Shown here: piece after piece, positions 1 through 64,000 of the stretch
Position numbering within the stretch: position 1 is the stretch's first letter
How the letters are laid out: every line of letters begins with the position of its first letter
From: Felis catus
Taxonomy: Eukaryota
Direction of reading: 5' to 3'
DNA length: 64,000 bases
Assembly: GCF_018350175.1 (NCBI RefSeq)
Contig: NC_058368.1
Location: 113,398,001-113,462,000, forward strand
Made by a program: the position numbers and the translations under genes
The notes under the pieces: generated by a model
Database searches by the model: none
The model's input: only the letters and a program-made list of their open reading frames with translations
Told to the model about the DNA's origin: nothing

Positions 1-821
1 AGAGTTTGGTATTTGAGGCACATTCTGTCATGTACTTCTCTCTGACCTCAAACACTTTGATTCTCTTTTTCCAAGTTCACATAAAAGACAGAAAGCTCTC
101 AGATTGGTCTACAGCACCATGAGTCTTGACTCAATCAGAATTCTTCGCTGGTGCCGAGAATTCGTTGTTATTCCAGATAATTAGGAAGCGGAGATAAAGG
201 GCCATTACGTTAGAGAGGCCTAGCCCACTGGGAAGACTGGCCGTCGGCTCCTTGTTTAAAAACAGATTAGTTCCCACTGCTCCCAGAAGGCTTCCAAGGG
301 TATGCTCAGATATGCTAAGCCCCATCCTGACACCCTTTCCTCCTGNNNNNNNNNNNNNNNNNNNNNNNNNNNNNNNNNNNNNNNNNNNNNNNNNNNNNNN
401 NNNNNNNNNNNNNNNNNNNNNNNNNNNNNNNNNNNNNNNNNNNNNNNNNNNNNNNNNNNNNNNNNNNNNNNNNNNNNGAGAATCCCACCCCTAGCTCCCG
501 CCCACCCAGAGCAATAAATCAGAACTAGCCATCTTGACTGGCAGTGAATCCCTGAGAGCAGAGGCCTCTGTGGCTTGTATGACTTTCTGTCCATCCCCCC
601 CGTTTCCCACGAGGGTGTTTTCTTTAAGAAAGCCTAAGACAGTATTTCTAAAACCTGAGTCAGGAAGAATAACACACGGTTGCATACAAACTCTTTTTCC
701 CCTAATGAGTCCTTTTGCCGGTAGGATCTTTGGTATCGAAGAACAGAGTGTGACTATTTCCCTAAGGATCCATTCTGCATTATCTAGTCTTAATGATGGC
801 TGAGACACCCACTGACCTGCT

Positions 822-995
822 CCCCCGGACAACCAGTGATCTGCTTTCTGTCACCAAAGATTAGCTTGCATACTCAAGAAGTATAGGTAAATAGAAATCA
901 TACAGGATATACTCCTTTTTTTGGTCTGTGTTCTTCCACTTAGCATAGTTATGATGAAATTTATCCATACTGATGGATGCATCAATAGCCTATTT
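822..995 (-). mobile_element. L1M fragment
   Basis: aaccagtgatctgctttctgtcacc...aatcatacaggatatact...ttccacttagcatag matches an antisense L1MB/MC 3' region. Confidence 0.75.
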
Positions 996-1182
996 AACTT
1001 TTTTTCATGTTTATTTATTTTTGAGAGACAGATATTGAGTGGGGGAGGGGGAGAGAGGGAGACACAGAATCCACAGCAGGCTCCACGCTCTGAGCCGTCA
1101 GTACAGAGCCCAATGGGGAGCTTGAACTCACGAACTGTGAGATCATGACCTGAGCCGGTCAGATGCTTAATTGACTGAGCCA
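996..1182 (-). mobile_element. Can-SINE (head lost in gap)
   Basis: tttatttatttttgagagacag...gagacacagaatcc...caggctcc...gatcatgacctgagcc. Confidence 0.92.
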
Positions 1183-1329
1183 NNNNNNNNNNNNNNNNNN
1201 NNNNNNNNNNNNNNNNNNNNNNNNNNNNNNNNNNNNNNNNNNNNNNNNNNNNNNNNNNNNNNNNNNNNNNNNNNNNNNNNNNNNNNNNNNNNNNNNNNNN
1301 NNNNNNNNNNNNNNNNNNNNNNNNNNNNT

Positions 1330-1620
1330 GAGTCTTAGAACGGACATATGCTTTCAGTGCATAATCCAGATACAAACCTTTTGTCAAACCTGTGTTTTGT
1401 AAATATTTTCTCTTGGTGTGGCTTGTCCTTTTATTCCTTTTATTATTGTAACAGTGTCTTTTGAAGATCAAGTTTTAAATTTTGATGAAATCCAATTGGC
1501 TGATTTTACTATTATTTTCTTGCTTTTATAGTTCATGCTTTTTCGTGTCCAAAGAAATCTTTGTCAGACCCAAGGTGACTACTCCTGTTTTCTTCTAAAC
1601 ATTTGATATTCTTAGCTCTT
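1330..1620 (-). mobile_element. L1M fragment (continuation)
   Basis: aaatattttctc...ttttgatgaaatccaatt...aagaaatctttgtcagacccaagg matches antisense L1 sequence. Confidence 0.7.
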
Positions 1621-1621
1621 A

Positions 1622-1760
1622 CTGAGACAGAAAATCCCAAGCAGGCTCCACGCTCAGTGCAGACCGTGATGTAGTGCTCGATCCCACAACCCTGGGATCA
1701 CGATCCGAGATGAAACCAAGAGTCAGACGCTCAACCAATGGAGCCACCAAGGCACTCCCC
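1622..1760 (-). mobile_element. Can-SINE (older subtype)
   Basis: aatcccaagcaggctccacgctcagtgcaga...aagagtcagacgctcaaccaatggagccacc. Confidence 0.85.
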
Positions 1761-1812
1761 AAGTTCATATTTTATATACTATGTTATACAATCTTTAAAA
1801 TTTGTAACTACA

Positions 1813-2014
1813 GGGGCACCTGGGTGGCTCAGTTGGTTGAGCATCCAACTTCAGCTCAGATCACGATCTCACAGTTCGTGGGTTCGAGCCCCGCATCAGG
1901 CTCCGTTCTGACGGCTCAGAGCCTGGAGCCTGCTTCGGATTCTGTGTGTGTGTCTCTCTCTGACCCTCCCCCATTCATGCTCTGTCTCTCAAAAATAAAC
2001 ATCAAAGTTTTTTA
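1813..2014 (+). mobile_element. Can-SINE (SINEC_Fc-like)
   Basis: ggggcacctgggtggctcagttggttgag...ttcgagccccgcatcaggctc; TSD-like aaaatttgtaactaca / aaaattgtatctaca. Confidence 0.93.
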
Positions 2015-3638
2015 AAAATTGTATCTACAAAGATTTGTCATATCATAAAATACTCACTTATAAAAATCAACTGAAGAAAGCCTAATACAAATTTTTAAAA
2101 ATGAACCAACAGATAAAACCTAGGACTAGAAAAAAGAATGGATGGAAATGTGCTGGGGTGTTTAATTACTGTTTTTAACTGATGTGAACATTGCCTATTT
2201 CTTGCTTCTTTCTACTCTTCTGTATTGTTAGTGTCTCCTGTAATAAGCATCGAATATATTAAAAATTAATTCCGATATTTAAAAAAATCACTTAAGAGAT
2301 GGCTTCCCGATCCCAGGAAGCCTTCACAGTGCTCTGTGGCACTTAAATGGCCCCTTCAGAAAACCTGAAAGGTGAACAACACTACTGAGAATTCACCCGC
2401 TCCCGAGCCCACTCACGGTGGCTCGACACAAGAAAAGATGAAGCAAAGAACTTCCAAGCAGAATTCTCCAAAGAGAATGTGAGATTACGTGAAGCCTCTA
2501 GATGAAACCAGATGCAAACCCAAATGTAAATACTACCCTAATAAAGGAGAATTCCAGCAAAGGGAGACCCCACGTGGCACCCCACCAGAATTCTCACCCG
2601 TCTGCCCAGATGTTCAGTGGTCACAAATGTGCGTACGTCAAACAGCTTCTCCACTCACTCCATCTCGATGGGCAAGGAAAGCTAATGAAATTCTCTCACT
2701 GATGCGCTCACTGTCCTCTGTCTCAATCGATGTGACAAGACAGCCTAAGTGTGCAGCCTCGTAATCAGCCTGAGGCTGGCCCAGCCGCCTCTCCATGTGT
2801 GTGTAGTGCTGACGATCTGGCAGGTGGGATTTGCCTCGTGAGCTGCTGCAGAGGCCAGACTGGCTGATGGGATTGTCTACAGATGTTTCTCAGAGAGAAA
2901 GATTACTTCCCTGATTGATGAATAAATAGAGTCGTCAACACTGTCTCCTTGGTCAGAGGGGACCCCTGAAGTATAATGTGGCAGGACAGATGTTTCATCT
3001 GGGAAGGTGTCCAAGACCCCAAGAAGAGGTATGTGCTCGACTGATATGGCGGGCAGAGGTATTCAGTCTGTGGGAGGGAGGTGGGGAGGTTGGACCCACA
3101 ACGGCAGTGAACACCACTGCAGAGCCTTCCTGGCTCAGACCACCTCCCAAATCCGGATAAGGGAGTGGGCGCGCTGCCTCAATCACAGCCTCCTCTTTGG
3201 GCTGTTTTTTTCAGTGAACAAAAGGTCCCTATCATCAGGAATGCAGCCATCTTCTTAGCCCTTACCTGCTGTGAATCACAAAGAGGGCGGCAGAAATGAC
3301 ACTGTAATGCTCATGCTAAATCTCACGGCTTCCCCGAGAAGGAAGGACAAGCAGGCAGAGTCACCAGAGGAAGGAGCCAGGCACCTGGTGGGGGCTACCT
3401 TCTTCTTAGAAACATGAAACTGGGGGGTTTCCTGGCTGACCTTCCAAAACGAATGACGTAATAACCATCATCATAATTGTTTTAGCAAGTGGCAGACCAG
3501 CCATCATTATGTGACACTAGACTATATGCCTTACACAAGTGTGTGTCACTGAACTCTCACACAAGGACACGCACAAAAGAGCCCCTGCAAGGATTAGCAA
3601 CAATTGCTACCCATAAGGTCTCTTTAAGAATCACTAGT

Positions 3639-3870
3639 GGGCGGCACCTGGGTGGCTCAGTCAGTCAAAGGATTAAGGGTCCGAGTATTGATTTCTGCTC
3701 AGGTCATGATATCAAGGTTTGGTCCATGAGTTCGAGCCCCGCATTGGGCTCTTGGGCACTGACAGTGCAGGGCCTGCTTGGTATTCTCTCTCTCTCCCCT
3801 TCTCTGCCCTTCCTGCATGCATGCACACTCTCTATCTCACAAAATAAATAAATGAACATTAATAAAAAAA
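3639..3870 (+). mobile_element. Can-SINE
   Basis: ggcacctgggtggctcagtc...gctcaggtcatgat...ttcgagccccgcattgggctc, (CT)n and A tail. Confidence 0.92.
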
Positions 3871-3914
3871 CAATCATGAGAGGATGCACCCCAATAAACA
3901 GGAAAGAGGAATGG

Positions 3915-4065
3915 GTAAGTATTTTCATTGAATCCATTTTACAGACGATGAAGCACAAATTCTGAAAGGTAAAGTACATGCCAAGGTCACAGAGCAAGGC
4001 AGTAGCCAGCCTGGGAAAGGAACCCTGGTTGGTCTCATTCCCAAATCCATGCGCTTAGTCATTGT
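3915..4065 (-). mobile_element. MIR
   Basis: ccattttacagacgatgaagc...ccaaggtcacagagc (MIR core). Confidence 0.7.
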
Positions 4066-4599
4066 AATCCTGTGGCCACCAGAATACGAAGGAGATGAGG
4101 ATTATGCTTTCCACACAAGCAAACAAGTGGTGGTGCTCCCAACAAAGAAACAAGGCACACCCAGACACACACAACCTACACCTGGATAGGCCTGAATACC
4201 AATATGGTTGCAGCCTCCATCTTGCACAGATTTGAGCTTAATGCTGACAAGCTCCTGTCCGGCACTTTCAGAGGGGCTATATTCCAGGAGGAAACAGGCA
4301 ATGGTCTATCCATGTTGCACATCCATATACACACATATACAACCAGATGGTTAAAATCTAGAGCACTATCTCAAAAAGGGTATTTAGGTATTTGCAGCAA
4401 AAGAGGCCCCCTCTTACAACCTTCAAAGAAGGAAGAAATCATGTGCAGCAGGAAACTCTAGGATAGTTTTCTCAGAGTATGTCTGCCTGGAAAACTTCTA
4501 GTGACAACAACAATTATTATTATTATTATTATTTTTTACATCCCACTCCACAGTGAACTTAATTTTCCTTAAGGGTAGGAAAGTATGTAGCTTCAGTGT

Positions 4600-4910
4600 G
4601 TAACACAAGCCTGGCACATTGTAGGTGCTCGGTATCTTTCTGTTAAATGACAGTGAATGAATGGAGAGACAAGGACAGGATGAAGGGAGAGGCTGACACA
4701 CAGTAGTAACAGAAAACAGGAGTTTTGGAGCCGGACGGTCCAGGGTTTGAAACATGGCTGCCACTTCCTAGATGTATAAGCCAATTACTAATGCTGCTCT
4801 GTCTCACTCCCCTCGTTTTTAGAGTGGAGACAAAAATAAATCCCAGCTTGGCAAAAGGGCAGGAAGAATTCACGGATGTGGTGCTGAGCACAATGCATGG
4901 CGTGTGCTAG
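4600..4910 (+). mobile_element. L2 3' end followed by MIR
   Basis: cctggcacattgtaggtgctc...gaatgaatgga, then ttggagccggac...gggtttgaaac...agcacaatgcatggc. Confidence 0.6.
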
Positions 4911-5543
4911 GGTTTGGGAGTGAGATCTATCTTTACTTCTGGGGAGAATACTCCAGTCTGGAGCAAAGAGTAAAACACACTATATCTTGCATCTCAGTCT
5001 TATGGAGACAAAGGGTTACTGTTTTTAGGTGACCACCAGACTGGATCTGTAGCTGTAGGGACCAGGTTTGCAGAGGCAGGGAGGTTGAGGGCTCTGCTCC
5101 AGGGAGTTTCTCTGCTGGACCATGATGGAGCTTCCCAGGCAGTTTAGGAGGAAACCACTTAGGGAATGGAGGGAAATTAAAACACTTTGCAAAAGGAGCA
5201 GCCAATGGGACCAGCATTGCTCAGACTTCAAGAACTGCAGGAAGGGAAAGGACCCATCCGGCATGGTCCCATGGTCGAAACAGAGCTAATGAGCAGAAGC
5301 CACAGGAGATGCACTTCAGTGGGAATCGAGTCCCAGAAAGGCTGCATCCTTTGCTTGAGGTCATGGCCCAGCGCAGGTGGATGGCAGAGCATGTTGCCAA
5401 GTCCAAAACAGGTGTGGTGACTCCAGTGCCCATGGACTGAACACCTACCTCTCCATTGCACAGCAGTACAGAAAGAAGGGAGAACAGGCCCTGCAAATGC
5501 CTTTCTCCCATCCCCACCAACCCAACCCCACTGTTAAAGAACA

Positions 5544-5545
<2 letters not shown>

Positions 5546-5581
<36 letters not shown>
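5546..5581. repeat. (GT)n microsatellite
   Basis: Seen directly. Confidence 0.97.
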
Positions 5582-5583
<2 letters not shown>

Positions 5584-6368
5584 ACACGCACATACGTTCA
5601 TGCATGGGCACATGGTGGTTCTTGCTCCGAGTATTTTTGTAGGACTGAAGGCCCACCAAGAAGACTGAATTCAAAGGCTCTTTCCGTCCTCTATAAAAGC
5701 TTTCTCCCACTGGATGGAGAAAGCTGGGAGAGGTTGAGGGTAAAAAGGCAAAGCTTTAAAGATCTTAAAGAAGAGTGGGGAGACCTCCCTCCGTGCTGGG
5801 GAAGAAGGTGATCAAGTACTACACCCTGAGAAAACAGCAAGGTGTGTTCTCAGGAGAAATGGTAGTGTGGTGGTGCTGAGGAGGAAGAACCCCAAACCAG
5901 GGCACCCCGACTGGCGAAGATGCCCACGGCCCATATATCTGGGCATGAAAGCAGACAACCCTCAGACTCCGAGGAACCTCAAAGGATTATAACACTGACA
6001 ATGTCAGTGACAAGCAAGAGACTAATGACTCAGAACCTGTTTTCTTAGCTCTAAGCTTCCGGGATCTCTGGGGTCATTCCTGAAGGAGGAATGGCCCCCA
6101 CAATGACAAAGAAGGGATTTTCCGTGCATCTGCTCAGATGAGGGCTCAGAGTTAAAGTTGACTTAAAATAAATGCAGGTATTAAAATTTTTTGCAAATCT
6201 GTGTTGGAGAATTGAGATGCATACCCCAGGATGACTGGAGGCACCAAATACCATACAAAATGGCGATAGAAATGCCTGCTCTCCTTCCCCCCTCCCACTG
6301 TCCCCCACTCAGAGATTGGGTACCCCAGATCTGTCAGTCGGAGCGCGCTTCCCGGCCCCCGGCCTTAC

Positions 6369-6483
6369 CTGGGGAGAAGGTGCTTGCGGCTGACACACAG
6401 GGCAGTCTGGTAGTCCTGGGTCACACACACTTTGTGAGGGCTGCACTTCACCTTCAGGCAGGGGTCTTTCGATGGGTCCAGGG
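6369..6483 (-). CDS. SPOCK1: Testican-1 internal coding exon (115 nt, phase 1 in / phase 2 out; probably exon 4)
   Basis: Minus strand reads CCCCTCTTCTTGCTCTTTTTGCCTCAG|CCCTGGAC...CTCCCCAG|GTAAGG: polypyrimidine acceptor and consensus donor. It translates to (A)LDPSKDPCLKVKCSPHKVCVTQDYQTALCVSRKHLLPR, which I recognise as testican-1. The exon number is from memory of the human gene. Confidence 0.96.
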
Positions 6484-7409
6484 CTGAGGCAAAAAGAGCA
6501 AGAAGAGGGGGGCGGTGAGGACTTCTGAGGAAATTTAGTTTCTCTTTCAACTCAAATAAACAAATGGGAAATAAACAGACCACGTGTTTGCACTCTGGGC
6601 GGTTTTCTTAGGCTGATGGGGATTGGAATGAATACCCAAACCGAGGGGAATTCTGTGTCTACTGCACATGTTCTGCTTCAGCATCAGGATAGTGATTCCT
6701 TTGTGCTTTGGGGAGTTGCAGCATCTCCATGTCGGGCAGGAATTACTTTTAAAATCCTTTAGAATCTTACATACTCCAAGGACCAAGAGCTCCTTTTCCC
6801 TCTTTGGTTATCTGCCTGCAATTGCTTTTTATGACTTCATCCATGCCTACCTTTACTTATTTCCTACCACGTAGAAAGTCCTTGAGGACAGAGTTTTTTT
6901 GGCTCCAGTTCAATCGACACGGACTGTGTGCATCAATAAGCCCATGTTAAATTTTGGGAAGAGCTTCAGGAGGCCCAAAACCATTTTGCGCCACGCAAAG
7001 TTCCAACATAATAAGGAAGGGAGAAAGCTATACATAAATATTTATTGTGCGAGGCAGAATGAGATAAGGGCCATGACGGGCATATAAAATGATAACGGAG
7101 CTCCAGAGAAAAACAGAGATCAATTTCTGGGGCAAGGATTAATGAGGCATTAATATGTGAACTGGAAGGATGGGCAGAGTTTGGGAAAGCGAGGTTACAA
7201 AAGGCAGTCTAGACTGCCATGGGTGGACCATCACAGGGCACTTGATCCGATCAGTAAGTGTGGCCTGTGGGTGGTAATGATGGCGGGGGGCAGGGGGCGG
7301 TGTGCGGAGAGGGGATGTGGAGTTGACCAAGGCACTCCAGAAAGGGTCTCCCAAAACAGCGGTTCCAAAACTGCACCGTTTTCCAGAAAAGGCTGAGTGA
7401 CGGGCCCTG

Positions 7410-7890
7410 GGCTAATCAGCGCCCCGCACACCGAGGTGCGCACGCTCATTACGGCAGCGAAGAGGCCGCAGGGAATTCTCCGCAAAGCAAAAGCAATTGT
7501 GCCGTCTCCCAGCTCCAGGCCTAGGCCTATTAGGCAGTAAATCCTTCATAACTTTCTCCTCAGCCCGCGGAGGCGAGGCCTCCCCGTGTCCTCCCCACGC
7601 AAACATTTGGTTAAACAAATTGGCATCCTGAGCAGGGACAGCAAAACTGCCATGAGAAACGCCATCGTGCCCACAGCTGCCGGGTCCCCCGGCCACCACG
7701 AGACCCCTGCCCTTAGAGAAGCCGCGGTTCCTCTCAGCCCGCCCAGGCCCAGAACCTCCACACCATTTTCCTCAGACAGCAGCTGGGAGTTTCTCAAGGG
7801 ACCTGAACACACAACATCCGGAGGCGTTTCTGCTGCTTGAACAGTTCGGGGCGGCTCCGTCCGCTGCAGCAGCACCAGCCGCTATAAACA
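7410..7890. promoter_or_regulatory. CpG-enriched intronic patch (candidate internal promoter/enhancer)
   Basis: Local cluster of CpGs (gcgccccgc, ccgcgg, gccgcgg, ggcggctccgtccgc) in non-repeat sequence; function is inferred only. Confidence 0.35.
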
Positions 7891-8769
7891 CAAGGCAGGG
7901 TGCATTTTTAGGCCAGTGAGGCCAGCAACAAGACCCAGGTCCTGGTCCCAGGGGAGTCATCTGACAGAGCCTATGCCCCAAGGGATCGCCCGGCTGCCCG
8001 AAGCTTAGCAGAGGGAAACGAGGTGCAGGAAGAATAAAAGAGGCTGATTCGAGCCCCAGCGACAGGGCATTCACTTTGAACTCTTCAGCTGAGGGCTGCA
8101 TCTGGGAAGCAATGGCAGCAAGGCTTGTGTCCGCTTCCGGAGTCCTTCAAGCCAAGGCCTTCCAGAAACTCACAACAGGAGTTTCTGGTCCCAGGTGGAA
8201 GGCTCCCAGTCCTGGGGATGTCCACACGAGAAGCCAGGAGGCTGGTATGGCCTCAGACCACTGGCTCTTTCCTCGTGCAGTGTCTCCCACTCCCAACCCC
8301 AGGGTGGCTGTCCAGCCAACTGTGACTTGCCTCCCCAGGCTCATGCAAAATGCAGCCAACCTGAAGAACGATTACCAGATGACTGCTCAAGACGGACCGT
8401 GGCAATCCTCCACTGCTCCTTCTCACACGCCCAGCCACCACAGGATGAGGGAAGACATCGGGGATCTCAAGGAACTTGGGGACCGGACCACAGGCAGCCC
8501 CAGCCAAGGTGCCAGCCTAGGTGCTTCCCTGATAGGTGCTAAGTGCTCCAGAGCCCTCGGGATTTTCATGGGAGTGTATCGCAGAGATGGAAACTAACAG
8601 GCTGCCCTAGGAGGGTGGGTATCCAAATCTGAAGTACTCCATGACCAGCTTCGTGGCCAAATTTGAGGTTCTTTTTGTTTTTGCAGCCAACTGCACAAAC
8701 ACCAATGTCCGTCGACAGGCAGTACAATCTTCAAGGAAGTAAGTCAGCCGAGCATAGTTTGCAAGAGCA

Positions 8770-9140
8770 CACTCCAGACCCGGTGTTTTCGAGGGTGAAT
8801 ACGGCTTACTCATACCTCAGCTGCCTCCTCTATATGGTGAGGGTTATACCACCTGCTCTTGGTTTGGTTATCTTGAGGGTTAAAGGAGCTAATATTTGTG
8901 AGTCCTTAAAGCCAACTTAGTGTATGTTAAGTACCTCATAGGTGTTTGCTAATTTTTTGTGCATCTGGTCCCCAGAATGAGTCATAAGTCTTCATAAGAA
9001 CAAGACCTAACACCCACTGTTTCAGACATGCAATGAACTAAGCCCTATAACTGGATTATCATATTTAATTCTCAAAACCACCCAAGGAGGTGGCTGCTGT
9101 TAATGTGCCCGTTTTACAAATGAAGGTCTTAAAGGGGAGT
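8770..9140. mobile_element. MIR fragments (8770-8950 plus, 9050-9140 minus)
   Basis: cctcagctgcctcctctatatggtgagg...gtgagggttaaa; ccgttttacaaatgaagg. Confidence 0.55.
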
Positions 9141-12100
9141 CACCGATGAGAGGTGCGGAGGGTATCTGACACTTGGCCCATCGACTCCAGAACGCAAACT
9201 CTTCGCATTCATAGGCCAGCAGCAAAACAATCACGTAGGATCTCCTCTGAAGGGTTGACTGTGGGGTCCACCTCACACCAAGTATGGAGCCCACAGGCAC
9301 CATGTTCTTGGGAGTTCTTGGGGCATAAAGAAAGCCAAGGGGTAAGAAGAGGAAGGGGGCAGTGAGAGAATCTGGTGCTTCCCAGGTCGGGCCATGCAGG
9401 ACTGCCCCCATGGACCTCACACAGCCCCAGGGCTTCCCGAGAAGGGAAGGTGCCCAGCTCCGGGAAACCGTGCCCTCTGCGCTCTCCCTCTGAATGCGGC
9501 AACCCTCCAGCTAAGTCAACAGACCAGTGTCCTGGTCGGTCTTCTTTCTGTAGCCTTTCCATGTGTGACACTACCATTAGGCTAACTACTACGGATCGCC
9601 CCCCCCCCCCGCCTCCAATTCTTGAAGCCAGCATTTCTTTACAAAGAAATCCAACGAAAAAATACTAATAAACGAAAATGAGTCACTTAACTCCATATAC
9701 ATACCTAACAATTTGCATACAGAAATCAAGTCTACTAAACATTAATTACCAGGGTCTGAATACTTCAGACATGGATGCGGATTATTTTGAGTAAATGAAC
9801 TTCATAGAACAACAGAACAGTAATAAATCAAGCTGCCAGCATTCATTTAATCACCAAGGGGCATTTTGTTTCCGAAAAACAGCCACACTGAGATGGAAAG
9901 GGGATGAGGGTGGTACAAGGAGTGTGTCATTTCCCTTTAAACGCCGTCTCCCAAGCGAGCTTTTCTAAGCAGCCCCAAGGCTCACAGCAATACTCTGGAA
10001 AGAAGCTGACACCCGCATTGGACAGGGCTGTGTGGCTCCACTTTCTAAAGGGAACGATAACAGATCAGAATAATAAGCAGCATTTGAGAGGCCCTTTAAT
10101 AAGGCGCAGAGAAAGAGTGCAGGTGAGGAGGCAGGGAGAGAGCTGAGTGCTCGTGATAACTGGGAGCAGGCCCAGAAGCTTCCTTGTCAAGGGCTAATGA
10201 TTTCTGGAGCCTGAGCTCTGAGTCTCTCTCTCTCTCTCTCTCTCCAAGCACAGGCTGAGTGACAGGAGGCAGCGATCCCCACAGGATGGCAGAGCCCTGC
10301 GTGCCCTCCACTGCCTCTCTCAGGGCACCCGCAGGACTTCTCCGGGACAGCACACCTGGCACAGAGCAGGTGCCCACGGGAGGTTAATTCCCTCTCTCTG
10401 CCCATTTCCCAAGACCAATCAAGTGTCAAGTGGCAGAAGACACATGTCCAAGTAATTCGTTGACCAATTTTTACAAAAACCATTTTCAAAGAAAAAAAGA
10501 CCAGGAACACATTAATTTAAAGAGAGATTTGTTAAGCTGAAAAACACTGACTTCCAAAGCAAGTTAATTATAGGCTTCGTGTAATTTTTTTTTCATTAAT
10601 TTTATTTTTTAAGCTCACTGCTTGGTCTCAATTAAGGTAGTGATATTTTAATTATCTTAATTGTTTCTAAACTTGTTTTCCGGTTTGAGTTACTTTTTAA
10701 TTAGCTACATTGATTTTAAAATCCAGAATCAAGCCTTTTTGCCGTCGGCGGGCATATCCCATAAGCTCACTGGCAAAGGGTTGTAATTCCTGTGAGAGCA
10801 GAACGGGCTACCCCCTCAGAGGTGCTGAGATGAGGGAATGTTCCATTTTGTGGGTTGGCCCCAGAGTCCCTGAGAGGCGCCCAGGGGGCTGACACACACT
10901 TGGGTTTATTCCCTTAACACCTGTAGAGCTTCTGTTCTGTGCAGGCTAGAGGCCGGCATCTCCAGAGTGAACGTGAAGACATTCCTACCCTCCAGGGGCT
11001 CACAGCTCCATAAGGATGACAGACAACAGAAGGGCAAGTTCAGTGAGTTAGGGGAGATGTGGGTACCTTGGCCAGCCTTTCAGGGGGTAGGGAGAGCTCC
11101 TTGACAGACAGGTATCTATGGAAAATGGGTTTAAGGCAGGTAATAGGGTGAAGAAAACATTCCAGCTCGGAAGCAGCTCTCTTCCCAGAGGAATCAAGGC
11201 AAGTTTGGGGGGAACTAAAGCATTTGTTGGGGCCACTGCAGGTTGCAGCAGGGGTGGTATGTGGGAAAAGTGGACAGAGTGGCAGCAGCACCATGAAGGG
11301 CCTTTAGGGGATCACGGTCTCCAAATCCTACAGTGTTGGCAAACATGGCAGAACCTGGTGACCTTTGGCACATCCTCCCATGCTGAAGTTAGTGGAGAAG
11401 CTATAGGGAGAGAGAACCCTTTATATACCTTTTTCAGGGTAAGTGGCACTTTGATAAGAACAGACAAGCTGCACACTCTCACCCTCCAAAGAAGAGGGAT
11501 ATCAGGGTGGAGGTCTCTGTGGTTGGCTCTTAGAGCTTCCCTTTCCCCCTTTGCAGAACCTCTGGGGACACTGAGCCATGCAGGATTCTGGGAGGCAAGA
11601 AGCCTACCCAGTGAGTCTGACAAGCAAAGACATCATCTACAACAGTCATGTGAACTTGTGGTCCACTCTGGTGACTCCAGGGAACGTCCACAGACAAGAG
11701 GCCGCTCAACCTACAAAAAGTTGACAAATTAATGAATGTTTTCTGTCTTCTTGTTGTTTTGAAGACTGCTCTCTGCCTGAATCATGCTCAACTGAGGTTC
11801 ATCTGAAGAGCAGACACTCCCAGTGATTCATTAGCAGTGACTTAATGGATGAATGACAAAGAAATTACTCCAAACTGCTAAAACCTCGTCAAGCTAAGAT
11901 CCCAAACATTTATTACAGCTTGTCTGTCCCCATGGTAACCTGGGCATGCATCTTGCTCCCCCCCTCTCCCAACCTCTGGAGGGGCTTGTTTACTAGCTGA
12001 CGACAGAGCCGCACAGAATACAAAACAGAAGATGCTGCCCACAGAATTCTGCTGGAAACAGAAGAATGACAGTTTGGAAAACCTCTGTCACCATTTTCAG

Positions 12101-12405
12101 CTTTCCAATCGAGGTACTGGATGTGTTCATGGGAGGCTGAACAAAGGGGCCCAATGGCCATGTGTCTGGATAAGACAGGCAGTTGAGTGACACAGACAAC
12201 TGAACATGTATGCCCTAGGAAGGGGGGGAGGGGACGGGAGTGGATGGGGACACAGACAGATAAGGACAGAGGAACAGAAGATAAAAAAAGGTGCATCTTA
12301 CCTAAGGAACCCGTCCTGAGAAGAGACATTTTCTTTTCCCTTCAAACAGAGGACCTAAGAACTCTTTCCTTTCTGTGTTATAACTAAAAGCATCCTCTCT
12401 CTTAC

Positions 12406-12408
<3 letters not shown>

Positions 12409-12447
<39 letters not shown>
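12409..12447. repeat. (TG)n microsatellite
   Basis: Seen directly. Confidence 0.97.
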
Positions 12448-12448
<1 letters not shown>

Positions 12449-12499
12449 TGGAGGCTAAGTTGTATAAACTGGTAATGGGCAATTATTCAGCCATGTCCC

Positions 12500-12715
12500 T
12501 AAATGCTAACAACGGTTAAATACAGGTAGATGGGTATAGAGGAGTTTATTTTATCATTCCATCAACTTTTGGGTATATATGAAAACTTTAATATTAAAAG
12601 GAAAGAAAAGAAAAAAGAAACATCCTACAAGCCAGCAAGTTAACATATAAGGCAAAAAATGTACATCTCGATAGTCTACAGGAAGAGGAAATTATCAACA
12701 AGTTGAATGTCCATC
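12500..12715 (+). mobile_element. Old L1M (L1ME-like) fragments
   Basis: Degenerate L1M 3' sequence ending aatgtccatc, which resumes at 16212. Confidence 0.55.
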
Positions 12716-12957
12716 TACTCTACCTGGCTTGGGCTACCGAAACAAAATACTAGACAGTGGGTGACTTGGACAACAGACTGTTATTTCTCACAGTTCTGGA
12801 GGATGGATATCTGAGATCACGTTGCCACTATGGCCAATTTCTTTGAGAGCTCTCTTGCTGGCTTGTAGATGGCCACCTTCTCACTATGTGAGAAGGCTTT
12901 TTCTCAGTGTATACACACAGCAAGCCAGTAAGCTCTGTGATGTCTCTTTTTACTCTG
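12716..12957 (-). mobile_element. MLT1 (MaLR) LTR, left part
   Basis: aaaatactagacagtgggtgacttggacaacaga...tatttctcacagttctggagg...gcttgtagatggccaccttctc matches MLT1A/B/C in antisense; preceded by ccatc (12711-12715). Confidence 0.85.
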
Positions 12958-12963
12958 CATACC

Positions 12964-13368
12964 TTTTTTAAAAAAGACTTTATTTACTTTTTTACTTAAA
13001 TCCACATTAGTTAACATATAGTGTAATAATGATTTCAGGAAAAGAATTTAGTGATTCATCACTTACATACAACACGCAGTGTTCATCTCAAGTGCCTTCC
13101 TTAATGCCCATCACCCATTTGGTCCATCCATCCACCCAACAACCCTCCAGGGGCCCTCACTTTTGTTCTCTGTATTCAAGAGTCTCTTATGGTTTGTCTT
13201 CCTGTTTTTTATCGTATTTTTGCTTCCCTTCCCATATGTTCATCTGTTTTATTTCTTAAATTCCAAATATGAGTAAAATCATATGATATTTGTCTTTCTC
13301 TGACTAACTTATTTCACTTAGCATAATACACTCTAGTTCCATCCGTGTTGTTGCAAACGGCAAGATTT
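12964..13368 (-). mobile_element. L1 3' end (carnivore L1), directly 3' of the EEF2 retrocopy
   Basis: Minus strand: AAATCTTGCCGTTTGCAACAACACGGATGGAACTAGAG...CACTATATGTTAACTAATGTGGATTTAAGTAAAAAAGTAAATAAA, a typical carnivore L1 3'UTR with an A-rich tail. Confidence 0.92.
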
Positions 13369-13397
13369 TTTTTCAAGTTTAAAACATGTATTTAAAA

Positions 13398-13610
13398 TTT
13401 TTTTTAATGTTCATTTATTTTTGACAGAGAGAGAGACACAGAGCATGTGCGGGGGAGGGGCAGAGACAGAGGGAGACACAGAATCTCCCACAGGCTCCAG
13501 GCTCTGAGCGGTCAGCACAGAGCCTGACGCAGGGTTGAAACTCACAGACTGCAAGATCATGACCTGAGCCGAAGTCGGACGCTCAACCTACTCAGCCACC
13601 CAGGCACCCC
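13398..13610 (-). mobile_element. Can-SINE (feliform SINEC_Fc-like)
   Basis: Full head, (CT)n and A tail; perfect 18-bp TSD TAAAACATGTATTTAAAA at 13380-13397 and 13611-13628. Confidence 0.95.
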
Positions 13611-14023
13611 TAAAACATGTATTTAAAATACAATTCATAAAATGCTTAATCTGCTGACTCTGGAGCCCTCGGTGCGGGGTGGGGTGGGGTAGGCAGCTGC
13701 CCGCTAAACCAGCAGAGCAGGACTGCAGGGGTGTGGCCCTCCCTCCCATGCCCTTCTGCTCAGACACCCAAGAGGCCCATGGGCACCCCTGGGATCACAC
13801 AGCCAGAAAACAGGTCCCCAGATGTTTCCAGAGTCTCTGCTTACCAGGGAGGCTGGGGCAGCCCTGCCAGCTCATCCCTGAGCAAAGCATCCCCACATGG
13901 GGCAGAGCAGGGTATGGCTGGGCTGGACAGGGCAGGGCGGGGCACTGGGCTCTGGAAGAGGCTGATGGTAGCAGATAGGGTGTTGCCTCCTGCCTGCAGG
14001 TGGGGAGCACCCTGATTTGTTTT

Positions 14024-15977
14024 TCACCACCATATCAAACTTATTATTCCAATGGCACTAATACAGCTGGGGGTGTTCACGGTGATGCTGCACAAAGTTT
14101 CCTGCGTTTTAGCTTCTTCCCAAAGAGAAAGGTCTACCCGCCTGTTCCTTCCCCCTTTCTGGGGGAAAATCCACCACAGACTATTTACCCAAATAAACCT
14201 CTTAATGCCTTTTTTTTTTTTTTTGACATTTGAGTTTCTGAAATGGAAAAAAAAAAAACTGTTGAGTGTCCCATCCCGCCTCCCCCACTCCCACCGGCTA
14301 AATAAGTCCCTGTTGCCAGGGCATTTCTGTTGCCTCTGATATCTTGAAATAAACATCGAAAGAAATGGCAGCAAGTGTTCACGTTGAGTGATGGCACAGA
14401 GTGGGCCCCAGAACCCATCAGGTGGAGCATCACTGGGGACAGTCTTGAGGTGTCATGGAGAATGCGAGGGCTTGCTGTGGTCGATTGTCAGCCGAGGGCA
14501 AGGGCTGTGCTGAGTCCCACCCAGGGTAGTGGACTGCAGGGAGGGCAGCCTACTATTTGTCCAGGAAGTTGTCCAGGGCTGGGATTCCTTCCTTCAGGCC
14601 CTTGCGCTTGTGTGTTTCGGCCATCACCTGGCTGGGGTGGCTGGTGTTGTTGAAGAGATCCCCAGGCAGGGTCTGCCAGTGGTCAAAGACGCACTGGGAG
14701 AAGGCCTGGCCACCAGGGTTGGACCTCAGGTCAGCAGTGAAGCTGAAGGACTCGTTCACAGGCAGGTAGGCCTCCACGACAAACACGGGGGTGCCGGCTG
14801 GGACTCCTCAAAGACGTGACCATGCTTCCTGTTCAGGACACCATAGATGCCACTAGCCACTTGTTCTGGACACTGAATATCCACAAGGTAGACAGGCTCC
14901 ATGAGACAGGACTGAGTGGTCAGCACACTGGCACAGAGACAGCGCCAGCCAGTGGGGATGATCTGGCCACCGCCACGGTGGATGGCATTCGCATGCAAGG
15001 TCACATCAGGGATATCGAAGCACACACCCCACGTGTTTTCCTTGCACAGGGCTTCCTCTTTGGTGGCCCAGTGGAAGCCAGCTACCATACTGTCCTTGAT
15101 CTCGTTGAGGCACTGCACACCCTTGGTGATGTCGGTGAGGACACTGGGGCTGGCGTCAGGCCCAAAGCATCAGATCTTGTGGGCTTCTGCCACATCCTAC
15201 TCATACTTCTCAGCCAGATAGCGGACCTGCTGCTTGAGTTCTTGGCGGACAGACACTTCGCCCTTGTCGATGTCCTTGGCCAGGCCATCAGGGAAGGGCC
15301 GCACCTTCATGTACAGCTGGTTGTGCCTATTTTGGGACTTGGACAAGCAGAGCACACTCGACTCCTCACTGACCATCTCCCGGTAGGACACCACGGGGTT
15401 GGATTTCTCGATGGGAATGCACGCGTGGTCCTCCTCCAGGTCCTTCAGACAGATCTCCAGGTACAGCTCACCAGCCCCTGTGATGATGTGCTCCCTTGAC
15501 TCTTCAATGATGCCCTGCACTGTGGGGTCCCACTTAGCCAGGCATTCAGGCCCTCCACTAGCTTGGGAAGGTTGGCTGGATTCTTGGCCTCCACAGCAAT
15601 CCGGACAATGGGGCTAACACTGAACTTCATCACCCGCATGTTGTGGGCATGCTCGAAGGTGGTGATTGTGCCATTCTTCACCAGGAACTGGTCCATGCCC
15701 ACCAGGCCCACAATGTTCCCACAAGGCACATCTTCAACGGGCTCCACATAATGGCCCATCTTTAGGAGTGTTCTCTGGATGGGCTTCAGGTACAGGTCCT
15801 CCTTCTTCCCAGGTGTGTAGTTGGGCCCCATGATCCTGACCTTGAGACCAGTAGACACCAGCCCCGAGAATACGCAGCCGAAAGCGTAGAACCAACCTTT
15901 GTCAGAGGTTGGCACCATCTTGGAAATGTACATCATAAGTGGGCCTTTGGGGTCACAGCTTTTAATGCCCATGGCTG
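14024..15977 (-). pseudogene. EEF2: EEF2 processed pseudogene, 5'-truncated (C-terminal ~55% of CDS plus 3'UTR)
   Basis: Intronless match from [27 protein letters not shown] to [16 protein letters not shown]. It has in-frame stops (15197-15199 TAG, 15170-15172 TGA, 14553-14555 TAG) and frameshifts near 15540 and 14795. The original stop is at 14550-14552, followed by a recognisable EEF2 3'UTR to ~14024. The diphthamide His codon (14978-14980) is retained. Confidence 0.97.
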
Positions 15978-16010
15978 AACCGTCACCCGGAGACCATATA
16001 TACATACTTT

Positions 16011-16013
<3 letters not shown>

Positions 16014-16059
<46 letters not shown>
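16014..16059. repeat. (AC)n microsatellite at the retrocopy 5' junction
   Basis: Seen directly. Confidence 0.97.
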
Positions 16060-16060
<1 letters not shown>

Positions 16061-16064
16061 ACGA

Positions 16065-16211
16065 GATGTCTCTTCTTATATACTATCTTACAGGAATAGG
16101 GCCCTACCCTGACGACCTCATTTAACCTTGGTTACCTCTTTAGATGCCCAATCTTCAATACAGGACACTGAGAGTTAAGAGTTCAACATATAAAACATTC
16201 AGTCTGTAACA
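16065..16211 (-). mobile_element. MLT1 (MaLR) LTR, right part
   Basis: tgtctcttcttata...gacctcatttaaccttggttacctc...ttcaacatata...attcagtctgtaaca continues the same LTR; followed by tcatc (16212-16216), a 5-bp TSD-like match. Confidence 0.85.
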
Positions 16212-16360
16212 TCATCTATAAGGAAACTGTTACCTTAATTACAAGACATCCATTCATGAAATCTTGTCCAGCTGTTATAAAAGAGGAAGTAGATCAGTGT
16301 GTACTAACACAGGTAGATATTTATAACAAATTAAGTAAGGAAGCAAGTTAAAATATTTGC
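16212..16360 (+). mobile_element. Old L1M (L1ME-like) fragment, continuation
   Basis: catccattcatgaaatcttgtccagctgttataaaagaggaagtagatc resembles the L1M motif catccatacaatggaatactatgcagccgttaaaaagaatgaggtagatc. Confidence 0.6.
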
Positions 16361-17229
16361 AATGGCAAAGTAACTTCCAAACACCAGACAACTAATAAAC
16401 AGCAAAACTAGTACTCAAACTAGGTCTGCTTCTCAAGGAAGGACCTTTCCCTTTGCTATCCTGCTGACCTTGAGAAGTCCTTCTGCCCACAAAGTCCTAG
16501 CCTCCACCCACTTACACACCAGAACCTTCCATTTCTCTACTATGTGAATGAATTCAGACACCCTATGCCGTCAGGCCAACACCACACCTGATGTCTGTAT
16601 ACACTGGTCTACAAACCTCACCTGCAAAAAGTAACCTTTTCTTGCTTCTTAGAGAATCTTGCCTGCAGCGGGGGAAACAATGAAGTCATGACTATTGTCC
16701 AGAGCAAGAGCAAGTGTCCAGCCCTAAGAGAATTGGAATTCGCTTCTGAGTTGTAAGAGAACACCCTGGACCTGGCTGGAACTACACAGCAGTGACTGGA
16801 AAGAGCTTTGCCTTTCAGCTCATGGGCAAAACAAGACATTATGAGCAACCACTGCTAAGTCCTACTTGTCTAATTTACAAGTCCTGATCATTAAAAAAGA
16901 ATGTATTAAGGGAAGTCTACAGCAGCAGTGGAAATATGCTCCATAAAATCACAAGCCACAAAAGTATATTAACCAGGCCAGGCAATCCCGCTTTCTCAAA
17001 GCTATCATCCCATACCAACCTCAGTTTCCCAGTTGTTCTGGGATGGTAAACAAAAGGACCCTCACTCCACGTTTCTGCCAAGAAACTGATTTCCTTGTAA
17101 AAGTGGGATAGGGAGAGAAGAGGATAAAAGGGAGGGGGGTAGTATTAACTACATGGAAAGAAAAGGAAAGAGGGAGCATTTTATTACATAATGCATCATC
17201 CAGTTGAGGGACTAACAGTGGCGACAATG

Positions 17230-17395
17230 ACACTTACCAACTATATATAGAATAATGTACTATTTTTCTAATTAACCAATGAGGAAACTGACACAGAGAT
17301 GGTAAGTAACTAACTTGTCTGTGGTCACGTAGTTGGTAAATCTGGACTAGAATCTAGAGTACTCTCACACCAAAGCTGATGCTCAGAGCCACCAG
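17230..17395 (-). mobile_element. MIR
   Basis: aatgaggaaactgacacagagatggtaagtaact...ggtcacgtagttggtaa. Confidence 0.7.
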
Positions 17396-17777
17396 GCCAC
17401 TCATGAGCAGCTTATGATGTGGAGAAAAGTGACAAATACAGTGCCAAGAAGCAGCATGTTGAACATCCCTGTCCACCGCCCCCAAGAATCATGTCGCCCA
17501 AAGGATCCACAAGAAGAAATTAATACTGTGAAGAAAATATTGTACTATTCAGAAGTCAAAGCCAGATTGTTGAACATTTGAGTAAGCGTATATTACTTTT
17601 ATAATGAATATGAAGGTCAAAGTTTCTTTTCAAGGTGATGCTCATGCCCAGTCAACTTAATTTTCTCTCTGACTTAAAAAACAACATGGACCCAGGGAGG
17701 CTTGTGGTTCCTTCTCTCAGGGATTCTGTGAAGCCTATCTATGGTCCACATCACTGACCAGGAGGTGCATGAGGTTT

Positions 17778-17840
17778 GGTGGCAACATGGGATCAGATGG
17801 AGCAACATGGGATCAGATGGTGGCAACATGGATCAGTAGG
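17778..17840. repeat. Short tandem repeat, ~21-bp unit x3
   Basis: ggtggcaacatgggatcagat / ggagcaacatgggatcagat / ggtggcaacatggatcagt. Confidence 0.9.
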
Positions 17841-18819
17841 ACCTGACAATGGCCTTCGTTCTCAATAGGAGGACAAGAGACCATCCAAAGAGAAGTCTTA
17901 ACCTTCCCATCCATCAAAATGGCCAGAATTCATTAAAGTGTTATAAAAATAAAGGTCCTTGAGTTCTACTTCATGGTAATTGGCAGGAATTATTCCTAAG
18001 ACACTTATGAACAAAGACAACAGAATTACTGAAGATACATAAGACCAGTTCTATAACCTAGGAAAATAAGAGGACACAAAAAGCACAATAAAAATCAAAC
18101 ACCTCCATGAAAAAGGCAGAGTTAAAAGAGGGGTATAGCTCAGCAAGTCTATGTTTTATACCTGTACTTCACTTTAATACAATTAAAATTCCTGTAAAAC
18201 ATGTAGCTTTTCATAAAGAATGAACTCCTTTGTGCTGATGAGCACAACTCTGTCACTATTCAGCAGTCCTAGTAGTTGACCATATAAAAATGGGGAAATA
18301 CAGAAACTCCAAGAATTTCCAATAAATAATTAAACCAGTGTGTCTAGAAGAAGAGAACCCATAGGTTTGGATCAGAGAGGTGAAGGTGTACAAGAGGCAC
18401 AATTGTGCCACTTCCTGCCTTTGTGGTCCAGATGGGTCACTCACTCTTCAGGATTCAAATGCAGACAAAGAGATCTACTTCACTCGGATATTGTGAGTAA
18501 TTGAAGACACAACGCATGAAAGTTGCCCAGCACAGAGCCTGGCACATAGGATGTGTTCAGTAATCATCTTCACCACACTTTTAGCTTGCTCTTCAAATAC
18601 AGAAAGCGGATATATGCAAAAGGCAAGGAACCCTAGACATTTTAGAGATTCAAGATACCNNNNNNNNNNNNNNNNNNNNNNNNNNNNNNNNNNNNNNNNN
18701 NNNNNNNNNNNNNNNNNNNNNNNNNNNNNNNNNNNNNNNNNNNNNNNNNNNNNNNNNNNNNNNNNNNNNNNNNNNNNNNNNNNNNNNNNNNNNNNNNNNN
18801 NNNNNNNNNNNNNNNNNNN

Positions 18820-19473
18820 TGGTGAGGATGTGAGAAAAAAGAGCCCTCTTGCACTATTGCTGGGAAGGCAAACTGGTACAGTCATTGTGGAAAACAGTAT
18901 GAAGTTTCCTTAAAAAATTAAAAATAGAACTACTCTATGACCCAGTGAACATACTACTAGGTATTTACCCCCAAAATACAAAAACACTAATTCAAAGGGA
19001 TACCTGCTTTCCTAGTTTATAGTAGCATTACTTATGAAATGCAAACTATGGAAGCAGCCCAAGTGTCCTATTAAAATTCTATTAAAATTAAATTCTATTA
19101 ATTTTATAGGTGAATGGATAAAGATGTATATATACACACACACAGGAATATTATTCATCCATAAAAAAGAATGAAATCTTGCCATTTGCAACAATGTGGA
19201 TAAAGCTAGAGAGTATAATGCTAAGTGAAAGAAGTCAGTCAGAGAAAGACAAATACCATATGATCTCACTCACATGTGGAATTTAAGAAACAAAACAAAT
19301 GAGCAAAATAAAAAAGAGAGAGAGGCAAACGAAGAAACATTCTCTTAGCTCTAGAGAACAAACTGATAGTTAACAGAAGGGAGGGGGAAAGGGCAAGGTA
19401 AAATGAGTGATGTGAATTAAAGAGTATACTTACCATGATGCAAAGTAAATAAATCAAATCAAATTAAAAAAAA
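18820..19473 (+). mobile_element. Carnivore L1 3' end (ORF2 end + 3'UTR)
   Basis: ggtgaggatgtgagaaaaaa...aaaatagaactac...gaaatcttgccatttgcaacaa...gagaaagacaaataccatatgat, followed by an A-rich tail. Confidence 0.92.
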
Positions 19474-21931
19474 GATCTCGGAGCTACAGTGCTATTCATC
19501 CCTTTCCATTTCAAATGTTACACTCATTTGTACAAGAAGCAACTTTAACATTTCTCTTTGAACATAAAGCTCAGGGTCTACTTTATCCAGAAAGCTTTCA
19601 CTGATTAACCAGATCTACACCACTGCTGAAACCACCATACAACAACTAAGGAGTTCACATATCTCTAGTAGAGCTGTGTTCTGCCTTGTCTCATCTTGGA
19701 GATTATAAAGTCTGGGAATGAAGAATAAAAACCTTTTTTCCCCTCTAAATTATGTGCACTAAGAACAAACAACAAAGCCTTGTCAACAAACTTACACAGT
19801 CATAGTCATAGTCCTTATTTTGTTTGGTTTGTTTTGAGAGAAGGTACTGTGGGCTTTGAAAAGTCTCTATTACAGAGTCATAGACTATGAGTCTTAATAT
19901 CCTAAGGCCTACATTCAGGCACCATTGATAAAATGCTAGGGGAGAAAAATAATGATTAAGGACTATCTGACAAACACTGTTGATCCAAGCAGACAATGGC
20001 TTGTGTCAGGGAGGTTGTCAACATGAGGTGTGCTAGGTATAAATGGGCAGGCAGGGTTCAGCAAGGCAGGCTTCATGTACAAGGTTAGTGTCTTCTGATC
20101 CTTAGCCAGAGGCTGTCCATTTGACTGCTTCCACCGTCTTATAAGGCTTGGCAGGGAAAGATGTTAACTGAAAACAGAAAAATAAAGTCTGCAGGGAAAC
20201 CCTGCCCCAAATTGGTGACAATTTGTTCAAATGACCTCTACGAGCCTCAGATGAAGTGGTTACTTCCGTAATGTGGCATCCTCAGAAGCATAACTTAAGT
20301 CCAGAGCTCTGGTGATGTATCATGGTGCTCACTCACTGCCACCTCCCTTGACAAGTCCAGAAATCAGTGGAAGAAGGCAAAATAGTCCCACACCACATGT
20401 ATCTACCAAATCTCTTTTTCCTGTTTTACAAATCTAACCTAGGTTTTCCATCTCAGACTATAATGGGCCAAGGAGAATGCAAATCTACAGTTAATCTCCC
20501 TGCAGCATCTATTTTATGAGGTGGTAAGTAATTTAAAACTGTTAAAATATTAAGGCCATCACTGGTCTACTACAGAACAGAATACAAAATTCATATACAT
20601 TTGTATAAAGAGACTCCAAAGATGTATGTGCTGGCAGTAGGTTCTGTCCCCTGAACCTCAAGAAAGATGTACGTTGTAGCTTGCCCTTAGAGGCTCTTTG
20701 ATAGAAAAGTTTCAGAAGTGTTGAAAGTGTTTACCAAGTTTAAAGGGTCTTAAGAATGAAGTGGAGAGCTCTCCAGGGTACTGATATCCAAGATGGAAAA
20801 TCAATAGCCGTAAAAGTCCATATAAAGAACTTGCATAAGCAAATCGCTCATTCTTGCAGGACCCGTTGAAGCTAGTTATTCAAAACTGCATCCCACACCC
20901 CCTGGAACAGACTTCCCATGCCATCTGTTCCCAGGGAGCTCAGTCCCACTGGTGAGAGGCCCCAGGGCTTTTCAGAGAAGTGACCCTGCATAATCCAAAG
21001 CTTTTTTGAGACCTTTAATGTGCTAACCACTGGGTGAGATTTACAAATGAGTTACAAAGTATTTGTGGCTCCCTAGGTATGACTATCAAAATTAAAGCTT
21101 TTATTACTTTCATTCCTCCCACTGTTAATTTTTTAGAAACACTTGGCTCCAGATTTATAAATGGGTAAGTGGAGACTATGTATTTCCAAGTCCTTTCTTT
21201 CTGCAATTAGGGCAGACTCATTTCTGAGTCCTTGGGATGGTTCCCAAGGCTATTAAATTCTATTCCTTAACTGATAACATTGAAGCAGTCATGACAAAGT
21301 TAGTGCTGATGGGATCAGGGATTTCTTTGGGCACCATCTAAGCTATTAGAAAGCACTTCAAACTGAGAGAAGAGCGGTTGCATCTCCCACTGAAGGATTC
21401 AGTAAATCTGTATCATTTAAGTCTTGTTTACTCTTGTTGCTTTGTTTTTTTGGGGGGTCCCACCTTATTCAATCATTGCTAAAATACTTTTCCATGTGCA
21501 TCCATCAGGTAATCAATTGACAGTCCCAACCTTGCCCACAACGGCTCTTTCCTGCGTGTCTCTTCACCAATGTGCCCCTCAATGGCTGATCACCTCCCTT
21601 CCATTACTCTAAAATACAGCCTGTAGTGCTAATATAAAATATAAATCAGGTCTTAACTGCGCATGGAAGACAAATGCAACAATAAATAATGAGAAAGCAC
21701 CCATGAGGTTTCCTAAGACAAACATGGAATAAACACAAGGAGTAAAATCTCTCGTTTTCATTCTTTAGCAATAAATACTGAGTACCCAGCAGGTAAAACA
21801 GAGCAGGGAGATAATCATCTTTGGATACTGTAATGGCTGCAATGCTTCTTTCACTAAGAAGTGAAAATGATGTTCTCATTTTTGTTAAATTTATGGATTC
21901 TACACTTTATATTTTTTTTAAAAAAGAATTT

Positions 21932-22094
21932 TATGTATTTATTTTATTTATTTATTTTAATGTTTATTTATTTTGAGGAGGGAGGGGCAGAGAGGATCCC
22001 AAGCCATGGAGCTCCATCTCATGAACCATGAGATCATGACCTGAGCTCAAATCAAGAGTCAGATGCTTAGCTGACTGAGCCACCCAGGCGCCCC
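21932..22094 (-). mobile_element. Can-SINE with internal deletion
   Basis: Head gggGCGCCTGGGTG on minus; TSD taaaaaagaattt / taaaaaagattt. Confidence 0.88.
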
Positions 22095-22114
22095 TAAAAA
22101 AGATTTCAGCTCTC

Positions 22115-22594
22115 AGTCAACTCAATTAAAAAAATAGGCAGAGGACCTGCATAGACATTTTTCTGAAGACGACATACAGATGGCCAAGAGGCACATGAAA
22201 AGAGGCTCAGAGAAATGCAAATCAAAACCACAATGAGTTATGAGCTTATACCTGTCATAATANNNNNNNNNNNNNNNNNNNNNNNNNNNNNNNNNNNNNN
22301 NNNNNNNNNNNNNNNNNNNNNNNNNNNNNNNNNNNNNNNNNNNNNNNNNNNNNNNNNNNNNNNNNNNNNNNNNNNNNNNNNNNNNNNNNNNNNNNNNNNN
22401 NNNNNNNNNNNNNNNNNNNNNNNNNNNNNNNNNNNNNNNNNNNNNNNNNNNNATAAAAACAATAATTTTAAAAGATATATGTAACCCTATGTTAACTGCA
22501 GTATTTCTAATAGTCAAAATTTGGAAACAACTTGAGTAGTGACATATGGATTAAAGGATAAAGAAGAGACAGTGTGTGTACACACACATGTGAG

Positions 22595-22636
<42 letters not shown>

Positions 22637-22770
22637 GGAATATTACTCAGCCATAAAAAGGAATTAAATCTTGCCATTTGCATCAACACGGATAGACCCA
22701 GACAGTATTACACTATGTGAAATAATTCAGAGAACGACAAACACTGTATGATTTTACTTATAGGTGAAAT
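22115..22770 (+). mobile_element. L1 3' region (spans a gap; contains (CA)n)
   Basis: gacatacagatggccaagaggcacatgaaaaga...aaatgcaaatcaaaaccacaatgag; ggaatattactcagccataaaaagg. Confidence 0.9.
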
Positions 22771-23226
22771 ATGGCCTCAAACCTCCCTTCTAGAATTTGG
22801 CTCATATTCTCAGACTGTATTCTCCTTATCCTCTAAGGTTTACCATGCCTTCAGCTACACTGGACAATTCACAAATTTTCCAACTCTTTGCTTGCTTTCA
22901 AGCCTCTAGAGTCTAGACTGCAGTGTCCAATACAGAGAACCATTCAATTCTTAGAGGTGCCTCATGACACCAATATTATCTCCACTTGACAAATAAAGGG
23001 GAAAAATTAAACTAGCCAAAGATCATGCAACTAGTATGTGACAAACATGAGTTATGACTCTAAGTATGTTGTAATCAAGTAGAAGCTTCAGGAGACCACA
23101 GAGGGTGGCTATCCTCACTACCGCATGCCCCCTCACCTAAACAGCATCTGGAATATCATAGGGCTCAGTAACAGAGTAACTATCTTGCTCTGTGAGGCTA
23201 GGAACAAAGTCCAGCTCACCATTTCT

Positions 23227-23455
23227 TTTTTTTTAATGTTTATTTGTTTGGTGGGGGAGAGAGAGAGAGAGGGAGGGAGAAAGAGGAAGAGGGAGAGAGA
23301 TAGAGAATGGAGGATGGAAAGAGAGAGTAAAAGAGAGAGAGAGAGTCCCAAGCACATAGAGCCCAGTGTGGGGCTTGATCCTTTGAACTGTGAGACCATG
23401 ACCTGAGCAGAAATCAAGAGTTGGATGTTTCAACACTTGAGTCACCCAGCCACCC
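23227..23455 (-). mobile_element. Can-SINE
   Basis: TSD gctcaccatttct (23214-23226) / gctcatcatttct (23459-23471). Confidence 0.9.
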
Positions 23456-24034
23456 TAGGCTCATCATTTCTGAACCCCAAGTTCTCTGGCATGTGTCTGC
23501 TATAAGGGACATGCTTAGTTAATGCTGAATAAACTGTCTTTGAAAAGAGTATCTGGATGAATCTTGTAAGCTGGAATTTCTAGGTCACAAAGATTCATAG
23601 CTCAAAGAGTCCTTGGAGCATTTGCCTTCAGACCAACATGTTCATATTTAACATAGGGAAGACTTTAACCCATCAGTTCAGCAAACTTTCATGAAACTAC
23701 ATTTACATGCCAAGTACTATTATAAGCTCTGGGCATTCAGAGATGGGTAGGACCCAAGTCCTTGCCCTTAAGGAACTGACATTCTNNNNNNNNNNNNNNN
23801 NNNNNNNNNNNNNNNNNNNNNNNNNNNNNNNNNNNNNNNNNNNNNNNNNNNNNNNNNNNNNNNNNNNNNNNNNNNNNNNNNNNNNNNNNNNNNNNNNNNN
23901 NNNNNNNNNNNNNNNNNNNNNNNNNNNNNNNNNNNNNNNNNNNNNNNNNNNNNNNNNNNNNNNNNNNNNNNNNNNNNNNNNNNNNNNNNNNNNNNNNNNN
24001 NNNNNNNNNNNNNNNNNNNNNNNNNNNNNNNNNN

Positions 24035-24120
24035 AGGGGAAGAGGAAGGGAAGGACGGACAAGGGCAGTGGATAGGGGAAGAGGAAGGGAAGGAAGGGCA
24101 AGAGGAAATGAAAGAAGGGA
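24035..24120. repeat. Purine-rich low-complexity tract next to a gap
   Basis: aggggaagaggaagggaagga repeated. Confidence 0.8.
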
Positions 24121-24759
24121 TGTGAGGAACAAACAATAGATAGTAATAAGAGCTAAGCAAATATTTTAAAAGAGTGAGCAGTAGCAAGCTCCTGAAGGCC
24201 ACATTGGATTAGGTAGTCAGGGAAGACCTCTCAGAGTAGGTGACATTAAGCCATGGTCTCACAAGAAGGAGCCAGACTTTAGAAGATCAGGTGAGGAATA
24301 ATGCAGAAAAGGGACTGCAAAGGCTCCAAAGCAGGAGAAGATCCTGGAATGTTAGATAAAGACACAGGTCCCGAGAGATCACATGACTTTTCTAAGAACA
24401 CACCAGTCGGACAGAACCAGGACTTAACTTTAGAAAGCCTAGCCTCAGCCATGCATCCTCAGAGCAGTGAGCACAGAGATGTCTGAGACAGGTTAAGGTT
24501 TAAATGAGTTCCACCGGCAATCACCTGTTGGCCTCGCTCTGGACCTGGACTCACCCTTGTGACCATGGCCTTGCCAGAACAGGCCCAGCACTCTGCTTCA
24601 ACACAGGGGTCTTGACAAGTCATTGCTCCAGCTGCCAAAACTAAAGATGAATAGGCCAGAGAGAACCGACATCTCAGACTTAGTGGATACCATCTTTTGC
24701 TCACATAGGCAAATCCCCAGTATGCGTATATGAATTATAGGGTAAGGTTAAATGAACAT

Positions 24760-24960
24760 GAATTTTGCACCACAGCCAGTTCCAGTTGCTCATCAGAGCT
24801 TAGCTCCTTGGGTGCTGTGTGACCTCAGGCAAGTTATGCAACCTCTCTGAGCCATAAAGGAGAGTAGTGGCATCCCTCTTACACGATTGTTGGCAAGTGT
24901 GAATGAGGCAATATGTCAAATGCTGAACACTGACACTGGCAAGTCCTCAATCAATGTTAG
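24760..24960 (+). mobile_element. MIR
   Basis: gctgtgtgacctcaggcaagttatgcaacctctctgagc. Confidence 0.7.
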
Positions 24961-26179
24961 TTTCAACTCTTTCCCCCATGATTTTCCTTAAACATTCCTT
25001 TCATATCCACCAGTCCAAACTGAACTTTTTTTTTCTTCTCCAGATTTCTGTCCCAGGTCATCCTTATACCAAAATACAGCCTAGAAGCCATCTTGCTTCC
25101 CATGTCTACTTCCCAGGAGACTCCAGGGAGCCACATCTATTGCCAGGTCGGCCCTGCCCTCTACTGTAGCCCCTCCAGGGAGTCTGCTGTACGCAGCCTC
25201 CGTGGCCACCCCCCAGTATGCTCCACTCCACCCCCACCCCACTCAGGGAGGTTGAGCTGAAACCTGATACCTGGTATCTTATAAATGTACACAACAGGGT
25301 GCAAGGAGAAGAAAAAAAAATGGAATACAGGAGGTTCCTTTTTCTGCCAATACCCCAACCCTATGCAAATGTGTAACAGAGACTGTTGACCCCCCATCAC
25401 CCCACTGGCTGGGACTAGAGCAGCCATCAAGCCTTTTGTGATTCTGAAACAGCTAATGAGGGGCTGTGTTTCTGTGTAATCCAAACAGTATCCATTTCAT
25501 GCCCAATCGTTTTTTAAACGGGCAACAAATCTCCCTGATGTGTTCCTTTCTCTGACCAACAGAAACCCTGTCTGGTCTCTTTGTTGGCCTGTCCAATCAA
25601 CAAGGGCAAGTGGCCCTAGATGCCGATTCAAAGCCACAGGCACAAAGGCAGACCCGTGGGGCGTCTCCCTCCCTCAAGAAAACTCCACCTCATTGGAAGC
25701 CATGACCAGACCCAGGATGGTGAACAAAGACTGATGAAACGGCCAATTTTTAACCCATTTCTAAGTTGCCAGATGACAACATTTCCGACGAAGTTCACTC
25801 CTGTTTCAGGCAATAGCCTGAACAGACAGAATATGACAAAGCTTCAGAGGTGCCGTAGGAATCCAAACAGGGAGAAAGAAGGGGACCTGAGGGTTATATT
25901 CACAGGGCAGGACAAGTGCTCTGCATCCTGAGACATGGGGAGGGGCTGTAGCACAACTATCGGCAGGTGTTGCTGCAAAACTGAAGTGACGAGCTGGCCA
26001 TGGTCTGCCTTGCTCAGAGGGCGCCTGTTACCACACGCTTCCAGGGTCATAACTACCTCTCGGCCCATGCCTTCCTCACCAAGAGCTGGCAGAGTTCTCT
26101 CCTAGGGGACAATTCCTTATGGGAACACATCTCCTTAGCAACCAACCTCCTCCCCTTTGGATTTCAAAATGGAAATCAA

Positions 26180-26400
26180 TAGGTCATGGAGATGAAAATA
26201 AATAAGTCGCAGAGATGAAAGTACAGCATAGGGAATACAGTCAATAATACTGCAATGACACTGTATGGTGGCAGATAGTGACCACACTTGTCATGGTGAG
26301 CACTGAGTAATGTATAGAATTGTCAAATCACTGTACTATGCCCTCAAAACTAATATAACACTGTATGCCAATTATACTTCAGTAATACAGTAATAAAAGA
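26180..26400 (+). mobile_element. L1 3' terminus (L1MA/L1_Carn-like)
   Basis: aaaataaataagtc...aagtacagcatagggaatacagtcaataata...aaactaatataacactgtatg. Confidence 0.88.
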
Positions 26401-26411
26401 AATCAGTAGAA

Positions 26412-26550
26412 GGGGCTCCCGGGTGGCTCAGCCAGTTGACTGTCCAATTCCTGATGTCAGCTCAGGTCTTGATCTCAGGGTCATGAGTTCAAATCCTGAC
26501 TTGCGCTCCACGGAGGGTGTGGAGCCTACTTAAAAAAAAAAGAAAAGAAA
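26412..26550 (+). mobile_element. Short/older Can-SINE
   Basis: ggggctcccgggtggctcag...gatctcagggtcatgagttcaa...gagcctacttaaaaaaaaaa. Confidence 0.88.
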
Positions 26551-29103
26551 TTAAACTACCATAGACTAAACTCTCTTCCTTTGAACACCAGTAATTCCCC
26601 TATTTATTGATCAAAGACCCTCACTGAGTCCTACTCTGTGGCATGCATCATTTCGGGTGCTAAATAAGATAGGCCAGTCCCCATGCTTGTGTCAGTGACA
26701 GGCCCGTGAGAGCCATCAGGTATCTGCCACTCTGATCTCGTGGAATCCATAAGCAACCCCACGAGGCAGGTGTTTCCATCACACTCATTTAATAGTCAAG
26801 ATCACCCGAACACCCCACAAGTGTGCTTTCGCCAGCCCATACAGGGCTGTTACAGTTTTGAGTAAGGCACTAGCAGTAACAAGTGAGAGCATGTCATATA
26901 AAAATCCAGTATACATTTGTGGATTATTTTTAATTGGAAGATGTGGCCACACTTGGGCTTTCATTCCCGCATGGCTGCCTCCTTTACCCCAGCATCGCCT
27001 GTGCCCCCTTTATGCTCTATTTTGCTTTCCTCTTTCTCTTTTTTCTTCTCTCCTACATTCAGGGCCTGCCTGGCCCTGAAGGCACTGGTGTTCATTCCAC
27101 CCACAGCTCATAAGAATTTATCTTTTCTTCACAAAATAAAGAACTACACCGTTCACATTCGATACTTCATTCACTTAGCCAAGACTCCCCAAACAAGTGG
27201 GGTAGAATGTTCCAGAAGGGTTCGTTTACTTGAGTTTAAAAGCAGTTACCAGTCCACAGTATTTCAGTGTTTGGCAAACAACATAATTTTTTTTTAAGCT
27301 TAACAGGCTGTCTAATTATTCTTCCTTTGAATTTTCACATCTGCATAATTAATTTAGCAATCCTCTGCCCTGGAGAATTTTCCCCTCTTAACAGGCTTTA
27401 CTCTGCTTTTTTTTTCTTAAGAGTCTTGACTGTGCTGAACATCAGTCTTACTGTGGCCAGAGCCCAGAGGTGACTGTGGGATAGGAGCAGGTGGAACAGT
27501 AGCAAAGGGACCTCCTCCCCACTAATGTTTTCACCAGCCTAGGCTTTCACCCTCCTGAGTCATGCCCAAGGGCAGGGGAGGACACCTCCTACATACCTTC
27601 CTGATGTGTACAGGTTCCTGCTAATCACTTGGTCTGCAACTAACATCCTTTTGACATATCCCAAGCCACAGAAACCCCATTTCCTGGGCACTAGTGATGT
27701 GAATGAACAAATTCCTTTGGATGAAAAGGAATGTTAACCAGGGGTCTGTGGACAACCTTCAGAGGGTCTAAAACCTGCATCCAAATTCTTACGCACGTTT
27801 TTGTGATCTGAAGGACCCAGAGTGGATGTTCACCTTGAATCCTTCAGTCCCCTTGTAGCAGCACCCCACTTCCCTGTACTCATTCTGTCTCCCCATTGTG
27901 CACAGGCTAGGTGGGACAGTGGTCCAGAGTGCCAAACTCCCACTAAAAAGACATGGGTGATGGGTGTCAGGTGACTATTCCCCTTCCTGCCCTTGTGTAT
28001 TCAATCCCACCGCCCTTCCTGCAACTGCATCCTGAATGAGAGGTCCCAGGGCAGAGAGGACAGGGGGGCACTACTAGACTGTGTCTGCTGCTGCCTAGCT
28101 CCCCGGTGCTGCCTTAGCCCCACTTCCAACCCGGGTTTACACTCCAGCTCCCGAAGCCTCTGCAAGCCATAGATATCCTTCCCTTGATGCGTGGGTCCGA
28201 CTCTAGTGCCAGAGAACTCTTAGGCAAATTCATGCCATCGAGAGAATGTCACAGGGGTCTGATGTTAGAAACCACACTTCGAAGGCAGTGAATGGTCCCT
28301 GTCGGTTGAAATGCAGCCACACATCAGTTAAGCCAGTTAATACACTGAGCCATCACTCAGAGTGACTGGGGTCAACAGAATCTCCTCAACATCGCAGCCC
28401 AGAGAAAGCTGCCCCTTGGGGTCATGAACAATATTGCCCATACCTCTGGAGTGTGGGTAGTGAGATTTACACAGAACACCCCTGGGAAAGTCAGCGGGCA
28501 AGGGATGTTAGCTGTGCCACAAAAGGGCAGGAGTCCTGGGGATGCTGGGAGAAAGGAGGGCCAATGGAGAGAGGACAGGCTGGGCTATGAGAAGACCCCT
28601 AAGCAAACCTCATCCTTCACAGGGGGGCCATGTGATAACCTGGTCCACAGGGTGTTGGTGACCAGTATACCCAGGGTCTCATTCAGGAGAGCAAACCACC
28701 ACCTTTTGGGGCATCTCCAGGCTTCCCAGGGGGAAAGATGGTGGCACCACCTCTCAGATTAACAGGTGCATGAAAACACTGGCATGCCTCTCAGTCCTAA
28801 GACCAAATTCTTAGTCCAGAATCTGATCCTGCTGGAATCAGGTGTCCACCTGGACCCCATCATCTAGGGCCTGAAGTAAGGGTTCTGGTCTCAGAAAGAA
28901 AGCATGGCCAACAGGAGCCTACCCATGGGACTTTCTTCCTCTTCTTCTTCTTCTTGGTGTTTTTTTTTTTTTTTGATAGAGATAAATATTCCTAGAGAAG
29001 GGGTAGTTTCAAGTTGGGTAGTTTCAAGTTTCAAGATACCTCCAAGGATATCAACCTCAGGAATCACATGAGGTAGGCAGGCATGCATGCATGCATTCGT
29101 GCA

Positions 29104-29116
29104 TAAGTAAGTAAGT

Positions 29117-29152
<36 letters not shown>
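29104..29152. repeat. (TAAG)n microsatellite
   Basis: Seen directly. Confidence 0.95.
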
Positions 29153-30103
29153 AGCTTTGAAAATGAGATCGCCTCTGTTTTGAACAATCTGAGCCGCTAG
29201 GGCAAAGACCATAGAGTTGACTCTTGATGTCAAGTGCATGTTGTCTCACCAATTTCCAAATGCAGCTAATTTGGATCATAAGCAACCTCCAGACGCTTTA
29301 GACAGAGTACATCATGGTATCCCATGTTCTTCTGGAGCCCCCAAACTCTCTCCCCAAGTAAGGCTGACCATCCTTCCTGTCACCCGAGCTCACACTTCTC
29401 TTTCTTTGGGCTCCAATGGCAATCACTGCTTATGCTGTAAATGCATCACCACTCTACAAATTTAGTTATGATTTACATTTCTACCCATTTTTTTGTGTCA
29501 CTTACCAAACTGGTAGCTGTGTCTTAAAAATATATGTTTTTACTTCTCTCAGGGCATTCAGTATCATACTTCTGTTGATAAAACGTTATCAACAAGTTTA
29601 TAATAAACACGTTGTTTATAATATTGTGGTACCACCTAAAATGTTTTTTTTTTTCTCCAAACTGCTTTCGTATTCCACCTTCTCTAGGATGTGCCTCCAT
29701 CTAAAATGTGAGCAACGTGGAAGATTTTTAAAACCCATCTTTTTTCATCAAGTATTCAGAGCCACCACTACCCAATTTCCATGATGTAAGAATAAGATCC
29801 AATAGCTGTCACAGTCTGGGTAAGATCTAAGAGGTGCCGTTCTCTATTTGCATCTTTGGTGGTATATTATATGTGGAATTAACTCATTGTGAATCCAGGG
29901 CCCCAGCACAATATTTCGGCTAGCTTTGTATTTTCACTTTCAAGCTGGTAAGGTAGTTGTTTTCTGCTTCTTTTCCCCAGCCCTAGGGAAAACGAAGTCG
30001 CTGATCAATAGACTATTCCCATTTGCTTGAGTCTCCTGAGAAAACCTTCTGTCTGCTTGCAGTGTCATCTGAAGTAACACTAAGGAACAATTTGTGTTTA
30101 GAT

Positions 30104-30124
30104 CAGGGATTATTTGCGCGCGCG

Positions 30125-30177
<53 letters not shown>

Positions 30178-30389
30178 CCCTTCAGGAGACATGTGGCAAT
30201 GTCTGGAGAAAATCTGTTTGTACATCTGGTGTCAGCAGGGATGGGGGAGGGCGGGGCAACAATACTATTGGCATTTAGTAGGTAGAGGTCAGAGATGGTG
30301 CTAAACATTTTACAATCCACAGGACCATCCCTCATAACCGAGAACTATCTGGTGCAAAATGTCGACAGTTCCAAGGTAGAGATACCCGA
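30104..30389 (+). mobile_element. MER20 (hAT-Charlie MITE) carrying a (GC)n(AC)n tract
   Basis: ggagacatgtggcaatgtctggaga...ggtagaggtcagagatggtgctaaacat...aaaatgtcgacagttccaagg; 8-bp TSD gtttagat (30096-30103) / gcttagat (30390-30397). Confidence 0.88.
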
Positions 30390-30521
30390 GCTTAGATACA
30401 CAAGGCGTAGTGGCCAGAACTACTGTTTAAAACATTCTTTGGGGCTGGGTTCATTTCCATATGAGGGATGAGAAGTGAGTGAGGCTAGCTGGAACTGGAG
30501 GCCTAAGAAAGATGGAGCAGG

Positions 30522-30744
30522 GGGGTGCCTGGGTGGCTCAATCGGTTAAGTGTCCAACTTCAGCCCGGGTCATGATCTCACAGTTCATGAGTTCGAGCCC
30601 CGCGTCAGGCTCTGTGCTGACAGCCTGGAGCCTGGAGACTGCTTCAGATTCTGTGTCTCCCTCTCTCTCTCTCTGCACCCCCCCCCGCCAGCTCATGCTT
30701 GCACTCTGTCTCTGTCAAAAATAAATAAACTTAAAAAAAAAAAA
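30522..30744 (+). mobile_element. Can-SINE (SINEC_Fc-like)
   Basis: Full length; TSD aagaaagatggagcagg / aagaaagcgggagcagg. Confidence 0.95.
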
Positions 30745-31499
30745 AAGAAAGCGGGAGCAGGAACATGGGGTTTGTCCCCGGAGAACCTATCTGTCCCATG
30801 TCAGCATTGGAAGGTCCTCCAGAAATTACGTAAGCCAATTTCCTCATGATACTATAGAAGAAACGAAGTCCAGAGGGGAGGAGACCAACTTTCCCAAGGC
30901 TTCTGGGCAGGCTCTAGCTGCAGAGCTGAAAAGAGATCCCCGATCTCGTGCTTCCAGCCCAGAGTTCCTTCTGCTCCATCACACTGATCCCCAGGAAAAG
31001 AGAAAAGGAGACACAGTTCCAAAACCACCACTGGTCTTTAAATTCCTGGGATGGGAAATAAGATGGGAACTAAGAAGAGAACTTTCTGACCCAAGAGGGA
31101 ACAATAGGCACATTCTGGAGACTAGAAGTCAACAGACACGCATTTAGGATCTACTGTATGCCAGGCACTGGTTTAGGGGCTGGAAATACAACAGTGAATG
31201 AGCGATACAAAAATGCCTGGTGCCACGTGACTTCACCTCAGGTAATACAGGCCAGGGTGTCAGGCATGGCCACGAGGGAAAGGGAGAGAAGCTGAGGCCA
31301 AAGCTAAGCCCAAGCAAACGCCAAGTACCCTAATATCCCCTCCAGGGCTCAAAGAGCTTGAAAAAGGTAAGCTCTCTAAGTACCTTTAAAAAGGATGATG
31401 CAACATTTTCCTCCAGGCTCTAAAACTTTCATAGGTCACTAGGTATTACATTACCTAGCAATTACCTAGTAATGCATTCCTAGGTAATATAGTAGTAGT

Positions 31500-31740
31500 G
31501 ATGATAATAATAATGGCCAACATTTCCTGGAGACAGATATGTGTGCAGGATGCTGTGCCACGCACTTACATACGCCATCTCATTAAATCCTCGTAACAGC
31601 CCCGGGACGGAGGTATCATTACCCGGATTTACAGACGCAGAAACTTGGGTTCAATGACGCAAAACAACTAGTTCAAGGTCACATAGCTAGAGCAACTCAC
31701 ACAAAGGTCTGTCTGCCACCAAGACCTTAGCTCTTAATGA
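31500..31740 (-). mobile_element. MIR (near full length)
   Basis: ctcattaaatcctcgtaacagccc...atttacagacgcagaaact...caaggtcacatagctag. Confidence 0.8.
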
Positions 31741-32591
31741 CTAGGCTGGATGGTGTCAAGACTTCCTAAGCTTTCAGAGCTAAGGCAGAGCAGTCAACAT
31801 GGCCAACACGTGATTCTCAATTTCTTCTTCCTCTGTTATGTATGACCCAAATGGCGGGCCTGCAGTTCATCCATAAGGTCTTACAGCGAACAAACAGCTA
31901 TCTTCATTAATATATATTGTATTTCTTTCTGTTCAATGTGGCTTCTCAGAAAATTTAAACTGTCAGCAGACCATGTATTTCAAACTCCTGTATTTCACAC
32001 AGACCATAAAAAGCCACCCAGCATGAGGACCACCTTGTTTGAAATGTAAATGTTCGTACGCTGTTAAAAACTGAAAAGCAGGGAGGGTATATAAAGTATG
32101 CATTTGCACTTTTGAACACCATCAGGCAAAACAGATTGCTTGCTGCCCCATAAATTTTCAGCACTAGATTAAATTTTGTTAATGGGACTAAGAACATCCA
32201 AAATAACCCATTTTTCTATGTGAATACTGGATCTAAGTCATTAGTTCTCCACCAGATTAAGGTTGGTGTTTTTTCAATCCTGTCAAGAATCTCATCAAAC
32301 GTCTCTCTGCCCAGGCGCATGATGACTGGGGCTGGAAGGCCCATATACAGAGCGGCAGAGGCAAGGCACCATGGGTATGGGGACCACAAGCTGACCAAGT
32401 CAGCTGGGCCTATGAACTTCAGGGATAAATGCATGAGAATCTCATTCAGCCAACATTGAGAGAATACCTGCTATATATCTGAAAATACAGGTGCTTTCAT
32501 ATGGGTTTCCTTATTTAAACCTAACCAGAAATGTGGGAAGTAAGAGTTACCTCTCCCACATCACTAATCACAAAAAAAGAGAGGCTCAGAT

Positions 32592-32827
32592 GGGATGCCT
32601 GGGTGGCTCAGTCAGTTAAGCATCTAACTCTTGATTTCAGCTCAGGTCATGATCTCACAGTACGTGAGATTGAGCCTCGTGTCAGGTTCTGTGCTGACCG
32701 GTCGGAGCCTGGAGCGAGCCTGCTTCGGATTCTGGGTCTCCCTTTCTCTCTGCCCCTCCCCTGCTCACACTGTGTGCGTCTCTCTCAAAAATAAATAAAC
32801 ATTAAAAAAAATTAATAAAAATAAAAA
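32592..32827 (+). mobile_element. Can-SINE
   Basis: gggatgcctgggtggctcagtcagttaag...ctcaaaaataaataaacatt. Confidence 0.93.
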
Positions 32828-32829
32828 GA

Positions 32830-33040
32830 AGAGAACCAGGGAAGGTGCTTACCCCCTTGGTCTCCGTGTACACGGAGGCGAGGCCATGTGAGGACAGGGT
32901 GAGAAGGTGGCATCCGTGAAACGTGCAGATAACCAACCGTGCTGCCACCCTGGTCTCTGACTTCCGGCCTCCAGAACCATGTTGTTGAAGCCCCTCAGGC
33001 AATGGCAGTGTATTAGGGGGGCCCAGGCTGACTGCTACCG
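32830..33040 (+). mobile_element. MLT1 LTR fragment
   Basis: gccatgtgaggacagggtgagaaggtggc...gacttccggcctccagaac. Confidence 0.8.
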
Positions 33041-34187
33041 GCACTATTACCATTATCATTTTGAAGCTAAGAAAATGGAGGTTCAGAGAGACTATGAAAG
33101 TCTCCTCAGTGCACGGAGTAATAAGCTTTGATTCAGACTCTACTGTGAGTGACTACAAAGCCCTTCCCATTCATCACGTGCCCTACCCCCACCACATGTA
33201 CAGTACCAGGCACATGCATGTACAGTATCACCACATGCATGTACCAGGCACAAGACTGTCAGCATAGCAGGTATATAAATGCCTGTGATCGAGGGACCCA
33301 GGGGTGAGGTGTCCTATGGGGTGAGCAGGGAGAACCCACAAGCGAATTCAGGTAGGAGCAACACTGCTTTTTCCCTGGACTGGCCCATCTCTGAATGCAT
33401 TCCTGTCTCTGGACAGCCTCCTCCGTCTCACGTTCAATCCCACAAGCTTGGGAAGCCGTGTGGTCATTTCTTCACTGATGAACCTTACCTGTCTCTGTGC
33501 TCCCCCTGACTTCCCCTGCACCTGCTACAGAGCGGGGGCTCCATAAACTGCCGGAGTGGCAGGAAATGTTCTTGCAACCACCACACGAAATGGTGCGACC
33601 ATCACACCACAGCGCAATGTGATGTGAAGGGTCAGAATCTAGCTCATAACAGGTGCTCTGTGAACGTGTGCCGAATAAAGGAAACTCTACTCCTCCATTT
33701 TAAGCAACCGAGAGAGATCTGTGTTAACATTAAGACAGCTTTAACTTAGCCCCGGATCAAAGCAGCCATCACAAAAAATTACAAATGACAAAAGGAAGGA
33801 ACTGAAGACAAGAGAGGCAAATCCCATGCTGGCACACAGTAGGTATTCAACAACATTCCCTGACCTCATGAATTTATCGGCTAACAATCCCTATAAAGAG
33901 AAACCCACGCTTGAGTTTCAACTGCCATTCCTATTTGGGGGGGGGGGGCGACACGACAACCGTCATGCCTTTCTGGTAAACATATGTTATCTGTGTGCCT
34001 CCAATTATAAAGGTGACTGCGACTTAAAATTCCATTACAAGTACCAGAGCAGCCGCTCCGGTGCCCCGTGCATGTCTCACATATTAAATCACCGTGGACA
34101 ATCTGCCTCTCTGGCCGGCAAATGGCCTGAGCATCTGGCCTTTGAATCACAGGTTTTCATACTTCTATTTAAAAAAAGAAAGAAGGA

Positions 34188-34251
34188 AAGGAGAGGAGAG
34201 GAGAGGAGAGGAGAGGAGAGGAGAGGAGAGGAGAGGAGAGGAGAGGAGAGG
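34188..34251. repeat. (GGAGA)n pentanucleotide repeat
   Basis: About 12 perfect units. Confidence 0.95.
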
Positions 34252-35539
34252 TTTCACAAGAAACTCATTGGTGGTTGCACTTAAACCCTTGGTACCACAG
34301 AAGGCAGCCCTGGCCTTTAACACCAGCCCACGGCATTTCTAAAATTTTCCAGATGGAGAAGAAAAACGCAAGACAATTGGCTCCACCGATTTCCAAAAAG
34401 ATGGTCAGGCTGGCCCTCTAACGTAACCCGTAGGAAGTGCCCAGTCCTGCAAGCTGATTTATGTGAAAACACCGATACTCGGCTGTGCCCTTCCATTCAT
34501 TGTGACGCCTCGTGATGGCAGGATAATGAGGATTTGGAAAACAAGAGTCCATGAATAGCTAGGGCGTGATACAGTGAGGGGAACAGTAACAAGACTGCCA
34601 AGCCATCCTAGTTGCCATGTAGAGAAACCAATTATCCAGAGGCCCCTCTCCCCTGCAGGAGGACGAGCCTCTGTGCATCAATATTTCACGCACTGTCATC
34701 TGTGCATTATTTAATAAAGCAATTGAGGGATGAGTTTATTTTATTTTTCAACCTTTCCGCCAGAGACCCAGGCCCCCAGTACTCAAGGCTGGAACTCAGC
34801 TGGCAATCAGAGAGATGTATTTGCAGATTTTTTGAGGCCACAGGGCTGTTTCTGGTCTTAACTACACACTCCCAATGTCTAATACACATTCCTTACCCCA
34901 GGGACACCCAATCACCGTCTGTTCCTGCTGATGAAGGTGAACTCACTTCACAATCCAATCAACAGTGAGGCAATCAATCACCAGGTCACCAGACATTTAG
35001 TGAGTGCCACGCTGAGGGATACGACGCTTACAAACCGGGATCCCTCCCCTCATGGACCCTTAAGGGTTTCCTCAGAGACAATATGAAAACACACAGACAG
35101 GGAAATGGTAGGGACCGCAAACCCGCTAAGCGCATGACTACCACACTGGTCATGCGCAGGATCCAGCATGTCAAAGGCAAGGTCCATGTCTGTATCCTTC
35201 TTTCCATGCAAACTTTAACTCCCTTCCTTCTAGCACCAGACTCCCATCCGTGTGTTGTATTGGTGGGAATGCAGTTTCCACTCATTCTTGCCTGTTACCC
35301 TGTGGTGAAAGGGACCAGATACTTCTTTTTCCTCAGTCCTGGCATAGCTGTGGGCCATGCATGTCGTATGAGCCCAGCCCCAGACCTCCTTCGGAGTCTT
35401 TAAGGAGTGACTCAGAAAATCCGAAGATCCGGCTCACCACAGCCCAGGTGCTAGCACTTGGACTTGACCATTTCCAATGTCTGGCCTTCAGCAGAACCCT
35501 CAGCTTCTACCCACACTCCAAGCCCCCGCTCCCAGTAGT

Positions 35540-35635
35540 TCTTTGAACTCCTGCCATCCTTCTAATAAAACACCTGTTTCTTCAGCTTTCTTAAGCCAAG
35601 AAAATTGGCTTCTGCTTTTTGCAACCAAGAAGCTG
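35540..35635 (+). mobile_element. Old MLT1 LTR 3' end
   Basis: aataaa...cttaagcca...ttggcttctgctttttgcaaccaaga. Confidence 0.5.
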
Positions 35636-37291
35636 CCTGTTCAAGAACTGTTTGNNNNNNNNNNNNNNNNNNNNNNNNNNNNNNNNNNNNNNNNNNNNNN
35701 NNNNNNNNNNNNNNNNNNNNNNNNNNNNNNNNNNNNNNNNNNNNNNNNNNNNNNNNNNNNNNNNNNNNNNNNNNNNNNNNNNTGCTAGTCAGTGCTAGTC
35801 AGTCTCATCATCAGGGGTAGACTAACCAACCAGCAGACTGAGCCTGTGCTGAGGGTCCGACACATACATGTGTAAGACTGTGGTATTTCACAAACAATAA
35901 ACACCACCAAGCTGTGGATAAGAATCACAGGAAATGGAACTGTATTGCTCTTTCTTGAATGCATTTTGTAGTTTAGCACTGTTTTTATTTTGAAGTGCCT
36001 ATGAAGGTCAGAGCTTAGGAATCTGAAAATTTTTAGCCTGGCTCTGCTCAGTGAATAGTTCTCTCTGCATTTATCCCATATCCTTAATCACGATACTGAC
36101 TCCTATGGGGTAAAGGCTGGGCATTTCTGGTCCTCAGTATCTAGCTACCACCTATCTCGCACCATCTATGTGTTAGGTAGTTACCAAATCCTAAGTATGC
36201 ATGTTAGCATTCAATCCTCCCACAATGTACCACAAAGTATACAGTAATAGCATTTTATAGTAAAAGACACAGAGGTCAGAGAAGGTAAGGACCTGGTCCT
36301 AATTTACCTGTCTTGGTGAAAGGTCCAAACATACTCTAAGGGATTCAAGAGCTTCTGGGTCTAATCTAGCCAGCAAGTTATGTCCCTTAACGATAACTCT
36401 CAGGCATCTGTCATAGTCAAATCCAACGACCCAAGTCCTAGGAGCTAAAGGAAACTTGAGCTGTACCTAAGCCAGCCTCCAGTTTCTGCCTAAGCTTTCC
36501 CTCTGGAAAGGAGGCCATCTCCTCCAACCTGGATGTGGGCACTCTGTGGCGGCCTGTGCTGGAAGGTGACAATCCCACACTGAGTGGAAACCCTTCCGCT
36601 AGCAGGTTAAACATACTTCTCTCCTCTCCACAGGGAAGGGACAAGCTGACCTAACTCGGTGGCATAATTGGCTTTCATATGCTTCAAGACAATTACTAGG
36701 TCTCCCTGCAGGCTTCTTTTCCTGAGGCTACAATTCCTAATTATTTTTCACACGTGCCCTAATTTCCAACTCCACAATCAAATCTGTTGCTCTCCTTTGA
36801 ACCGTGCCCTTGCTGTCCTTTGCAGTTAGTGGTCCTGACACATGGGTATCATGTCCCAGTGCCTGGTCTTGTCCATCCTCTTAGGCCTGACTCAGGTGCC
36901 TGGATCACCAGGGCAGAGGTGAAAAGGACCATCGTAAAAGGTGGCTGACAGCCCCCACCCCAAAAGGGAGCAATGACTTGATCACAAATTCCATTACAAA
37001 GCTGGATCATTGGCAGGTCCAAGCACCCAGAAGTTGGTGGCACAAAGGGAAGAAATACCATTCTGACTTGGCACCAGGGAAGTCCTAGCCCTTCATGAGC
37101 CCCTGATGTTCTCTAAGAAGTGATAGAGACAGCCAGAAAAGAGGGGTCTAGCACATGTCCATAGGAAGGAATGAAGAGGAGTGAAGGGAAAAGGGGTATG
37201 ATGCACCCTGTGGAGAAGGCATCACCTAAGGGATGGTGCACTGCCAGAGACAAGATGGCCACCACTGTCTTACCATGCTGTACGTGTATGT

Positions 37292-37292
<1 letters not shown>

Positions 37293-37332
<40 letters not shown>
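37293..37332. repeat. (CA)n microsatellite
   Basis: Seen directly. Confidence 0.97.
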
Positions 37333-37334
<2 letters not shown>

Positions 37335-37921
37335 ATGCAGATCTAATTCCTACTCCTTCCACAGATGTCTATGACTCATTTAGTCCCTGCCCTCAAAAAG
37401 CTTCCAAGATTACAAAAAGAAAGGGACCAAGTGTCACAAGGGAAAAATGACGTTACTATGGCAATGAACGTTATGAAGAGAGAGAAATCACTACCTGTAC
37501 CAGGCATGAAGGGGGCTTACAGACACAGGGGCAACGAACGTGGGGGCAGTGGCAGGGCGTGCTTAACAGTGCATGCTAATACAAGACACATGGAAATTGG
37601 CGGGGAGGAAAGCCAGGCGACCAGCAGTGACAATAAAAGCCCCAGTGTTTTTGGCAGGTAAAATTGAGTAAAATTTTGAGTAAAACTGTGATATAACTGG
37701 AATTGTACATGATTTACAAATAATATTGAACATAACATCTTTACAAGTGCAAATGTTCAATCTCTCTAATTCCCATGGAAGCCACTCGGGGACAAAGTGC
37801 AGTTGTGCCAGGAAAAATATTGTAGAAGATTGCAAAGTGTTACATTTTGGTCTATCCACTCCTGGAAGTGCTGGATTGCTCCATCAAGAGTTACTGTCAG
37901 TCAATATAGCACAGTGGGGGT

Positions 37922-38108
37922 GGGGGCACATGGGTGGCTCAGTTGGTTAAGCCTCCTACTCTTGATTTCGGCTCAGGTCATGATCTTGTGGTTCGTGGGT
38001 TCCAGCCCCGCAGTGGGCTCTGTGTGGACAATGTGGAGCCTGCTTGGGATTCTTTCCCTCCCCCTCTCTCTCTGCCCCTCCAGTGTGCACGTGCTCTCCC
38101 TCCCTCTC
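37922..38108 (+). mobile_element. Can-SINE lacking an A tail, inserted in a MIR
   Basis: ggggcacatgggtggctcag..., ends within the CT region; the MIR resumes at cagtggttaaaagc. Confidence 0.85.
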
Positions 38109-38320
38109 CAGTGGTTAAAAGCTAAGGCTCCAGGTTTCTAATCTCAGGCTTACCATTTACTAGCTGTGTGATCTTGGATGGGTTACTTAACTTTTCTTCA
38201 CCCTCAATTTCTTTATTTTTGAAAAGGGAGAAACAATTATAGCCTTGTCACAGTTGTCGAATGAGAAAGCAGGCAATCCATGTGAAGTACTTTGCAGAGT
38301 ACCTGGCATAGAGGATGTGT
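38109..38320 (+). mobile_element. MIR
   Basis: accatttactagctgtgtgatcttggatgggttacttaac...agtacctggcatagag. Confidence 0.75.
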
Positions 38321-39099
38321 TCCCCAAAGCTCCTCAACCATCCCCTCCAGCCCTATCAGTACCCTCCCCCATGACCATCCACTGAGATGAGCATGATTTA
38401 GATCTGCATATGTGGATATACCTCAAAACACACATGTAGGTACACACACACTTGTTTGTAACAAATCCTAAGCAGTGACTCCTTTGGGGGAAATGCACGA
38501 TTTGTTCAAAGCTCACAATTAAAAAATGCATCTACAATAAAAGTGAAGGCAGGATGTTGGCACTGCCCAGGCCTATTTTTTGTCTCCACTGATGCTAACT
38601 TTAATGCTACAGAAAGAGGCTTCTGGACCAGGCTATCAACCCCAGGAGAATGCCAACAGCACTAAATTTTTACCCAATCTTCCTAATGACTGAATTAATC
38701 TGAGGCAACAACCATTAAAATCACCAGCCCATCTTGCTTTATAAGCTCCTAAAATGAGAACTGCCCAGCAAATCCCAAAACAATGTTTTACTTGTCTTCT
38801 AGGGAGGAAGATCCTGTCCCTTAATCACGTAAATGGCCAACATGCCTTCAATTCTCTTCAGCATTTGCCATCAAGGTCATCTCGAACAGGCTCAGAGGGA
38901 GGGCTCGCCTGAGGCCCTACACTACTAGAGGAAAGAACCAGTTCCATCCTTGGCAGGGGGTACACCCACAAGGGGGTGGTGATGTGACTTAGCACCTGCC
39001 CTAGACGCTGAGAAGATCCTTACATGTCACCACGGACATTCACACTTTGGTAGAATGAGCCTCAAATGTTGTCATTCAAAGGCTCAGAATCCTGCTGCT

Positions 39100-39268
39100 T
39101 GCTCTCCAAGGCCATTCATTCATCTCCATTCTCTGAGCGCACTATATATCCAGGCTTATGTTAATGTTAATTAACCAATTCCTCATCTCTGGGGTTTTAC
39201 TCCTTTCTGTAAGTTGCACTTCCCGGGTTTGGGCGCTACCCAATAAGATGACAAAATATCTCCCTTCA

Positions 39269-39309
<41 letters not shown>

Positions 39310-39874
39310 CATGCACATACATATACACATATATGCACATGTACATATACTTTCCTAATTAAACTTGACTATAAGAACCCATCACCTGTTAAGTCCTCAG
39401 AAAGACCATTACTCCATCAAAAAAGGCAATAACCCGAAAGGATGTCCTCGCCAATACAAATCAGCCACAGGTTAGCGGGACAGGCTAACAGCTGATATGG
39501 ACAGTTCCTGCATGTGGAACTAACAAACAGTGTATGGTTTGCCAAATACAACGACAGTTGATGCAGTGCCAACAAAATCCTAAGGACCACGCATCCCTGT
39601 CGTATGAGAATCTCCTAACGGGCATTCCCGGTGGTGGGCACGGGTGGACAGAGGCACGATGACCAGGTCTACCGACCTAACGGCAAGACTACAATTCCCT
39701 TCGCTTTACTCCTCTGCAAGTTCATATCATGTTCTCTGCCACAACGTATCCGGTAGCACCCAAAGCCTGGAAGTGCACCTTATAGAAAGGAGTAAGACCC
39801 CAGAGACAAGAGGACTTAAAGGCTGAATATAGTGTGCTCAGAGAACGGAGATGAACGAATGGCCTCGGAGGGCA
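39100..39874. repeat. Long inverted repeat (arms 39100-39240 and 39752-39874, ~510-nt spacer)
   Basis: Hand alignment: 39186-39240 vs 39752-39806 gives 49/55 identical in reverse complement; 39100-39147 vs 39827-39874 gives 43/48. Confidence 0.93.
39272..39306. repeat. (TG)n microsatellite inside the inverted-repeat spacer
   Basis: Seen directly. Confidence 0.97.
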
Positions 39875-41029
39875 GCGTCTGTCCCTTGATAATTGAACGT
39901 TGGGTACGCATTCTTCTTGGTATCTGCAGAAATTCCTCGCAGAGAAAACCCACCATGTGGAGTTAAAGACAACATCTGTTTTCTTTGAAATCGGGGCAGC
40001 TTCAGCCAGTAGGCAGAGCAGGTGTCCTGTGGCCCAGGTGTGCCAACGGCCATCCACATTATCAAAGGCATCTTCAAAGGAGTCCCAGGGCGGGATAAAT
40101 AATGCACAGAAGGGAGTCCAGAGGCCGCTTCACTGGGAAACAGCCCCTGGCAGCAGCTGGGTTAAAGAGCTCAGGGCGCCCAGCGTGGGGAGAAAATAAA
40201 GCTAAGAGAGAACCAGGGAGGAAGGCACAAGGGGAAGAGGTAGGAGTCCAGAGGGAGTGACAAAGAAGAGGGGAGAAAAACAGATAAGGAAAAAGCAGAC
40301 AAAGGCACTCTGGGAAAAGAGGCTTAAGGAGGTCAGGGAGGGGAGACACGTAGGGGTTTGGGAAGGAGGGGAAGGCGGATGGAGAGTCTGTAAGATAACA
40401 AAGTTTAAAACTCCCGTTCACATTAACGCACATAAAAAAATATCTTCCACAAAAATGCTGTCGGACTCGAAGATAAGAGGAAGGGGAGCCCCAAGCATTC
40501 ACTTTGAAGAGTCTTTTTAAGAAATGTCTTTGGTGTCAGCCAGGAGAAATAAATGAGGAGGGGGAAGGAATGGAGATCTCTGACTTCGTGTGCGAGTGAG
40601 GCAACAGGGGAACAGAGTCCATCCAAAGCCTTCAAAATGGGGGTCAAAAGAAGAAAAGCCCAGGGAGCATCCTGGTCTCCCAGCCAAGGTGGAACAGAAG
40701 TAAAGGAACTTGTGGCCACCAGGCCAGGGAACTGGAAAGACCTCAAACACCACAGATGGAAAGGGCAACGCACCTGCTCAGTGGCTCCCTCTGGAAATCA
40801 CCTCCACGTGTTGACAGGTGAGCAGAGAGAAGTCAATAGCTTGGGAGAGGTGAATCTCTGAGGCCACCTGATCCCCAGCCCCGAAGCAGCCCACCTCACT
40901 GCCCAAGGGGCCTCTGAACATCCAGCTGCTTTGCACAAAACTGCCAGGACATTAGCTCATCTTTGATTATTTAACACTGACTCCCCTCCTAGGAGATGAG
41001 TTCCATAGGAGAGGAACTTTTGTGTTTAC

Positions 41030-41250
41030 GTCTCAATCCTCTGTGCTTAGCACATTGGTAAACACACTTTGTGGAACAAGCCAAAGATTGCAAGTCTTCT
41101 CTATGCAACACCCTCAAGGAAGACCTCACATGAGCACACAGCTCACGTTTAAGGACACTGAGGCTCAGGGAGGTCAAGGGATGGGACTTTTTGCAAGACA
41201 GAAGAGCAGAGCAGGCATCAAATTCAGAAGCCCAAGGTCCTTTCTCTAGG
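41030..41250 (-). mobile_element. MIR
   Basis: taaggacactgaggctcagggaggtcaaggga...aaattcagaagcccaaggtc. Confidence 0.65.
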
Positions 41251-41659
41251 GAGAGTGGAGAATAACAGAGTCTGGTCATTAACAGCCCATCCAGCTCCCT
41301 TCCCCTGGGAGACCACAGCTGGAGCCACCCTCTTACAGTCCTCTGCCCCCCGGGAGACAAGAGAGCAGAAATAAGCAGTGTGATGTTTTCAGACCCAGAC
41401 CATCAGTGACCCACTTCTGGGCTGGCCTAATGTTGACCAACATCTCTGACCCTGGATTCCCACCCCAAGGGATGCAGGGATCAACTGTGGAATGGCATCA
41501 AGTGTCACAGGAGAAGCTCGTGGGAGGGGTGGCATTTTAGCACTACCTTGGTCAGAGAAGGGAAAGAAGGTGCCCTGAGCTTCCGAGAGAAGCCTGGGCT
41601 CCTTGAGGGGAGGCGACACCCCATCTCCACACCTGCAGGCCTCCCTTCACCCGAGTCCC

Positions 41660-42480
41660 CCACTGTGTGACTGCTCATCTGACATCACTCATCCAGCAGG
41701 GAGCTCTCACTTAATGTTCAAAAGCAACACTTTTCATTCTAGAAAACCTGTTGTTCCTCACGTCTTTTCCATCTCAGTAAACGACACACTAGCCCCTTGG
41801 ACCTGAAGCCAAGGCCACATGGATCCCTCTCTCTCCCTCACCACCTACCACCAATCAGTCTCACTGGCCTTAAATATATCCTCCATATGGTCCCTTGTCT
41901 CCATCCTCATTGCCTCCCTGGACACCGGCAGCAGCCTCCTACCTGGACTCCTTCTTCTCCTCCTGGGCCCTACGATCTGCCCCCTGCGGGCAGCGAAAGC
42001 CATAGACTAGAAATGGGAATCTCACCTCAGCCCTGCCTTGCTTGACATCTCTCCAGTGACTTGGAAAACCTCTCCCACGGCCTACAAAATCCTGCACAAC
42101 TGGGGCCCTGTCCTCCCCTTGCCACTCATCTCTGGCTCCCTTACCCCTCTGGTCCAGCCACCACGGCCTGCCTCCCTTCCAACCCTTCCAAGAAAGCTCG
42201 TTATGTGTGGAATGCTCTTCCTCAGAGCTCCGCATGCCTTCTTGTCACTCACATTCTGGCTGCCTCCAAAGGGACCTCCTAGGCCACCGTTTCTCAAGAA
42301 GCTGCCTCGATAATGTCATCCTGACTTTTCTTTGTAACATTTAGCACTATGTGATGTTTTCTTTCTTATCTCTCCCAGGAGAATACATGCCCACAAGAGC
42401 AGTGATCTTTTCTGGTGTTGTCAACCACTGTGTCCCCTGGGCCTAGGAAAGTGCCTGGAACAGGCAAGAGCTCAGTATAA
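41660..42480 (+). mobile_element. L2 3' region
   Basis: tcttttccatctcagtaaacg...cagcctcctacctgg...ccactgtgtcccctgggcctaggaaagtgcctggaacag. Confidence 0.75.
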
Positions 42481-42618
42481 CCTTCACAAAGAGCCAACCA
42501 CCCCTCTGCATCCCCAGGGACTAGCACAGCAGCTAGCGAGCCCAGATGAGCAAGTGCACTGAAAAATGCGGATGCGGTGGGCAGTGAACAGTGATTCCAT
42601 TCCAAGCTGGCCTATGAA

Positions 42619-42643
42619 GTGCTCGCTTCGGCAGCACATATAC
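42619..42643 (+). pseudogene. RNU6: U6 snRNA 5' fragment (nt 1-25), tailless retropseudogene
   Basis: GTGCTCGCTTCGGCAGCACATATAC is the exact U6 5' end; flanked by direct repeats caagctggcctatgaa (42603-42618) and caagctggcttatgag (42644-42659). Confidence 0.93.
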
Positions 42644-45600
42644 CAAGCTGGCTTATGAGGCATTTCTAAGGCTATTCAGGCTCCTTAAACTCTGGTATTA
42701 TTTTTACTCCAACATTGCAAAGAGGTTTTGATTACAAAAACAGGACGGTGCAGAAAACACAGAATCCATCCCTACTCTGCTAAGATCCCATCCATGGGTT
42801 AAGGGAAAAAAAAAATTACAGGGACCCATTTTCTATCCATACCCAGTGAAAAAACAAGCTCTCTGTCCCCCTTTCCCCTTTTGATCTAAAAATAAAGGCC
42901 CGGCTCTGAGTTCCTGTGAGAGCATCTGATCTAAGATCTGATTTCGTCTCAAAAAAGGCACAGACATTCGCCTCCCCTTAATAGGGCATAATGCCACCAA
43001 TTAGTTAACTTACACATTTAAGTTGTCCCACGGGGTAGATTACAGACTCCCAGGGATAGCAGACCTACGGGGGTCATCCTGTTCCCTCTGTGCATTGTTG
43101 GGGTACCCTGGAGGCCTGGGAACCATTCCTGTCTTTAGGGGAAGGATACCTTCTAATGACACCTATTTTTCCAACCACTTCCACAGCCAAAAAGTCCTTC
43201 TACAGCAGGCTAAGCCCTGCAGAGCAGGAACAGGTGACCTGCCCTGCTCTGTTCTTTCCACAGCAGAGACAGACCGAGGTTCTCTCCCCAGGCTGGGGAG
43301 CAGCAGTGCAAGGTAACAGACCTGCTCCAAGCCTCAACTGGGCCACTTGCCAGTTGTGAGATGTAGGGCAGGCTCCTGACTTTAGCGAGGAGGAAGGATG
43401 TAGAGGACATCTGTGGACTTCTGTGAGGATACAACATAGACAAGGCCATCTCCCCCCCTTAGGCCATGCACTTCTTGAGGCCTAAGGCCCTGCCTCCCTC
43501 CCACAAGGCCCCTGAGCAACACGGACTGCGCCTTCACTAAATGCCAGGCACCAGACATTGACAGGAGCTGATCTCGTTCATCCTCAGAATAATGCTACTA
43601 AGTGACCATCAGTGTCATGATTTAAGTGAGGAAAACGAGCATCAGAAAGGTTAAATCACTTGCGTACGATCACACGGCCACCGAGGGGCTGAGCTGAGAT
43701 CCACCAGATCCCGCAGAGGGGAGAGCTCCAGCTTTACCCTGCACCACCCTTGGCCACAGCAAGCCCAGAACATGGGCCACCCAGCACATGTGAGCACTTA
43801 CCGAGTAGAACATAACATACTCTGTAAAGCAAGCAAGTACCACTCCACTATAAGCTACTACTAGTAACTTATATTACCTTTTGTAATGGTAATGTTTGTA
43901 AGCCTGCCCTGAGCCAGTTTTAAATAAGGAGGTGAGGTGGGAGAGAAGAAGAGAGGTCTGACTCTCTGAAGCACCAGGCGCCTTACCTAAATTATCACGT
44001 CTTATTCCTCGAAGACTCTGAGCTAGACATTATCATCATTTTATAGGAGAGAACACCAAACTCAAAGAAACCTCTAGCTTTCTAAGCCTGAAGCCAGTGG
44101 GTTTTATTTCCCAAAAACCCTGCTGGAAGACTCTCAGGGATTAGTCACTGCTCCGAGGGGTGGTCTCCTTCCCGGGCACCATTCCTTGACCACTGTAGGG
44201 ACGCCTCCAGCTATGGCCAAGACACTCCCCACCCTGCTACTCTTTGGCTGAAAGAAAACCAGGAGAGCCAGAAGTTCCAGAATATTCAGGTCAGAGCTGT
44301 GAGGTCTCCTTTCTCCTCCCCAGCTTTCCTCCTTCCCACAGGCTGATGAGTGCGGACTCAAAACAGAAACCCCCAGAGTTCGGGCACTGGGAGAATGGAA
44401 AAACACAAAAAGGCCATGAATGAGTCACTCGTTATCCTGGTCCTCAAAACAAAAACCTGAAATACCATGTGATCCAGTAAATGGCTTGGAATAGAATACA
44501 AAATCCATCCTATATACATGTGAGATCTTGGGCTCGGCACTGGCGGGAGAGATGCGGAATAAAGGTGACCTCCAGATCTTAAGATTAAGGGTCTTCTGCC
44601 TTCAGGTGCCAATGACTCAAACCAAGTCCAAAAGCACTGACTGGGAAACACGGACAGCACTCAGCAGAAACGGAAAGGCTCCATGGGGCAACCAGTATTA
44701 TGTTGGGCAACGAAGACCACTTACAATTTCTAGCAGGTGGAAATGAGGTATTCTGGGTAGGAGCCGCAAGAGCAAACATGGGAAGGAGAAGAAACTGAAG
44801 ACATGGTACAGAATGCTCTAGTCTGGATGTCTGTGAGAATAGAAGTTCTGCTTTAGACTTTATTCCATAGTCAGTGAGAACCACCGTCAGTTTCTGGGGA
44901 GGGCAGTGACACGCAGGGATCTTCTTTATGATCCTTCACTCCATCAGCCATGGGGACTGGAGTGGACCGGAAGCACCAGTCAACCAGGGACCATGGTTCT
45001 GCTCACAGAATGGGGCTCTCTGAAACTCCAGCCTTAGAAATGAAATTCCAGGCTGGATTCAGAGAAGGAGAGATAACGTCAAAAGGCAAGACTGGGAGGG
45101 AACCTGCTGGCTTCCCATTCCGAGAAGCTTCCAGCTTGCCATCAGCTTTGTGCCTCTCTTTTGCTGCATTTGAATACAACATTAAACAGAACTGGAACTG
45201 TGGTCCCCACGGAGGCTGGAAACTTTGGAGCATTAACTGACAAACAGGATTGCCGCTGTGCAAACTCCCAGGGCAAATGCAAAGTGTGAGCTAATCTTGC
45301 CGCCATCACCAATTCTCTGAGCTGAGGATAAAGTATGATAATCTAAATCGGGCTGGGCAGACGTCTGCCTGGGAAATCTGATTAGGTTTGCTTGATGATT
45401 ACTTTTCATCCTCCAGGAGACCGCAGGACATGGTGGACCAGACCTGGTCATGAAGGTGACAAGCCCCCAGTGTTCCAGTCCCCAAGGCATGCATCTGCCA
45501 AACTTCCATTGTTGGCTAAAGAGGATACAAGGACAACAGTCTGCAAATAATCTTGCAGCAGTGGGTTCATGGGAAGAGACCCACAGAGCTGAAGAGTTCA

Positions 45601-45769
45601 GAGCCTCTCTCTGTATAAAGACCATATGTAAAGCATAAGCTCAAGTGTGCCACTTGTTTGCTTAACATCTTCTGATAGATACCATCAATTCTGAAACGGA
45701 GCTTAAAACGCTCAGGAGGGCACACCTCCCCAGCCCTCATCATCTGTGGCTCCCCACCACCTAAAACTT

Positions 45770-46220
45770 CAGTCTCTGCAACGAATGACCTGCCTGCGCC
45801 TTCTTTCCTATACCATACACACCTCCATGCCTTTGTTCTACAGTTTTCTCCACCCCAAAGGCCCCTCTTCTCCTGGATAAATCTTAGTTGTTCTTCCAAA
45901 CACAACTCAGATGCCTCCTTCTATGGGAAGCTTTTCCTGAAGAGTGTTGCAGCTCTTGGTTTTTCTACAAATATTTGTCCATGTTTACTATATGCCCAGG
46001 ACAGTAATATCATGATCCCCAGTTTGCAACGAGGGACCCCAGAGAGGTTAATGTGCCAGAGGTCACAGAGACACAGCCCAGATTCACCCCATACTCCAGT
46101 CTGGTTTTCAGAGCCCTTGCCTGAATGACCTCCCCGTTCACACTTAACCTCTGCGTCAACATTTCTTTGGATCTGTCTTTCCCACCAAACTGTGAAGTCC
46201 CCGAGGGCAGAGATGGAGCA
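45770..46220. mobile_element. L2 fragments interrupted by a MIR (46000-46130)
   Basis: caactcagatgcctccttctatgggaagctttt; gagaggttaatgtgccagaggtcacagag. Confidence 0.55.
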
Positions 46221-46889
46221 ACCCAAGACTCAGGCCAGTGCAGGGATAGTGACCTGCTGCAAGGACTGTCAGGAGCCCCAGAGATGAAGGTCTCGAGCCG
46301 AAGGCCAGTGCAGCTGGTCATGGCGCCATCAGGCTGAGCCTCTAAACTCCAGATGTCCCCCTCTCTAGAGCCACATGCCCTGGACTCCTCCAGCCAATCA
46401 CCTTCCATGTCATCTATGTTCATGGAGACTTGGTCAAGAAACATGAACGTTTTAGTAGGGATGCACTCCCACGAGTGGAGAAACAATTTCTAGTGTATTT
46501 GTTAGGTACAAGGCACCGGCACTGGTGTTCTTGGTATAAATGGCAGGAGAACCCCAGGGAACTTCCCCAGTCTCTATCTGGAAAGAATAGGTAATGCTCT
46601 TTGTAAACACAGGACATTTAATTATGTATAAATACATCCTTTGACCCATCCCTTAATCCCACGAATCTGTACGGAGCACTCACTGTGGGACAGGGACTGT
46701 TGATACACATGAGTACCACTACCTGCCCTGGGTGAGCATCTGGAAAGTGGGGAGAGCAGGTGTAGAAGTCTATACAAAATGAGACAGAGACCTGCATGGG
46801 GTCACAAAAGGAAGAAAAGCCGATTCTACAAAGACCAAAGGGCCCTAGAAGACGTCCTAGCCTGCAAACCATCATTCCCAGTATAAGTA

Positions 46890-47040
46890 TCTGGGTCCCT
46901 GTTCTCAAACCCAACTGTACAACAAAATACGGATTCTTAGGTCTCACTTCCTGAAACCAGAATCCTGATGGCAGGGCCCAAGATGCTGCACTTTTAAGTT
47001 CTGCAGGTGACTCTTGTGCATTCTGTTCGGCACTGGTCTA
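46890..47040. mobile_element. MER5-like hAT MITE fragment
   Basis: agaatcctgatggcagggcccaagatgctgcacttttaagttctgcaggtgactct. Confidence 0.55.
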
Positions 47041-49112
47041 GGGACAGGATCTGGGAGCTACTGCTCTAGGACCTCGGGGACCTGGAGAACGTCAAGGAGG
47101 GTGAGGGTAGCTCGGGGAAGGCTGGAAAAGGCCCAGATTAAGCCAAAAGACTTTCAGTGAAGTCTGGTCTCTACCTCTTGCTGCCTGTGTAGACAGGGGC
47201 AAGTCACTGTGTTCCTCACACCCTGTCCTCCCCAGCAGGCCAGGAGGCCCAAAGGGTGAAGGTCAGACCATCCAGATAAAAGTCCTGACTCCACTATTAA
47301 GCTGGATGAGTGTGGGCAAGTCACACCTGCCTTCTCTGTGAACTGGATGCTTATCTACCATCACAGTCAACATCATTGCGATGGGAAGGCAGTGCGACCC
47401 TAGGAATGAGTCCAGCAACCACCAATGGAAGGGTTCTCCGGGCCAGAAACCAACTTTACCCAGTTTTTAAAACAGAGCTGTGCTTTCTTTAATTACTATG
47501 TAAACTACATATTCTCCAGTGAGCACGTGGAGTTTTGCTTTCTCCCAAGGGTACAGAGCTGTGTACAGGAGACTAGCAAAATAAGCTCATGAGTAAATGT
47601 AATCCAGATATCCAGAGTTGAAGGAAGCCCCTGAAGCAGGCACAAGCCTGGAGCAGGAACAGATGAGCCACTCTTCCTGAACGACCTGAGCACCCGGCCA
47701 CAGAAAGCCATTTTCTCTCCCAGCCCCCTTCCCTGCCCCGGGATGCCCCATCATCTCCTGGCACCTGCCACCCAACATGGCTCAGGCTCCTGTCAGTTTG
47801 GGAGAAGGTAAGGCACTCCCTCCCTAAGCTTCTGGCTGCAGCTCTACAAGGTTTCAAATAAACTCAACAAGCTGAAGAAATCCAACAAGAGGCCACAGCC
47901 CAGGGCAGGGAGTATGAGGACAGCCACATTAAAACCCAGCTCCCAGCCCAGGGGATGAGGGTATGGAGGGCAAACGACATTGAGACAATGGAGTCCCTCC
48001 TGAGAAACCTGTGTTGGTGTGGTCTCTCCCTCCAGCCTCCTCCACCGCCCCCTCACCCCCCTCCTCACCTTCACCTTCAGTGCCTCTGAGTTCTGACAGG
48101 AACCCCAAATTTGTCCTGCTCAGAGGCCATGGGGCCTGCTTTGTCCTCTTCCAGCCGTGTCCCTCGAGAATGTCCCATGCCTGGCTCTGACTCACTCCCC
48201 AGGCCTCTTCTGAAACATCTCCAGCTCAGAGAGGCCACTCGGACCATCCTTCCCTTCTATTTTCTGTCATTGTCACCTGTGCATTCCCTTCACAGAAGTG
48301 AACCATGCCGTGATCACTCTGTCTGTTCTTTTGTCTGTCCTGTTGACCACTGTATCTCCAGCACCGGCAGAGCAGACAGCAGAGATGGGGACTGAAAAAG
48401 CCAACAAAGGGAAGGGGCAGGGGTGAAATCAAGGCACAAAGAGGAGGAAACATAAAGGTTCAGCTGGAAGACAGAGAGAAGAAAGAGAGAGGCTGGAACA
48501 GAAGAGAACACAAGAGAGACTTTGTTGTGTCCTGAGCGGCCACAGGGATATTTTTATTTCTTGTTCTCTGCGCGTTGGAGGCCAGGAAGGCATTACACAG
48601 GTTCCACTGCTTCCATTTCAAATGTACTTGCTCCAGGGCTCCGGTCACCTTCTCCCAAGCCCCTCCCACCAGACATCAGCTACCGGCTGGCCCCTGTGCC
48701 CGGCTGCCCCGGGGGAAGAACCCTGCGGGGCCTGAGCTGAGGCAGGGCCCTGGAAGTGCTCAAGCAGATGGCGCCGGCTCCAGCACTGGAAGAGTCTCAG
48801 CAATTATTTTAATTTGTTGACTTTCTCTTTCTAAGTCAGGAAATAGAAGCAAATTACCTACACCTGTACGACTTCCATTCCTGACAGTTTGGTAGCAATC
48901 ACGTTTCTGATCCAGGGCCCTCCAAGGCTCCTGAGCCTTAATAAAGTAAAGAAAGACCCGAAATCTTCTGAAAGGAAAGTGGTGAATGCAGTGGGGGCTG
49001 GTGTGTAATGAGGTGACGGACTGTGGCACCAGGGTGCTCAAGGGGAGGCCCTGTCACCAAGGGAACGGCAAAAAGATGTGAGCTGGGCCCACAGCTCAGG
49101 AGGTGCCTGTAG

Positions 49113-49117
<5 letters not shown>

Positions 49118-49159
<42 letters not shown>
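49118..49159. repeat. (AG)n microsatellite
   Basis: Seen directly. Confidence 0.97.
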
Positions 49160-49162
<3 letters not shown>

Positions 49163-52100
49163 AGAGCGCGGGCAGGGAAGACGCAAGCCGGCCCTCAGCC
49201 AGCTAAAGCCTTCCAAGCCCAGCCCATGATCAAACACACAATGAACATGGCATTGCTACGAGACAGGCCGTCACTAACAGTGCTCCACCCTGACAAGTCA
49301 TGAGAAACAAAGTTTTCCAGAGACACAAGGGGGGATGGCAGAATGTGGAAGTTGGGAGGATGGCCAGTTACTGCAATCTCGTGGAAGCTCATCGTACAGG
49401 TGAGGCTTAAACAAGGGCACATCTGACACAAGTGGGGCCCACAATATGCCTAGTCATGATCCAAGCATCAGTGCACTACTTTCAATCTCTTACAGTCCTG
49501 AGAGTTGGCAGCTGGGTGGACAAGGCAGTAAACCAGGACCCACATCAGCACTCAGTGTGTTCCTACCATCTCCACTGCCTCAGCCTCCGCTTGGGCTGCA
49601 TTCTCTATCATTGAGCTCCAAAGGGACTGTTCTCACCAAGAGGTGAGACCTCCAGGCCACCCTGAAGGCCACATCCCAGTCCTCACCTAGCTTGGCTCTC
49701 AGCTCCCTTGTCTGCTTGCCAACCCCCCCACCCGCCGCCCTCCCCCCCCCATCCTGCCTCCTACCCCACGTGTCTCTGCCCATCTCAGTCTACTTCTGGC
49801 CTCTCTGGCACCTCCTTGACCTTGAACACTGCTCCTACTTTTTATCCCTTCCATGCCACTGTTTCTTGAGATTCCTGCTAATTCTCTCTCAATCTGCTCT
49901 CCCAGAAAGGGTACAGCCACTCTCCACCCCGCTGTATGGCTTCAAATCCCGTCCTTTACACCAAGGGCTCCCAGGCATTTCTCCAGGCCCACCTTTCCAG
50001 AAGACTGTTACTCCTCATTCCAAGGCCGATCCACAGGCAGTATGACAGCAACTGGGGCCCTACACTTGTCTCACCCTTTTTCTTCCCAAGCCACCTCTTC
50101 CTTCTGGGCTCCTGTCTAGGCATTCTGACCAGAAACATGGTCAGCTGTAACCCTTTCCTTGTGCCAGCCTCCCACCCTTCACTCCACCCTCCAGTTACTC
50201 CCCTAGTCCCTCCCTACCACACTATCGAAGCTTTCCATGTGATCTACAGCAACAGCCTCCCTAGTGAGATCTCCCTGCCATCCACCCTCCAACCCACCAT
50301 CATCATCTGCCTAGAACCCGTATGTGCACTGAGCACTAAGGACAAGTAGGTACTTTCACTCTGGTCATGTTCCCAATGACTCTACGTTCTAGACAAGACA
50401 TAAGCAACCTATTAATTCAGTATTTTAAAAACAGGGGTCTCTATGGAGTTCTGTGGGAGTCTGGAAGAGACTGACAAAGTCATTCATGTCACTTCTTATC
50501 AAGATCCGCAGGGACTCCCCAGTGGATGCCCTCAACAGAGCCACCAGTGGTGGCATCATGATATAAAGGAGGGTGTGATCCATTACGAGGTATCCCAAGT
50601 AATTAGTGAGCATACATTAGTGAAAGTAATAATGGCCCAAGAACATGAATTTTAAAGATCATTATCTTTTTATACATCAGTGAGATACAAGGCCATGTGA
50701 TAATAACACCCCTTTTACTTACTTGCAGACTGAAGGGTGGGAATTACTATCTTACAAGCTGCGTAAGCCCCAGGCTAGGCGAGTCCACAGGACATTCTGA
50801 GTCAGGGAGTCACCACAGAACAGAGGATGCCTTTCAGACATTCTCATTATGGTGGCCAAGGCTCTTGTAATATGGCCCCAGCCTACCCCCCCAATCATAC
50901 CTGTCTCCAACTTGCTACAGTCACAAATGACCACCATTTTCTGACTATAAGACTTTCGGACCTTTCCCATGCTGTTATCCCATGCCTGAAATGTTTTTTC
51001 CACAATGTCTACCATCCTTCAGGACATATGTTACATCCCAGGAAAGCTTGACCAGCTGCTTCCCTCCTCAGGATTCTCCTGTCCTCATTTGCCTGTGGTC
51101 TTGCTCCCCAACTCCTCCGAAGAGATCCAGGACAGGGCCGGGCAGGGATGCTGTCTGATCCTGCCCTGTCTACTTTGAGCTTACTTCAGCCCCAGCAATG
51201 GACACAGCTCCATGTAGAGTTCCTGAGCAAATCAAGTATTATTGGGTCTACCTACTCAGAGCCTTAAAAAAAAAACAAGCATTTCCAGGACAGGGGAAGG
51301 GAGCTTTGAAAGAGCTTCTTATCCATGTCCCACCCTTTTCATCTGAGGATAGAATGTTCTAGGCTGGGTTTTTTCCTTCTCTTGGCCCACACAGAGGCCA
51401 CAGAGGGCAGGGAGCTAACAAACTGAGAAAAAAGACTCCAATTCTTCCTGCTTATGTGACCTTGAGCTGGTTATTTAACCTGATGTTTCTGCTTTCTTAA
51501 ATGAGAAACACAAAACATCCCATACATGGGATTTATGAAAAATAACCTAACATGTGATTTACAAAGCACATAATAAGTCCTCAGTTAATGTTACATTCCT
51601 ATCCTTCCATCCCCCTTTTGGCAATCCTTGCTAAGCAAACCACAGCATCTCATGCCTGCCTGTGTCCAAAGGAGGCATCTTGATGGTGGGATCCCTGCTA
51701 TAGTCGACTCCATGGCATAGCGTGTATTTGGGGGCTAAGCTGTTAAGTTCAACGTACTTGGGTTTTGGACATACAAACCTTTGTTTAAAATGAGCTACGT
51801 GTCATCTAGTGGTTCAGAACCTTTGCATCAAACACAATTTTCCTTTCTGGAGACTGCAGAACCTGACCTGTAGTATGAATGTGTCACACATATCCTTCTA
51901 GTATCCACGCAGTATCAATGGCCTCTCAGGTACAATTGCTTTGAGCTGCTTCTTTCTTATGAAAAATGGGTTTGCTAGGAGCCATCCACTCCACTGACTG
52001 GGTCTCATGGCCTTTAGACAAGGTCACTGGAGACAATGAGGAGTGGGTTAATTTGGGGGAAGCAGTCCCTAAAGCCCATGGGTCTTAAAGCTGAGGTGCT

Positions 52101-55100
52101 TATCTCGAGAATGTTCAAATACCTACACTGTAACAAACTCACCATGTGCCTTTACATGAGAGATCTAGGAAAGGGCTGATCAAAAAGAGAGTAACCTGCA
52201 AAACCAGCTCAAAGAGACTCCTTCTGAGGACAAAGGGGGAATGACCCTTGTAGCAGAGCCCAGCATACATGATAGCCTGGCAATGGTGCACAAATCCAGC
52301 TCTCTAGATGTGAAACCCATAGCAACAGAGCCCAAGGTTACCTGTTAGTATCCCCCGCTAAGAGGAGCCACTCCGGTCAGAATAAAGACAAGCCTAGGAA
52401 GCCCACAGTTAGTCTAAGTTAGAAGGATTTCTCCCACTCCCAAGCTGCCTTCCTTCCTGATGCCTGCCTGTGTTAGGCTTACAGTCACCAGCGTGGGCAC
52501 AGCCAAATGAGTCCCTATGGCCTGGGGTAGCCTCCTCTCCAAGCACCGTAGGACTGTAAGCAAGGGAGAAACGCCGTCTGATTTACACTTGAAAAAGATG
52601 ACTCACTACCTATCAACACAAGGATGGACAAATGAATCATGCCCCCAAAGGACTACCAGCAACTAATGCGAATGAGCTGGAACTGCGTGAAATCAACAAT
52701 CAAGGTATGAAGTTTAGAACATGTAAAACACAGCACACATGTTTACTTACAGATACACAGAGAGGGAAAACACAGGGCTGTAGTACCTTTAGAGAAGAAA
52801 GAAGAGAATGGGATCTAGGAAGCAAACACTGGGGTCCTCACTAACAAATCTATGTTCTCTTGTTTCTTTAAGTAAATGATCTGTAGCCGATAAGCTGTGT
52901 TAAAACTGGTGGGCAGACAGAGTTGTGCTTGTCAATGTGCCACTTAGGAAGAAGAAAGCATCACTGTGTGGCAAGCATGGGAGGGGGCGAGAGGGGAGGC
53001 AGGGGGGCCAATTGGGAGGTGACTACAATTGTTTAGACAAGAGATGGAGAAGAGAGGAGTGGCAGGGGGAGATAATTCTTCATGTGTCTTGAAGATTACC
53101 CAGCAGGCCTCAGGTATTAACGGGATGTGAGGGGCAGGTGGGAGCAGGTAGATGGGAAGGAAGCACTTTGATGTCCTGATTCCTGGTCACAGTAACGGGG
53201 TGGTGGGAGCACTGACATTGGGTGAAGGCAGCGGAGGAGAGCCAACTGGCCAAACCATGGACATCCAGAACCAGCCATGCTCAACACCATATTCTACCCA
53301 ACAAGGTGAGAGACAGACATCTCCCCAGACCGATAATGGGCCATCACCACAGAATATCCTGAGAATTCTTTTATACATCATGCTTGGTGCCTGCCTTTGA
53401 TGAAATAACCCAATTAAGAAAGGGATGGAAAGGACAGAGCTGAAGCCCCGAGTAACAACACAGCCTGCACTTAATTCTGCCCTCAAACCGCTGGGTACAA
53501 CCAGCAGAGAAAAATGGGAGGTCGAGACGGTGCCTATGAATACTTGATAGCTCAATATAGCTTTGGGGGTGCAAATGACTATGACAGATGAATAGCGCCT
53601 GACTGCCCCTGAGAAGTTACATTAGTGGTAATAATGGCGGGCTATAGGTACAGAGTGCTGGTAATTTATTTCCCCTTTAAGGATATGTTAGGAAAGGCAG
53701 ATTTAATAGTGTGGAAATGAGAATGGGTGAGACAGAAAGGCGCTATCATGTAACTAACCCGTCAGGCTGCCCCAGCCCCACCATAGCCCAGGACCTGCTC
53801 TCTTCTCCCAGAGGCAGCTCTGAGGCTTCTTATCCCCCACAGACATGCCGAGAAACACACACCTCTCCCTCTGTTGGGCAGAATGGGCAAGTATATAGGT
53901 GCTCATCTAATCCCCAGGCTGCTTGGGGTCTTGGTTTTCAGGGCATCTGGTATGCCAATGTGCCCGTTTCAGACAGAATATTCCCAGAAGGCAGGGACAG
54001 AGTGTGAGCCTGCCATGCCATCACCAACAGACGGGACAAGAGATGGGGGCAACACAAGTTCTTTTCCTTCAAGCTTTAGAATCAATAACCCCCTTTTCAT
54101 CACCAAGGGGAGAGAAGCCGAACAGAGGCCTTCGTCATTCCCGTTCATCAGTGAGGTATTGAGTTTGGACTGTGGCAGGTGCTGTGCCCAGCTCTCCAAG
54201 TGCTCGCGGTGAAGAGGACAGACAGTGGAAAGGCAGTAAGAACGGGAAGAGAGGCTCTGCAGCACAGAGGGGGGACAGGTAATGTCTAGGGGAGACCACT
54301 CCACAGCTGGCAATTCTTCCCAGGAGAAGCTAAGACCTGAAGGGTGTGAGAGAGCGTTAGCCAGGTGAGAGTGGAAGAGTGTTTCAGGCAGGGGGAACAG
54401 CATAGGCAAAGGTGCGAGAGTAAGAGACCACGTGACCTGTCAGTGGAACCGCAGCCATTCAGTTTTGTGGAAGCAGGTGGAGTGTGCAGAGACGACGGTG
54501 GAAGGGGGAGCAAGGGCACCAGTCTCTCTTTCTCAGGACTCAGTCCTGTGCGGCTCTGTCCTGGGAGATGGAGAGTTGTGGACAGCCCTGCCCTCCAGGA
54601 GCTCACAGAGCATAGCCAAGTCTTTCCACACCCTCCCCTGAGACCCCCACTTCCCAGAACCAGGCTCTGCTGAATTTGCCTCCAGAGGGCAGCTCCCACC
54701 CCTCCACTAAGAGCTCCTGCTGACTACGATCCTTCCGCATCCGTAGGAAAGCCAAGGCTCAGTAGGAAAATCCCATCTTGTCCCTCCACAGATCACTCCC
54801 CATTCCTGGTCACAGCCTTCTGATGAAGCATACTGACACTGCATATGGCAGCACCAGGGACCCCGTCCTGTCCGCTCAGGGTCGACAAGCTCAACCACAG
54901 GGAAAACAAAATGCTAAGAGTAGCCACTCTCTCCCTGATGCAATTCAGTCTCCCTCCACAGTCAGCGTGTGAATTAGGAAGACAGAAGGGCCTGGCAGCA
55001 GTCCGTGATTAAATCCACCATGCAGCAAAGGGCTCATCCATCACTGCGTTTCTTTTCTTCTCACCCAAACAATGTCAAATGACCCTCTTAAAATCTCAAG

Positions 55101-55754
55101 TAAATAAGGTGATTCGGCCTCTCTCTTTAATTCCCCCTCACCGTGAGCATACCCACCACACGTGCAAGGTTTCCAATACCCCTCCCTCAAGGTTTACTAG
55201 CTATCTTTCCAACTTTAATGATTCTCTGCCCACATAGGCCGTGTGGATTCCAGTGCTCTGGTTTTGCCTAACTCCGATTTTTTGTTAAGGATCTCTTAAC
55301 AAAGCAAACATGTGGCCATAAACTTAACTGAGATTCAGCCCTAACATGCATTGCTATCACCCCACTAGGCAGGGGGCAGAAGAAGATGTGGGAGCAGGGG
55401 CAGTGGGTGAAGGATGGGGCCAAGGATCATGGCTACCCTGTTTGGCCACAGGCTACAGCAGGTCAGCCTTGAGCTTGGACAGCTCCCAGTGGGCATGGCA
55501 TGATGTGGGGGTGACCCACAGTTCCAGATACATGAGCTTTATGTCAGTCATCACCCAGACTGTCGGCTCTAAGGGAGGTGATCAAGCCCAGCCAAGTTCA
55601 CTGACCCCTATCGTTGGAAATGAGAAGACAGTTGTGACTTCATGCTGATGGGAAGCCCCAGGGTTTACATCTCTCCAGGCACGGCTGGTATAGACTCCTC
55701 TAGGAAAGGGAAGCAGATGTTAACACTCCAGGTGGCAGTAACTATGCATAATGA

Positions 55755-55899
55755 GGGGCACCTGGGTGGCTCAGTCGGTTAAGTGTCCGACTTCGGCTCA
55801 GGCCATGATCTCATGGTTTGTGGGTTCAAACTGAGCGTCAGGCTCTGGGCTGACAGCTCAGAGCCTGGGGCCTGCTTTGGATTCTGTGTCTCCCTCCCT

Positions 55900-55938
<39 letters not shown>

Positions 55939-56005
55939 CCTTTCCCACTTGCACATGCACTCTCTCTCTCAAAAAGAAATGAATAAACATTAAAAACATT
56001 TTTTA
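55755..56005 (+). mobile_element. Can-SINE (SINEC_Fc-like)
   Basis: Full head, long (CT)n and A-rich tail. Confidence 0.95.
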
Positions 56006-56031
56006 AATATACAAAATCATGGGCACCCCTC

Positions 56032-56620
56032 TGCGATACAGTGACATAGAGCAGGAAATATAATGGTCTTCGACCCACTTCCTGACACAGAGCTCCTAAA
56101 ATCCCTGAAATTTCCTAGGTGAGGAGAGTGATAAAGGTGTCTCTCATTATATTAATGAGGGGCCTTTGGGAAAGCACTTAATGATGGCGCTGGTCACCCT
56201 GAGAACCAGCCATGTGATTGGACAGCTAGAATTTGCAGTTCTGCCCCCACGCCTCCAGCTGGGAGAGTGACTCAAGAATGATCTCAATCTTCCAAGGCCC
56301 ATGATTGAATCAACCGTGCCTAAGCAATGGAGCCTCCATAAAAATCCTAAAGGACTGGGTTTGGAGAGCTTCCGGGTTAGCGAACACATGAAGATTTGGG
56401 AAGGGCGGTGCTCTGGGAGAGGACGTAGGAGCTTTGCCATGATCTGACTGTTCCTGAGTTTTGCTGTTTTATAACAAACCAGTAATCTACCAGCACAATG
56501 TTCCTCGGAGTTCTGTGAGCCACTGCAGCAAATTCATCAAACCCAAGGGTGGGGGTTGTTGGAACCCCTATCTAGAGCCAGTAAGTCAATTGGCATCTGG
56601 AGTGGTGGGGGAGGGGGCTT
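56032..56620 (+). mobile_element. MER21-like ERVL LTR
   Basis: ttcctgacacagagctcctaaaatccctgaaatttcct...gcctccataaaaatcctaaaggac...gagagcttccgggtt...gagttctgtgagcc. Confidence 0.82.
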
Positions 56621-56799
56621 AGGTAACTAGGAGGCTTCACCCTGGGGAGGCGGGAAAAGTTACTGAGGGATGAGGGTGACTCTTCTAGGCCACCCAAGTG
56701 TCCCTGAGTCCATCAAATGAACATTTACTGTGTGCTTAGAGCAATGTTACATGCTGTGGAAGATTCTCAGAAATTGGAGCCTTAGAAACTCTCTTTTCA

Positions 56800-57550
56800 T
56801 ACTTAGCATTTCCATCAGTCATCACCTCAGTCCCTCCTGTTCCCTCCACCATACTGAGTCCATCTCTTTCCTCGCATCTCCAGTACCACTCCCTCCCAGT
56901 CCAAACCAAAACTTATCCACAGCAACAATCTCCCAACCGTACAACCCAAGCCCCAGCCCTCCCTACGCAGCCCGGCCTCCACATGGTAGCCAGTGAAAGC
57001 TTTTCAAAACACAGATCTGTCATTTGGGTGTCCACACCCACCTGAGAGCCCTTCAGTGGGCTCCCACTGCTGCTAAGGCAGTGATACATTCCCTAAGGTG
57101 CTCTGCACACCCCTGTGGTCTGGCCCCAGCCAGACCCTCTGAACTCTGGCCTTCCTTCAAGCCCTCTTAATGACTACACTACTTTCCATGACAGGGCATT
57201 TCAGCATGCTGTTCCCTCTGGCTGCAATTCTCTTCCTTCTCTGCTTGATCCATTCATCTCCCTCCAGTCTCAGCTGGAATGCAACTTCCCCAAGGAAGCC
57301 TTCCCAATTCATCTCTATGTCAAGCCGTCCTCTTATAACCATGTGGAACACAGTGTGACTACTTGACATTTACCATCGTCTATGAGCCATATTTACTTAT
57401 GTAATCACTTGATTAATAGGTCTCCTCCCTACACTGTAAGCTCGGGGACAGCAAGAGATGACCTTGTTTCTGTTGTTATTCTGTGGCCAATACTCAACAT
57501 GGTGTCCAGCACCAGGCGCTATGAGCTTAGTGTGTATTTGTTGAGTCAAA
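56800..57550 (+). mobile_element. L2 3' region
   Basis: gagcccttcagtgggctcccactgc...catgctgttccctctggctgcaa...actgtaagctc...tatttgttgag. Confidence 0.75.
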
Positions 57551-58049
57551 GAATCTTGACCCCAGCGGTTTGCAATAGCTGGTCTAGTTATGATGAGGAT
57601 TCACACCTCATTTCAAAAAAAAAAAAAAAGGACATTCAGAAATGAAAATAAAAGAGCCACCAGAGTAGATGGAGGAAGCCTTGGGTGTTGAGGACTCTAC
57701 CTGCCCTGTGACTTCAAGAGTACGTTCTGAACAGAATACCTATTAGAAGACCATCACCTTCATCTTGACAACCCAGGTGGGATCCTGGGTCCTATGGGCC
57801 ACTGTAGACTCACTGATTCTGCAAAACCTCCAGATCACACTCCAGCATGAATCTCTCCACACTGTACAAGCCCAAGTGACTCTGGACCTTGCAAGTGCAG
57901 GAGCTCTGGGAGCCCTGGGCCTCCAAATGAGTGACTGTCCTGAGCAAGCCTCGGATGCCGGCTTGATGTTGCTCTGCCGAAGAAGAGAGGTCACTCAGAA
58001 AGCGCTCAAAGAGAGATCACGATACTCCGTGAAATGCGGTACGAGAGGA

Positions 58050-58630
58050 CCTGATTAGAATGAAGCAGGGACACTCCCAATCCTAGCTCTGCTATGCACT
58101 AGCTGTGTGACCACAAACAGAAGTCACTGTGCCACTTCAGGTCAGTTTTCTCATGTCGAAAGTCAGGATAAGAATCCTAATATCTACCTTCTGAGGCCGT
58201 CGTGAAGATAAATGAAATAATGTGTGTAGCATGCCTGGCAGAGTACGCAAATTCCAGTTTCCATTACAAGAGAAAAAAAATCCCGATTCTACTTCTCTAC
58301 GAAAGTAGATAAGCTTAAAAATCAAATTTGGGAACACATTGTATTCCTTTAAAAAAAATTAAGGTTCTTCTTTCCTGATTATCACAGTAATACATTTTCA
58401 CTGAGAGGCAATATGGAGTAGGAGATAAGGACCCACTGAATGGATTCAAATTCAGCACCATTTCCTAACAGCTGATTAGCCTGGGGCAAAAGCTACTTAA
58501 GTTCACAGAGTCCAATCTCCACATCCATAAAATGAAGATGGTAATATTTCCCAGTTTATAGCCTAGCTGTGGAAATTAAATGAGATAATTTATGGGAGAT
58601 TCTTGATACAGCAAGAGACACCTTGTGAGG
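58050..58630 (+). mobile_element. Two MIR copies (58050-58260, 58400-58630)
   Basis: atcctagctctgctatgcactagctgtgtgacc; catccataaaatgaagatggtaata. Confidence 0.7.
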
Positions 58631-58699
58631 ACTTCCGTAAACATTGTTTCAGTGGCCATCACCATCGTCACTACTGTTGACACCTTTTAAAGGCAGAAA

Positions 58700-59760
58700 C
58701 ATACAAAAAATAGGAAATGTAATTTATAATGCCACCATCCGTAAACAACATCTGAGTGGGCTTTTTTCCTTAATAATCAGCCAGTCATGTTTACAAAATG
58801 GAAGTCACACAATATAAACTTAGCTGTATTCTGCTATTTTCATTTTTATGTCGTAATTGCTAAGAACATGATGTAAAAGGTTCCGTAATATTCCATCATA
58901 TGGTAGCGTTAAACGTAACCCATCCTAATAATTTTTGCCAGATGCTGGTCTTATAAATAATGCTGCAATAAATGTATTTCTGCATATGTCTTTGTCCTCA
59001 TTTCTAATTATTTCTTTAGGAGAGACTTCTAAACGATGAATTATTGTTTAATAGAGCGCTTAGATTTTCTTTTTTTTTAATTCTTAATATATGACAGAGT
59101 GCTTTCCACAATTTATGTGGTGCCTGCCACATTAGCTAGCATACTGAGGGGCTGGATAAAGAGCTGTCAGAGGGAGAAAACAAAGTAAGCTTTGTCTTTT
59201 TAAAGAATACAGGCTTACTTAACAGAAGAAAGATTTTACCTTTTGTTTTACATTTCTTTGAATGCCAATGAAGTTTAATACTTTTCCTTATTATTTGTCC
59301 ATGTATCTTTTATGAAATTTTGTACTCCTGTCTTTGGTAAAATTTCTTTATCTTTATTAATTTATAAATGCTTTTTATATATGAAAGCTATCACCTCCTT
59401 GACTTACTTGTGACAGTATTTTTCTTAATTTACTTTGTGTTTTATTTTTGACACAAATTGTAGCTTGATTTTAATGTAGTCAAACCTTCTAATTCTATTT
59501 ACCAGATCTACTATTCTTGGGGTCAGATGAAAACTCAACCATGTGCTCTGCTAACTTTTGTGTGTGCTTATTTTTTATGCATACCTCTTCCAGATAAATG
59601 TGTTTTACTGGTTAGCATGAGATGACTACCTAACTTAAAGTACTCTGCCAAATTTCCCAGCACCATCTGCAGAATAAATCTGTGGTAGGTCAAAGACCTA
59701 CCAGTGACTACTGGGATTTATTTCTGACTATGGATTCTAGTCCACTGTTATGCCCATTGA
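58700..59760 (-). mobile_element. Old L1ME fragment
   Basis: taatattccatcatatgg...ataaataatgctgcaataaa...tcccagcaccatctgcagaataaatc matches antisense L1. Confidence 0.7.
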
Positions 59761-60239
59761 ATTTTACATCATTCACCCTGAGCTCTTAAGGGGAAAAATT
59801 CCTGTTCCTCAGAGCCTGAGTCAGTGGATCCTGCCATACTGTGACCCAATGTGGACATAACGTAAGGACATAAGGACATAACATATTGCTGCCTTCCTTC
59901 AGATCACAACCACCTATCATAGAACCAGCCTGGGTATTGACACGAAGACCTCAGTGTGCAGATGAACATGGTATCAGTCTGTCATGTCTTTAGTATCATT
60001 AATACCATTCCAGCTGAGAACCTCACCTCATGAATTCTCTTCCAAGCCACAGTTCATGTTTTCCTCTGTATATATTCTCTGAAGTCCATATTGGTCAGGA
60101 AAGAGCCTGCTGGGGTGCCTGAGTCACCACACAGCTAATTTTATGAGCAAAATGTTGAAGAGTCAAGGATGGTTCTCAGCTCCCTAGGGCTACCACCTAA
60201 ACCTCATGGATTTTCAGTCTCTAGTTGCTCCATCAGCCT

Positions 60240-61270
60240 CATTAACCCCACTGATCTCTCCATCTTCCTTCCACACTTCCTCTACCTGGGCCTGGGCCAA
60301 CACACTCTCCTGGTTCTCCTCCTGGTTTCCAGTTTTTTCCCTCTTAGCCTTTTAGTACCTCCGGCTCATCTTCCGAGCTTCTGCATGTTGGAGATGAGTC
60401 ATTTGTCCTAGTCATCAGACCTCTTTGCCCTTCTGCTTATACTCACTCCCATGATGATCTCATCCAATCTCAGGACTGTAAGCACCAAGTACAGGTTGAT
60501 GACATCTCCAACGTGGGTCCTTCCCTGGATATTCAGACCAACGTATCCAACTCTCAAGAACTGGACTACTAACACGTCCCAAAGTGAACTAACCTTCCCC
60601 AGCAAACCAGCCCCTGCCGCAGTCTTCCCCCCCTCAGAGTCCATCAGCAAATCCACCAAAATAGAGCCCGAATTCAAGTGCATCTTTCTGCCCTCACTAC
60701 CACTTCCCTGGAGTGAGCCATCACCAAAAGTCTCCCGAATGATCTCCCTGCTTCTGCCCTGTGACCCTCTTCAGCGTAAAGTCGAAGTCCTTACCAAATC
60801 ATCTCTCTCTTCTTATTTCCCAATATTCTGCTCTCTGTTCATATTTCTCCAGACGCCCCTGTGAGTCCTCGGACAAGCTGGGCGCACCCCGTCCTCTGGC
60901 ACTCATGCCCACTGCCCGTCACCCCGGCAGTCCTTGCCCACAAATCTACCTCCGTCGGGTCCTTCTTAATCACCACCTTCTCCATGAGGCCTACTCTGGC
61001 CCCAACAAAAACTCTTCCAAAATAAAAATAAAACAGCAACTCCCTACTCTGTACCCCCTTTGCCTGCCTAATTCTTTCTCTTTAGCGCTCATACTAAACA
61101 GACTCAACATATTAATTACTTAGCTTGACTTCTGATTACCCCCCTCACTAGAACCTAAGCTCCATGAAGGCGGGCAGTTCTCTGTTTACTGCAGTACCCA
61201 TGGAACCAGAACTATGTTTGACACATAGTAGGATCTTAGCTACCCAGTGCATGAGTGGATGCATGCATGG
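60240..61270 (+). mobile_element. L2 3' region (~1 kb)
   Basis: acactctcctggttctcct...gatctcatccaatctcagg...cactagaacctaagctccatgaaggc...acatagtagg. Confidence 0.8.
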
Positions 61271-61520
61271 GATGGCTATACAAATCCCTCTGTTTGAAAA
61301 CAAGGAAGTAGAGTAGTCAGAGAGTCTCCGGGGTCAGAATTTGAATCCATACTGGCTCTACAAGGGGGTTTCTGTCTACAACCCTGAGGAAAGGATGAAA
61401 GAGGTTAAGACGGTGACACTATGGACAGAGACCCGATCTATTTAGCAAGCCGTGCTCTGTGTTACACTGCAGGCCAGATGTCCACTGTCTACATCTTTAG
61501 AATGCAGTTTTTGGGGGGGG

Positions 61521-61733
61521 GGGGTGACTGAGTGACTCAGTCGGTTAAGTGTCTGACTTCAGCTGAGGTCGTGATCTTATGGTTCGTGGGTTCCAGCCCT
61601 CTGTCAGGCTCTGTACTGACAGCCCAGAGCCAGGAGCCTGCTTCAGATTCTCTGTCTCCCTCTCTCTGCTACTCTCCCAAACAAGCTCTGTCTTTCTCTG
61701 TCTCTCAAAAATAAATAAACATTAAAAAAAATT
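61521..61733 (+). mobile_element. Can-SINE (SINEC_Fc-like)
   Basis: Head, (CT)n and tail; TSD-like agaatgcagttt / agaatatagttt. Confidence 0.92.
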
Positions 61734-62579
61734 AAAGAATATAGTTTGGGGAAAATATGAAAAGGGGAACAAAGTACATCTCAAGGCAACCGTCTTCTTG
61801 AGTTGGCCCAGGAAGGGAAAAAGGCATCCGCAACACAGTGCCCAACCCTGACTGAGACAGCAAGTGACAGATCTGACTGACAGACAGACAGAAGAGGTAG
61901 TAACTCATCAGAAAAAAAGAGACCAGAATGGATGGACCAGCAGAGAAACACGGTACACAAGTAGGGGCCCCATGGATGAAATGGTGATTACAAAACAAAA
62001 CAGTCCTAATAAGATTACAGCCGATAATGAATCTGCTACAAAACTCTGGAACGATGTTAGGATTTTAATAAGCATCCCCCAAAGATCACTCAGTCAATTT
62101 CACAAATGCCCATTCTCATCACTTAATTCTAAGGGGGGCGGGAGGCGGCTCCACCTAGCTGTTTCTAAATTAATAATGTGCTTCATTTCTGTTACGCCTC
62201 AGAAACAAAGCCACTGTAACATTTCAAGCTGTTTTGGGAGAATTTTAATATTCTCCCTGCTGATATAAACAGAACCTTATTAACTAAGTCCCAGAGATGC
62301 CACATTTGGGATGTAATCCAGGCCCCGGTGCCAACTGCAATGTTAACATTTGAAAATACCTCATGTGCACACTTCATTTGAACAAGTACAGCAACATAAG
62401 CTTTTCCCCAGAAAAATGGAAAGGAAAAAAAAAGGTAACTCTGTATCCCCTTGAGAAAGGCCGCTTAATCCGGATTTGGACAAAGAATACAAGAAAATGG
62501 GACACACTGTTCCTCTTTTTTTTTTTCCTCATCATTTTTCCTACCATCAGCTCTCCCTCAGCTCTCAAGGACCTGTGTT

Positions 62580-62960
62580 GTAAATACAGCCGGGTCCGTT
62601 CCATGGAGGGGGGAATAAAAAGAGAAAACCCATGTGTCCCACATCCGGGCGGAAAGGGCATCACAGGAGGCCACGCCCCCCCTCAACCCAACTGAGGCCC
62701 GGATGTGGCTCCCTGGCCCCGGGGTGCCCGCCCGCGGCTTCACCGTCTCCGCCCGAACACCCATCGACCAGGGTCACTCAAGGCTTCCGGGCACAATATG
62801 CTGACAGTCATGTGAGCAGAATGTGGCTGTGTGTCACCGGATGCAAGCATTTCCAAGCAACCCTGATCCCGTTCTTATGACTCAGCCTCTAACGACAGCC
62901 CAGACACTTGCAGCAGCGGCAAATCCGCATGACTTCCCATCGCAACACAGGAAAAGCGAG
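62580..62960. promoter_or_regulatory. CpG-rich candidate enhancer/internal promoter
   Basis: Two inverted CCGGATGT ETS-type sites, GGCCACGCCCC (KLF/SP), GGGCGG and TGACTCA (62878-62884) in non-repeat CpG-rich DNA. Confidence 0.4.
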
Positions 62961-64000
62961 TCACAGAAGGCTGAAGAGGACAAGGAGACAGGAAGAAAGC
63001 AGCAGGGAGGGAAGGTACAGTTGTCTACTTGTACATCACCTGCACAAAGTACCTATCATGTGAATACACTGCAAACAGACGCTTAACTTTTAATGTTGTT
63101 CTTGTACTGGGAATTAAAGGGGAAACCAGACAGTGTCATGCAATGTGACAAACCAGAGACGCCAGACTCAAGCTCAGGACAAGCTTGGATTTGTCTCTAC
63201 TTGAGACCTGATTTAAAGCATCCTGAAAGGGGTGCAGACGAGAGTATACAGCCACAAATGCACATGACATATCAGTTTCCTGGTGTTTCCAGCATCTACA
63301 AATGCCTCCAGGAGAAGCAACGGGTAAAAACTGTGTGGAACAACACTGAGAGGCTTGATGTGAGTTCAAAAATAAATTCCTCCAATTGTAAATAAGTTAG
63401 ATGCTCACAGGCTGAGATGTCTCCTTCATGTGAGGAGCTCAGACTCCGCGAAGGAAAATAACAACAAAGCNNNNNNNNNNNNNNNNNNNNNNNNNNNNNN
63501 NNNNNNNNNNNNNNNNNNNNNNNNNNNNNNNNNNNNNNNNNNNNNNNNNNNNNNNNNNNNNNNNNNNNNNNNNNNNNNNNNNNNNNNNNNNNNNNNNNNN
63601 NNCGCTGGACAAGAGGTTTCAGAAAAGCAACGGCTGATCTTGCTTAAAGAACGTCATCCATATTCACGTCCTGAATGCACCCTAATCAACAAATCCAAGT
63701 GCTCAGCTAATTAAATGCTGATTGCTTGTTACACAAGGGTGAAAGTCAACCATCTTAGCCAAGGTTTGAGTTATTCTAAGAAGTGATGATAGTTAAGCTT
63801 TTTTGAGCCATTTTATGCCTAATGAGTACATTACTCTTAATGAAACTTCATTCAGGATAATGGATTACCTTGGTTTAACAAATAACTAACAGATGACTTT
63901 CTGGTTTTTTATTCCCCAAATCCTGTAACTGACACTGTAGACATGGCTGATAAACTTTGAGCACTTTTCTGTTCTTGACCAGTGACAGTCCAAAAAGGAT

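What the first reader, a model, noticed from the sequence alone, without database searches (positions are those of the whole stretch)
39100..39874. Unassigned ~90%-identical long inverted repeat that would form dsRNA in the SPOCK1 pre-mRNA
Seen: two reverse-complementary blocks (49/55 and 43/48 identical) with a ~20-nt AT-rich insertion in the left arm and a ~510-nt spacer; weaker similarity extends out to ~39050/39913. Neither arm resembles Can-SINE, L1, L2, MIR or any MITE I recognise. Eight of the 11 differences are transitions, five of them at CpG sites. On the transcribed minus strand four become G-U pairs and four become A-C mismatches. Known: long intronic duplexes with A-C mismatches are preferred ADAR substrates, and SPOCK1 is expressed in brain. 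Inference: this is an uncharacterised long-TIR/foldback element, a local inverted duplication, or a maintained RNA structure.
Basis: partly seen in the sequence, partly recalled or inferred. Interest (0 to 1): 0.7.

Follow-up and report, generated by a model that had tools for sequence, protein, structure and literature searches.

The report
Old inverted duplication in SPOCK1 intron
About 125 bases of otherwise single-copy DNA in a long intron of the SPOCK1 gene have a backwards copy 510 bases away, likely left by one old DNA-copying accident; similar pairs occur elsewhere in this genome, and nothing seen shows that the RNA stem the pair is predicted to form has a job, so it looks ordinary.

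Summary
The inverted repeat is real. It lies deep in a ~121-kb SPOCK1 intron. Three arm patterns found only the two arms in the 2.4-Gb genome, so no multi-copy family of similar age appears, and it is not a misassembly. It is also not unusual: 1.2 Mb of background tiles held three comparable two-copy inverted repeats, and SPOCK1 holds a longer, more perfect one. That matches the local 'inverted duplication' class described in human genomes. Nothing points to a selected RNA structure: G-U versus A-C mismatches are 7:4 (p=0.27), both strands give equally stable duplexes, and six inverted SINE pairs in the same gene form stronger stems. Editing and orthologue covariation were not properly tested: no brain RNA reads or non-felid orthologues were available. 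Best reading: a neutral local inverted duplication, likely from a replication template switch roughly 25-40 million years ago, that may incidentally form dsRNA. Low interest.

The parts
39100..39240 (.). Left arm of the inverted repeat (two blocks separated by an AT-rich 18-nt segment)
39158..39175 (.). AT-rich 18-nt segment present only in the left arm (placement approximate; insertion versus deletion not polarised)
39098..39150 (-). Outer part of the left arm with weak likeness to an L2/MIR-type 3' tail (family label recalled)
   Evidence: best non-self BLAST hit E 0.037 in 1.86 Mb; mean score to 12 tail-bearing fragments reached by 5 of 400 random windows; nhmmer profiles gave no hit
39241..39751 (.). 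511-nt single-copy spacer, no Pfam or Rfam family, CpG-rich in its right part
39272..39350 (+). (TG)17.5 microsatellite and following CA/TA-rich simple repeat inside the spacer; source of the sub-threshold Rfam miRNA matches
39752..39874 (.). Right arm of the inverted repeat
   Evidence: covered without differences by one RNA-library contig
6369..6483 (-). SPOCK1 coding exon (peptide ALDPSKDPCLKVKC...), the next exon downstream in transcription, 32.6 kb from the repeat (gene name recalled from the peptide)
   Evidence: PF10591 exon on the same strand 139 kb left of the window

Best explanation
The feature is a two-copy inverted repeat in a SPOCK1 intron, likely made by a single local inverted duplication and likely decaying neutrally since. 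Inferred mechanism: during replication or break repair the polymerase switched to the opposite strand a few hundred bases away, copied about 125-140 nt in reverse and returned, leaving a backwards copy 511 nt from its source. The arms then gathered substitutions independently (11 transitions, 5 transversions, CpG differences in both arms) and small indels. K2P distance between the arms is 0.10-0.15; at a recalled carnivore neutral rate near 2e-9 per site per year and with no arm-to-arm conversion, that is roughly 25-40 My. In SPOCK1 pre-mRNA the arms are predicted to pair (124 long-range pairs, longest helix 35 bp), so low-level ADAR editing in brain is plausible, but as a by-product like that of inverted SINE pairs. 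Shown: coordinates, identity, two copies by these searches, intronic position, commonness of the class, lack of strand asymmetry. Inferred: template switch, age, neutrality, RNA pairing.
For: Two copies only: three arm patterns of 27-34 nt with up to 3 mismatches each hit just the two arms in 2.43 Gb, and BLAST against 1.86 Mb of the same genome found no further copy of arms or spacer. Common class: 3 comparable two-copy repeats in 120 background tiles of 10 kb (L083, L113, L138) and a second in SPOCK1 (L045), with ungapped identities of 87-97%; each gave exactly two places in a genome search. Rate 2.5 per Mb, 95% interval 0.5-7.3. No strand preference: duplex energy is -179.8 on the transcribed strand and -181.9 kcal/mol on the other; G-U:A-C is 7:4, p=0.27; a 35-bp helix arises in 15-21% of random placements. 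In humans, 54% of sequenced inversion calls were inverted duplications, nearly all under 1 kb and within 5 kb of the other copy (PMC4617611, passages); opposite-strand non-tandem duplications made up 21 of 166 rearrangements in PMC5829575 (passages).
Against: No orthologue was obtained, so the pre-duplication state, the direction of copying and junction microhomology are not shown. Four of five CpG transitions keep a G-U pair on the transcribed strand (p=0.19), and the minus strand has the longer unbroken helix (35 vs 28 bp). A weak outer extension (21 of 380) flanked by a 6-nt direct repeat could be the remains of an older, longer element. The CpG excess at 39400-39949 (top ~1.5% of 1187 windows) is not explained. 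The genome DNA search is insensitive (it missed the left arm), so old or low-copy families are not excluded.
Confidence: 0.76

Rival explanations
1. A selected intronic RNA duplex: the arms are kept complementary because the stem is edited by ADAR or affects SPOCK1 splicing or RNA fate in neurons.
For: Stable predicted stem, mean pair probability 0.92 and a 35-bp helix on the transcribed strand. Edited non-repetitive human dsRNAs have a median length of 144 bp, and helices over 30 bp are preferred (bioRxiv 10.1101/2025.01.24.634786, passages). G-U-preserving changes are 7 of 11.
Against: The bias is not significant and the antisense duplex is as stable. The repeat is 33 kb and about 88 kb from the nearest exons found. 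Six of six top-scoring inverted SINE pairs tested in the gene, and the L045 repeat, form stronger stems. Only 4,597 of about half a million non-repetitive human dsRNAs are edited, and conserved ones are shorter and weaker.
Confidence: 0.08
2. An old inverted pair of L2/MIR-like fragments, or an older longer inverted repeat, was later made more alike by arm-to-arm gene conversion or quasi-palindrome correction, so the arms are older than their identity suggests.
For: The outer left block weakly resembles an L2-type tail. Identity is graded, 87% in the core and about 65% in the gapped outer extension. Conversion of imperfect into perfect inverted repeats is described (PMC5453318, passages).
Against: The resemblance covers only about 55 of 125 nt, is not significant for the right arm (51 of 400) and gave no nhmmer hit. 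The outer extension is not significant.
Confidence: 0.09
3. A non-autonomous, long-TIR DNA transposon of a very low-copy or uncatalogued family, spanning about 39053-39916.
For: Terminal-repeat-like layout; CpG-rich interior; a 6-nt direct repeat at 39047 and 39917.
Against: No third copy of arms or spacer. No direct repeat of 4 nt or more at the core ends. The 6-mer is offset from the aligned ends and is expected by chance in a few per cent of such searches (my estimate). No Pfam match above cut-off in 11 open frames. Terminal repeats should diverge evenly, not less in the middle.
Confidence: 0.06
4. Assembly artefact.
For: None found.
Against: The arms differ at 16 sites plus indels. Seven runs from 3 studies not flagged as the source hold 0.97 of the sampled words. 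One contig runs colinearly through spacer, right arm and flank.
Confidence: 0.01

Closest known systems
Inverted duplication ('Inverted Dup') structural variants of the 1000 Genomes phase 3 set (PMC4617611, passages read)
   Same: Short (<1 kb) segment copied in reverse within 5 kb of its source; not a retrotransposition product.
   Different: Those are young, near-identical human polymorphisms with both alleles seen. This one appears fixed in the runs seen, is 13% diverged, and its ancestral allele was not observed.
Non-tandem duplication, opposite strand (Frith and Khan, PMC5829575, passages) and four-point template switches of type 1-4-3-2 / 1-3-4-2 (PMC5453318, passages)
   Same: A local inverted repeat arises from one copying event; template switching is the proposed cause.
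   Different: The four-point examples in the passages read are short-range events, smaller than this 125-140 nt arm with a 511-nt spacer. Switch points cannot be placed here without an outgroup.
Non-repetitive intronic dsRNAs of the human dsRNAome (dsRNAscan, bioRxiv 10.1101/2025.01.24.634786, passages) and inverted SINE pairs as ADAR substrates
   Same: Long imperfect intramolecular duplex in a pre-mRNA; length and helix size near those of the edited non-repetitive class.
   Different: No editing or conservation is shown here; most such dsRNAs are unedited.
Long-TIR non-autonomous DNA transposons (MULE/foldback, MITE-like; features recalled)
   Same: Long inverted ends around a non-coding interior.
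   Different: No third copy, no clean target-site duplication, no transposase remnant.

Membership tests
Local inverted duplication (inv-dup) | Duplicated stretch under 1 kb, inverted, within 5 kb of the other copy | tested here: met
   123-141 nt arms, 511-nt spacer
Local inverted duplication (inv-dup) | Exactly two copies, not an interspersed repeat family | tested here: met
   sensitivity is limited for old families
Local inverted duplication (inv-dup) | Ancestral allele with one copy only; microhomology at the junctions | not testable with these tools
   no vertebrate relatives are held; metagenome scans gave 0 matches and 32 matches, none extending beyond 28 nt
Long-TIR DNA transposon | Dispersed copies in the genome | tested here: not met
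Long-TIR DNA transposon | Target-site duplication at the ends | tested here: inconclusive
   none at the core ends; an offset 6-mer at the weak outer ends
Long-TIR DNA transposon | Match to a curated repeat family (Dfam/Repbase) | not testable with these tools
   no repeat library is held
Conserved or selected RNA duplex / ADAR substrate | Stable long duplex on the transcribed strand | tested here: met
   predicted only:
Conserved or selected RNA duplex / ADAR substrate | Excess of pair-preserving (G-U) changes on the transcribed strand | tested here: not met
   7:4, p=0.27; equal duplex energies on both strands; few sites, so power is low
Conserved or selected RNA duplex / ADAR substrate | A-to-I editing in expressing tissue | tested here: inconclusive
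Conserved or selected RNA duplex / ADAR substrate | Covariation across orthologues | not testable with these tools
   no orthologues obtained
Known structured RNA family (Rfam) | Match at the gathering score | tested here: not met
   0 of 20 matches reach the gathering score; all lie on simple repeats

The most novel reading that the evidence does not exclude
A chance inverted duplication in the cat lineage has been co-opted as a neuronal RNA element: its 35-bp helix is site-selectively edited by ADAR in SPOCK1 pre-mRNA, it is kept paired by G-U-preserving changes, and it affects processing of the 121-kb intron. It would be a lineage-specific regulatory dsRNA born from unique DNA rather than from a transposon pair.
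Probability: 0.06. Interest if true: 0.55.

Novelty: new member of a known kind. Interest (0 to 1): 0.12.

Why it matters
As read here it matters little: it is one of probably thousands of old local inverted duplications in this genome (about 6,000 extrapolated from 3 in 1.2 Mb, interval roughly 1,250-17,700). The useful point is the background rate. Two-copy inverted repeats of 100-300 nt with 0.2-1.8 kb spacers are common enough that a strong fold z-score inside a brain gene is no evidence of function. If editing and selection were shown, it would be an example of a regulatory dsRNA arising from unique sequence.

Tried and rejected
Rfam scan of 36000-43000: 20 matches, none at the gathering score, all on simple repeats. 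Pfam on 11 open frames in and beside the spacer plus the SPOCK1 exon peptide: two hits at E about 0.2, below cut-off; the 39-aa exon also gave none. A viral or transposase origin of the spacer therefore has no support. Metagenome pattern scans for orthologues: 0 loci and 32 loci whose best alignments stop at 28 nt or less. Earlier-findings look-ups by place and by sequence: nothing. The protein atlas was unavailable, so the SPOCK1 name rests on recalled peptides plus PF10591. L2/MIR profile tests: nhmmer profiles from 5, 15, 12 and 46 genome fragments gave no hit on either arm; only a direct alignment score hinted at likeness for the left arm. Cryptic exon in the spacer: a crude motif scan of the minus strand found one acceptor-like and one donor-like motif in the wrong order, and the laid contigs showed no joints. 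Read laying: 0 reads from the one raw RNA run laid (about 1 in 100 of it read), which is no test. The two differences seen (39477 G>A, 39671 A>G) are in the spacer and look like alleles. Literature: three SPOCK1 searches gave 1 unrelated review, 0 and 0 papers. The dsRNAscan main text does not mention SPOCK; its supplementary tables could not be seen and may list human SPOCK1 duplexes. Searches were seen as listings; PMC4576756 and PMC5414712 were read as passages and added nothing specific.

Full report
Observation. The two blocks are exactly as reported: 39100-39147 against 39827-39874 is 43/48 and 39186-39240 against 39752-39806 is 49/55. As one alignment the core is 39100-39240 against 39752-39874, with 105 of 121 ungapped columns identical, 11 transitions, 5 transversions, 18-nt and 2-nt extras in the left arm and a 2-nt extra in the right. 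The spacer is 511 nt and contains a (TG)17.5 microsatellite. The minus strand of 39000-39999 folds at z = -10.2, with 0 of 20 shuffles as stable. The outer extension to about 39052/39914 is matched or beaten by 21 of 380 random flank pairs and the inner one by 56 of 380, so neither is established. 14 of 24 listed sequencing runs hold 0.97 of the sampled words of 38900-40100; 7 of them, from 3 studies, are not flagged as a possible source. One contig runs colinearly through spacer, right arm and flank. The repeat is real.

Context. A minus-strand exon at 6369-6483 encodes a peptide I recall as SPOCK1. A PF10591 exon lies on the same strand 139 kb left of the window, and further exons were found by short motifs at G000:C1:113.247, 113.380, 113.526 and 113.762 Mb. 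The repeat therefore sits in an intron of about 121 kb, 32.6 kb from the acceptor and about 88 kb from the upstream exon found. The gene name and the felid identity of the genome are recalled or inferred, not returned as an annotation by a call.

Copy number and family. Three arm patterns of 29, 34 and 27 nt, allowing 3 mismatches, each matched only the two arms in 2.43 Gb, with 0 control matches. DNA searches with the right arm and with the spacer returned only self, but that search is insensitive: it missed the left arm. BLAST against 1.86 Mb of the same genome found no other copy; the best stray hit was 55 nt at E 0.037 to an L2-tail-like stretch (label recalled). The left arm's mean alignment score to 12 such tails was reached by 5 of 400 random windows and the right arm's by 51 of 400, and nhmmer profiles gave no hit. 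The outer block may therefore include a decayed L2 end, but this is weak. No direct repeat flanks the core; an offset 6-mer flanks the weak outer ends. No Pfam or Rfam family passes its cut-off. A dispersed family as young as the arms' 87% identity is unlikely; a very old or very low-copy one is not excluded.

How common is it? I scanned 181 records (the window, 60 neighbouring tiles and 120 background tiles of 10 kb from 5 contigs; 1,864,000 bases) for inverted matches with spacers up to 3 kb. Of 363 hits, 14 had a left arm with no other match in the sample. Keeping those with at least 100 nt of arm, at least 85% ungapped identity and a spacer of 200-3000 nt leaves this repeat, L045 in another SPOCK1 intron (260/269, spacer 1015), L083 (175/182, spacer 1755), L113 (181/201, spacer 1133) and L138 (two rows, 45/50 and 61/69, a two-block layout like this one). 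Eight rows were dropped: four zero-spacer hairpins (L181, L082, L152, L141), one with overlapping arms (L100), one of 52 nt (L118) and two below 80% (L105, L108). L045, L113, L083 and L138 each gave exactly two places in a genome search. Three in 1.2 Mb of background is 2.5 per Mb (95% interval 0.5-7.3). The spread of identities fits a steady source and neutral decay (inference).

RNA-structure reading. On the transcribed strand 7 transitions give G-U and 4 give A-C (one-sided p=0.27); among CpG transitions the split is 4 to 1 (p=0.19). The arm duplex is -179.8 kcal/mol on the transcribed strand and -181.9 on the other. The transcribed strand has the longer unbroken helix, 35 against 28 bp, but 15-21% of random placements of the same mismatches give 35 or more. 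L045, in the same pre-mRNA, shows 2 against 3. In the 664-kb region 28 of 30 close inverted pairs are interspersed-repeat pairs. The six high-scoring SINE pairs I picked all form stronger stems on the transcribed strand (-265 to -369), as does L045 (-555). In human, about half a million non-repetitive dsRNAs are predicted and 4,597 are edited; edited ones have a median length of 144 bp and tend to have helices over 30 bp (10.1101/2025.01.24.634786, passages). Incidental editing is therefore plausible but is not evidence of selection.

Mechanism. Shown: a two-copy, intronic inverted repeat of a common class, with no strand asymmetry. Inferred: one template switch or templated repair event copied 125-140 nt in reverse about 500 nt away. 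K2P distance is 0.148, or 0.102 without five CpG transitions, roughly 25-40 My at a recalled neutral rate and older if the arms have converted each other. As a yardstick, 369 SINE matches to one SINE copy in the same sample have median identity 82% and quartiles 78-91%. Which arm is the copy cannot be told, because CpG differences run both ways.

Comparison with known systems. It fits the inverted duplications that made up 54% of 229 characterised human inversion sites, nearly all under 1 kb and within 5 kb of the other copy, and not typically retrotransposition products (PMC4617611, passages). It also fits opposite-strand non-tandem duplications (PMC5829575, passages). Template-switch types that create inverted repeats are described in PMC5453318 (passages). 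The defining test, an ancestral single-copy allele, could not be run. Three searches pairing SPOCK1 with inverted repeat or editing terms found nothing relevant. Earlier scan notes describe like cases in this genome and in camelid-type genomes; these are unchecked AI notes and are not counted as support.

Verdict. A real but ordinary local inverted duplication, confidence about 0.76; selected RNA duplex about 0.08; converted older repeat pair about 0.09; low-copy transposon about 0.06; misassembly about 0.01. Interest 0.12. Left unexplained is the CpG excess at 39400-39949 (22 CpG, top ~1.5% of 1187 windows).

Noticed in passing
L045:1052-1328 and 2344-2615 (G000:C1:113309052-113310615): A second, longer and more perfect two-copy inverted repeat in another SPOCK1 intron: 260/269 identical, 1015-nt spacer, predicted duplex about -555 kcal/mol. 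A better ADAR-substrate candidate than the finding.
   Followed up: partly
L083:346-527/2283-2464; L113:6777-6982/8116-8316; L138:720-879/1089-1208: Three background two-copy inverted repeats of the same kind; L138 has the same two-block layout with an indel between the blocks.
   Followed up: partly
window 39400-39949: CpG excess at only 46% GC (22 CpG, observed/expected 0.67, top ~1.5% of windows in the region), covering the right part of the spacer and the right arm. Possibly a germline-hypomethylated or regulatory patch, or the tail of the distribution.
   Followed up: partly
window 15448-16000, minus strand: Open frame resembling elongation factor EEF2 (recalled from the peptide), likely a processed pseudogene fragment in the same intron, next to a (CA)n repeat.
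   Followed up: no
window 37279-37342 and 39258-39339: (CA)n and (TG)n microsatellites in inverted orientation 1.9 kb apart could form a competing stem with the spacer.
   Followed up: no
window 39477 and 39671: Likely polymorphisms seen in laid contigs: G>A at a CpG (1 of the 1 run covering it) and A>G (2 of the 2 runs covering it).
   Followed up: no
window 39788 onward: One RNA-library contig of depth 36.8 and 1074 nt begins inside the right arm at 39788 and runs right. Contigs cannot show a transcript end, so this is uninterpreted.
   Followed up: no
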